64,000 bases of DNA from the NCBI GenBank assembly GCA_001949185.1, contig BDGG01000004.1, forward strand, positions 2,071,620 to 2,135,619, read 5' to 3'. Shown here one piece after another: positions 1 to 64,000 of this stretch (positions are counted from its first letter, which is position 1; each line of letters begins with the position of its first letter). Below the pieces are notes generated by a model. That model did no database searches, was not told the DNA's origin, and was given only the letters and a program-made list of their open reading frames with translations. The position numbers were made by a program, and so were the translations under genes. The DNA comes from Ramazzottius varieornatus. Its lineage: Eukaryota > Animalia > Tardigrada.

Positions 1-814
1 TTCATTTGACGCAATACCACGACTCTACTTACTTCCGGTGTTTCATTTTCCTGTACGCTTTTGATAGGGAGGATAGGGTCTTTCAGCTGTTCATGTAGAT
101 GCTGAAGGAAGGCCTCCTGAGTTCTCTGTCCGCGGTATTCCTTCTTGGCTACCTGTCCGCTTCGCCATAGTTTCAGTGAAGGATACTTGGAGATATGGTA
201 GGCAGCACAAATATCGGCTGCAATAAAGCATGGAATTACAAAAATCAAGAGGGACAGCTGGTATGGGACTTCAGAACATCTTATACCTTCTTTATCACAG
301 TCCACTCTTCCCATCGCGATTCTATTAGCCTGCTGCAAATTTGCAATATGTTAATTAGAAGTTCGCGAATAAATAAACATGCGTTGCTTACTGGGTACTC
401 GGATTTGATCTTGGTGGCGGTCTGCTCAAATATAGGAGCGAGCATCCGGCTGAACTTGCACCATTCCGCATAGAAGTTGACAAAAACGACATCGTTCTGA
501 GCTACAGAGGTAAGAAAGCACATCGATTTCCGTAATTCAGACAGTATGCTCCTGAATTTCGGGTCTTCACAAATAATCCGTAGATACACATACCAACTAC
601 AGAGTCAATGTTGTCTTTTTTTATGTCGATGACAGAGTCAGCAGCACGAGTCGTCCCGAAGAGATACAGTGAGGATACCTGAAAGAGATGAACAACGTCA
701 CAAGTTGTCAAGCACTAGAGGAATGAGTGTGGGTAGCAGCGATCGGGATTCAGTAGAACAACTTACCAAGAAGATATGAAGATACGACACCCATCCCCGT
801 CCTTCCCACATCAT
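1..814 (-). CDS. ERP44: ERp44 (ER thioredoxin-like protein 44), 5' exons; the gene runs off the window start
   Basis: Spliced translation MMWEGRGWVSYLHIFL|VSSLYLFGTTRAADSVIDIKKDNIDSVV|AQNDVVFVNFYAEWCKFSRMLAPIFEQ...; later exon ISKYPSLKLWRSGQVAKKEYRGQR. Hydrophobic signal region and the ERp44-type CxxS motif (CKFS; canonical CRFS). Confidence 0.9.
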
Positions 815-1233
815 GAATCCGACAGCCAACACAAGAAAACAGCTGCTGCCCCAGTACTGCAGGTAGGTCCCGTGGGGCGGATACTGGACACAGATACAGC
901 CCGCTGGTCCGGAAGCGGATCACGTTGTACAACTTAGCAACACCTCGTCCCATTCACTTGCTCCGAAGTCCGATGAACTAGGTCGGCGTGCTCCACGGAG
1001 TTGGCAGCTCGAGAGGCTCCTCGGATCTCCTCCTGATACGATGTCCTTGTCCACGATGACCGCAGGGCAGAGACTACGGATGACACAAGTCCAGACCAGC
1101 CGATGATCCAAAGATGCTGAAGCTGACGTGGTACAGACCGGATGCAGGTCGAGTCATACTCGTACAGAACACTTCTAAGTTCTAAGCCAGACTGTCAGAG
1201 ACATGGAAATTTGAATGATTAGAAATACGCTCC

Positions 1234-1241
1234 TGACGTCA
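1234..1241. promoter_or_regulatory. Palindromic CRE (TGACGTCA) in the ERp44/INTS7 bidirectional promoter
   Basis: Exact motif in a ~650-bp head-to-head interval. Confidence 0.4.
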
Positions 1242-1465
1242 CAAGATCATGAGCCTTTGATCGCTTGATTGACAGATCAACTTCTTCTGGAAACCGAAAG
1301 TGAACGAACTTCAAAAACAACAAAGCACCGAATCGCAAAGTTGGCAAAGTGTGTTGGTTTCGAAAATTCACAAATGACAAATCTACGACCGTGCATCTAG
1401 CTTTTTCCAGCACTCCTCCTCGTGAATACGTGAGCCTGAGCGTGTTGCTGCATTTCCGTCCTAGG

Positions 1466-4400
1466 ATGTTGTCTCTTGGTACTCTACACCAGCAAAAGAA
1501 AATCTCGTTGCAGGCGCAAGAAGCGGAAGCGCATAGCCTGTTTCTTAGAGTGATCGACCTAATACGTTCCAACAGACTGGTGGACCAAGTAGAAGCAATT
1601 GCATTATGCGGCTCCTGTTGTTCGCGCTTCCAGTCACCCGTGATCGTCAATTCGGCCTTCATGCGAATGGCAGAAGCTTTTCGCAATGGTCCCAGTATGC
1701 TTCGGATGGAGATATTGCGTGTGATACAGCGGAGTGCAGAAGTAAGTTAGCTTGCTTAATATCTAGACTGACCATATTCCCTTACACAAAATATTTTGCA
1801 GCACCTACCGAAGATCCGAAACTACACGGATTTTGTCAGACCAATCTCCGAGGTTATTTACAGCAACGATCCGGATGCACGCGCCGTTACACTGCGGCTA
1901 TTGGCTGCCATTGCCGTCTCTATTCCGAACCAGTTAGACGCTCACCATGCCGTGCGGATGGCACTACAGTCCAACGACAGTACAGAACTCCAGGCAGCGC
2001 TTTATGCCTGCCTGAACATTGTCAGAGTCACAGGGAAGTTCGCTGAGGAAGTCACACATGATGTCGTCACGCTGATCGGGCGACCTGGACTCTCCGATGG
2101 TGTGACCAGCGCAACTTCCGGTCCAGAGTACCTCGTCTGAATTATCTTTTTTTCTTCCAGATATTCGAATTGCCGCCATACAGATTCTTCCCTACCTGTC
2201 CGGATCTCCAATGGATACGATGATGATAGCTGACAGACTTACCACCATAATCGACGCTTATAAGACGGACTGCGGTAAGAGCTTTCGTTTGGTTCAGACT
2301 TGCCTTCGAGTTCAAAGTGACTTGCTGGCTCGTTTGGCGGAACCCGAACTCATCCTACGGCATTGCGTGACGTTGGCTGGGTACATACAACATCCATGGC
2401 CGGAAGTATACAAGCCTGCACGTCAAGAACTTTTGCGGTTCTTTCGCCTGTGCATGTCTCAACTGAGTCCTAAGGTCCTAATCAGCCTTTTGGTGGACCT
2501 TGTCCCGTCAGACCGTCCTCGGGTCAGCAAACAAGGTAATACTGATTGAAATCTTCGTTCTTCGTACATTTTCGCCGATTCAATCCATTCTTCTGTGGAG
2601 GGACTAATATTATATCAGAACAACAGTGCTTCGTTCAGCAGAATTGGTGTTTTCCAGGTATCAAGTGTGCTTTTGTGGTCGCTTATGATCCAGTTACGTG
2701 GGATGTTCTGGAGTCTTCCGACGACCGCCTGGTTTATCAGTTGAGACAGCATGCCACAGAGTTTCTCGATGCTTCTGGGGCCTGCGCATTCAGCGTTCTT
2801 TGTCGCATGGTTGCATTGGGCAACGGTGTGGTCAAGCCGGAAGCCTTCGAGAGGACTACGGACGCTGTAGGAGTCTTGTACAGTCACCTGATTGCGATCG
2901 TATCCACGACCGAAGACTCTGCCATGCTTAGTTTCGTCCTGAAAGGTCTTTCCCCTGTAAACCTCGACAAGTTTCCATCATCTCTCTTTCACCACATCAG
3001 CTCCACCATAGAGAATTTTATGAAGTTCCGGAATCCACGCTGTTCGCTTATGTGTCTCAAGTACCTTTACCAGTTATCCTTTAATTACCACGACCTTGTC
3101 AGGAAGGTATACGATCAATGTTTCACTCAGTTCAACTTTCCCGACTTGGAGGAAAACGAGAAATTCCAGATGGTTTTTCACATGGTGGCTCTGAGGTTTG
3201 CCGTGACTGTGGATCCTGACGAAAGAGCAATGGCGCGGGATGTGATAGCGACTGGCCTGTCGCTGTTCAGCTTGTATCGTCTGGCGCGAACGGCTCTGAC
3301 TGACGGGCGAACTGTCTTTGCCATGGAAGTTCTGGAGCATTTGGTCAAAAGTCCTGAACTGGAGAACATGGCTACCGTCTCCAACTGGTCAAAGGTTCTC
3401 CTCGGTCTCTCACAATCAGAATCTCTGAAAAGCCAGTTATTATCAAACAGTAAGATCCCTGTTCGCTTTCGATCGAACATTTTTGAAATATTTTTGTAAT
3501 CTTACTAGGATTTCATCAGCTATCATTGCCTTTGTTTAGTCACTGCGGAACGACAGAATCAAGTAACGAAGGAGAGAATCGATCTCTTGACCAGGGTCCA
3601 AACAAGACTGACGGAGGTTTCCACACTGAGCGGCAATGACAAGTTCAGAAAGGCATATCTTGAGCTGACGGTCCAAACCCAGCGTTGCCTTTTGTCTCTG
3701 GTTGATGCAATAGAAGAACTTTGCTTACGGGCTTCTGTCTCATCAAACCCGGATAGTGTACTCAGTTCGCTGTCCACCTCTTTCCTGGGCTGCATCGAAA
3801 GCTTCACGTCGGGAGCGAACCAGTCCGCGCAGCTGTTCCGTGCCTCTTTCGATGCCGATGGACCTTCTCTCGGCATTGTTCGCTACCACTTCGCAGTCTG
3901 TACAGGGTTCGGCGAAGTCCTTTCTGCTGTGACAAAGCGGCCTTTCCTGGTGTACGAAGGAATTCAGTCGTCGGAATCTGTCTGCGTTCGTGGAGCCGAA
4001 GACAAGCTGGCCACACTGGCAACGCTCAGAACGAAGAAGTTCGACACTGCGGAAGAGTTTTACCATTGGCTGAAAGAACTGTACCAGCTATGTTCCTTTT
4101 TCCTGTCTAAAATCATTCCGCTTCCTCGATACTTCCTGCAGAAATTCCAGCAGACTGTCATGTCGGTAAGCCTCACACCGACACAACCTGCCGATAAAGA
4201 CTTCGCTCAGGTACTTTGTTATTCTAATTATTTACTTTTTATTGTAGTCAGTTTCTTCCGTTTTCCAGATCTTGAATATGGATACGAAGCTTGCGCTAAA
4301 AGTAGACGGAGCCATCAACACGGATAAGCGCCTCGAAAGACCGTTCATTAGACAAGTGTCGAAAGTTCAGATAAAGTTACGGATCACCTTGGAAAAGTCT

Positions 4401-4637
4401 TTGCCGTTCTCGTCCAAAGCGCTCCATGGTGTAGAGACCGCCCAAGAGACCATGATGCAGGATGTGATGCTTGAAGAACGCTCCTTCTTTTCTCATACTT
4501 TTGTCATGTTTTTAGGTTATCCCGGCTTATATAAGATCCATGTTGATTTTGAACTGCACGATCAAAATCTTGTCGCCTGGGACCCAGGTCAGTCCTTCGA
4601 TCTTATGGTGAAAGTGGTGGAAGGGCGGAAGGATTAA
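1466..4637 (+). CDS. INTS7: Integrator complex subunit 7 (multi-exon)
   Basis: PVIVNSAFMRMAEAFRNG...|HLPKIRNYTDFVRPISEVIYSNDPDARAVTLRLL matches the INTS7 N-terminus; C-terminal PLPRYFLQKFQQT followed by a beta-rich domain. GT-AG introns near 1743, 2100, 2536, 3450 and 4211. Confidence 0.9.
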
Positions 4638-5542
4638 CCTGATTACAGCAGGATAGACCTTCCTTGTGCACGTTTTGTCCCATTCATCGGAGAATCTCTT
4701 CTGTTTTTCTTTCCTTTGGTTTCTAATGTTTCAGCCTACCATAGCCTTGCGTTTCAAGGAACGGAAGCGAAGAAGCTGGACTAAATAAAACCTCACGTGC
4801 GCTGCTAAGCAAATTCTATCGTTGCAGTGCTCGAAGAGTCTTTTACTATCTACTTGAAGTGATTTTCTGGCGTCTTGAAGAAGGGGCTCTTAAGGAACAT
4901 ACCTCAACGTGGAAATTCTCGAGAAACGGTGAAGTCGGCAGCTAGGTCTCCGGTTTTCTTGGTCAACGGAAATTAACGGAACGACACAGAAATTCACGGA
5001 AATTAACGGTACGAGCGCCCCCTATCCGCTGCAGCAAACATTCCATGATTTCCATTTGTGCAGTGCAACATGTGCGCAAACTGGCCTTTTAGATTTAGCT
5101 TGTACGTATGCTAACACCTACTCTAACGTTAGTCACAACAAATTCTGCGTTGATTGGTTGATGACAAATATGCAGGTCGGTGAATTGTCACGGATTCGAT
5201 GTGATGACTGCCAAGATGTCAGAAATTTAGAATCTACATTCTGTTCGCACTTCGCTGTTAAAGATTCCTTACAGTTCAGGCTTGAAGCAGTATCTTCTGA
5301 AGACGAGGAAAGACCGGATTGTTCTGGTCATGGCCCAGTTTTGATCCCGTGAAGCCCCATCCTGACTCTGCTCATCTGTTTTGTTGGAATCCATCGCGAA
5401 AGCCTTAACCGCAGGAGACAGTCTTAAGGTACGTTAGTGATCGGTATTCTCTGTGTGACTGTGTGAGCCTTCCGTGGAGCTTACTGGGTACGTAGCTATG
5501 AAGAATGCTGCTTTGTTGTAGGTTCGGGACTAGCCGCTCACC

Positions 5543-7265
5543 ATGGGGAGGAAGAAGAAGAAACCATCGAAGCCGTGGTGTTGGTAGGTTGACTAGGTTT
5601 TAATCCAGAGATAAACTGCACACGCCGACTGCTGCTGTCCTGTCTACTGGTTGCTGATCTCTACAGTATACTCAGGCGCTCTGTGAAAGATGCTTTTATG
5701 TTACAGGTACTGTAATCGCGAATTTGAAGACGAGAAGATTCTGATTCAGCATCAAAAGGCCAAGCATTTCAAATGTCATATCTGCCACAAGAAACTGTAC
5801 ACTGGACCTGGCTTAGCTATTCACTGCATGCAGGTACGTCATGCTCAACATCCATCCATAGTACCCCACCCCTATGGTGTGACTTTACGTAGGTCCACAA
5901 GGATACACTGGACAAGGTACCTAATGCAGTCGCCGGTCGGACGAACATCGACATGGAAATCTACGGCATGGAAGGCATCCCTCCCGAAGATATGCGAGCA
6001 CACGAACAGATGAAGAGAGAACGTGAGTCCATTTCGTTTCGCATACCTGAGTTGTAAGTTACAGGTCGAAGTCGGGGTTTCTGATGTGATGATGTCTCCT
6101 TGGGTTGCAGGTGGAGATAAGGAAGATGACGGAGACGACGATGACAAAGATGACTCGGCGACACCCACTTCCGGTTCAGCTACTCCGCAGACTACCACCA
6201 TGCCTGGCGCTCCAGGTGCGGTTCCGGGCATGTCGACACCGCTGAACCCCTTTGGCAACAATCGTATGCCCATGAACATGAACATGCGTCCACCGATTAA
6301 CATGGCGGGAATGATGCCGCCCGGGTTCATGCAAGGAATGCCGGGAATGCCTCCTGGAATGAACAACATGATGCAGCGTCCACCACAAATTCCAGGCATG
6401 GCACCACAAATGCAAATGCAGGGATTACAATTTACGCCGGGGTTGGTTAATAGGTTATCCTGTTGTTTCGCTAGCTTATGCCCTGTGCTTTACTTGCAGA
6501 ATGCCTCCCATGGGTTATCCGGGCATGCAGAACGTGCAAGGAGGTCCACCGCCGAATATGCAGCAGCCTCCGCCTTCCCAACCGTGGATGCAGCAACAGC
6601 AGCCGCCGAGGATGAACATCAATATACCGCCTCCTTCAAACACATCGGTTCCTCCACCTAACTTTCAAGGACCGCCACCTTCCTTGCTGAGCTCTGCGCC
6701 ATCTCGACCTCTCTTTCCTGGAGCTGTGCATGAGGTACTTGAGTATCCTTGTGAGAATGTGTCACGTGAATGTCATTCAACAGTGTGGAGCTTACACCGT
6801 TTTTTATTCCAGCGTCCTCCGCCATTGTCTGCTCCTGTCGGTACAGACTTCAAGCCTATAGCTTCAGGTCCAGTCACCGGTTCGATTCCTGTAAATTATG
6901 GAGCTCCCAATAATCAGGTTCGACCGCCTGTTCCGACAGTACCTACCACGCTTATTGCTGCGCCCGAGCAGGGCAGCCTCATATGTCATCCTTCGGAAGA
7001 CGTTTCACTGGTACGAAATCCAGCATTTTATTTGCAGCATGTGACGTTCATTATCCTCCTGCTCACTTTGGAATTTTATAGGAGGAACTCAGAGCGAAAA
7101 AGTATCGAGTATCATCCGGACGTGGAATGCCTTCCAGCACAGGTAAAAACTCTTGTTCTGTTCACAGTGCTGTCTACTAATTGGAGAGAAGTCAAGCAGG
7201 ATTTGGCGTCATATGCTTATCTATTCCGATGTTTCACAGACGAGCTGCGGCCCCCTGGGATTTAG
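5543..7265 (+). CDS. ZNF207: BuGZ / zinc finger protein 207
   Basis: [14 protein letters not shown]|[42 protein letters not shown]|VHKD...; Pro/Met-rich middle; GLEBS-like HPSEDVSL|EELRAK. Confidence 0.96.
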
Positions 7266-7571
7266 CTGTTGGGTTCTATTCTGGAGTCAAAGTTAATTTG
7301 CTGCTGTGAGCGCAAGTTTGTTTTTTGTTTTGGGTAAGTTTAAGAGACACACCAAGTGCTCTGTACCGCTTCTTTAGCCTAATGTAATATCATTGATCCG
7401 GCTTTTCCTTCAGCACCTCTTTTTTATCACGAGTAGTCTTTTTTATAGTACAAAAAGCTCTCACTACTGCCCGTGAGATGTAAGCGGAAAGTCATGTTTC
7501 CAGCCGGAGAGAAGCTTTGACCAGGTACTTGTGCCACAGCTGCAACTAGTAAGTAGGAAAAAGCAATGGGG

Positions 7572-7614
7572 TAAAGTATAAAACACAATCTGCGAGTAAA
7601 GTATAAAACACAAT
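7572..7614. repeat. Short direct duplication (GTAAAGTATAAAACACAAT x2) between convergent 3' ends
   Basis: Two exact copies separated by ctgcga. Confidence 0.7.
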
Positions 7615-7689
7615 TTCTGCACCTGGATAAAACGCGGCCTCCTGGACTAATTACAGTGGTGACGGTGACAATAACATAACAACAAACTA

Positions 7690-10306
<2,617 letters not shown>

Positions 10307-10349
10307 AAACAGAAAGCGAAGCATCAGACCAATTCGAGAGGCCACCGGA

Positions 10350-10441
10350 AAGCTCGGGATGACCGTTATCTCAAGTGACGCCCTTTACGTTGTTACTAGC
10401 TGAATACGTGCGCCACTTGAGATGACGATCATCCCGAGCTT
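10350..10441. repeat. 92-bp inverted repeat / MITE-like hairpin in the Su(H) upstream intron
   Basis: 32-nt arms 10350-10381 and 10410-10441 are reverse complements with 3 mismatches; a degenerate second copy lies at ~11442-11510. Confidence 0.8.
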
Positions 10442-11254
10442 GTTTGCCGGCTTCCTGGTAGCTTCTTGGTCTTCAAAGGTCATCACCGATTTCGAAAGGT
10501 TCAACTGAGAGACCCGACTGCGAGGCTAACTGACCGGAAGAGCTAAAGAGTGTCCTGCTGCAGCATTCAGTGCATCCGTGTGATAACCCGGACAGAAGGA
10601 CATGTCTTATAGATTATGACAGAATAAGTAACTTAAAGTATGGCGTGGAACCTTCTCGCAGCTAAACGTGGGACAAGCTCAACGAGTCACGGAAAGTAAC
10701 GGAAGGTTTCTGAGAGTAAATCTGAGGATTGGAAAAATTGTGAGTCTGGTGGTGAGATTGTCACTTGCTGAACGGTCAATGGGAAACCGCAGAAATGAAG
10801 AGCAATGGTCGAGCAAATACTGCCTCTTTCGTTAATTTGACGACAACGTTTGTTCCATTGCACCACAATTAGGGTAATTAGGTGTTGAATATCAGATTAA
10901 TGTAACTGCTCACCCATTCCACGTCGCTAACCAAGCACAACAATCTCTACTGTTCATTGCCTTGTACCATCATCGAAGTATGATACTATGGAGCTTCTCC
11001 TGTTTTCAGTCTCGCCCACAATCTTCGTTTGTTACCGTTTATATACGTACTTGACTCCCGTATCCTTTTGCCCTATCATCAAGTCCTACATGAAGGATCT
11101 CCTGTGGTTTCGCTGACGTCGCTACCATAATATTCGAAACGTCGTCGTTACAAAGTGGAAAGGTTAGTACAGTTTACTGATCAAGTCATGGTCATGCGAA
11201 AGATTCCACGGTTAACCAGATAGAAAAAGTCTAGCCGGCACAACCACCCTAAAG

Positions 11255-12360
11255 TGTGGGAACAAAGGTATCGTCAAGCGTAGCTGGACACTGGCCCGTG
11301 GTGTAACCGGTAGATGCACTCTGAACGAGCTCGGCTATTTAACGATCTTCAAATTTATACCGGGATAATTACCCCGATCTGCAAGGCGTTCATCGGGATA
11401 GTCAGACAATGAAGTAAGACGTGGGCAAATGAACTGAACCAGATCGCTGTCTCAAGTGACGCACGTTCTCGGTGCAATGGCTGAAAATGTGCGCCACTTG
11501 GGAGAACGACTCGTTCCTAATCATTTGCCGATGACCCAAGTATCATTTTGGAGTGAATTTGGTACGTGGCTCTTGAATTAGTTTTAATATGCCCAATATC
11601 TTCGTGCTAATATAGCACTGTAGCCCCAAAGTTTTGGACTGGACAGTGTCCATATCGGATCCCTGCGCCGCTGAGGAGAAGGTGGGGCTGTGCTGAATGC
11701 CTACATGAACAGCTGCAGGTATTGAATCCTCATAAATGACACCCGAGAGCAAACTGGAATCTGGAATTTGAGGAGGACTCTTAGCCAAAGGGTTTGAACA
11801 ACCCTCTTCGCAAATGGCAGTTTATCGTACCTAAAACTAAGTTTGTAGCTGAATGTAGTGATATCATGGAGTCATGGTCAGGTTCTCACAGTCGACGACG
11901 CCTTGTTCATGCAAACGCGTGAGATCAATCAAACAATCTGTCCCTCGCTAAGGTCACTATAATCACGCAATACCCCGTTTCAACATGGCTGAACATACCG
12001 CACTGTCTCCATGCTGCTGCGCATAAACGCTTGCCTATCACTCAGCCGAAAAAATCGGCTGTTCTGTTACTGTCTAGCATTGCCCATAATGGTTAAGCGT
12101 TCGACAAACATCAGATTATGGATACTTACCAAACTTTATAGAAGAGAGCGATGATCACAAACGACGGAGACGGTCGCGGTTGCAGATCCAGCGCTTAGAG
12201 AATACGCGGAGTGAAAGCTACAGCCGTTGATGTCCAGCGACGAGTCCTGTAGTAAGCAGCAATAGCGGAAGGTGGTAAGTTTATGGCGTAGCTGTAGCGA
12301 GCATTCAGGATAAGAATGAGAATGTCTTCATGTCCATTCTCACGATGACGAGCGTGAGAA
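11255..12360. promoter_or_regulatory. Cluster of CSL/Su(H) binding sites (YGTGRGAA) upstream of the Su(H) coding exons
   Basis: TGTGGGAA 11255-11262, TTCTCACA 11883-11890, TTCTCACG 12337-12344, CGTGAGAA 12353-12360. Confidence 0.55.
11442..11510. repeat. Degenerate second copy of the 10350 hairpin element
   Basis: Shares TCTCAAGTGACGC...GCTGAA...GTGCGCCACTTG with the first copy. Confidence 0.7.
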
Positions 12361-12718
12361 AATGCTCCAGGAGCTTATGAGAAATGCCAGGCTATCTGTA
12401 TGTCACAGATTTCGAATATTTCGCCATACAGTACATACTGCCTTACATTTTACATGCAAGTCATATAGTGGAACAGTATGTCGTAATCAACCACCACCAG
12501 GCGACGCCACGCCCCACTTCCCTGCTGCTCTGCCCAACAAGTGATCGCCACTCGCCAGCTTCCTTTCGTGAAAGTTGTGCCTTTGAAAGTTTACAATGCA
12601 TACGTAGTGAAACATTAAAAGTCATAGCTAGATGCTCTTGAATCATGCTGGAAGCTCTTCCAGTTACTAGTAAAGAATTCCGAACACAGAATGATAGGTT
12701 CGTCATAACTAAATAGCC

Positions 12719-14305
12719 TTAGTTCATTTTCATTTCCGCCAGGTTCCAGCAGGCTTCAATTTCGGTATGAGCTTGGTGGACAGTGGGGCTGACATATACA
12801 GCCGAGCGGTATTCCTCTTTCGAAGACAGAGTCCCTAGCACCTTTCCGGCGAGCACACCGTGGTAATGGAGAGCTACCTGGGAGGAACCTGCAATGGGAA
12901 AGTCAGAGCAGCGTCAACCCTACATGGTAAAATCTGAACACTGCAATGCACTAGTATACATCGGTAGAATACTCCGAAATCGACACGAAGTACCTGAGGG
13001 ACTATTGATGCCGCTGGACATATGGAGTATCCGGCGAAGATCGTGCGGTAACATGGTGATCTCCATCGTGCTGAGCAGTATCATCGCTGGTTGACCCGCC
13101 CTGACAGCGCTGACGAAACTCCTGGCTAGTTGGCTACTCTTCGCTTTCTCCGTTGCGAACACGATCACCAAACAGTCCTGCAAATACGAAAAAAGGGAAA
13201 CTTCAGTGTTGCGGTTGGGTTACAGCTTTTTCGATCGTGCAGTACCTCTCCCGGATCACTTGCTGGTCCATTCCCAGTTGTGAAAGGAACCAGACTGATG
13301 CTAGGATCGAACGATGCCAGAAGGTCCGTCTCGCCAATGACTTCGGGATCGTTCAGGCCGACCTTCGCCGTTGCCAGTTCATCCGTAATCAACGAGAAAT
13401 TATGGCTAGTTCCCCCCTCCCCATTATTCGGAGTGAAGTCGTGCACGTTGGTCCAGTTATTATTGAAGGGTGAGAGACCAGCTTGAGCCATTTGTCCTGC
13501 AAAGACAGATTTAAGAAGAAACAACACGGTCAAACTTGTGTCCAACGAACCTTCTAGCTCTCCGTAGCTGACTTGTAGGCAAGCGAATTTGGCGGCGACT
13601 GTATTTTCGATGATTGGTTTTGTTGAGCAGCATAGATGTACGGAGATACGTCGACAGTCTCTGGTGCGAAATTGCTGACAGAGAACCAGGATTGTACAGT
13701 CATCACAGTTCCGTACGAATGTACTGCAAAAAAATCGGAAAATTATTCTAATCGGAAAATTATTCTAAAATCGGAAAATTATTCTAATCCGCAAATAACG
13801 ACACTCACCTTCCTTTACACGGTCCCACAAAGATGGCGCAACCGGTGCAGTCCAGTATAGTGATAGAATCGGTCCAGTCGAATAAAAAAATGTTACAGTT
13901 CTAGAACGGGAAGCCACATGGTTCACCAGGAGGCTGAACGGTAAAACTTGCAACAGAAACAAAGTGAAGAAAATATCCAAACGAACCCTGCATCTCTCAA
14001 TGATGAACTGATGCCCTTTGATCGATCCCGGCTGATGCACGATTGTTCTCGATTCGAGGCCGATGTGTTTGTAGTCGTCGGGGTTGATTGTGTTCAGCCG
14101 GTTGCTCCTGGAAGAAAATTCATTGGACTAGAGCCGACAGTAGTAAGGCCTAGAACATCATTTACCAGGAGTAACTTTTGAGCGTGGTCTGGCCGGTGGA
14201 GCTCAAGCGTCTCCGGTTAAGGATCTCACTGTCCACCGTCGAGATCTGCATGGTGGGAGTTCCGTTTCCGAGCAGGTTTCGTAGTACGGCAAGAACTTGT
14301 CCCAT
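12719..14305 (-). CDS. RP2: Retinitis pigmentosa 2 / XRP2 (TBCC domain, ARL3 GAP)
   Basis: Starts MGQVL (myristoylation-type MG)...KSYSW; [14 protein letters not shown]; [18 protein letters not shown]; C-terminal NDK-like region. Confidence 0.9.
13734..13790. repeat. Tandem repeat, 3 x ATCGGAAAATTATTCTA(A), in an RP2 intron
   Basis: Read directly from the sequence. Confidence 0.8.
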
Positions 14306-15114
14306 TGCTCAAGCAATATCTCGTTAGTTTTGACACCGTTCCATTCCTTCGTAACACAGCTCGTCTGGACGCTTGATCCTCGCTGCGTCGAATTGACGGG
14401 AAAAGAGAAACCAGTGTTCTTTAACAGTACCCTAGTGCGCGAGCTGGATAAAGGGCTAATCTACTGTAACAGGCTGTGCGTAAAACTGTACCTTCTGCAA
14501 TAGTCTAGAAGATCGATCATCAGCCATCACGTCTCATAGCAGGCCGCCGAGAACCACGCAGAAGCACCGTACTAACTGGAATTAAGGCTGTTCACCATCA
14601 CGGATACTTGTGCATTTACCTATCAATATTTATACCGGCTTCCGTTTGACGCAGGAGCTCACCTAGTGTGTCAAGAAATCAATAGGAAGAATCCCAGTGC
14701 CTGCTGTCACCCTGTCTGCTGATAAGTCATTCCGACTCCACAGGGAATCGGGCAAGTTGGAAACTGACGTACGCTTCACCTATGATGAATCTGAACTCTC
14801 GACGCTCGTCTGAGCACAGAGCGCGCTGCTGAGAATACAGGTTTGCGATTTATAAGCGTGAAATTTAAGTCTTTCTTCTTGGTTTCGGAAACCAGCTGAA
14901 CACTGAACGCACTTGTTCTTCAATATTTGCAAAAGAGATCGTTGATTTCGAAACTTCGCAGTGGTTTAAATAGGCCTGAAGAACCATGTGGTTATTTGGT
15001 TTACGGAAATGTTAACGATAACGGGAAAAACAATAGTCGTAATAAAAAATCTCTCTGTAAGAGTTGAGAACAGAAAAAGCGGCAGTGAGATTACGTAGAT
15101 ACCAGTAGTAAATT

Positions 15115-16863
15115 TTACAAGCAATAGTACCTCATTTCTCTCTCGCGGCATTCCGCGCACGAAACATTAAAGGCAACATAGGAGCAGTTGCATCGTCTCG
15201 AGATATCTTCGTACCGAGCGACATGGCGGTTCGTCCCACAACAAAGCGAGTCACAAACCCCATGGCTACGATGATCTTTCTCCTGGGTCTTCCTCCTCCA
15301 CGGAGCACCCACAACACACGCCCGACCGGAGGTCCCGTGAGAATGCTTACTACGACGACAAAAGTCCACTCTGGTGCCCTTCTGGTACCACAGGTTCATG
15401 TCAAGTACTGGTCTTCTCGGCGTACGGCTTTTGAGGAATCGTTGGTCTGTAGTGATGAGTCTTAGAGTCGGCAGGCCCACATAGCTCCGAAGGCCGCTGC
15501 CGGCCGAGGTGGCTTTGGAGGACGAGGGCTTCTGGAGTGAAGCTGCTGGTTTCGCTTTTGCATGATCGTAGTCTTCGTGCAGTTTCTTCTGTACAACTTG
15601 GAAAGGTGGAAGTACTCTGTAGAAGGTCTTCAAGGCGCAAGACCCGGAAACTCCGTGACATCGGTATCTGAGCTCACTGGCTCGTTGAACAGCCTGTCAG
15701 AAAAAAGGGTTTTATTACGGTGCATAATTTGCCTGGTTTCGTTTTTTCGCAGTATACAATTCACACAGGTGCTCTACGGTGAGACGATACCTTCATCCCA
15801 AACTTTGTGTTGTGCTCAGCGAAGTGACGGGTTGTCTGACTCATCTTCACAGGTGCAGCTCGTAAAAATGGCTCAGTGAGTTTCCTGCCGGCTCGCAAGT
15901 TATCTCCACATCCTCCCCAGGCCCAGTTCGGCTTTGGTGAATCTCGCTCGTGAGGAATGTGGTTAAACTCACAGGAACACTGTTCGAGTCTTCCGCTACT
16001 ACATGCTTTGGCGGTGGTGTGCAAAAGACCGGCGGCCGAAATAGCGTGAAGGAAAGCTGACTCTTTGGTCGCTAAAACGGAAATTCACGTACTAAAACGC
16101 CGTGTGGAAACCGTAGAAATAGTCCAATATCGTGAATGTAGTAGTTGACGTTGTTCGTGGTACAGTGGTCAAAACGTGTCGAAACGAAAATTACTTCGAC
16201 TCTTAAGTTTCATTGTGGTATTTTAGTTTTCGCTTTCTTATACCTTGTTTGAGCAAATTACGTCGTGTGAAGTCGAGAGGGCAATTCCATTTTTCGTCAA
16301 TGAACTCCTCTTGGCAGGCACGAGTGGCGACCACCAAGGACTCCATCAGCACTTCCGGGTACCCATCTTCTTTGGTGCATAGCTTTCTTTGTCTGCCGGT
16401 AAGATCAAGCGCGTGACACAAATATCCGTCATCGAACGAAGGCAGCATAGTGTCCATTTGCGGGACGAACGATCCGTTAATATAATGCGCGACTGTTGGG
16501 TTCTCAAAAACCTTCCGAGGAGAGGACAGGCTGAAATGCAAGATCATTGACTTCAGGATACTGTGATTCCACTGACAAATAGAATGGTATTCTGTTCTTA
16601 ACGTCTGTAGATATGATAGTAGTCAGGAGTATGGTTATGTTGAAGTTATCAAGAAACAGATATTCAAAAAAATTAACTGAATGCGACAGAAGTCACCGGG
16701 TCGACAAATCTTTCCTTCAGTAGAAAACGTATGCTAAATTTTCAAGAACCTCAGAGTAAATAAGCGGTACGGTCATTAGCGGCTCTTACCCGAAGAAACC
16801 TATGACGTCCGAAGAAAGACCGGTGAGATAAACCATCAGGATGAGGAAGAAGTCTAAACGCAT
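15115..16863 (-). CDS. Wnt9: Wnt ligand, most like Wnt9
   Basis: Signal peptide MRLDFFLILMVYLTGLSS; CQEEFIDEKWNCPLDFTRRNLLKQ|ATKESAFLHAISAAGLLHTTAKACSSGRLEQCSC (Wnt9-like); WAWGGCGDN; CHGVSGSC; Cys-rich C-terminus. Confidence 0.85.
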
Positions 16864-18939
16864 TGCAGAGGGTCATCGAAATCCCCATGAAAGGTCGTGC
16901 TTCATATTAGGCTCCTGACCGGCAAACTCACGCACGAAGAATATTCCAGTGGCGGTTCATTTCGTACGCAACGCAAAAATCTGTAAGATCCAATTAGCAT
17001 AGCACCTGGTTCAGATCCGTCTGTATAGTAGTCCTCCAAACAGTGACAAAACACGCAGTGATCTAAATATTCCGTATCATTATCAAACTCCTACCGAAGG
17101 TGTTTGCTAATGCAAAATAAAATAAACACTGACTGGCAGATCATGATGGATGAGTGTCGTGCACAGATGGATAGCTTGTCAGGTTATAAGAAGACTGTTT
17201 TTCATGCGCAGAGTAGCAAATAAGTCATGAAAAGTACCGGCTGGAGAAGCTTATTACAAAGAGGCTCGTTCTCAAGGTAGACGTTGACTGCTGGCAGATT
17301 TGTGTGATCGGGTTTATGGTCAATTGAATAAGTCAACTGACCCATTCCATTCGTGATTTGACGTGGCTACTGACTTCCAGCCCTTATGATCACCCCACAG
17401 ACTGCGCCTGGGAAGTAAGATCATACTGTGACTTGATACGGCCTAAATGGCCAACAAATACTTTATGGTCTTTGCTGTTATTCGATAGCCATCCTTTTCC
17501 ACAAATCCACCCTGCGACCACCCCTCATTTTACAAACCGCGAATCCGAGCATTCATCTTCGAGACAAAATATGTTGATTCACGCGTCTCACCAGTTTAAA
17601 GACCACCTGTTGCATGGCATAAGAAAAGCAGGGTATTCCCAGGCCGACATTCGTCCCTCGAAACATCTGGCAAAGAACGTTTCGAGAAACCAGCACGTTA
17701 CCACTAAACTTGAATGGGCAATAAGATGGACATTACTCATAAAAAACCACTTAGCACGTTCGGATCTGTGACACCGATTGGAAGCGGACACGTTACGCGA
17801 CCAAGACCCACAATCAGTCGATACTTCCTTCCGCCGTCTTCACTTGAAGTTTTGCTGCCCGTGCCAATCCGACTCAGGAAACACATCCGGGTCTCCTAGC
17901 CCTGAAACGACATGTGAAGATGAGAATACGGGTACGAACCCTCTGCAAGCGTTTACTACACTTATGCGCTTGCAACATTCATCCAAAGTATCGGTTCTCA
18001 AGGACACGCCCTGCTATGTATGCTGTGCAAACGGACAGTCAAAAGTACCGTACTTAGTATTTCCACCGCACTTTCTAGCTAAGGTGGTCCTGCTTATGGC
18101 TCGGAAGGATACAGAATGCAGACACCAAGATATTTGAGCGGCTTTAGAAGACTGCAAAATAATCCTCTCTTCAAACAGTTACAGGTCAGTGGAAGATCAC
18201 TTGGTAGGCTTAGCGCAGTCAAGCGCTTCCTGTTACGGTATCCTCGATCCCCCGTACTGCGCACCCATATTTAACGCGGTGTACTCTTGACCGAGTTTTG
18301 AAAATTAAAAACCGCTGGGATTGCAAGGGATGGGAGAAATCTGCAATGACATCTGAAAAGAGCATACCGGTTGGAACTTGGGCGTCCCTAGTTTGTTTAG
18401 CGCGATTGTTCCTCATCCCTCACGAAAACCACTTCTGCTCACCAAAGCAAGACCAGCAGGGAGTAAAATCCTCACAAAACGCACAGACAGCTCAGAGATA
18501 TCTCACTTATTCGAAAGCCACGGGAGGGAGTCGAAGCCATCAATATTCGAGTCAAGTTGATCAAATATGGATAGTCAAATGGTAAATGGCTCATTGTGAT
18601 CGTTCGTTCACTGATGAATAAGAACGCATTTGACAACGAGATCTTTTGTCAGGCGCTAAAGTACAGATACGATCAAGTGTCAATTTTTCGAAACACCTTT
18701 ATAAACATCAAACAGCGCACAGACGTTCGACCTGAGCAAAGTAAAACTTCAGGCTCACACTCAAGAATGATATTACCAGATGGCTAGGGGAGATGGTCTG
18801 GGTAGTGGGGATATCACATCCCCCTCGAAATTTGCGCATCCGGTCAATATTCTTCACATTCTCGAAATAACTCAAATCAACCAACTAGCAACAAAGAAAC
18901 ACCGGTAGACGTACCAGAAGAAACGCCGTCGTGCGCGAG

Positions 18940-20615
18940 TTATCCTTTCGTCTTCTTTTTAGATTCAATCAAGTCGAAACTTCCGGTAATGTGCGCGATA
19001 AAGGCTTGAATGTAGGCAACACCTGCCAAAATATAACAATTATTTATGACGGAAACGATGATCATAAGGATCAGAAATCTCATGAGAACGTTTCTTACCT
19101 TCACCAGTCTTTGCACTGCAAAGAAAAATCACAAAAATTAGTGAAAGAATTTCGGTGTTGCTCACTACGGAAATAACTTGATTGAGCCTCACCTAATAAG
19201 GAAAGGCTGGGGGTAGCAGTTTGGAGAGCCGAACTTATCTCGGATGGTCCGCACTTGTCCCACAACCTCCAGTCGTTGTGAATCCTTCACAAGGTCGATC
19301 TTGTTAAGCATAATCTATAACAGAAGCGAGATCGTTTGCATTTCGACGATCGATTTCTCATCTTGGCTTACGCAGTAAGGAAGTTGACATTCTTCCAGAT
19401 ATTCTAAGATCGAAAGATCCCGCTTCACCAGCCCTTCAGCTGCATCGACCATTACAAAGGCCAGTCGTAAACTACAAACAAGAATAAGAGAAACTTACAG
19501 CATACGGTAGCTTGAATTCTTCCATTATGCGACAGTCTTCAAGACCCACACTAGACGCCATATCGAACATCAGGAACGTCCGAACCAGACTGTGCAAGCA
19601 CATCACCCCGGTAACTCCGATTTCGTCAAGAAAACTTCAGAGCGGCATAAGAAATCTCAGATATCGGAAAATGCTAGTCTTACTTCTGCCGGTGCCGAAG
19701 AAAATTCTCTACGCAGTCCCGGAAATAGTGCGGCTGGTTGAATCCGTAGCCGGGCATATCCACTAAGGTGAAGTAGTCCTTCACTTGGTAAAACTTGAGA
19801 GTTTTTGTGAATCCCTGCAAAGGAACAGGTACATTACATTTAACCGTCTCATGAACGACATTCATCTATGCAGCCGAAAGATGTGGGACATGGAAAGCGT
19901 ACCGGCGTACTGGAAACTGGAACCTTAACAAAAGGCGCCTTGTGGAACAGGCAACTGATCATCGAGGACTTGCCCACATTGCTACGACCCAAAAAAGCAA
20001 CCTGGAAAGCACGCCAGATATAGTTCCCAAAACCCACTGCTCAGCAAAACATGCAGTACGATATAAGATACATTTGTCCAGCTTCCCGAAAAATTATGTC
20101 ATGTTAAGTGGACATTCATACCTCTGGCAGATTATAGATGGGAGCCTTTTCGATACGGATGGTAGATTCCACTCTCCGAATATCCCTCGGTCTTTCAGAC
20201 GTGAATACTGTCTGAGCTAATTTCATTTCGTCAACCAAAGGACGATAGGGCCTCTCGTTTTCATCGAAAAGAGGAGTCTGTAAAGACATTGGCACACGTG
20301 TAGTGATTTTCTTTCAGTGAATAGTGCAGCTTACATATGCAGCAAGGTGACTCTGACCTGTAGGAGTTTCTGCAGCTTTTCCGTTGGATCGCAAAACAAA
20401 TCTGCTTGGGACACACTGATTCGTGGCGGAATATGGACTAGAGGATCATTCAGGATTGTCTTGAACGTCGGTTTCTGACCACAGGCAGGGGCGGACGTTT
20501 GAAATTCGCGGACTAAGGTGAAGATGTCGGATAACCGGTGCTTTTCCTTGGGCGACAATCCATGCCGCGCAGCAGTTCTCCGGGTTAAGTTGCAGGCGGT
20601 ACTCAGCAAAGACAT
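18940..20615 (-). CDS. GTPBP8: EngB/YihA-family GTPase GTPBP8 with a probable mitochondrial presequence
   Basis: G1 VAFLGRSNVGKSS, G2 TP|GFTK, G3 LVDMPGYGF, G4 NKID; C-terminus AFIAHITGSFD; Arg-rich N-terminus; about 8 exons. Confidence 0.88.
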
Positions 20616-20845
20616 TCCTCACTATATCCCCAACCTGCCGGTTCTCCAGCATCAAACCGAAACAGCGAACGAAACTGAAGGATCCAAATTCCGGGAAGAT
20701 CAACCAAATGACAACTCGCGAGTTCCGATCAGCTGTTTTCCGCATGACATCATGGTCGAGTTATTTTCTTCTGATTTCTTGATTGATTTTCTGATTTTAG
20801 ACGATGCGATCAATCAAGCTCAGCGCCCAAGGACGCGTTAATATT

Positions 20846-21000
20846 TTGCGAGAGCTCCGCCCAAAAGGTTGGCCTTCCAGCAGAGCTTTAGAATGAATCA
20901 TAGACCGCTCGAGTCATCGTACAAAGCTGTTCAGGCATTCGAAAGCCCTTAAATTGGGAAAACTATGGCAAGCCTGAGCCTAGGGCGGAAAGATCAAAGG
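20846..21000 (+). repeat. Cassette arm A, copy 1 (inverted homolog at 37532-37687)
   Basis: gagctccgcccaaa.gg.tggc.ttccagc.gagctttagaatgaatca...gagtcat.gta.aaagctgttcaggcattc.aaagccctt...atggcaagcctgagc...gcggaa.gatcaaagg aligns to the reverse complement of 37532-37687 at roughly 85% by eye. Confidence 0.9.
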
Positions 21001-21238
21001 ATGGGAACCAAGGTTCATTCACATCTGACGTAATAAAAAGCCCAGACCGGTTACCACGCCCATTGACCAATAGACAGAACGGGTCAATAAACCAGCTGCG
21101 ATTGGGCGGTCAACCTATCAATGCCAGTCGCTAGTATCGGTGGTCAAACATAGCAAAACCAATGGCCGACGCTTAGTGCTCAAGCTAGAAAGCCCAATGG
21201 TCATCCACTAGTGGTCAAGACAGCAAGACCAACGGCTA

Positions 21239-24003
21239 AGGTCGGGATCACAACAGGGAGGGGAGCACTCTCGTACAGAGAAATTTCTGAGCCGCTGCCC
21301 AGATCCCTTCCTAGAGAAAATCTTGAGCGATCTTCCGACTTCGGAAATCGTTTTGCATGTTTTGATTGACAGGATTTGCTCTTGGTCATCCCGCCATCGG
21401 GGATATTTTTCTTGATTGTCCGCACGCTACAGACCAACCCGCCCACCGTGGACTTTGGACTCTGACGTCAGTCAACCTGTTTTGAAAGTTTTGTCCCATA
21501 CTTCCGCGTTTTACATCGGGTACCACAGCAAGCGCCCAAGCCGTCCGCAGTCTTTACACGAAAAGTTCTACGTTGTAATAAGGGTTCGGCTAATTTATGG
21601 TAATGAGGATAATTATTTTCTTTGAATCTACAAACTATTACGAGCGTGGGACGAATTTCGTAATCAAGCGGGACACGGTAAAGACTAAAACGGAAGCAAA
21701 GCTAGGTCATTGTCATCGTCAAGATCTTGATCCAAGGGCTCCAGGTCTCCGCCCTCTTCAGCAACGTCCTCATCGGCTTGCTCGCCAACAACTGCCTCAA
21801 TGCGGTCTCCCTTTGTGTCGATATTCCAGTAGTCATCCTCAAGCTTGATGCAGTGAGCGAAGAGCTTGGGGAAGTCTTCTGGCTTGAAGATATCAGCAGA
21901 TTCTTCCCACAGCTTGATCGGGTCAGGCAGCTTTCTGGTGGTGTTTTGCTTGGCGACATACCCTTTGCGGCGGGCCCAGCATTTTTCAATCGGGTTAAAG
22001 TCACAGTGGTAGGGCAGCAGACGAACTGTCTAGACGCCTTCTCCGGTCTTCAAATAGTCATCCATGTAGTACCTGTCGCCCACGTGATTCTTCAGAAAGT
22101 CCGTCACCTTCTGCCACAGCTCGGCCACCAGTTCCCGCGCACCGACCTCGATCCTATGGTCAGTCAGCCACTGCTGGATTTATTTCTTCACTCTCTTGGG
22201 TCTTCTGAACTGTGGCATCAAGCGGGAATGATAACTTGCGTTTTCCAGCACGATCACAACCGTGTCATATCCATAGAGCCGAGCAAATTCTTTCAAACGG
22301 GGAACTACCACCTCCTTCATGAACCTAAAACCATAACAGCCAAAATTTATCATGACGTCATCGAAAACTTGAAGCATTGGCAATCCGTCACGGTAAGAGT
22401 TTTATCACAAATTCTTTCACAATCAGAAAGACCCAGTCGACATCTTCATTTTGTCTGCTCGGACCGGAAAGATCCAACCAATGGTTTGCGAGATATACTC
22501 AACACACTCAATTTTGCCCACCTTTTTTAACTCTTCTCAAAATCAAGCCACTTGATAGACCCGGTGCAACGAATGAAAAGACCATCAAAACAGATCATAC
22601 AAAGTTTGATTGATTGATTTGACAGATTGGCTTACTTCTCGTAGTTGTGGTAGTCCCCAGTGTGCTTTGAGGCTTTGTCCACATCCGGGAACGAATCCCC
22701 TATCCGTCACCACGTCGAAAATGACCAGACGCTTCCCCGATCCACTTGGATGCGACTGTCCGCAGTCCTTGCACAGGATTTGGGCTGTGCCGGTAGATTT
22801 TTCTTTGTCGAGTTCGATCCAACTCTTGCGAAACTGGTAGTTCTCGATTAAGTAAGTCTCATCCAGGAAGGCAATCAGGGCATTCTTCTGTCGAAACTGA
22901 CGAACCGCTCGGATGTAACGGATACGGCTGACTTTGAGGCTTGGGTCACCAAACAGGTGTTTAGTGGACCGATCTCGATATCGGAAGCCCATTCGGCGTA
23001 ACACACGATACATCGTGGATTTCGACACCTGAACACCGACTTTCTCCTCCACCAACGGCAGCAGAGATTCCACCGTGATGTGTATCTTACTCTTGTACTC
23101 CCGGTGAATGATCGCACGAATTTTCCCGTATTCCGACTCCTTCAACAAGTGCCGACGGACGCCCGCGACACCCTCCATTTCTTCCGCCTCGACAACCGGG
23201 TCCAAGGTTTCATTTACGTCATCTTCCGGAACGGTGGTGCTCGCGACTGCAGTTCCGCTCGGTGGACCAGTTATCAAATCCCAGTTCTTAGTGATGCTCT
23301 GGATGGTGCGTGGACTTCGCTGGCACAGATGCGCGATTGCCTTACGGCGACCTGCCAGAGTGGTCAGAGTATATTTATTCGACCCAAAAAACGACTGACC
23401 CAGCACTTTCCATAAATGGGCAATATGCCTCACATCCACGGGATACAGAGAAGAACTGGAAGACATCTCTCAGCTTTCTATTAGTTTTGTCAGACTACGG
23501 TATACGCTATTGTAGAATACTGTGGTGCATTTGAAAACTGAGGAGACGGTTTTCGCTTGTGTTTATGGAAGCTCTTATCTCTCCAGTTTTTTCCTGGCTG
23601 ACTCTTCATACTTTCCAGCTGTGATAAGAGAAGATAACAAAGAAGTTGTCTCGACTCTATCGTTTTCCAACGTGCAGCATGAAGGTCAGATGCCAGAAGG
23701 CCGATAAGAATATCGTCTGTGCCGGTACCTTTTACATTTCACGCACGCAACAGATTTCATTTTTTGCCTGCTGACGTCAGAGTCCAAAGACCACGGTGGG
23801 CGGGTTGGTCTGTAGCGTGCGGACAATCAAGAAAAATATCCCCGATGGCGGGATGACCAAGAGCAAATCCTGTCAATCAAAACATGCAAAACGATTTCCG
23901 AAGTCGGAAGATCGCTCAAGATTTTCTCTAGGAAGGGATCTGGGCAGCGGCTCAGAAATTTCTCTGTACGAGAGTGCTCCCCTCCCTGTTGTGATCCCGA
24001 CCT
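21239..24003 (-). mobile_element. IS630-Tc1-mariner DNA transposon (DD~84E, Sailor-like), 2765 bp, 233-bp TIRs, TA target-site duplication
   Basis: TIRs 21239-21471 and 23771-24003, with 1 mismatch seen; TA at 21237-38 and 24004-05; internal transposase on the minus strand. Confidence 0.93.
21700..23466 (-). pseudogene. Decayed DDE transposase with HTH domain and a probable intron (22325-22635)
   Basis: HTH VSKSTMYRVLRRMGFRY; D1 AFLDET; SGSGKRLVIFDVVTDRGFVPG; GDYH (frameshifted); D2 mutated to E in VIVLENASYHS; LPYHCDFNPIEKCW. In-frame TAA (~22180), TAG (~22030) and frameshifts. Confidence 0.88.
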
Positions 24004-24279
24004 TAGCCACTAGTGGTTAATCTACCAAGATCAATGGTCAACCACTAGTGGTAAACCAACCTACCCACCCACCCTGGCGATTTTATCATTGCACGATCAT
24101 CTACTTTCCTACCTAGTTACCCAGCCGCGTCGCTGCCGATCGCGCAGCAGGCAGCACGAGTTACGTCATACGCTGTCGGTCGTACCATTGTCCGGCCGGC
24201 AGGGTCCTGAGTGTAATCAATTTTTTGTTAATCAACTAGCTGTTTTCGCCAGTTGATTCGTACGACTTTGATCGATCAG

Positions 24280-24421
24280 ACACAGAATCATGATTCAGCA
24301 AGAACTGAAAGAATTGGAAAAACCAGAAAAAAATCGGGGAATCATCCTGAAAAAAGGATCGTGCTGTCTGGAGCTCGAGCTTCCTCTGATGAGTTTGCGA
24401 TTCAGAGTCCGCTTGGGTATC
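24280..24421 (+). repeat. Cassette arm B, copy 1 (inverted homolog at 36221-36372)
   Basis: cagaaaaaaatcggggaatcat.ctg...aaaggatcgtg.tgtctggagctcg.gcttc.tctgatgagt.tgcgattcagagtccgcttgggtat matches the reverse complement of 36221-36372. Confidence 0.9.
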
Positions 24422-24661
24422 TTTCTGAATTGTTCACGAAGATGTGTGGCGTGACTGGCGTCATCTACAAGTTGCATAATCCATAAATACAGTAATTCGA
24501 AAATTTTAGAATTACGAGTACACAAGGAGACTGAAGGAGTGAAGGAGAAACTTCTTTTTATTTATAGTAACTTAGTTGAAAGCTTCTAGTCCTGGAGACT
24601 CTTGGCGTCTGTCTCAGCTGGCTGTCTAAAGATCTGGTAAGCGACATTAGATTAGTGAACC

Positions 24662-25659
24662 ATGACATCCCTTGTAGGTTCAGCTGCCAAGAGACAGTCC
24701 TCGTGGGACGAGGAGGAAATGCCCATCTCGAAGAAACGTCATCGGTCCTCGCCCGTTCCTATGGACTCGTCAGCTCCGCCATCACCCACATCTCCTCCAC
24801 GGCCCAGCCATGCCTTACCGGCTTCAAGCTCCCCTTTCCCAGACATTTCTACAGGTACGATTGATGTTGTATCCCGCGGTTGACGTCCAGTGGAACTGAC
24901 GATAGTCACATCAGTTTTCCTTGTCACCACTATGCAGGGATGCGTAATCGTCTAATCAGTGGCTGATGCTGTTATGTTTTCTAGATCCTGGATTTTCGGA
25001 CAGGTTGATAAATGAACTGCGGAGAGTTCAGCTGCGCGTAAACAATCATCACCGCAAGTCGGATGGAGAACAGGACAGTCAATCAGACCACAAGAAAGAA
25101 ATTAACGCGTTCAGCCCGTCCACTGTTCGCTACGTATGCTCCAAAGTTTTGAAGGATCGCGAAAATGAAGTGCGGACTGAATATGATAAGGTCTTGAACC
25201 AGAAGCTTTCGGGTAAGTTCTGTAATAGCGTTAGAATTTTCGTCTGGCGAAAGTGCTGGCGGTTGATTATTACTGTATATCATGATAATTAGCCTTACTG
25301 TACTGCTGGGCGGAAATCGGAACGGAGATCAGAAGTCTTCTCCTTCCAGAGCAATACGATACGTTTGTGAAGTTCGTACAGGAACGAGTACAGCAACAGC
25401 AGTCCACATCGGAGCCATCTTGTAAGTTCAGAGTTTCATTTAGAAAAAACGGTCGTGCCGAGAGGCGAGCGGCTCATTTATCGTCCTTACTTCGGTGCGT
25501 TGCGTTATTGGAAGGGCGAAGTCACAACTGAAAATTATCACCGCAGAATTTATCGATTATTTCGAATCTTGATAATCGTTTTCTTGGCTGACTGGAATCC
25601 CGTTGTGGAAATCCGAATAGCAATTTCTAAAATGCGTGTTCCTTGCAGATTACTCTTGA
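24662..25659 (+). CDS. akirin: Akirin
   Basis: N-terminal AKRQ...SKKRHR NLS; FSPSTVRYVCSKVLKDRENEVRTEYDKVLNQKLS|EQYDTFVKFVQE...EPS|YYS* (canonical C-terminus SYVS). Confidence 0.92.
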
Positions 25660-26289
25660 TGGGTCAGCAGTGAAACCGGAACTCGATAGTCATGGCTATT
25701 AGCTATAGTCATGGTACCCGGAAGTACCACCGCAGTCTGTTTTCTCTTGAGGTGCGGTTTTTGTACATAGAATAAGTCTTTCTACTGTGGTGTAGTTGCT
25801 CATGTTCAAAGCTTCTCTTCCAGTATATGTTACTTTTTGTGAGCCGTGAATGCTTAGCTGGTTTTTGTATTCAGGTTGGTTTCCTTGTTGTCTGTTTTGT
25901 ACCAGCTGTTGTATGTATATGTTCTAGGCGATACCGCCATTGTGAGGTGGGGTTCGCTGGATAAGGTCTTCCTGTCTTTGCGTGATGTCTTTGAGATTTT
26001 GTTTTGTACCTATTTGATCTTTGACTGCCTTCCGTTTGAAGTAAAGACTGACTGCTGCGGTGGTTGGCCGGCTCTTGGCTAAAAGACCACTGGTCTACCA
26101 TCTTGTTGCGTAGCTTTGGACTTCCTTATGGTTCTCGGGGAAGCCGGCGTCATAAGGTGTTGCCAGGGATTGGCGGTAGCCTTCCTTCTGCTTTGTCTGG
26201 ATGGTCATCCAGTTTGAGTGCACCAAAGGATGGATGATGGACTGAGGAGAATGTTAAGTTGACGTACGGAATGTTTATGACGTTATATT

Positions 26290-27719
26290 ATGTCCAATCA
26301 TTTTCCCCCTGGTGATTTTGGGAATTTGCGTTCACGATTGGAAAAGCTCGCGTTATCGCAAAATGTAGTGCGGCAAATTTACGGCACCACTAAATCGCTC
26401 ACTAAAAGTTCAAGTAGGAGCGAAAATTTATCTGTCAAGCCGAAATTATTAGACTTTCTTCGGGAAGAGGAACGCCGACATCTTGAGCGGGTCATATCTG
26501 TAAATGATCTTGTTCGAGTTTTACGGAAGAAGCAGCAGCAATGCGAAACCCAGTCTGCTCACACTACGAAAGCCATGCTGGATCGAGGTTTGGATGCATG
26601 CATATGATGTTAACTCTGTATGCGCATTCTGAAAAATAATCTCACGATATACACGTCTGTCGTTCCTTAGTTTACAGACGTCCTCTGCTGTGCGAGATTG
26701 CTAGAGATCCAGAGCTGACGAAAACTTGGAAAGATGAAAGAAGAACTGAGCCGCCCTCTGCCCGTCGTTCTGTTCACGAACCTGATTTTAGGAGTGGCGG
26801 CTATCCAGACAGTCGTACGTTCTCCGTTGCCGTTATATCTGCCTCGTGAATTTGTTTCCAGTTTTATTTTTCACTGTGTTGATGTTTTGACCGGAAAAGA
26901 CCGGTAGTCGGCATGTCTGTCTTTGTAGACCTTGATATGTCACACGGAGATTCCCTACAAGGGTCGGCTCGTCAGTTCAGAAGCAGAACGGCGGATCGTG
27001 AACCACCTCGTTCAGTTTCCTGTGAGCATCCTGGTTATTCAGAGGTGGACAGAAACGACCACCACATTGATCGCCGCGATGATCGAAGACCAAAGCAACC
27101 TTTTCCTACTTCAGTATCCGGTACCAGATGCACGCCGCGTAGGGACCGCTCAATAGAACACACAGCCACAGAATTCGACTCAGAGGAAAGTGTGCTAGCC
27201 GCCCAGGATGACAGAAGCTACCAGGCACCGAGGGACAGAATACCATCGCCCCATCAAAGACCTCGCACCGGTTTCTGTAAAGTCCATGGGTACACTCAGT
27301 CTGCCGACAGAAATCAAAACCGGCCATCGAACCATCCTCTACGGTCTTCGGTAATAAGTCCCGGAAAACAAAGAGGCAGAGAATTGTTTGATGATGACGA
27401 CGCTGAAGACCCGGACGAAAAGTACTCTTACTCTTTTGACTATTCGGAAGAGGTGCAGAGTGATGGACGGCATCACGTCTACCATCGTCACCTGCAGAAC
27501 CATCACAGACATGGAGATCAGCACGATTCACGGTGGCCAACTCGGACACACAAAAATAGGCTACAGGCTGACCCCTCTATTGACTATTCTTATCAGCTTC
27601 CAAACACATCGCTACGGAAAACTAGAAGTGTTCAGGTAGCAGACAAGAACAGAAACATGAGGGATACGAGAAAGTACCGGAGTTCGGAATGGGAATCTGA
27701 CTACGACCGGGGTCCTTGA
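26290..27719 (+). CDS. Uncharacterised 3-exon protein (~410 aa): helical N-terminus, long charged disordered tail
   Basis: Exons ~26290-26588, 26671-26814 and 26929-27719 join in frame through GT-AG introns; no family confidently recognised. Confidence 0.6.
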
Positions 27720-27928
27720 ACAGTTTTATTGGGTTTATTTTCGAAGTCTCTACATTCTACCTGACGTCGAACATCACTTGGGAAAACATTTGCAGATGTA
27801 ATATTACAAAATTACGAGCAACGTGTGATACATCATTTTATGTTTCTTCTTCATGTGAGTCCGTCTTTGAGTCTTTTTATCTTTTTTCAATGTTTCTTAC
27901 CCGTTTGTCTTCACAGTTTTGCTTACTT

Positions 27929-30900
27929 TTAAAGCTTTGTTCGGCCTTTATGGCGACTTTGCGGTCGTGTGTAATCCCCTCCTCCGTGTTTCAGCCATTC
28001 TTCTTGAAAATCCGATTCCAGAATTTCCGCTCCTCTTCGCTGCGTTAGCCCGGTATTCTCCAAGCTGAGCTCAAGCATCTCCGTATCGTCTTTTCCTAGA
28101 TCGAAGGAAATTGACTGACTCAGCGTTCTTGATTAAGTTCCTGATTGATAAAATCTTTAAGTATAGTTTACCTGCAACAAGTAGCACCGGAGGCTTATCG
28201 GAATGAATTTCCATCTGGCGAGCTATCCACGGTCCGTCGAAGTGGGCGTACCACAGACCACGCCTCGTCTGACTGATTCCGTTACTCGTGGAACGCATAA
28301 AAGGAATTCTGAAGTATCGCTGCTCTGACAGCGTTTTGTGAGCTCCATTCGACTTGGTGCCACCCAACAGGTCATCACTGTGTGCTGGAATTACAAAATC
28401 GTTATGTCCGCACAATCAACAGCTTCTTTACCATCCAAAAAAGGTTGATTTCATGATTTCACATACCATTTTCCATGATGGAAGTCGGAGCACGCTGGTC
28501 ATCGTGCTCATGGGGTTTGCGGTTCTTTGCTTTCCATGCGTGATAAACCTTTAGTCTTCGGTGAAACTCTTCCCGACAAGCTTCCAAAAGTTCCAAATCT
28601 ATCGTACTCAAAAAGAGCAATGAGTTATAGAACGTTTCAATCACAAGAAAATTTTCGGATCTGTACCGCATGACGTGTTGATCGCATCACGAAGTTCCGC
28701 GTACTTCCATTTCGCCAAGTCATACTTCTTATTGGCCGCGCTCCGCTGTACGTTCACTGACCTGCAACAGTAAAGTTTTAGCTTCGGTAAGGACCGTGTA
28801 CTGCTGAATGCGGCGAAAACAACATACCTTCGTAGAGATCCCGTATCGTCCACGTGACCCTCCCCTTCCTGAGCCAACCTAATAGCCAGCGCATGGTCCC
28901 TTTCTTCTTGCAGTTCGCGAGTTTGCTGGTCTCCCATCTGTTTTAGCCTTTCTTCGGCCAGTTTAGCCTATAGTAAAACAGCGAAAGATACACATAGCTG
29001 AATTTTTCTGGTAGTTTGAACTGTTTCACCGCAAGTTTCTTGTTGTCCTGTTCCATCAGCCGCGCTCTCTCCTCTTCAATCTTTCGTCTTTCTTCCAGCT
29101 GAATTCGCTGAAGGCGTTCTTCTTCCTCGTCTTTCTTCTTCTTGATATCTGCTTCTCTTCTCTTGCGTTCGTTCTCCATTTCCTCTTGCAGTTTGCGGAT
29201 GCGTTCTTGTTCTTCTTTGGTCTTTTGGGCATGAACGCGCTTCTGTAGGTCGTCCAAGGTTCGTTGAGCAGTATCTTGTATGGCCTTCACGGACACATCA
29301 ATGCTTTTGCCGTCGACTTTACCGTTCTTGATATCGTCTCTCAGTTTTTCAATGGTCTGGGTCAGCCGTATCACCTGATTCAAGGCAGCTTCTCGGTCAA
29401 TCTTCAGCTTTTGCGCCATTTCTTTCATTTCCTCCAGTTGATTGTCGAGCATCCGGAGAGCCTTCAGTCCGAGGATTCGAGGTCGATACTTCTTCATCGC
29501 GAGGTGCTTTCTCAGATGACTTTGCAGCTTGATCAGCGCGGCCCTTCGGTACAGAATCTTGTTTCTCAGCTTCAGTACCGTCCAGGCCACGTATTGAGCT
29601 TTCCGGAACCTTGCGCGAAGCAGCCATTGCTTCACCTTAGCCACAAGTACTGCTAGGTTCTTCGGGTCAGCTTTTAGCATTTGGTCAAACCTGTCACAAA
29701 GAACGTGCAGTATACAAAATATAAACACAATTTAGCTGGGGTGATTGGCTGGTTAACTTACTCTGCAAATTTTCCGGGTTTGAAGAAGACTCTCGTCATG
29801 CCAAACTTGTAGTCTGTGTCGTTCAAGCCAAGTGCTCGAAAAAGGGCTTTGCAGAACAACCTTGGATCCAAGTTGGACAGTCCCTTAGGTAGAAAGTCTT
29901 TGTACATGGCGTACAAATCAGCGAAGTAGCATCGAGATGGATACCCCTGCTGCATCAGTTGCAAGACACTGGTCATTCCGGAACACTGCAGTTGGTTTAA
30001 GATAAGGCCGCCTTCGAAGAGCCCATCCATCATGGACATGTTAGGCTGAAAAGTAAAGCATGAATTGATGAAGGGAAAGCAGGTCATCGTGGCGGGACTC
30101 CCTTACCTTGATACAGCGAATGAATGAAGTTCCGGTGGAATTCAGCTTCTCCATGAGTTGCTTCAGCTGAGTTCGGAATTTGCTTCCGACACTGATGAAA
30201 GTTAGCTTTCCTTGGTTGGTAGACTGGAACATGCCATCTTTCTCGTTCCTGAAAAGGAACTTTAGGTTTTGACTTTCTTGGATCAGAGCTTCCAGTGAAG
30301 CGTGGAGTGCGTCGTTGTTCTTCTCAATGAACTGGCTGGTTTGGTAGCAGACCGCTCCGGCAAAGTGGCGCACTAGAAACCCCTCTTCGTCTCTTAGGTC
30401 CCGGTGTTCTTTTAACTTTGACTTTCGAGGAATGGCCAGCCGGAAGTGGGCTTTGTGACGTGTATGCACCATCTGGGTGAAGTTTTGGCTGTTGGGTTTG
30501 GGTAGCTTGCTCTCCTACAGACCAAAAACTGTGAGGTAGGTATCTTGCTACCTTGACTCGAGCTTTATTGGTCGTACCTCATCGAGCATGTCGAACAACC
30601 CGACGTTCTTCCCTTCGATTAGATCTGTGAATAAAGGACAGACAATATTTTTCCTGTGAGGTTCCTTTCGTCACACTACGCAACAGCAAGGCGCCACCTA
30701 CAGACTGGATTTCGTCTGTCGGTACTTGAGACCGAATCACTTACCAATGCAGTCCGCATTGTCCACAAAGGCAATCTTTCCCACATTCAGTCCCTCTTTC
30801 GCGTAGAGCTCTTGCTCGGATTTCAAGATGCGGTCGTTGAAGAACTGTTGAAGCTTCTCGTTTGCGTAGTTGATGCAAAATTGTTCTATACGTCAAGCAG

Positions 30901-33069
30901 AGCAGTTGAATATTTAACAGTGGCAGTCAGCAATGCTGTGGGGAACTATCGTACCGAAGCTGTTGACAGTGAAAAACTCTGCAAAGCAGAAAACGATTGA
31001 TTGACCTGCAAAAATCCATACTCATTTGGAAAAATTTGATAATTTTGCTTACCGAATCCTGCTATATCAAGGATGCCAATATAATACTGCGAGGCGGAAA
31101 ACGGAATGCATTCGTTGATTTTCGCAACGATAAAGTCGAAGAGGGCTGAATAAATGGCCTTCGCTAGAGCGTCCCTGGCACTGGCCGCTTCATATGGCTT
31201 TAAGTTGACCCTACAAAGCGCAAGTCGTAAGCACAAGGATCTGAAAGTTTTAGTCACACAGTCCGGCCAATTAAGGTCCTGATACCGTATGACAGTTCCC
31301 TTCATGCCACCTCGAGCAGCTTGCACCACTCTACAGGTCAGTGAGTCCTTCATTTCCTCCTTGTCCACGCCAAGCAACGCGCTGGCGACGATCAGAGACT
31401 GGTCTGTATTCTTTGTGATGCGACAACCGTCTTTGGTATCTCCAGCGTCCTCGAAGGCTATATTCCCCAGATGAAGTACCGCCGCAACGGTCGCATAAAC
31501 GAGCAGCTTTTCCTCATCGGTAAGCCCAAGATGACTGCAACAACAGAAGTGTCAGAAACTCGACGTGGGTTGTCTTTACGCGGAAGTGCAGTACCTGAGG
31601 GATCTGTCAGTTATGCTGAAATCTCGAATATCGTCCACGACCGCATCTTGCAGTCCGACTGATTGTAGGCCCCTCGAGGCCAATATCTTTTGATTTGTTT
31701 TACCCGCGAAGAACTTTGTGGCGCCCCGGTTGAGGTACTGGTAGTCGGCTGGGGTGGTCAAGCGGAACTTTGACTTGATCTCGTCAGGTGCGCCCGCCAA
31801 CAGCTGGAAGAAGATGTGGTAGTTCCTTTCGCCTTCGCTCTGCAGACAGATGCGGGACTTTTCCAGAAGATAGTGAGAGATGAAACCTCCCGCCACTTGT
31901 TGCTAAATCATAAAGTCTTAATGTGAGCTTTGTGTGCAACCTACAAACTTGAGCGCACTTCAAGAGGTGGGATGTGACGTGTGGACGCTACCTGCTTGGT
32001 GAAATGGATCTCGACAAATTTCCCGAACCTACTGCTATTGTTATTTCGCATGGTTTTGGCGTTCCCGAAAGCCTCGAGTATCGGGTTCGCTGTAACAGGT
32101 TGAATACGTAAGAGAAAAACAGCAATACGCGCTTTCGGGTACCAGTGTTACACGCTTTGCACTAACCTTCCAAAATTCGCTCCTCGAGCTTCCCGGACTG
32201 AGCGCCCCAAGATTCACAAAGGTATCGAATGATGTACTTGGTTGATTCTGTCTTACCAGCTCCTGCAAAGATCGTCGAAACCTTCTCGTAGATGGAGACA
32301 ATCCCTCAGAAGTCAAATAACGTACCTACCTGATTCACCGCTGACGATTATGCTTTGTGATTGCTTCAGGACCCTCATGTCGCGAAACGATTTGTCAGCT
32401 GAAAAAGGGTAAAGAGACAGACTTATAAGGTGAGTTGTTTTCTTTGAAAGTCGCGCTCGTACCGATTGCGAACACGTGTGGTGGAAGAGTCCCCAGCGAC
32501 ATGCCTTGGTACTGAAAAGCATTTGCGAATGAGAAAGATATCATACGGCGTTGATTGGTCCCGGAATCTGACCTTCTTTATGGCGGCCGGGGAATATAGA
32601 TCCGGAAGTGACTTGTACGGGTTGACCGCAATTAGGATGTTAGCCACGTAGGTGTAAATAAGGTCTTTGGAATATCGCAAACGCAAATTATGCAGTAGCG
32701 TCGCCTCATTAACATGCATAAGTGCACCTAAAACAATTCCACTGATCATCCAAGCAAACACGCAGCTGATACACTCCATTGTTTTTCAATGTCTTACAGT
32801 TGTCATCCACGGTTTTCTTGTCATTGTCTTCCGCGGCAAACACCAGCTCGTACGGCGCCGAAATTTTCTGGAAAACACAGGAAAAGTAAGAGACATTGTA
32901 ATTTATAAAAAGGGAAGTGGCGTTATTCGTGTAACCGACGGACCTTGCCATCCTTTCCGGGTTCGATAAATTCAATGGTGAGCTCGTTCGCCCCGATGTC
33001 CTCGATTCTGCCTAACCGATATCCTTCCACTGGGTCCGGAGCCCAGACTTTCTTCTTGGTATCAAACAT
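27929..33069 (-). CDS. MYO6: Unconventional myosin VI
   Basis: [17 protein letters not shown]; VSGESG|AGKTESTK P-loop; LDIAGF; SAH domain; [17 protein letters not shown] (RRL motif); [17 protein letters not shown] cargo-binding domain. Confidence 0.97.
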
Positions 33070-34686
33070 GCTGACACGTTATTCCCAAACAAGTATTCGC
33101 TTCAGGAGGAATAAACTCAAGTCCTGTTCAAGTGCAGTAGCAGCAAAACGAGGAGTACCTCCCCCTTACTGTCCCCATCCAGTTTGGTACATGGGAGAAA
33201 GGTCCTTCTCAGATTCAGCTCTTAGTGGTCACGGACCCATCGAGATAGTGGCTCATGAGAAATCACGCAGGTGTGATCAAACGGTAGGCAGACATGAAAA
33301 TACTACGTATCCCTTCCTTGAGTTGGTGACTCGGCGATACTCATAAGCCTAGCTAACTGAGCCATATGTACGTCGATAAATTGTGTACACCGATCGACTT
33401 CATTCAAATCCAGAGGCGTGCACAGGTGTAGTGCTATAGCGCTGTGCTGAGTCGGAAGACTATAAAACCTGATAACCAGTTCAAATAGAAGCCTCTACCT
33501 CGTTGCACAAACTCAACGAAAAGTGAGTACGTGGTCGAAAGTGGATCATGCGTGAAACCCTAGTACAACAACATGCCGGCATGCTACTCTTTCAACTACC
33601 TGTGGCCATATGAGGAGCCGCGACAGAAGGCCACTAAAGATTAATTACCATGTTAACAAAGCTCAACCGTGGAAGTGAGCAAACTACAGGTATCGCAGCC
33701 TCGCGGACATCACTGTCTAGAACACGCTGCTCTGTAATAAGCCCATATTCAAATTCAAGCGCGGTAGCCTTGGTTCACTTGCCTCTCGGACCTGATCAAG
33801 TTAGCGCTATTTTCCCCATTGTGAAGATCGCTTCGACCACGCAAACCATACGCGGGCACTGGCGCACAAAGAGCCAATTGGGCGTTTTGGAAACAGATAG
33901 GTCTACAGAGAAAAAAATTTTCACAACCAGAGAGTATTTGGAGAAGGTTCGTGAAGTTTTGAGCCAGGGTTCCCGAAGCCCCGACCGCGGAATGACCGTT
34001 AAGGTGTTCTCTTTTTGTCAGGAACAAGTCCAGCGCACAGGTGCCCGAGGGAAAAGTTCGGCCAGAGCCCTTTTATGATGTGCCGGGCCATGTTCAATGT
34101 GGGAATCCACGTGGACCACCAGCCCTACTCATCAAATCTGTCTCCTGAAAGTAGCCAGGCTAGCTATAAAGCCGGTTTGACGCTTTGATGAATCGGTCTA
34201 GCTCAAAATAAGACGTTGCTCGGCTCTTGTCTGTATTTCGGCTTATCGTCAAGGTCCACCGAGCCACGAACAAAGTCTCACGATCAAAAGTCATCTGCTC
34301 TACGTGTGGTTGTACTCGTGTGAGGAGAACCAGTATGAGATACTGCTCGAAGCATCCACCTTGCATCTACTTAAATTTCGTTATCACATGATGGATTACA
34401 AAAGGGCGGAATCGCGGTACTGTGTCTCAATCTGTCAAGATAAGTTTTTGGACATGAAGTAAATGTGACTTTTCGCAAAGATTAGTTCAATATTACAATA
34501 AAGGAAAAAGAAATATCATAAAAACTATTTTTCTTCAGTTGAGCAAAGTTTTAAACCACAACGTGATGGCTGTAGAAATTTCGAAAAAAGGCGCGCCTAC
34601 TACTAGCAGTACTTATGTTTTTGTGCCATACCGTTGCCGCGCTGACGTCATAGGACCAGATGCTGGACTGCGCTAAGTTGTATGGG

Positions 34687-35919
34687 TCATCTTGGGCACA
34701 TCGCATGTCTGTAGATAACACCTCTTTGTGAGAGAAAGCACCGAGTGAGTCTTATACTTTATGAAGTAAATACCTGCCACCATCTACGGGTAGATTTGCC
34801 CCAGTGATGAACGAAGCGGCATCGCTTGCAAGAAACGTTATGGCATTCGCTACTTCCTCGGCTTCGCCTGGTCGACCGAGTGCATGCGTCGTCTTCGACC
34901 TTTCCAGAAAAGCAGCATAGGCTTGTTCATCCATTCCGCCTCGTTTTTGGAGCTCTGTTATCGTGACCCCGGGGTTCACCGAATTAACACGAACTTGTTT
35001 CGGAGCCTGCAAATCAACACCAACTCGAAGGATGAAATCTTATACAGCATCTGCAGTCTTTAAAGAGCAAACAAACAATTTACCAGTTCCAAAGCAACAC
35101 AACGAGTGAACTGATCCAATGCGCTTTTCGAAATATTGTAGGCAAGAACTCCAGCAAAAGAGCGCAGCCCGTTTACACTGCTGACATTCACTGAAAAGAA
35201 ATAAAACATGTGAAGCCTGAACTCTGATGCGCAACACAAACGTTTCATCAAAAAAGTCTTCGAGCAATTTTGTTAAATCTGACTAACCAATATTCCCCTT
35301 CGAAGCGGCCAAATGTGGAACGCACAGTCTGGTCAGGGCATACACGGATCGGACATTGACGTTCATAACCCGATCGTACTGTTCCATGGAGGTAGTTTCG
35401 ATCGTGCCCGTCTCCAGAACACCTGCGCACCTCAGACTACATTTTCGAAGAAGATAGTAAAGACTGCGTAGATAGAGGAACTCACCTGCGTTGTTCACTA
35501 GGATGTCCAAGCGTCCGTACTTCGCCATGGTCTGCAGCACAATCCCCTCTAAATCATTTTCATCCGTTAGTTCTCCAAGAACCATAAACGGCTCGCCGTG
35601 CTGGGAATGCTTCGTGCCTGCTCAGAGAGGAACTGAGCTGTGAGTTAGGTGAGAATAGTCCGTAACCGAAGATTCCTAGGCTTGAACTTACATTGCCGCG
35701 AAACTTCCGTCAAGTTTTCCATGTTCCTTCCTGTTAGCGACAACCGTGCTCCAGCCTTGGCGAACGCAATACTCGTCGCTGCTCCTGCAAAACTCGAACT
35801 AAGCATCATCCACTCACTATCGAATGGCACAAGCTGAATCTTGTAAGAAGACTATATGCGTGCTCACCGATTCCACTGCTCGCTCCTGTAATCAGGGCAA
35901 CCTTCCCCGCCAGCTGCAT
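34687..35919 (-). CDS. Classical short-chain dehydrogenase/reductase (FabG-like)
   Basis: MQLAGKVALITGASSGIG, LDILVNNAG, YNISK catalytic YxxxK, VRVNSVNPG, ends DGGR|HAMCPR*; multiple spliceosomal introns. Confidence 0.92.
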
Positions 35920-36220
35920 CTTCCCATTTGGATCGCCACGGACTACTGCAGGTGTCACTGGAAGTCTGGCAGTCAGCTCCACTACCAGCTGCGATCCAGG
36001 TTTGGTATCTCTTGACGTCTACAGGAGCACAGCAACTTCTGCAAAAGAACATTAGAGCCTCAAAGAGAATATTGCCACAAAGAAACAACAACATTCAACA
36101 GGTGATATCATAGAGGCTAATCAAGAAAGAACGTGTGCTTAGTCAATCGTTCGTGCTGGTTCGTCCATCTTCATTATCGCAATCTCGGTAATCAATTTTC
36201 CGCTTTGGTGTTTGAACTGG

Positions 36221-36372
36221 AATACCCAAGCGGACTCTGAATCGCAGACTCATCAGACGAAGCCCGAGCTCCAGACAACACGATCCTTTACGCAGAATGA
36301 TTCCCCGATTTTTTCTGATTTTTCTAAATTTTCGACGAATTTTTCTAAGTTTTCGATGAGCCATGAGTCGTG
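36221..36372 (-). repeat. Cassette arm B, copy 2
   Basis: Reverse-complement match to 24280-24421. Confidence 0.9.
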
Positions 36373-36494
36373 ATGACGGATGCGATCAATCAATTCTGTA
36401 CCTAATCATTCGAAGATGTTGGCGTATTGGTTAATACGGAATTAATAATCCTGTCGATAGTACCACTTGGCCGCTCTGCACGATCAACAGGGTA

Positions 36495-37400
36495 TACGTA
36501 GACCGGCCAACCATGGGTCTTGCTACTGTCACTAGATTGATTACCAAAAGTTGACCGTTGGTCTTGCTAGACTGATCACTGGTGCCTGACCATTGTAGCG
36601 AGAATTTCGCACAGGATTTAGAATTGGAAAGTGTCCACGAGTGTACGAGCACGCTGAGTGTATGACTGACAGGGGATTTCCACGAGGTATTAAGCCAGCC
36701 CTGCAGGCGGCGTATCTCGAGAAGTATACAAGCTAAAAGCTGTTAATTTTTCGAGACTCTTTTTCTCCTTCAGTTGAGTTTCGATCAGTAAAGAGCAGTA
36801 CGAACTCCAGCTTTTGCCGGTCTTCTGTAAAGCCTAATCGGCTGTGTTAGAGGTCTACGAGGTCTTTCAATCTTTCTTAGTGGATAAACCTGTCGATGGT
36901 CAGCGAAGGCTGAGGTTCCTGCAGGATCAAAGTCGAGGACGCTTGGTTAAAGCCCTTTGGAATACCGGGATCAACTGGCGGACACTGGCGAGGTAAATCT
37001 CTGAGACGAACGAGTAGCCTACAGGTCCTAAAAAAAGAGAGGATGACTCGTGTGACGGATGGGAAAGTATCAGTGGTGGCTTGTCTGGAAGACTTGGGAA
37101 GTGGGATATTGTACTGAACAACAGGTAGAGCGCCGGCACCATCAGGTTCTCTTTCAACTCGAATATTAAGCTGAAGCTGACGTCCGTTTAAAGTTCCTCG
37201 TTAGTCGGACGATAAGAATTTTTAATCGAGGTGCAGTGTGAATTAACCTACCGCCTGAGGCAGCAATTTTGTTGCAAGCTTTTTGCCGTGGTGAGAGTTA
37301 TTCACGCTACACCATTGGTCTTGCTCGATTGACCATTAGTATTGGTGGGTCGGCCACTGGGTAATACCAGTCTTAGCTAACCGCTAGTGTACCAGGTTGG
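36495..37400 (-). repeat. 35-bp tandem array, copy 2, split by a TG...CA insertion
   Basis: Minus-strand unit (cc)aatggtcaggcaccagtgatcagtctagcaaga (35 bp) with neighbours ccaacggtcaac... and ...aatggtcaatcgagcaaga match the copy-1 unit. Confidence 0.8.
36594..37311. mobile_element. 718-bp TG...CA element with CCAT target-site duplication (solo LTR or non-autonomous Ginger-like element)
   Basis: Ends TGTAGCGAGAAT...ATTCACGCTACA (12-bp inverted termini, 1 mismatch); CCAT at 36590-36593 and 37312-37315; removing it restores the array unit; no convincing ORF. Confidence 0.75.
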
Positions 37401-37531
37401 CTGCTGTAGCAGGTGCTGGTAGTTGCTGGCGATGCTCACGTGGCGTATGTGCTGTAGCTTATATGTGGTCCAATCGCGTACGTACAACAGAAGACTAATG
37501 GGTAGAGACCCCTTTCAGTGCCGAGAAATTT

Positions 37532-37687
37532 TCCTTTGATCTTCCGCCATAAGCTCAGGCTTGCCATTGTTTGCCCGAATGCAAGGGCTTTAGAATGCCT
37601 GAACAGCTTTCTACTATGACTCAAGCGATCTCTGATTCATTCTAAAGCTCCGCTGGAAAGCCAGCCGTTTGGGCGGAGCTCCCGCAA
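37532..37687 (-). repeat. Cassette arm A, copy 2
   Basis: Reverse-complement match to 20846-21000. Confidence 0.9.
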
Positions 37688-37855
37688 TTCAAAAATTTAA
37701 AACCTCTACAAACTTCTCTGCTATCTGCCGTTTTCTCCTTGCCGGGATCTAATTGTCACCTGGTAGGTGCTGCGCGAAAACGCCAAGGTAGGCAGATAGC
37801 CACATGTAACAATGTACACGATCGATAGTGTGTATTTCTAGGACAGCAGTCGGCG

Positions 37856-39589
37856 ATGACGGCGAAGGAGATCGCATTTATAGCAATGCTGATGGAGGAA
37901 CGATTCGGAGCTGGACATGCACAAGTTAGCCGATTACTCTTAGAAACCGGCCTCATGCCCGTCACGGCTGTCTACCGAAGATGCCGACGGATGAATCCAA
38001 AAATAAAAGACAAAGTTCTGGAACAGATTTTGCACACGTTCTTTGAGCACGGCTTGCTGCTCGCTCAAACCTTCCCAGACCTCGCGGAAGACGGACCATA
38101 CATCTCTTTCGACCTGCACCACGCGTTCCTGACTATGGCTGAGCCAGTCATGTGCTATGCCGTTGAAGAACTGCTCGGTGACGACGCTGCTCGGGTGCTT
38201 TGCTTGGTTCTAGGTCTCGGAATGCCCAAAGCGGAAAAGGTGTTCGCTCTACTGGCACAGAAGGAAAGTTGGACGAGGGATAATGCGGAGAAAGTCATCA
38301 TCAAGTTACTCAAAACCAAGGTTCTGTCAGCGTTGGACTGTTTTATGAAGTACGACGACGATGAAAGGAAGATGGAGGTAGAGATGGTCGCAAGAAAGAA
38401 CTATTGGTCAAAGTTGGGCTTAATGGTTAATCGGAATCGTTTGATGGTTGCGGCTCTACTCTACATGACACAATCGAAAGTGGAGAACGAGCCAGCTTTG
38501 TCCTCGTATGGCTCCGATGTGTACCTGGGTCTTTGCCGAGCGTCCCTTTTTACGCCACTACGGACAGATTACCTTTGCGATGACTTGTTCCTACCTGTGA
38601 CAGCCGACGACGTGCTGCGAAACATCGAACACAACGTGGAGGAAATGAACATTGGTATCGTTCGACAAAACCTCGATGGAATCGTGGCTATGGTCGATGG
38701 ATTCCTACGTGAGTAGCCCTTGAAGCTATGAAGTCCAGATCGTTTAGTGGTAAATATTCGAGGTTTATCCAATTTCATTGAGTAATTATGGAAGCGGCAG
38801 AAAGTGAGATCGGCCATGTTAGATCGTCGCCGTGTTACGTCATCGCGGCATTACGCGATGACGTCGCACGTATGGTATCTGCGGGTGGCCGACTCAGTTC
38901 GTCTCTTTGTGCCTTTATCACTTCGAGTCTGACAGTCCGAGACGACAATATTCGTTTGTCAACCGTCTCGTCACCGTATTCTTTGTGCTGTTGTAGAAAC
39001 CGTGGACGATGGATACGCCATCAGAGGACCAAAGCTTCTCGGAATGTGGGCAGAAAGTATTCTGTACGAACAGCTCAAAGCGGAGTTCCCGCAAGTTGGA
39101 CTAGCCCGTGTCACCATGCAGTTCCTCCTTCGGCATCCGCGACCCTATGTCCAGGCCAAAGCCGTGGAAATGGACCTTTGTAGCAGTACTCACGCCTTAC
39201 GTTATGCGGTGAACGAGCTAGCGCGGTGCGGCTTCGTGGACCTCATGGGCACATCGCAAGCAGCATCGTTCGAGCCTGGACGTATGGAGTTGTTCCTCCA
39301 CGTTAACCTACCGAGACTCTATCGACAAAAGATTTTGCCGTCTCAACTACAAACTCTTTTTCGAAATCATTATTTGAAAAGCACTTTGAAAAAGTCGCAG
39401 GAAAATGTCCCGCCGTCGGAGTGCGATGAAAAGCACTGCAGGATGGAGTTGTCTTTTGCAGACTCGCTTTTGTTTTCCTTAATGTACATCAAAGCTTGTG
39501 GCGCGATCACCGATGAGAAGAGCAGTAGCGAGGCTTACTCGCTCCTAGAGTTCTTTAGTCGTAATACTATCCCAGAAGCTGAACAATAA
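37856..39589 (+). CDS. POLR3C: Divergent RNA polymerase III subunit RPC3/RPC62 homolog (2 exons, intron ~38709-38996)
   Basis: MTAKEIAFIAMLMEERFGAGHAQVSRLLLETG resembles human MTQAEIKLCSLLLQEHFGEIVEKIGVHLIRTG; VEELLGDDAARV; exon 2 DDGYAI...EPGRMELFLHVNL follows the RPC62 winged-helix pattern. Confidence 0.72.
38831..38870. repeat. Intronic hairpin ACGTCATCGCG-gcatta-CGCGATGACGT
   Basis: Perfect 11-bp stem extended by CGTG/CACG. Confidence 0.7.
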
Positions 39590-39819
39590 AATGTCATGTC
39601 ATATCGTATTACGCATACACAAACAAAGCGTATGTCATAATTATGACCCAGTGCTAAATTTAGCAACTTCCGCTGCCATTCTAACTCTACCGTCCTCAGT
39701 GACTTCTCACTCTTCTTGTTCTTCCTTTTGTTGTCTATAGTTGGGCATACGCTGGCCACGTCTTCCAGGTTGGTCATAGCGTTCGTAATAAGTGTACCAG
39801 GGACATCGGGATCGTTGAC

Positions 39820-42800
39820 ATGGCAGTCTCGACCATTCACCGGACTGCCAGCGTAGCTTGGTCGCCGTTAAACCACAACACTGTCTTATTGGCAGCTGGA
39901 ACAGCGGCACATCAAGTGGATGCATCGTTCAGTACCTCTTCATCTTTGGAAATTTTCGAATTCAACCCAGGGCATCTGCAGGCTGACCTTCCCTTGCGAG
40001 GTAGCGTCACATGCAAGGAGCGCGTGTATAAGCTTGTCTGGTCGCCACACTCCTCGGCGGATGATAACACAAGCCACGGTGGCATCCTGATTGCCGGAAT
40101 AGAGAATGGCGTTGTCCTGTACTCCGCGGATGCGGTGCTGTCGCAGAACCAGAGTGCTGCGGAGATTAAGCGTCTGCAGTCTCATACGGGAGCGGTTCAT
40201 GCCTTGGACCTTTCATCCTTAATGGTCTGTTTGCTTTTATGGGCTTTGTAGTTACGGACCGGAAGTGATCATATAGAATAATCTTCTGTTCCCCTATTGC
40301 AGCCTAATCTTGTCGCCAGTGGATCGTCCGAATCTGAAATCAACATCTATGACTTGAACAGAGCAGATGTCATACCTTCGGGACCGAAGTCGTATCCGCT
40401 GGACGAAGTTACCTCTGTGTCGTGGAACAGGAAGATTGGACACATTTATGCTTCTTCGTTTTCCAACAGATGTGTTCTGTGGGATTTAAGGAAGGGTGAT
40501 TCGATCATGAAATTACAGGACTCATCGACAAGAGTACGAATCCGTTGGCTGGATGTTTAGCTAAATGTACTTGAAACCTGATTCTAAGTTACTTTATTGG
40601 AGTGTTGTTTCAGACACGTTATAGGGCGATCGAGTGGAACCCCGACATCGCCACGCAACTCGCATTAGCTAGCGATGATGACCATTATCCATGCGTCCAG
40701 ATTTGGGACCTTCGGAATGCGTCGTCAGCCTTGAAGACCCTCGAAGGCCACACGCGGTTGGTGTACACGTATTCTTAGGCTTGGCGAGGTCCCCGAAATT
40801 CTTCGTAAACCAGCACTAATGAGGTCCTTTTTACGCTTGCAGGGGTATTTTGTCTGTTGGATGGTGTCCGCATGATTCGAGCTTTCTAATTAGCGCAGCC
40901 AAAGACGGCCTGGTTTATGGGTGGAATGTGGCAGAAGAGCAACGACCGGAAGTGAGTGCCGTTCTTTATTTTGTAAAAATTACACGAAAATTTACACCTT
41001 AGCATCTTTGTTTAGGTGGTATATGCGTTACCGCAGTCCAAAGGATGGCCTTTCGAAGTGTCCTGGTCTCCGCGGATTCCATCAGTGTTTGCTGTCTCGT
41101 CCTCCGATAACCAAGTGAAGATATGCGACATCTTGGGCGGAGCAGTACAACCGGATAAAGCGAATACCGCAGCACCTTCTAACGTCAGCTTTGTCTCGTG
41201 TCTTTGAAGGTTCCGGTATTTCCTCTGGCATATCTTTGAACACTACCTCTTTTACAGCTGGAGGAATCGTTTCCTGGAATGCAGATCGGGCTCTCTTTCC
41301 AGAACGCTACTCCGCAGCCTTCCCGGACTTCTCAAAATATTCGAAAAGCTCCCAAATGGCTGCGACGACCCGGAGCCCTCTCTTTTTCGGTATTTATGCT
41401 TTAGTATTCCGATTCATGGTAGGACACGCAGGAGAAAACTTTGAATTAAGACTGGCCAACGATTTTCAGCTGGATGGTAAACTGGTTCGCTCCTTCTCGG
41501 AACAAGAAGTTGCCGGTCTCGAGTTGTCGAGCGTTTCGTCATCGAAGGACAGACAGTTCGTGGAAGACGCATACTTTCTGGACCAATGTTTGGGCCAAGA
41601 TACACTTTTGCAGTACTGTGAATTACAAGCTGAACACTGCTCGACTGACCAACAGAAACTGGAATGGGAATATGTCAAGGTTAGAACACGCGAACATGAG
41701 CAGGTCTTCCAAGAAAATGACGGTTGTATTGTTTCAGGCGTTCTACGACTCCGATCCGCTGTTTACGGCGAAGAGATTACTGGGCATGGTCATAAGTGCG
41801 AGCTCCAGTACAGATCCCGATTCACGATCCTCGAGTGCGAACTTGAACGGTGCGACCGGGGTCGCCAACGGGTTGCTTCGTATTCCGAAAGGAAATGGTA
41901 AGCGGATAGTGGAGTAGCTGGAACAGCGCAATAAGTAGACCAAGTTTGTTGAGATTTGTCCAATGAAATATACCAGTAAGGACGCAGACTCTTGCTGTAA
42001 CATAATCGTTCCATTACAGATGCCGAAGGAGCTGTCGCCAACGCCTTGGTTTTAGGAGACGTGACAGCGGCTGTTAACTTGTGTCTAACTGGTGGGCGCG
42101 AAGCTGAAGGACTGTGCTTGAGCCTCATCGGGTCGGAAGCAGCTATCTCTCCATCGTTCGTGAATGCACGAGAAATTTTCTTTGCCTCACGAGGGGCGGA
42201 CTTGTCCAAGATCATACATAGTTTATTGAGACAAGACGCACAATCTCTTCTTAACCTTGCGGATTCTACGCAGTGGAGAGAAATCGCTCTCCTGTTTGCA
42301 AATTACTTTCCACCAGCCCACTTCCGGCCGCTGATCTGTGAGCTCTTGTAACTCATCTCAGTGTTACTCCAGAGAAACATCGGTCTCTGTTTGCAGATCA
42401 GCTTAGCCAGACTGTAGAAAGTTCATCGGACCGAACACTGTGCGCGATACTTTCCGGAAACCTCGAAACGTTGGCCGCGATCTGTCTAGAAACGATCAGT
42501 TCGACATCACCAAGTTCCAGTTTGTTTGCTTCTTTGCACCATGCAGTGCAGAAAGTATTGGTTCTTTCTCGAGGCGTCTTCGGAAGACAACCCGCTTTCT
42601 TCGGTAAAAACTCGGTTCGTTTACTGACCGAATATTGTCTCCACCTAGCAGCACATGGAGAATCCGCACTGGCCCTTCGTTTCGCAAATTTGGACTCATC
42701 GGTGCGTAGGACTACTTGTGTATTTTTCGTAAAGTGAAATTAAATGACGAATCTGTTTTTTTTCCAGAATTCTCTGCTCTGGTTGAAGAAGCAGCTGCAG

Positions 42801-44410
42801 AGCACTCTGCCTCCAGCATCGCATAGACCTCTCTCGAACAAGCTGTCACACCCATCAGTTCCTTCACCGTTTGAAAAGCGGCCCAACCTTGTGCCAACTC
42901 CAGCTCAAAACCAGTACGGGAATTCTTATGGTGGAATGCAGCCTACTTATAATTCCGCCTTTCCTGCTTTAAAACCGGTACCACAAGCTTCCGGATCATA
43001 TCCAGGCGTCGTACCTCCACCAATCCAAAACACAGGTAGGTGAATTCCGGACAATGTACTCCTGTTGGCGATACTGGTGACTGCAATACTACCAAGTTTC
43101 GGGAAGAAGTAACCATAACAAGAGTAGGAAAACCTAGTCCAGTTTCAGCTCCTACCCTTCGATTTTGTGTTCTACAGCGACACAGCCAACTTTTTACCAG
43201 CCGCTGGGACCACCACCTTCCCCTATGTCCGCACAAGCGTTCCAGAACCCTCATCTGCCAACATCTTTCCCAAGTTATCCCCCTCGTTCTCCATCCACAA
43301 ACCTGGCCGGATCTATGCATAACAGGCCTGAGTATCAGCAGGGACCGCCAGCTTCTCCGTTCGTGCCGTCCACGGCAGCGGTGGCGCCACCACCACCTAC
43401 TTCCGGCCAGTACTACGATCCCACCGTGCAAAGTACTGCGACAGCCCAGCCTGGCTTCCAGGATATCTCTCCTCGTGTACCATCTTACCAGTACCAGAAA
43501 CCAGCTACTGGCTGGAATGACCCACCGTCCCTGTCGTCCTTGCAGAACAGACGGTCCACCCTTAGCCAAGACTCACCTTCAGCCGTCGCACCAGCTCCTA
43601 TATCCCAGCCCTTTCCACAGTTAGCAGCAGGCACACCTATCCCGATAGGTAACAGTATTAATTTCGAAAGCTTGAATGCAGAATCGATTCTTGTGCTCAC
43701 TGCTGTTCTGTTTCAATAGGTACTGCAATAATAGGACCACCTCCACCTACGGCGAATTCTGACCCATCCCTTGTCCGCCAGCATTCGGGTGTTATGGCCA
43801 ACATGATGCCTAATGGGACAATTCCAGCTTACCAACACAACGGAACGACTCTGTCCTTTCCTCCTTTACATTCTTCGGCAACAAGCAACGTATTTGCTGT
43901 TATTAAAGGACCTCGGAGTATTACGCTTCCTTTCAACTGCGTATTTTTTCCAGGAGGTTTCCAGCATGAGCAGTCCAGTTCAGCAGACTCCGGCTGCTGA
44001 GAAGCCACCGATTCCGTCCGAATATTTGCCGCTGTCTGAAGGATTCGCAGCGTTGTTTGAAAGAACGAAGGCTCGTGTATCTGCCCAAATGGATTCGGTA
44101 AGGATAAGTCCATATCTTGCAATCGAAAGCGGTACTATGGTGGGTGATTTATCTGTCGTAGTATTCGATGCGTAGAGTGGAGGACGTCAGTAAGAAACTG
44201 GAGAACCTCAACGACTGTCTGCGGCATGGGAAGTTATCCTCCACGAGCCTTTCTGGTTTGTCACAGACCCTTCAGTGCGTACAGAACGGGGACTATGGAA
44301 CCGGCTTGCAATGTCATGCTGCCTTAACTACACAGTGTTCTTTCCTGGAAGTCGGTTCCTTTCTGCCGGCCATCAAAATCCTGCTACAATTGGCTCAGCG
44401 CTACGGTTAG
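39820..44410 (+). CDS. SEC31: COPII coat protein Sec31
   Basis: IHRTASVAWSP...LLAAGTAAHQVDASFSTSSSLEIF; WD40 repeats; IEWNPDIATQL; Pro-rich region with GWNDPP; C-terminal helical domain RRVEDVSKKLENLNDCLRHGKLS. Confidence 0.95.
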
Positions 44411-45543
44411 TGCACACTGCACACGAGCGGCTGCTTTTGGCCTTTTATTTTTTCGAATTTAAAACAGTTTTTTAACTCATGCAGTTTGCAAAGTAAGCCT
44501 GTGACGTTCGCGCAATTTCTGCTGTCTGGGTCTCGTGGTCTTTGTAGCTTTTGTTGTTCCGGTGATACGTCTATGCGAATTTCTCCTTCGTCTGTAAAGG
44601 TCTCTGCATTCTTATTTTATGTATTTAACCCGACTTTCATAAAATTTGCACCTTCTTCACTCGTAGTACATCAGATTGTAGCGCTGCACCACGTATATTA
44701 TCTCATGTCACATTGTAAGCCACAGTGACGACATGCATGAACAACCGGTTTTTGTTTACGCAGTGACGTTCATTTTAAGGTGATTCAATCGAGTTGACAG
44801 GTGAGCCTCAGGGATGCTGTGTGTATGCACCGAGTATTGATCTACCATTTCTATCTGGCAGAAAGCTGCAGTTGTGGAAAATAGAAATATGTGCTGTCAG
44901 GGGAAGTACTCCAAGTGAACGCAGATGGTACTGCCCACCTTGTGGTACCTGTACAGGATCCCATTGTGTACCAAACAAAGTCCCCGCCCCACGATGCTTG
45001 GCACACTTACCTGTAACGCAGGCAAGGATTCGGTAACACTGCTGAGACTACAGAACACCGATTCTTATTGCCTATCTTGCCATCTAAACATCGAAGCCCT
45101 ATTGATTTATCAGCTTGATTTTCGGGCTTTCACAGAACAGATATCCCACATGCCTTCAGCAGCTCAACTGCGTCCTTGATAACTCTGAAAGCATTTGCCT
45201 CTTTGACTGCGCAGATAGTTTTTGTAGATTTAGCGGAAAGCTGTGGCTGAAGAAAAGGAACTCTGGAAGAAGAACGGCTACGGATTTCCCAGCACTGGAT
45301 GCGGATGCAGCTCATTGTTGCACTTCCGCATTGAGAAAGCGTAACAGGACATATTCCAGCCGCTGCTAGTGAATCGGCTTTCTCCCCTTGTATCGCGGTG
45401 GAGGATTGAGGTAAGTTTGTGTGATCAACTTTTCGTGTTGGTTTGGGTACCTGTAAATTTGTCCAAGCACTGTCGATGATGTGTCATTTTTCTCTGTGCA
45501 TCTTGGTTTCAGTTTACGCACGAAGTGATTACCGTATTACACA

Positions 45544-47743
45544 ATGGATCACGTGACCCACCAGGATGTGCCTGACCGCCGAAGCGGAGCAGTTTCACCC
45601 ACCTGGGTCCAGTTCGAGGAAACCGGAGAAAGCGTTGTCGATCCTACAGCAGTCCACGTCGTGCTGCCCAAACCGCCCAAGAAGAGCGACATACCCAATG
45701 GACTTTCTTCCGGACTGATGTCACCGGTTTCACTGCAGTCACCTGTTCCCCCTCCCCTGACTCCTGAGCAGCAAGCTGAACTAGAGCGAGTCGACCGTCT
45801 GCAGCAGATACTACAGTGCAACCCATTGGCTTCCGTCACGATTCCGGAAGAGACGGCCATCTCTTTCGGTAAACTATTCCAATGACCGCATTTATCTACT
45901 GTACAGCTTCCCATCTCTTGTTTTACAGAGGAGCGGGAAAATGGTAAGGTCTTGACCACGCTGAAGCCGGCGAACGAACGATGTGCATGGATCACGCCTC
46001 CAGTCTATCACCCGGAAATGGTCCCCCAACGAGTTGCCGACTTCCTTCAGGCACGCTCGACCATCTTTTCCCAAATTTACATCCTTGTTGCTTCTGATGA
46101 CCGTTGTGATCAGCGTTAACTTGAACAGCTGTTTCGTGTTGCAGGTGCCGTTGGAAGACTATGTGATATGCTTGGAGGTTCTGGTCAAGGATTACCGTTT
46201 CCGAATTTTCGCGGTCCTGTACAAGCGACTGATCGGCATTTGGCTACTACTCACCGTCATAGTTCTACTGGTCCTTCTGTTTACCGGGCTTCGCGGCATT
46301 GTAAGTGTTATCTCAGAAATTTCTTGGGGAACCAATATCATATTACACGAATTAGATCGTTATCCTACTTGTTTCTGCAGAACCTTTTCGTGGCTGGGTT
46401 GATTTGGCTGATCGTCGCCGGAACCGGGATGTGTTTCTGCCTTTATGCGAAGAAGAAGGTGCCGCTTTTCTGTTTCTGGTTTACCGAACATCCAGCCAAC
46501 TTTCGTTTTGTTTGCCCAGATGAATGACGGACTTCGGGATGCAGTGGCGACTGCGAACAAATTCACAATCAAGCAGCGGCTTATCGTCGGGGTCGATGAC
46601 AGGGGCAAACTTTCGATGCACAAGGTAGGCAGGACCTTGAAGCTTGAAGGAGTCTCACTTAAAATTTAGTTGAGGGCTCCTCTCACCGCCGGCACCACGG
46701 ATGGGCTCATCTCTCCAGTAATAATTAGACTTTTGACACCACCCACGGCTCATCGCACCACCACCCATAATTATATTTCAACTCGAGGCGACCGAAATAC
46801 TTGAAACTATGTAGTATGTCAGAAATTTGTCGCTGGGAGAATACATCAGCCGGTGGGGTAACAAAGAACTCACAGAAGTAGCACAGCGGACATACTCATT
46901 TGGACCAACACAGCTATTCAAGAACGACGATTTCCGGGACGACGCTGCGATCGGCGTTAGGTTGTGACTCCGGTGCCCATTGGGCCAAATACGCCACCGC
47001 GTCGTCCGGCGTAATGAAGGTAACGTTGTCCTGGTAGTTGTCCTAGAACAACTCGCGCGGCTGCGCCACCCTTTCGTGGTGGTGGTGGTGAACTCGAGGT
47101 TTTCTGGTGCGTCTCACCACATTTAAAAAAGTGGTGAGAAGAGCCCATCGGTAGTGTGTCAATCAAAACCGGTGTGAGATGAGCCCATCGGTGGTGTCGG
47201 TGGTGACAGGAGCCCTCACCATTTAGGTGAGCATTTATTCAACAGATATATCCTCGTTCTTTCAGACTTTCGTACTGCTGATGTACTACGATGTGAGCGA
47301 CTGTATCATTAAAATCGCCGAACTTCTTCGGAGCTCAAAGATTGTCAGCATACAGAACGTAAGAAAACATTTCATTATTTGCTATATCACCTTCTTGTGA
47401 CGGTAAACATCCGTCGTGCGTGTTACAGGGAAGCACCATTGCTTTCTCGCATCCCAACCCGGATATGGATGTGGCCCAAACGTCTGTGATGGACAAAGCG
47501 GAGACCTTGCTCCTGCGCTGTGTGCAGCCTTATGTGAAGGAGATCGCCAGGCGGAGACTACACTTCGTCACGGCCAAGATTGGTGAAGACCCTGTGGATG
47601 GTGTTGATGGGTCGCCGGCTACCAACATGGTCCCTCGCCACTGTAAGACTTGCTGGTGCCTGTGTCAGTATGTAGATCGCCAGGTCATTCGTAGGAAGCC
47701 TCGCAAATGGTTTACAAAGTTCTTCAGCGAGGATGTTTCATAA
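45544..47743 (+). CDS. TMEM268: TMEM268-like two-TM protein
   Basis: NGKVLTTLKPANERCAWITPPVYHPEMVP...|VPLEDYVICLEVLVKDYRFRIFAVLYKR, two hydrophobic helices, IVGVDDRGKLSMHK, PRHCKTCWCLCQYV. Confidence 0.75.
46669..47220. mobile_element. 552-bp MITE in a TMEM268 intron, ~50-bp TIRs, ATTTA 5-bp flanking duplication
   Basis: Left G(T)TGAGGGCTCCTCTCACCGCCGGCACCACGGATGGGCTCATCTC versus right reverse complement G(G)TGAGGGCTCCTGTCACCACCGACACCACCGATGGGCTCATCTC; ATTTA at 46664-68 and 47221-25; subterminal repeats. Confidence 0.82.
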
Positions 47744-48921
47744 GGAATCTCAAGAGTTTCAAGTCTATTTCAACCTCGCAGCAGCTGTAACCTCAAATTC
47801 GACGTGACCAGCATGGAAGTTTTACAAAGTTTTTTGATATTCTTCAAATTTCATCAGAAGGCTTTTTTCCGATTTTAAAGTTTTATCGTGTTCACTCGGT
47901 CGTCAGAAATGATGGGCTGAATTATGATTTGTTATCGTAATGAGAGGTGTTCGCGCATGATGATGGCACAGAAATACTGAGTTAGCATATTAATCAGGCT
48001 CTGTTGCCGCTCCAAATATTTTCGCGGTTTTCTCGTTGAACCAACTTGCCTCAGTTTTAATAAAAGGAAAAAAAAAAAGAACTCCAATATTAGAGGAAGT
48101 GTGTGGTCAGATATGATGGGCGGTTTTGTTTTTCTTGTTCTCAGCACCAAGCCATAATTACGGGGTCGTCCTCACTGTTTTCTTTAATCCTTTTGCCTCT
48201 TCATGGTTGGTCTCACCAGCCCATAGTGCGTTTTGATGAAAGGGTTATCGAGGTAAGTTTCGACTCGAAAGGGCGGTCACCTCCTCGATGGCCCTTATAC
48301 ATAGCAGTCATGCAGAAAGAAGCATGTCGTACAAGATAGTCAGATGTTGCTGAAAGAAACGTTAGAATTGATCGGTGCCGATCCTGGCTTGATTCTGATC
48401 TCACAGACAGTTTTACCGCGGCGAGAGAGGGTTTTCTCTTGACTTTCAGTTTAAATTTACGGTCTTGTCACTAGTCATTGCTTCTTGAATATTAAGGCAG
48501 CTTTGCGCGATCGCTTCGCCGCTGAAAGCGACAAATTATTCAAGACGGATTCTCAGGTTCCTTCAACAGCAGCTTCCTCGTCCACACTGACAGAGTGTGT
48601 GGCTATTGATTTTCTCTCGTATGTGGTATGTACGCGTATGTCGGTCTTGAAGCTTGAACAGTTGCTGCAGTCGGATGTTTGTTGCCATCTTATTATTGAT
48701 ACAGCGGAAAAAGTTGATGGTGGATCGAGCCAGTGAGCTGCGAATTGCTCCACACTTGCTACTGATCGAGCTGTTAATTTCAGGAAGCAGCAGCATGCCT
48801 GATCGTCCTTGTCAATCCTCCTCATCGAAGGCAACCGTGCTCGATCATATGCTCTGCAGCTCGTCCCGTTGTTTCTGCAGGTGTACGGCGAAGCTTACCG
48901 ATCGGCGCCTGGACTGTCTGG

Positions 48922-51900
48922 ATGGCTGAATATCGCATCGTTCTTGATGGACCACCATGGGGCTTTCGACTACAGGGACAGCCACCGCAAATATCTGTGG
49001 TAAGAACTAAAAAAGCATATCGCGCTGTTTTTGTGCCAGTCGGCAACGTCAGTACAGTGTACGTACGACAAGATAAGCTTTCGAAAATGGGCGGAGCGTC
49101 TTAAATACGGATGAGGAATCATGATCATTTTTAAGCCAATGCGCAAATTTGATTCGCTATATCCAGCTGGTTCAATTGACACCCGTTTTTGGAAGTGTAT
49201 TCTGTCGTACACTGTATGTAAGGGTTGCACAGTAAGGTGAACACGCTCCAGGAAGCCACTGCAGGCGGCGCCAGCAGTAAGCCATGCTTGTATTGCAGAC
49301 TTGCAGTGTTGAATTGTTCCAACAAAAAAAGTTACAGTGTGTGGTTGGTTATCTTGGGTTTTCTGAAGAAATTTGGCAAAAAGTAGAACTTGCATAGTTT
49401 GGCTTACCGGAAATGATGAATGTTTTAAGAGTTCCTCAGATGCCTGGGGCTGATAGTTCGATTAGAGGGGATCGTGAAAACGATTCTCAGCGATGCAGCT
49501 GTTGTTTGAAGAAATTGATAGCTTCTCGAGATAATGTAGGATGTAAACCGTTGGAAAAGAAAGTTCACTATATGCTAGTTAGAAACACAAATGGGTCATC
49601 CCATTTCCGAACTCTCGTAAAATCGTTCAAGCGAACGGTTATGACAAAATGCGTCGGTATCGATGAACAAAATAATGGTCTCTAGCAGAGTCTTTAACCT
49701 ATCTCAATGCTGCACCTTTGATCCTGACTGTTGGGTCTTATCTGTTTTTCCTCCGGTTACAGGTATGAGAGTGTGAATCTTGTTGTGCGTTTTTCTGATG
49801 ATGCGTCCACGTGCCGCAGAGTCGCATTTTGTCAATGCTCTCACTGTAAGCAATTGCGCGAACTGTGCTGTATAGTGTATACGGATTGTTGCTCGCATAT
49901 GTGCGGTATTTATTATACCTGCATGATCCAACTTGAATGTCAATAACAAGTTCCACGCAGTTGGAATTTACAGTCTACCATGTTCTTTGCGACCTGCACA
50001 ATTTGACTGTTGAGCTAACATTGGTTGTCCCCTTTCTTCCCAGAACCGTGATTGTGTCGAACTTCCGGGTTCCTCGGGCCCTCCGAGAGGGCTAGGCGGC
50101 GGCTGTATCCCCATCAACAGTTTATCGATTGTTAGACAGCTGGGATTTTTAGTCTATTAGGCTTGATAGTGTGCGGATTGCTCGTTTATATTGTTTATCG
50201 AGAATTTTGCGCTGTGTTTTCGCGCTTCTGCGTGGATCACGGACCAGATCTAAAGATTTAACTGTTCATAACTGAACAGAAATCAGGATGAGAACGAGCC
50301 GACCTTCTCATAATGGGGCTGGTTCTTCATCGGTTATGATGACAGTAAGTCAGAGAAATGGATAATGTGACGAGAGTTCGAGGCATAGTTTTCTGCGCGT
50401 GGCTGTCGAAAATATCCTTACAGAAAGACTGGCCATTCGATTAGCATAAGCTGCACCTAGGGAAAATTCCCATTTTGTGAGCATCTCAGGTTTAACAATT
50501 GCAACGTATTGCAAAATTTTTTATATGTAGATGCTTTCCGTTACACAGTATTGTTTGGTTGTGGGGTTAACGCGGAATGCAAATACCTGATTGTTCACGA
50601 AACAACGATAAGCGTCGATATGCAATGATGCGTGGAATGATGAGAAACACGAAAAGCGCAGCGACCCATGAGTAGGTTCGACTAGCGTACATATTAGTTT
50701 GTTCAACTTTGCCGGGTTCCTTCTGCTAATCAGCTGGAAGAGGTCCATGCGTTACTCGCCAGGGTATTCTATCTTGTGTGGTTCAGCCAACATCATTTGC
50801 ATAAGCTCCAGAGGAGAAACATACCGTTCACCCAGCGCAAACAGATGGCTTCTTGGGCGCCAAATGGTCGCTCTTTAGCTGACTAATATTAAAGGTTCGC
50901 TGCCATAAGACGAGTTTTGAATTACATCAGTGAAAGTGGGAATATTGCCGGCGGCATCTCTCTGGCGTTTGAAGTGACTTCGAGCTCCTGAAGTACGACG
51001 GTTTCTCCTCGTCTACTCTTGAGCATACTGCCTGACGTTCTACTTTTAGCCTACTACCATTACATGTGGAGCACCAAGTACTAGAAGGCTAATTTTACTC
51101 CTCTTTTTGACTTTCGTAAACGTTGAGAGTTGCGCTGATAACAACCACACACATCAGGCCAAGTCAGTAGAGTACGTTCTATCGTGCGAACCAATACCGA
51201 GAAATATATCGTTCTAATGCCGGTAGTTCTTGCACGACCGAGCTGGTGAAGGATCAGTGCTAATAGGTGGAGGAAGCTTCGTCTCAACGTTCTATGTACT
51301 ATCGTTTCGAAAATAATCTGTCGGTAGAAGCAGACGTGACATTCCGTTCTGGAAGGAAGCCTGGCCTACTGCCTTCGAGAGACCTCTGGTATTTTTGCTC
51401 CGTCTGACGAACCTCAGTTCTGAGCTTTGTTAGAGCCATCGTTTCTCCCTCCACCTCACATTTTGCTAAGGAGAATTATAGGAACGGTTTGTTCATCGGC
51501 CTTTGGTTTTAGGTCAATCCAGGAAGCAAGGCTCATCGGCAAGGCGTCGAGCCCGGCGACCAAGTCCTCGCTATTAACGGCGACCCTGTCCACCATCTCG
51601 AACAAGCTCAACAGTCCGTCCGGAATGCCGGATTGAACCTTGTGCTTCAGCTGAGAAGGTATAACATTATTCCAACTATTTCCGGATACTGCTAGAACAT
51701 AGTGAATAAAAAACAATGCGGTGTTTGAAATTGCTGTCTGATGTGCTTGCGCGTGTGTGGTTGGACCTTATTTGGTAGCGCTTGGGGCAATTGTTTGGCC
51801 GCCTTAAATAGCATGCTACATGTTAATTTATGCGGTAGAAACAATCGGCGGCTAAACGGTTCTTTTGTATGTGTGCTTTTCGGTGGTGTTGGTGCCGACG

Positions 51901-54900
51901 ACCGGGCCTTTCATTTTTGTGGTAGCTGCACCATGATGGCAGGCGACTAATCGACTGGCGTTGTGCGTGACGTCTTTATTGATGAATATATTTCGTCGCA
52001 GAGCACCACGGACGGCCTTTTCCCGACCACTTCGACCAACGTTTCTGGTGGATGGTCTCCAGCAGCAGCGTGTACAAGAGGCTCCTGCTGCTGCTACAAC
52101 AACCGCTGTTAGTGCTGACTTCGCCCACCTACGCAGTGCGCCCACGGAGGAAGAGATAAGTTCCAGCCTTGAGCGGCAACCACAACATTCGCCATCAACG
52201 TCGTCATTGCCTACCGCCGACACTTCCGTCATTCTTCGCCATCGCGCTGATCAGCCGTCCGCAAACACTGACTCGGCATCATCGTTATCTAATCCTGCAT
52301 ATTTACCGGCTAAAGCCGAAAGTACACCTGTCGTTGGAAATAACTTTGTGAGCTCTGCAGGTAAGTCACATGTCTCGGCAATTAAATTCGCCATCCAGCA
52401 TCTTACCATACGTCTCTGTACACTCAAACACAGAGCGTTTCGAAGACGTCCAATTGGTATCTTGATGATGTTTTTTCGACCGATCAGTGTACAAAAAATC
52501 AGAATATTTCAGATCAAGTGGTTAACACAGGCGCCGTGTTGGATGATTGTGTTACGTAATCCAATTTAGCCTCTACCTTTGTGGTGCGCAGTCGGTACCG
52601 ATAGACCTACTTCAACACAAAATCTATTCCAGTTTCATAGCTCTGTGATAAAGCAATTCATAAGGACCCACCTATCATATGTTTTATGATGAGCTCGTAG
52701 TTTGGAATTAGCCTCTACGTAACGCCATCAAACAACTTCGCGGCCTGCAGTGAAAGCTCGGCGTTATCTTGACTTTGGGACGTTAAGCTCCGTAGGTACC
52801 GCTCTGGTCTTTACGCTTTATTAGTTCAAGAAAACTCAGACGTATGGTATGCAGATAATATTTCCTTTTCTCAAAATTAAAGTTCGGTAATCTTAAATCG
52901 GCAAATCGGCTCGAGTCACGATTGCTCCGCGAGCGATTGGGGAGCTAGGCGAGAACATATTGGGCAAATTTCGCCCCGTTGAATTGCGTGATGACAATAA
53001 AATGAAAGATAAATCGAAGTATTTACACCGACGGGCAACTTGTGTTTTCAAATGTGATGGAACACTTGGCCGCAGGATCAAAATTTCCCGGCACGACAAA
53101 TGAGAGAGGAAGGTCTTGACATCAGAGCTGCAGCACAGTTCATACTGCATGTGGCACTCGAGAGACTTCGAGTTCGCCAGAAGCTCGAATCCACTGTAAA
53201 TCATTAGGAAGAGACCTCGTACTGTGCATAATTATAGCTTGAACAAACCTCTACTTGTTTCGAGCTGCGTAATACTGCTATTGCCACCGACATATGCCAC
53301 AAGGTTCTGATAAACTACTACACGATAATTTGGATGATGTTGGAAGTTCGTTGGTGAGTAAGTTCTTCCCCATGAAGCTTCCAAAACCTTAGCGTGTAGT
53401 CGCAGCGTAAGCAGGTGACGCTCCAGAAGCTGAACTAACGAGTGGTCACGTAAACTTAATCCCTTCCAGACAAGAAACTGCTGTTATCGATCATTACCGT
53501 CTTGAGAAATCCCGAGATGAGCCCGGCCTTTGGAAGCAGAAAATCTTACTACAGGAGTGAGCCAAATTTGCGGGAAAAATTTATCGTATTTGTTTTGAAA
53601 TTCCTTAACACCCTGAATACCAAGCTTTTTGTGTCGGCAGACTACCAGCGTACTCACAGTGAGCACAGAACTTTAACTGGAGGAAATGGGAGGGCGTAAC
53701 CCAAATTAACCAATCGACAACTTTCAGAATTTCGAAATTGTGGAGATTGGCAGGCCGTAAAGGCCAACGTGGGAAAAGTAGCCCTGGCCGTTTTGATTTT
53801 TTTCTGGACTCACCGATGACACGAAGTTTGTCCCAAGCCTAGTATCGGTAGAGGAAGCTCTGCTTAGTGTTTCGTTTTTTTTCTAAACAGATGGTAGCTA
53901 TGTATCTCGAGCAAAGACAGGAAACCTAAAATACTCCCGAAACTGCCCGAAATCGTAAGGATTTTTTCAGCCTGAGGAAGTTGTACTGACCAGTAGTCAT
54001 CGGCTGCGTTTCGGTGATAAGACCATAGACCAGGCAATGAAAAACATTTTGGTTCAAACCGGACAAAATGGAAATTATGGGGAGCGAAAAAGTGCCGTAT
54101 TGTACTCACATTGAGTACGGTGGCAATCAGGCTGTTAATATCGAAAAATCATACATTTTGCTTGAATTCTAACAAAACTTATGGTACTACAGGGAATTCC
54201 GGCCCACCTACAGCTGAAACGATGGATAAGGAGAACACGTCTTCCACAGCAGCTGCTATTTCCGGCCCGCCCATGTCACCGTCTTTCAAGGTTAGAGGCG
54301 TGAAGCCTCAAGTGTGGACGCCCACGCAGCAGCCCAGCCGCGTTCCTAAAGAGTTTTATGCGGCGGTCAATCCTACCAATCGCGACCAAAGCCTGCATTC
54401 GTCTTCCGTCCCTCCGCCTTCTCATTCAAGCCTCTCCATGACTCTGAACGTGGAAGATAGACTTCCCTCTTCTACACACAATGGCGTGTACTCACCAAGC
54501 TCCAGCAGTTCCGGTTTCGTCAGTAACGCGACTTACTCGGATCGAACGGTTTGTGCTCTCCAAAGTTTCTTCTATCTGGCAATGCCTTGGTGCTTACGGA
54601 TCTCATTGCTAATCAGCAGGACGACTTACCACCGTCTCATAACTACCAAAACCGGGAAGAAGCTGAGCAAAAGCCGGACAACAAGGATACCATGCCTGTT
54701 GACAGGACCGCCTCTGACTCTGTCAAACTTCCGCGTACCGCGAGCCCGACTGTAACATTGCTGCAGCGAGCCCGAGGTACAAGCCTATTTTGAACTTCTT
54801 GCTTATAACCACCGTCACCAATTTTTTTTTACAGAGACGCAAATGAATCGACAGAAAGAAAGGTCTAGCGACGCTCCACACTCGATACCATCCAGTAAAG

Positions 54901-57900
54901 GGAACACGGAAGTGATCCGTGGTTACACAGACTTCGTACGGCACCATTTCCCACCACCACCTTTGTATGAAGGAACTGGGCCGGAAAACGAGAAAGGAAT
55001 TCCGACCGCTCTTAGAACTGTAAGAGCTTTTTTTCTTATAAAAGCCTGACGAAAGTACCGAGTACCACCAGTATCCAATATTGACTGGTCTGCTTCCCAT
55101 GAGTAGACCATCAAGGATGATAATCAGCATGACTGGTACAAGAAGATGTTCAAAGCGATCCACAAACCTGAAGACGAGACTGGTAAGAGACGCTTACAAG
55201 CGTCGAGCAAGCTCTTGGGTTTCGCGCTTTGTGTGTATTGGTCGCCGTACCAAGTTCGCTGTTTACTCTGCCGCTAATACCGCTTAGAAGTTCGTATGTT
55301 TACCATCCGACTAACTTGCAGACTTTGTCCTCGTCAAATACGAAAAACCAAAGCGAAGTAAGTGTGGAACAACTGCTGAGGTTTAAATGTTTCACACCAA
55401 GTCTAATGATCAATCCACTCTGCAGGATCAGGGTACTCCCCAACACCAACGAATCGGTATCTTTCGGATGCTTACATGAGCGAACCGGAATTTGGGCGTG
55501 GTCAGTAACAGCTGTCCTGCTTCACTGATTCTTTGGTCTACCCATAAACTTTGGGGTTTTGTCCCGCATCCCTAGAAGGAGCCATCATAACTCAGAGACT
55601 TGAACCATCCTGTAATTACAGATGGTTACAATAGAACTTATGGCTCCGCTATGTCCGATGTGGAGAATAGTCGTGATTATGGTGGTAAGCATCTTTTGAT
55701 GGCACAGGACACATCCCTGTTCCCGACAAACTGTAATTTACTGGATGTACTCCATTTATAGATTACTCACGCACACATTCGTTACCACGCACAAAGAAGA
55801 ATATCAGCCCAGAAAAGGATAGACCCAGTGTGTCGCAGCCCCTGTCGAGTACCTCCACTCCCTACAAATACTACACCAGTCCACCAAAGGTCGAACCAAA
55901 AAGCTGGCTGTCGTCGTCTTCACAGAATCAACGGGTCGACCCAAAGCCCCTCGACAGCTATGAACCCGGACATTCTTCCATCTCGAAAAGAGAGGCGCTG
56001 CAGGTTAGCGGCTGAACAGATCTGCTGCAATGCTTTCATTTCCGAGTTTTTCAACGTTCACCAGAATCCACCCACAAAAATAGTTCTCTAAAAATGTCAG
56101 ATTAAATTCAAACTAACATTATATTGGATTTTGTGAACAGGATCGTGATTGGAAGAGAGTAAGTCCAAGACTGATTTTATCCGAATTTTTGTTGTTTTAT
56201 TTCTTTTCTTTTTTGCTCTTTCTGCTCTTTTGGGAGTGTATGTTCCGTTACGCATGGAATCCTCTCCATTTCGTCAAGATCTCGGTATTCAACTACATGT
56301 GCTTTTTTATTGCAGCAGACTAATCTGTATAATCCTCCACCGGATATACCACAGTCGCACTATTCGATGAGCACGCTAACTTCCGGCAAGCCAAAGACGG
56401 ACAGCATCTACAGACGCAGCCACAGCAACCGCGCCCTGTCTCCAGAAGAGCAAAGGGATATTTACCGAAACTTGCAAAGAGGAGGTGACGTTCCGATTCA
56501 AGGATTTGGAAGAACTACGCCCCAAAGGTCAAAAGGTTAGTGCCTAATGAACGTAATGACTAATGACACTGAAGACAAACGACTGTCCATTTTACTTGAG
56601 GGCTTTTCAAATTGAATGCAATAAGTTAAACGTTTAGGAAATCGATGTGATGTTTAATCTGATGAACTTCATAATAATTACTGATCGCAGAAATATTCTC
56701 GTCAGTTTGCCCATTCAACTTATTCGACATCCATGTACCGTATGATCGCACTCTTCGTATATAACTTTTCTGGTAGTGGATTCAGTTCGGCGTCTGCATA
56801 GTGTGCTCTCTTGGTGAAGGGCTTTGTGTCAATCAACTTCCCTTATAGAAACTGACCCTGGTTTACTAACAAGTGCAGAGTACGCCGCCTGGCGAGCTGC
56901 TTTTGCAACCTCAAGAAATAGCCAGCTCAAAAAGCCAGTCTTCGATACCACCTACCAGACCAGAAACTCTTCGACGAGCTCCGACAAACCTGTTCGACGA
57001 GCCGATCTCGCCAAAAGCAGGTTGTCGTTCTTCAAGCCCCAGCACGGCGATGACGGTACCTCTGAAAGCCAACAGTACAAACGAGTGTTTTGGGACCATC
57101 AAAATATTGGGAGACCCTTGACCAAAATACAGAAAGCCGTGCCGAAAACCCAGTTCAGCTTCTTCAAAGCATTAACAGCCGATGAAGAAGAGCTACCTTT
57201 CCGCACGTTGGCAGTATCCAACTGGTCAGGCGAAGCCAAGAAGATACCCCGAAAACGATCGTACAGTGTTCACGATCGGCCCACAGCACAATCAACCGAC
57301 AACTGGCTTTCTAACCTGCAGAATGTTTTGGACTCTTTGGGAGAACTTGTCAGACCAAAAAACAACCTGGAAAACATTGTTAACCCTTATTTCCGAAATA
57401 AGCTCAACTTCCAGCTTGCCTGTCCCAGTCCGCCGATAGTGAATCGGATTCGACGGCAAGAGGATTTTGTCTTTCATTCACGACGCTCGGGAATCTTGTT
57501 CTCCAGTGTCGACTCCAAGCTCTTGCACACTGACACATTCCAAACTATTGCTCAATCCAAAACTTCCGACAACCTCTCCCACATTTCTCCCCAGTCGAGA
57601 CCACACAAAAACCATAACCTTCACAAAGGAAAACAAACCAGTCCGGTTAAAGTACAGGCTGAGAAAGACGCGCTCAGCTTGTTCCAGAAACGCAAAGAAG
57701 AACGCATGCGAAAGTTAACTCGAAAGATGTTCTCCTTATCTCAAGAACCTAAGACCATCCCAAATAACCTTCCTGTTGTGCCCATCGCGACGCCTGGACG
57801 AGTAAAACGCATGAGTGAGAAATGGGAGACCTGGCAGCGCATTCGATCGGCTTCCGCTTCCCCGAAACCTGCGAGGAAACAACCGCATTTCAGCTACACT

Positions 57901-60329
57901 GACCTCGGCCTGGACAACGTCTGGTACACGAAGCAGAACAAAGTGATGAGTACCAGCAGAAGCCTTCCACGAATGCCTTCGGACGATTTCACCGAAGAAA
58001 AACCTGCTATGCTTCCTCAGTCGAAGTCGCTATCCACCACAAAAATAATGAACGCAAGCGGGTGGAACAGCAAGAACCCATACCGGCATGTGGGGTTCGA
58101 TTTGCTGGAGTCATCGCTCAGTCTGGACGAGAGGATGTCTACAGTTTCCAGCTTTGCGGACTCTGGACTGGAATACTTCCGCCATGCTAGCTCGCTGTCT
58201 TCCCTGTCGTCGTCCGAAAATGGCTATGGGTCCTGGCGACTAACAGGTTCTCTCACTCGCTTGCGCTGTTTTGTACCTTCGCCGTCGCATGTAGCGTTCT
58301 GTGTCTGGTGCATGTTTTCCTGTGGTTTATGCACGTTTTGAGTTTCACCTCTCCGTGAACGAACTGACGCATGATTCCATCATTCTAGTCACTAACTTCC
58401 TCCGTTAAATATGTGCTATTGTTCTCCTAATTTTTCAGGTTACTAATTCGTATCTCATACTCATTCATCTATTCGGTTTCCTCATTTCAGTTATGTACTC
58501 AAGTTTCAGTTGAAATACAAGCAGTTCTAAATATGCATTCTTTTTCTCGTAGATACTGATAACATGTTTTCTTTCGACGTATCCAAGCTGGAGTCTGACA
58601 TCGAGCAGATTACCGCGCCCCCATCCAAAAAGCCTCTCACGGATAACTCAGGTATGTATGACAGACAATCATTAAATTGGTGGGATTACGGTGACCCAAA
58701 TAGGTCTGTACGTGGAAGAATATCTTTCTAGGTCCTCGGAAAGACTCCGTGATTTACTACACTAGTCCCGTGCAAGCTCAAGCAGCGGGAACCCTCTCAA
58801 GACAGAAGTCGCTGGAACGACAGCGCTCGCAACCAACAGAGTTCGAAGACGATACCTTCGACTTGTCGAAAGAGTACAGAAGGATCGACGAGATATACGA
58901 GAGGGAGCGGGAAAAGCGGCAAAAGAGCCGGTTACAGGAAGAAGAGAAAAGAAGGCATAATTACATACCAACAATGGCCAAATCTCCGGTTCCCGGTGAT
59001 CGCTATGACAGTGTGTACGAAGATCCTTTCAACTTCTCCCCTGGGCGGCCTCGTTCTGCCAGTCCGGGATCCTTGGGCATGGTCAGGCAGAACCGTGCTC
59101 GATCAGCAAGCTCACATGGAGATTATTACGACATGTCCCAACTCAAAGGTCCCGCGAGAGCTCTTTACACGTTCAAGGCCCAAAACCCACGGTACGGTTT
59201 TCACAGTACGAGACACCAGAAAATAAATTAAAATATTCTCTTGTTTTAGGGAGCTTTCCTTCCGACAAGGCGATATTGTAATGGTAACGCAAGCTCTTGA
59301 CGAGAACTGGGTGGAAGGCGAATGTGAGGGGCGTGTTGGTATCGCACCGGCAAGTTATCTCGAGGTAAGCATCATCTTCTCAGAACCGGCTCTCAAGTCT
59401 GCTCATCTTCGCGCCAACAACCACTAGTGTAGGCCAAAAAAATGGTTCTAACATTTCTGCGTTGTTAGAGCTTGACGGTTGAAAGACCACGGAAAGCTGA
59501 ACAGCTCGCTATACAGGGAGAAGCACGAGCCAAGTACCCATTCAAGGCACAAAGCCAAGTGGAAATGTCATTAGCCAAAGGTAGGAAATCCATAACATTT
59601 CCCGTACCGCGTCTAGACGAAAAAAACCCACATTACTAATCGTGTATTCTCTTTCTATAGGAGAAATCATCACGATAATTCGCAAAGTGGATGCCAATTG
59701 GTACGAAGGGAAAATCGGCGCTCGAAGAGGCATATTTCCTGGTACAAAACTTTTCCCTGTCGAATCTGAGTATCCTCCGTGTTCGGGTTTTGATTGCCAT
59801 TTGATTTGCAGTTGCCTATGTAGAAGTACTGAAAGAACCTGGCTCGGCTACAGCAAACCACGCGACCTACCCACGCAACTCCTTCACGCCGACCCGACCG
59901 GCAGAGCCGTCGATCCCTTCCTCCGCGCCGAAGAGCCCCGCAGCTGTTCGCCGACAGTCGAGTTCTGTTCTAGAAGGATCCGACAGGCTTAGTGGTGGCG
60001 AAGAAGTGGTGAACGAGTTCAAGACCCAGATATCTTCAAGTCCGACGAGCCATCTTCGAAAGAGCAGCAGACCCAGCTTTTCGGTCGATGAGTTGCTGAT
60101 CCCGCCGCCTACTTCCTCCAGGCAAGAAAGCCTCCCTACAGCCAGCAAGGCGCCTGAGCGGTGTAGAGTACTGTACAACTACCGGAAGGTGAACGAAGAC
60201 GAGATGGACCTACGAGAAGGCGAGGTTGTCGAAGTGATAGAACGATGTGATGATGGCTGGTTCCAGGGGAAAAAGAAGAATGGGGAAACAGGTTTCGCTC
60301 CGTCCAACTATGTTCAAGAGATAGTGTAA
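48922..60329 (+). CDS. CAP: CAP/vinexin/ArgBP2 (SORBS) family adaptor: N-terminal PDZ, SoHo, three SH3 domains
   Basis: PDZ MAEYRIVLDGPPWGFRLQGQPPQISV|VNPGSKAHRQGVEPGDQVLAING (exon 2 at 51513-51658); SPTVTLLQRAR; SoHo HDWYKKMFKAIHK; SH3 domains ARALYTFKAQNPR|ELSF, ARAKYPFKAQ, CRVLYNYRKVNEDEMDLREG. Confidence 0.88.
56849..58341 (+). CDS. Large probable alternative (terminal) exon inside the CAP gene
   Basis: ~1.5-kb stop-free frame beginning at a good acceptor (ttcccttatag|AA), in phase with the donor after 56535. Confidence 0.55.
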
Positions 60330-61001
60330 AAGCCTAAAAACTTTGGACGTCGGACGAAGCTGCTTGAAGATCCGAGAAGAGAACCGGAGGACCAAAAAGA
60401 AATGGCAACCGCCACAGGAACTCAACTGACAGCCTTCCCAAATTGTTAACAGTAAAAGCATGGGGGACTAAATACTGTGACCCGCAAAGAGGGTTTTTTC
60501 TGTTTCTAAGACTGACTGTTGCATTTTTCTTATAAGTAGTCGGGTGAACCGTAGACATAACTTCTGAGCGAGAGGTTTTGGTGTTCAGTAACCGGTGGAG
60601 AGAAGTCTAACTGTGAATGCAAGTGTTTAGCGATTTTATGGAAGAGTGAGTTCTACTTATGTACCAGGAACTCGAGAGACTTCCTAGTTGAGAACTGAAG
60701 ATGAAAAAATTAACTAACAAGAATACGAATAAAGGTATTTGTGCCACATGGTCGATCAACAAAAAGGTGGAGATCGAGATGTCGTTCAAGAAATGTCTCT
60801 ACACAAAGAAAAGCAAACAGAGAAAAAGGGCAAAATGCACAGTTTTGAACGCTATATATAATACAGCAACTGCAAAACACGATCCATCTAGATAGATACG
60901 AGTACCATTTGGTACTGGTGCTTCTAATGCTGAACAGAATGTAATCAAGTTAACAGGTAGTACAAGACCGAGCTGACTTGCCAGTTTCCACCGTTGGCTT
61001 T

Positions 61002-62035
61002 TCAAGTTTGCTCTGCTTCAAGTCCGACCCATTGAGCGAAGGTAAGTTCCTGATCAGCATTTTCACGTTTGATCTGGGCAATCCACTTGTTTTCCAGTTT
61101 TTGGAGTGTCTTGGGCGGAAGTTCGAAAATACTCTTCAGCTGATCCTTTCCCACCTTGCCTTTCAGCTGCCTAAAATACAATAATGCGTGATTCATCAAC
61201 CCCATACATAATTATAGCATAAACAGAGCAACTGGTCCTTTTGCCTTAGCGTTATCGTACTGTTCACTACTTTCGACCTTGCCAAACATACCCTAAACTG
61301 TACTTGTTCCAGTAATGCGCGTAGAGGAGCTCGTGCGCAACGGTTCTCTTGGTGGTTCCAACGAGATCATACTCCACAACCTAAGAAACGAAAACCCATT
61401 ACACATTCAAGACCTAAGACCTTTATTCTATATTATAAACTGGGGACATGCAGATAAATTGAACCAGATCGTTTCCGCAAGTGGCGCGCGCCTTTAGCTG
61501 CAGTAATAACACTGACAACGTGAATACGATCTGGTTCAGGTCATTTGCCCATCTCCAAATTAAATTCGGTATAATAAGCGGGACAGATGATTTCTACCGC
61601 AACTTAATTGCACCAACCGCTTCGTCGCGCTGCTTCTGCGATCGTCCCCATCCGGGGTATCTGACTAAGTACAACGGCACATCCTTCTTCAGTTCTGGAC
61701 AGTAATAAGGCTTCTTTTCCACGTTCTGGATGACTGCGTGGTAATACAGGCCACTGTGACATACTGCCACAGGATCCCCTGCAATAACAGCACACTGCAT
61801 CAGAATAACGTCAGGCTTTCGAAGCCATCGGGAAGAGACATAAAAGTACATGGACAAATTTCTTACCTCGTTCAAACTTGGGCACTGCTTGATAGGTATC
61901 AGCTGCGTACGGGGCATCCTTAACTTTTTGAACCGATGCTCCTACTCGCTCCAGCCTGTCCTTCACAGACAGCGTCTTCCATACGGCGAATTTGTCTTGC
62001 ATGTCCGAGTTACTTGGTCTGTCTGTCTGCGCCAT
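61002..62035 (-). CDS. Small chromo-barrel (Tudor-knot, MRG15/MSL3-like) protein, ~190 aa, 4 exons, no MRG domain
   Basis: PKFER|GDPVAVCHSGLYYHAVIQNVE...PLYLVRYPGWGRSQKQRDEA|VVEYDL parallels MRG15 PKFQEGERVLCFHGPLLYEAK...YFIHYSGWNKNWDEWV. Confidence 0.7.
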
Positions 62036-62328
62036 GGCTACGGTGCGCAACGATTAACCTGAGATTCACCAGAATGAACACAAGGAACGAGTCAACTCGG
62101 TGCTCTAACGACGGTCATGTAATCGAGGCAGCGCTAACTTCACCAAAACAGGAATAATAAAGATATCTCAGTCCGGCTCAGTTTAATAGCAATGCAAACG
62201 GGAAGAGAAAATTAATAAATGTCGCCGAGCTCTGGTCAAAGGAACGAACCTGTATCCTGAAAAGACTGATTCCCAAGATTTCCAAAACGACTACAGTAGT
62301 AGCCTTCGACGACGAGTGGTGAAGAATG

Positions 62329-62336
62329 TGACGTCA
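62329..62336. promoter_or_regulatory. Palindromic CRE (TGACGTCA) in the chromo-barrel/CYSTM bidirectional promoter
   Basis: Exact motif in a head-to-head interval. Confidence 0.4.
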
Positions 62337-62833
62337 GAGCGCCTGACCGAAATACGTTTATTACGTACAACGTCTGTAAAGCATGTTACACGTGACCAGT
62401 ACCCGCTGCCCAGCGGCCCAACGTGCAAGTAAGAATGGGGACGTCCCGATTCTTACTTCCCGATTACACAATAACGGCAAATTCATCGCATCAGGATCGT
62501 TCTGAACCGCGCTCTTGAACACTCGAAAGACTGCGCACTACGGAACGGAGTGCCGAAAGGGACGTTCAAGCAATAGTTTCTGCGTGCTCAAGGGTTCGCT
62601 GCCGAAGAGCCATCATCCAGTTCTCAGGTGGACCGGTAAGGTGGCCAGGTGGCTCAGGTGGCCACTAATTGTGAAAGGTCCGCAACTTGCCAAGGTTGCT
62701 CGGAGATTCCTGCGAATGACATACAGAGCGGTTCCCGACTGTGTGCACTACCTCAGCTGATACCTTATGCTCTGAAGTATTGAAGAACCCTCTTGCTTCC
62801 GCACTCCATGCGATTACGGGAACCACAGAACCA

Positions 62834-63215
62834 ATGGCGAACATACCACGAAAAAGCAGCTACGCCGGTCACGCAGAGCATGCAACAACTCCGAATAGCC
62901 ATCCTTCGTACAGGGAACCGCCACCTCCGTATTATCAATATCAGCAACACCATGGAGTAAGTTCCCCGCTTCAGCCACCGCATCCGGTAACTCCAGTGTA
63001 CCAGCTTCCACCTGGAACAACTTTAGTGTCCGAAAGAAAACAGTCACCGAACACTATTCGCAAATTCTGTTACGTATCATATACAGTATAAGCATTACTT
63101 GGAGTATTTCCGTAGGTACGTCAATGAAAACGCTACCGAAAGACGGGATAATGCTACAGACTGTTGTATATTGGCGTCATGGGCAATGTTGTGCTGCTGG
63201 TGCTTTGGAGGCTAA
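62834..63215 (+). CDS. CYSTM1: CYSTM-family tail-anchored protein (2 exons: 62834-63027, 63116-63215)
   Basis: P/Y/Q/H-rich N-terminus with PPPPYY; spliced PPGTTLV|YVNENATERRDNATDCCILASWAMLCCWCFGG* resembles CYSTM1 KTTVYVVEDQRRD...CLTACWTALCCCCLW. Confidence 0.78.
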
Positions 63216-63453
63216 CCTTGTGCAGTTTATCCTTTTTTATTGTCTGTTCACGAAAACAAACTTGTCTACTGCGAAAAGGAATAGAAGCATGTTTCCATCT
63301 AATTTTAGTTAGCACAAAAGGTTCAAAAGCGCTACGGAAAATATAAAATTTCACAAAGAGAGGAGATAACTTGCGGCAGAAACATGACAGTTATTCTATA
63401 GAAGCCAACACAGTACGTCGTTGCTAGATTGGAGACCATCCAGCGCCATAGCT

Positions 63454-64000
63454 CTACTGGTTGTCGTATTGGTAGCTGGGACTTGTTGGCGATATCCTAC
63501 AAAACAAAGGTCCATCTAGCAGGGCGAGGTACTTGAACCACAAAAACTGACGTCTTCTTACTGTGAAGGCGAGTACGATGGTGAAGATGGTGAGTAAGAT
63601 GGAGAAGCAGGTGAAATGTAGGCAGGTGAACTACAAAAGGATCGAACCATAGTTATAAACCATCCACTCTTTCCCCTAACAGAATGAAATCATTACGACT
63701 CATACCTCGGTGAATACGCCGGGCTAGCCTGCGCGCTGTACTGAGGCCTGGAAAAACAAGACAAACTGTAAGGAACTATTCAACGTAATAAGGTAGTAAG
63801 CTAATGCAAAAGTACGTACGAAGTTGGGCTGTACGAAGGTGACGCTGGTGAATACTGCGGCGAAGTGGGAGAATAGTACGCCGGGCTTGATGGGCTACAA
63901 ACCGAACATTTCATGGAATCATCATGGTCCATAACGCATGGAATATTCACACCCTTACCTGTAAGTAGGCGAGGATGCGCTGGCGCTGTACAGCTGAGGA
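63454..64000 (-). CDS. RPB1: RNA polymerase II largest subunit, distal CTD heptads (gene continues beyond the window)
   Basis: Spliced PQLYSASASSPTYS|PSSPAYYSPTSPQYSPASPSYSPTS|PQYSAQASPAYSPS|SPAYISPASPSYSPSSPSYSPSQ|ISPTSPSYQYDNQ*; only YSPTSPS-type repeats are visible, the catalytic core is outside the window. Confidence 0.85.

Follow-up and report, generated by a model that had tools for sequence, protein, structure and literature searches.

The HINEs (Helentron-associated interspersed elements), such as Drosophila DINE-1/INE-1 and oyster Cg_HINE, are the described elements most like the cassette reported here (PMC4067079, PMC2374699, PMC7492417). They are non-coding, shorter than 1 kb, and present in hundreds of copies. 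The left and right flanks are conserved on either side of a central tandem array, the sequence of which varies between subfamilies. The boundary carries a T-string; the insertion sites are T-rich or TT, without target duplication. A palindromic subterminal motif is set back from each terminus, by a few nt at the 5' end and by about 40-60 nt at the 3' end; the latter also has a short stem nearby, and DINE-1 has a short 5' inverted repeat. The cassette, which occurs twice in a 64-kb stretch of Ramazzottius varieornatus DNA (the window), is like the HINEs in these features. This likeness was judged by published descriptions of anatomy; the HINE/HLE2 criteria used for comparison are those of PMC4067079, PMC7492417, and PMC11417382. 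The earlier note on this DNA had offered two alternatives, a mobile Helentron/DINE-type element or a domesticated promoter module; the former is supported and the latter is not. The full reading is that the cassette belongs to a non-autonomous Helitron2/Helentron (HLE2)-type family, and that the window copies are independent insertions into two bidirectional promoters. Its probability is put at about 0.65.

Two cassettes were confirmed within the window: copy 1 at 20846-24421 on the + strand, and copy 2 at 36222-37687 on the - strand. The outer edges of both are sharp. The two arms A (20846-21001 and 37687-37532) share 156 bp at 88% identity. The two arms B (24314-24420 and 36327-36222) share 107 bp at 90% identity, and the alignment stretches to about 24290 (shared 107-130 bp). 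In copy 1, arm A is the 5' end of the element (20844-21001, + strand), with the T-string TTTT at 20844-20847, then GCGAGAGCTCCGCCC. The consensus of this arm contains an 8-bp inverted repeat (AGCTCCGC, about 21 nt, GCGGAGCT); its second arm is mutated in copy 1. The adjoining subfamily-1 linker (21002-21139, +), in which CCAAT, GC-box, and CRE-like motifs occur, is common to at least 13 other full-length copies. The left part of the 35-bp array (21140-21238, +) ends at the TA target of a nested element; the right part is at 24006-24060 (+). Each unit contains the palindrome CCACTAGTGG plus GACCAATGGTC. The linker resumes on the 3' side (24061-24289, +), and arm B, the 3' end of the element (24290-24421, +), terminates in CTTGGGTAT; it has GGAGCTC 44 nt from the end, followed by a weak stem (CTCTGA/TCAGAG). 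Copy 2, on the - strand, consists of arm B (36222-36350), the subfamily-2 linker with 35-bp-type repeats (36351-36595), further repeats and the 5' side of this linker (37310-37531), and arm A (37532-37689), the T-string of which reads AATT on the - strand. The 36351-36595 segment is common to at least 10 other copies, and ends in an 8-bp duplication, CAATGGTC.

The 35-bp array is real, as had been claimed: in the family consensus four units start at 310, 345, 380, and 415, with a spacing of exactly 35 bp. Tandem Repeats Finder did not call it, because the units have diverged and both arrays are interrupted. Both copies share three modules in the same order and relative orientation, as claimed. 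The sizes without insertions are about 809 bp (copy 1) and 752 bp (copy 2), in agreement with the about 810 and 745 bp given previously.

The interruptions noticed earlier in both copies proved to be younger transposons, each with a target duplication, which are not part of the cassette. In copy 1, a Tc1/mariner-like transposon (21239-24003, - strand, 2765 bp) is bounded by perfect terminal inverted repeats of 238 bp and flanked by a duplicated TA (21237-38 and 24004-05). Its - strand contains a transposase remnant with HTH_33 / Tc3-type HTH domains, and at least 12 full copies are found in the genome at 93-95%. In copy 2, a hAT-like MITE (36596-37309, - strand, 714 bp) has terminal inverted repeats TAGCGTGAAT / TAGCGAGAAT and an 8-bp duplication CAATGGTG/CAATGGTC (listed also as CAATGGTG/C); it belongs to a family of its own with at least 15 copies.

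The cassette is almost certainly a mobile non-autonomous repeat family. In the 55.8-Mb genome there are 114 matches to the family 5' end (21 nt, at most 3 mismatches) and 55 to the 3' end (22 nt); the reversed control gave 0 for each. A search of the same genome identified 140 candidates for arm A and 119 for arm B, the best 40 having 87-95% identity and lying on many contigs. Once its nested insertion is removed, copy 1 can be aligned along the whole 808 bp with at least 13 other copies (82-92%). Full-length subfamily-1 copies differ from their own consensus by 3.6-8.2% (K2P), and the long copies owe their size to nested insertions of Tc1, PIF/Harbinger, hAT, and LINE type. The interior of copy 2 represents a second subfamily, matching at least 10 other copies. 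There is also a shorter deletion form with at least 8 copies, and a mini-element of about 95 bp that retains just the two family ends. The family is non-coding (longest open frame, 100 aa), about 0.75-0.81 kb long, and present in about 110-140 copies, with at least three subfamilies that have common ends. The linkers had been described as unrelated; this is correct for copy 1 versus copy 2, but genome-wide each linker is common to many other copies. Shared arms with differing interiors therefore reflect subfamily structure, not host selection. Conservation along the subfamily-1 element is flat (0.93-0.98 per column, array excepted), the arms being no better conserved than the linkers, which gives no support to the proposed selection on the arms. 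The sharing of arms across subfamilies looks like that of cis-acting transposition ends.

The family inserts into T-runs without target duplication. The filled site L019 reads ...TTTAAG|TTTT-element-GGGTAT|GCCAG, and the paralogous empty site L013, the one such site found, reads ...TTTAAGTTTGCCAG. No target-site duplication of 2-8 bp was found in 30 complete copies beyond the level of shuffled pairings. The four bases preceding GCGAG are T-rich, with TT directly before GCGAG in 34 of 40 copies, and the 3' flank is random. A palindromic motif with a GAGCTC core lies 6 nt inside the 5' terminus of the family and 44 nt inside the 3' terminus. The 8-bp 5' inverted repeat was matched by 4 of 500 shuffles. 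However, two features depart from the HINE pattern. The inverted repeat between the 5' and 3' ends (7 perfect bases, or 9 of 11) is not significant, being reached by 42/500 and 191/1000 shuffles; nor is the 3' stem of 5-6 bp, 13 nt from the end (folding z about 0).

The T-run target without duplication, together with the central array, palindromes near both ends, and no coding capacity, fits a non-autonomous HLE2 element, and this class (HINE/DINE-1-like) is the probable one for the cassette. The suggestion of a non-autonomous Helentron/DINE-type element thus gains support from more than 100 copies, the empty site, the absence of duplication, the T-run target, the array, and Rep relics of HLE2 type. 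Profile search of the genome identified 20 matches to Helitron_like_N, and PIF1 is present; DUF6570, an HLE2 marker, adjoins Rep at three loci. One family of Rep relics has canonical ends and T|T flanks. No APE endonuclease adjoins any Rep match, and therefore Helitron2 may suit better than Helentron as a label. The sampled Rep loci (L066-L073, L075-L077) have no terminal similarity to the cassette family, and in the genome search no Rep match was situated between a family 5' end and 3' end.

We infer a rolling-circle mechanism, the HLE2 class, mobilisation in trans, and the reason for promoter-proximal placement. Arms A and B would be the cis-acting 5' and 3' ends, recognised by a Rep/helicase supplied in trans; such recognition may explain the likeness of the ends among copies with exchanged or deleted interiors. 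The 35-bp array would correspond to the 'central repeat' typical of HINE/DINE-1-like elements. The element enters T runs, and poly(dA:dT) tracts beside core promoters may be such targets. A 0.8-kb insert fills most of a spacer, since the mean intergenic spacer in this genome is only about 1.7 kb. Copies 1 and 2 would then be independent insertions at T-rich spots of two compact bidirectional promoters; the Tc1-like and hAT-like elements entered both copies afterwards.

Another class of element, duplication-free or undescribed, is unlikely; it might be a Crypton-type (tyrosine recombinase) derivative or another HUH single-strand transposon, the latter using subterminal hairpins and inserting beside a T-run. 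No autonomous partner carrying the cassette ends was found, both the terminal inverted repeat and the hairpin at the 3' end are weak, and the best-supported terminal structure, the 5' subterminal hairpin, would suit IS200/IS605-style ends too. However, anatomy and target agree point by point with the published HINE descriptions (PMC4067079, PMC7492417, PMC11417382), and HLE2 Rep relics exist in the genome. It is extremely improbable that the cassette is a SINE or other retroelement, an ordinary MITE, or a structured RNA gene (tRNA-like, hammerhead). Arm B contains a hammerhead-suggesting motif, CTGATGAG, but no Rfam match was found at E<=1 over 20000-38500, apart from a chance lncRNA match elsewhere, and the exclusion of Rfam and tRNA-type readings rests on this negative search. 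A weak B-box-like site (TTCGAAAGCC) in arm A of copy 1 appears in mutated form in copy 2 and the consensus. The SINE, retroelement, and MITE readings are contradicted by the missing target duplication and the missing A-rich or simple-repeat tail; there are also no inverted repeats at the very ends.

Transcript evidence came from spliced RNA contigs of four studies, the ends of which cannot show true starts. Pfam confirmed a GTPase domain in the gene flanking copy 1 (19849-20037, - strand). The genes flanking copy 2 are spliced and divergently transcribed; the names SDR and POLR3C, and also Akirin, are those of the earlier note. The first (5'UTR) exon of POLR3C (37727-37785, + strand) has contig 5' ends at 37727, 37734, and 37753, 40-66 bp outside arm A; its first intron runs from 37786 to 37839 or 37844. 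The first exon of SDR (35867-36091, - strand) has contig 5' ends at 36061-36091, 131-161 bp outside arm B. Both sets of ends fall in unique sequence beyond the cassette, and at copy 2 it is wrong to say that host promoters had almost no room left. Were this insert absent, only about 200 bp would separate the two starts; it therefore took away nearly all upstream sequence of the + strand gene, which is nevertheless expressed in four studies. At copy 1, contig X1 of the Akirin-side gene (771 nt, depth 296; one contig, one run) starts at about 24385; its first 36 nt are the end of arm B, into which the transcript reaches for at least this length, and it continues into the unique right flank of copy 1 (24422-24451).

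These data also bear on two regulatory readings. Host selection for the whole cassette, as a reusable bidirectional promoter of housekeeping gene pairs, is highly unlikely. Both window copies do lie between divergent genes (copy 2 by RNA contigs, copy 1 by the earlier note), and promoter-type motifs occur in the element; but two of two is not significant, with a chance of about 1 in 16 without any preference. More than 100 copies on many contigs, 3.6-8% diverged, the even conservation of arms and linkers, and the position of both copy 2 starts in host sequence argue against it. About one quarter of the complete copies, both window copies included, are split by nested transposons; the window copies tolerate insertions of 0.7-2.8 kb, and in copy 1 the arms are 3.3 kb apart while a flanking gene is still expressed. 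The GC box said to face each gene is the reverse complement of the conserved 5' terminus, and occurs in all of the about 114 copies regardless of neighbours. Local co-option is a possible though doubtful addition to the transposon reading, with which it is compatible: single arms beside genes may now serve as proximal promoter or 5'UTR, as suggested by X1 starting inside arm B. The Akirin-side start would come from arm B of copy 1, and the GC-box-like 5' terminus of copy 2 would be a POLR3C-side upstream element. Short RNA contigs matching the arm A consensus in two runs, the persisting expression of the + strand gene at copy 2, and the richness in CCAAT (7.4 per kb in the element vs 1.5 per kb in the window), with predicted GC-box and CRE-like motifs, are consistent with this. 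However, X1 might stem from read-through that began within the element or the nested Tc1-like element, and repeats break de Bruijn contigs. At copy 2, both starts are outside the cassette, and motif richness does not equal activity.

The HLE2-type autonomous relic family L075/L076 of this genome (C8:1739500-1749499; C5:2532500-2542499) has an end layout as in the cassette: a left repeat close to the 5' end, then a right repeat with a stem-loop behind it, about 5 nt, and T|...|T flanks. Its 3' stem-loop (AGTGGTCA..AACCACTAG) resembles the palindrome ACCACTAGTGGTCA of the 35-bp unit. However, the sequences of its ends show no relation to arms A and B, and it is about 5.6 kb long with DUF6570 / Rep / PIF1 remnants. 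Canonical Helitrons (HLE1) have 5' TC and 3' CTRR ends and an A|T target. They share with the cassette the lack of target duplication, a subterminal 3' structure, non-autonomous derivatives, and frequent placement near genes; the cassette, in contrast, starts with T(T)GCGAG, ends with GGGTAT, and sits in T-runs. Transposons can also spread transcription-factor sites or promoters, such as Helitrons with heat-shock elements in Caenorhabditis and LTRs with CCAAT boxes in mammals. Like these, the cassette is dense in motifs of CCAAT, GC-box, and CRE-like type, and one of its copies seems to provide a 5'UTR/start; however, its motifs are sequence predictions, and most of the evidence points to passive insertion. 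In summary, the cassette is best regarded as an ordinary mobile element that landed in two bidirectional promoters, not as a purpose-built promoter module, and domestication is unlikely.

The cassette consists of arm A, a 35-bp array, and arm B, and its two copies are inverted relative to each other. Copy 1 lies on the + strand (20846-24421) between the genes labelled GTPase and Akirin; copy 2 lies on the - strand (36222-37687) between those labelled SDR and POLR3C. Repeat finding over 20000-38500 recovered inverted arm A matches at 20846-20958 with 37575-37687 (88%) and at 20956-20990 with 37542-37576 (89%), an inverted arm B match at 24328-24420 with 36222-36314 (91%), and direct repeats with 35-bp spacing at 21174, 21209, and 24011. 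In BLAST, arm A (156 bp) and arm B (107 bp) share 88% and 90% identity between the copies, respectively; the search of the window found no third cassette copy. Pairwise alignment showed that the outer boundaries are sharp. In both copies the likeness begins at ..TTGCG(A/G)GAGCTCCGCCC and ends at ..CCGCTTGGGTAT, and the flanking sequences outside these boundaries are unrelated. The central array of the consensus contains four to five 35-bp units, at 310, 345, 380, and 415, and copy 2 carries units related to these; Tandem Repeats Finder called nothing. The cassette architecture described in the earlier note is correct, both arms and the 35-bp repeats having been recovered by repeat finding and alignment.

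The arms belong to a family dispersed over the genome. The search of 55,842,812 bases in 200 contigs gave 140 candidates for arm A and 119 for arm B, the best 40 of each showing 87-95% identity on many contigs. The 21-nt 5' end occurs 114 times with at most 3 mismatches (47 exact), and 55 occurrences were counted for the 22-nt 3' end; reversed control patterns of both ends gave 0 occurrences. Without its Tc1-like insert, copy 1 (808 bp) aligns end to end with 13 other copies at 82-92% identity. Full-length copies diverge by 3.6-8.2% from their own consensus. Per-column conservation is flat along the element (0.93-0.98) and lower only in the array, where the unit number is variable; thus, in the subfamily of copy 1 (subfamily 1), the linkers are conserved as well as the arms. 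The interior of copy 2 (subfamily 2) does not match the full-length relatives of copy 1, but it matches at least 10 copies elsewhere. A shorter form, with just the outer parts of this interior, has at least 8 copies, and a mini-element of ~95 bp is built solely from 32 nt (5' end) and 48 nt (3' end). Such a pattern, in which the ends are common and the interiors exchangeable, is the hallmark of a non-autonomous element that needs its ends in cis. Conservation of the arms between diverged linkers had been taken as a sign of host selection; this argument is removed, since shared ends with swapped interiors are expected of a transposon and the linkers are equally conserved. A separate observation is a segmental duplication of ~5 kb (99%) on one contig, between L062 (C3:5030000-5035300) and L063 (C3:5325800-5330800), two loci 296 kb apart; it holds a full family copy with nested inserts and the ~95-bp ends-only mini-element.

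Junction analysis characterized the target site. Over 37-40 distinct 5' junctions, T occupies the four bases preceding GCGAG in 32, 24, 33, and 35 of 37 copies, respectively, and TT stands directly 5' of GCGAG in 34/40. The boundary T-strings are variable (TTTT, TATT, AATT, and others), and the base 5' of the string is random. At the 3' junctions (n=34), conservation stops at GGGTAT and the following bases are random. One paralogous empty site was recovered with chimeric flank queries. The filled site at locus L019 reads ..CACAAGTTTAAG|TTTT ACGAG...GGGTAT|GCCAGTC.., and the empty site at locus L013 reads ..CACAAGTTTAAGTTTGCCAGTT.., the flanks of the two sites being 90% identical (327 bp). The target sequence in the empty site is ...AAGTTTGCC, with the exact cut ambiguous within the T-run. 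Comparison of the two sites therefore places the element within a run of three T, with two additional T and a duplication of at most 1 nt. Among 30 complete copies, no 2-8 bp duplication exceeded shuffled left/right pairings at all plausible boundary offsets. At L037:1400-1580 (C2:3880200-3880380), two family copies stand head to tail, one base apart (..GGGTAT A TTGCGA..). Rolling-circle read-through was considered for this pair and rejected: the downstream copy is far more diverged than its partner, and this difference in age fits insertion into a resident T-string better. The cluster at locus L078, also considered as a rolling-circle head-to-tail signature, is rearranged and uninformative. 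The dispersed family, the empty site, the T-run target, and the lack of duplication support the non-autonomous transposon, one of the two readings offered in the earlier note; the arm family is, with very high confidence, a mobile non-autonomous element.

The two insertions that enlarge the window copies are transposons of families other than the cassette. The copy 1 insertion is a 2.77-kb element, which is enclosed by an inverted repeat of 238 bp (21234-21471 with 23771-24008, 100%) and has TA at both flanks; a single TA is found at the corresponding point of the cassette consensus (..CAACGGC-TA-GCCAC..). Its 293-aa open frame contains Tc3-type helix-turn-helix domains. This Tc1/mariner-like family (~2.8 kb; 21239-24003 in the window, and also at locus L065, C7:671171-673991) has at least 12 full-length relatives at 93-95% identity, and its terminal inverted repeats are unusually long (~235 bp) and near-identical. 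Many inverted-repeat fragments, solo or paired, show ~80% identity, which suggests that they may be older MITE-like derivatives of the family. The family is also present as an insert in one further arm-family copy. Copy 2 contains a hAT-like MITE of 714 bp (36596-37309), with ends TAGCGTGAAT and TAGCGAGAAT, beginning TAGCG, and with an 8-bp duplication (CAATGGTG/CAATGGTC). This MITE family has at least 15 relatives at 85-92% identity; identities of 77-92% were also recorded for its copies. Intact members of the copy 2 subfamily are without the MITE, and the alignments overlap by 6-11 nt at the insertion point.

Other element classes were compared with the arm family. Canonical Helitrons (HLE1) have a 5' TC, a 3' CTRR, and a hairpin ~11 nt upstream, and they insert between A and T; the arm family ends in T(T)GCGAG and GGGTAT and uses a T-run target instead of A|T. 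Cut-and-paste MITEs of the DDE superfamilies have inverted repeats at their extreme ends and a target duplication of fixed length. Both hallmarks are present in the two elements nested in the window copies, whereas the arm family has neither. SINEs and related retroelements are recognized by a Pol III promoter-like head, an A-rich or simple-repeat tail, and a variable target duplication. The arm family has neither tail nor duplication, and Rfam (E<=1) gave no tRNA, 5S, or 7SL match; over 20000-38500 at the same threshold, no hammerhead, tRNA-like, or other structured RNA family was found in the arms. All three classes were rejected.

The other reading of the earlier note was a domesticated, reusable module serving as a bidirectional promoter. 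Such a module would be expected to contain or direct the transcript starts, to be more constrained than neutral copies, and to occur at orthologous loci. Spliced contigs were obtained from four runs in four studies, and their GT..AG or CT..AC joints indicate that they are RNA. For the gene on the - strand, to the left of copy 2, contig 5' ends lie at 36061-36091, the cassette edge being at 36222; for the + strand gene on the right, they lie at 37727, 37734, and 37753, with the edge at 37687. In run X5, both of these ends carry an attB1-like adapter, which suggests cloned cDNA ends. At copy 2, the contig ends therefore place the starts outside the cassette, at distances of 131-161 bp and 40-66 bp, in host sequence that is unique. 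Without the 1466-bp insert, these two starts would be ~200 bp apart; the insertion point of copy 2 was central in a compact bidirectional promoter, beside an A/T-rich tract. In the 5'UTR of the + strand gene, an intron (37785-37845) has two acceptors 5 nt apart: two runs join 37785 to 37840, and one run joins 37785 to 37845. On the - strand at 36100-36180, in the interval from the transcript 5' ends to copy 2 arm B, a short upstream ORF (ATGAAGATGGAC..TAA) was observed; as it lies 5' of all RNA contig ends, it is probably untranscribed. Among the flanking open frames, Pfam confirmed the GTPase domain alone, and the homology search with the 505-aa open frame returned two distant matches only. 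Known exons in this genome are 93-134 bp and codon bias is low, so that a self-trained codon-usage model and positional base composition are too weak to relate family copies to divergent gene pairs.

At copy 1, a contig of run X1 (771 nt, depth 296) begins with 36 nt of the arm B end and continues into the right flank (24422-24451); arm B thus contributes at least 36 nt to the Akirin-side transcript. Short RNA contigs matching the arm A consensus were present in two runs. RNA contigs break at repeats, and contig ends cannot prove a transcript start, so the X1 and arm A contigs suggest a possible local co-option but do not prove it. CCAAT is found at 7.4 per kb in the element versus 1.5 per kb in the window, together with GC-box and CRE-like motifs. 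The GC box said to face the gene is indeed present, yet it is the terminal motif of every family copy. With the copy 2 transcript 5' ends outside the cassette and the arms not extra-conserved within the subfamily, the domesticated module is not supported; single arms may have been co-opted at one or two of the four junctions between arm and gene. It seems unlikely that a rolling-circle, HLE2-type (Helitron2/Helentron group) non-autonomous family, with a palindromic CCAAT-rich array and a GC-box-like terminus, acts as a portable promoter-proximal cassette. In such a case, compact bidirectional promoters of this tardigrade-sized genome would be re-wired repeatedly because the T-tracts of core promoters are targeted, and some arms would provide the start of transcription on the Akirin side or, on the POLR3C side, the sole remaining upstream element.

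In the 55.83-Mb assembly of Ramazzottius varieornatus there are ~13,900 genes, and 23.9 Mb is intergenic (PMC5531438), which gives a mean spacer of ~1.7 kb; an element of 0.8 kb therefore occupies most of any spacer. In a comparison of two tardigrades, nearly all R. varieornatus repeats, 19.7% of the genome, were 'unclassified' (PMC5531438). The arm family seems to be undescribed: the repeats of this assembly were published as 'unclassified', the metagenome scan for relatives outside the genome gave 0 matches for the 5' end, and the literature search found no paper on Helitron-type elements in tardigrades. The main value of the analysis is for annotation, as one 'unclassified' family now has boundaries, a target site, subfamilies, and a likely class. 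Apparent 'conserved promoter modules' of compact genomes can be transposon ends. Two bidirectional promoters of putative housekeeping genes tolerate an insert of 0.75-0.8 kb, which later became 1.5 and 3.6 kb. These inserts lie within 40-160 bp of the transcript starts, and one neighbouring transcript seemingly starts inside the element. Both loci are handy natural experiments in promoter architecture.

The non-autonomous elements of the HLE2 group (HINE or DINE-1-like elements) are the closest described counterparts. HINEs are non-coding, with defined boundaries. Their subterminal repeats measure 12-15 bp, are often palindromic, and are separated from the 5' end by 2-4 nt and from the 3' end by 38-60 nt; a palindrome of 5-10 bp is placed 8-35 nt before the 3' end. 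Central tandem repeats are optional, and the target is T-rich or TT, with a variable boundary T-string (PMC4067079). DINE-1 has an additional short 5' inverted repeat (PMC4067079). Cg_HINE consists of a left flank, central repeats, and a right flank, and inserts at a T-rich target without duplication (PMC7492417). In HLE2 elements the terminal inverted repeats are short, a stem-loop follows the right repeat at the 3' side, insertion is T-T, and DUF6570 serves as a marker (PMC11417382). The arm family is likewise multi-copy, with sharp boundaries (37-40 copies), a central array, a T-run target without duplication, and no coding capacity (longest consensus open frame, 100 aa). An 8-bp 5' inverted repeat (AGCTCCGC .. 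GCGGAGCT) is kept in most copies and was equalled by 4/500 shuffles. Non-autonomous HLE2 elements are expected to carry (sub)terminal inverted repeats of 12-16 nt. In the arm family, the motif GAGCTCC is common to both ends (7/7; 9/11 with flanks), at distances of 6 nt (5' end) and 44 nt (3' end), though as an inverted repeat between the ends it is not significant (equalled by 42/500 and 191/1000 shuffles). In the consensus, 13 nt separate a 3' stem (CTCTGA..TCAGAG) from the end, and in copy 2 this stem has 5 bp; the hairpin is not significant, with DNA folding no better than shuffles (z 0.03 and 1.14). On anatomy and target, the family was therefore filed as HLE2-type (HINE-like), with moderate confidence.

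The genome contains 20 Helitron_like_N matches, and PIF1 helicase is also present. At three loci (C5:2538270, C8:1745351, and C7:997366), DUF6570 immediately precedes Rep. No ends common with the arm family were found in the 11 Rep-bearing loci examined, no Rep match falls between a family 5' end and 3' end, and no APE endonuclease was found beside any Rep match. Family copies of 3.6-10.9 kb were considered as the autonomous partner and rejected, nested PIF/Harbinger, Tc1, hAT, and LINE-type insertions accounting for all of them. A LINE-type fragment with an Exo_endo_phos_2 domain is nested in a subfamily 2 copy at L074:500-3330 (C18:271200-274030), and has a short flanking duplication (TWAGTC). 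The autonomous partner may be lost or diverged. A HLE2-type relic family of 5.6 kb was found at L075:1867-7361 (C8:1739500-1749499) and L076:1350-7764 (C5:2532500-2542499), 90% alike, with remnants of DUF6570, Rep, and PIF1. Its ends are textbook HLE2: a 17-nt inverted repeat, a 3' stem-loop, and CTAG|T, with T at both flanks. Comparison of this stem-loop (AGTGGTCA..AACCACTAG) with the palindromic core of the cassette 35-bp unit (ACCACTAGTGGTCA) gave ~12 positions alike, a post-hoc resemblance which hints that the central array might be derived from a multiplied HLE2 termination hairpin.
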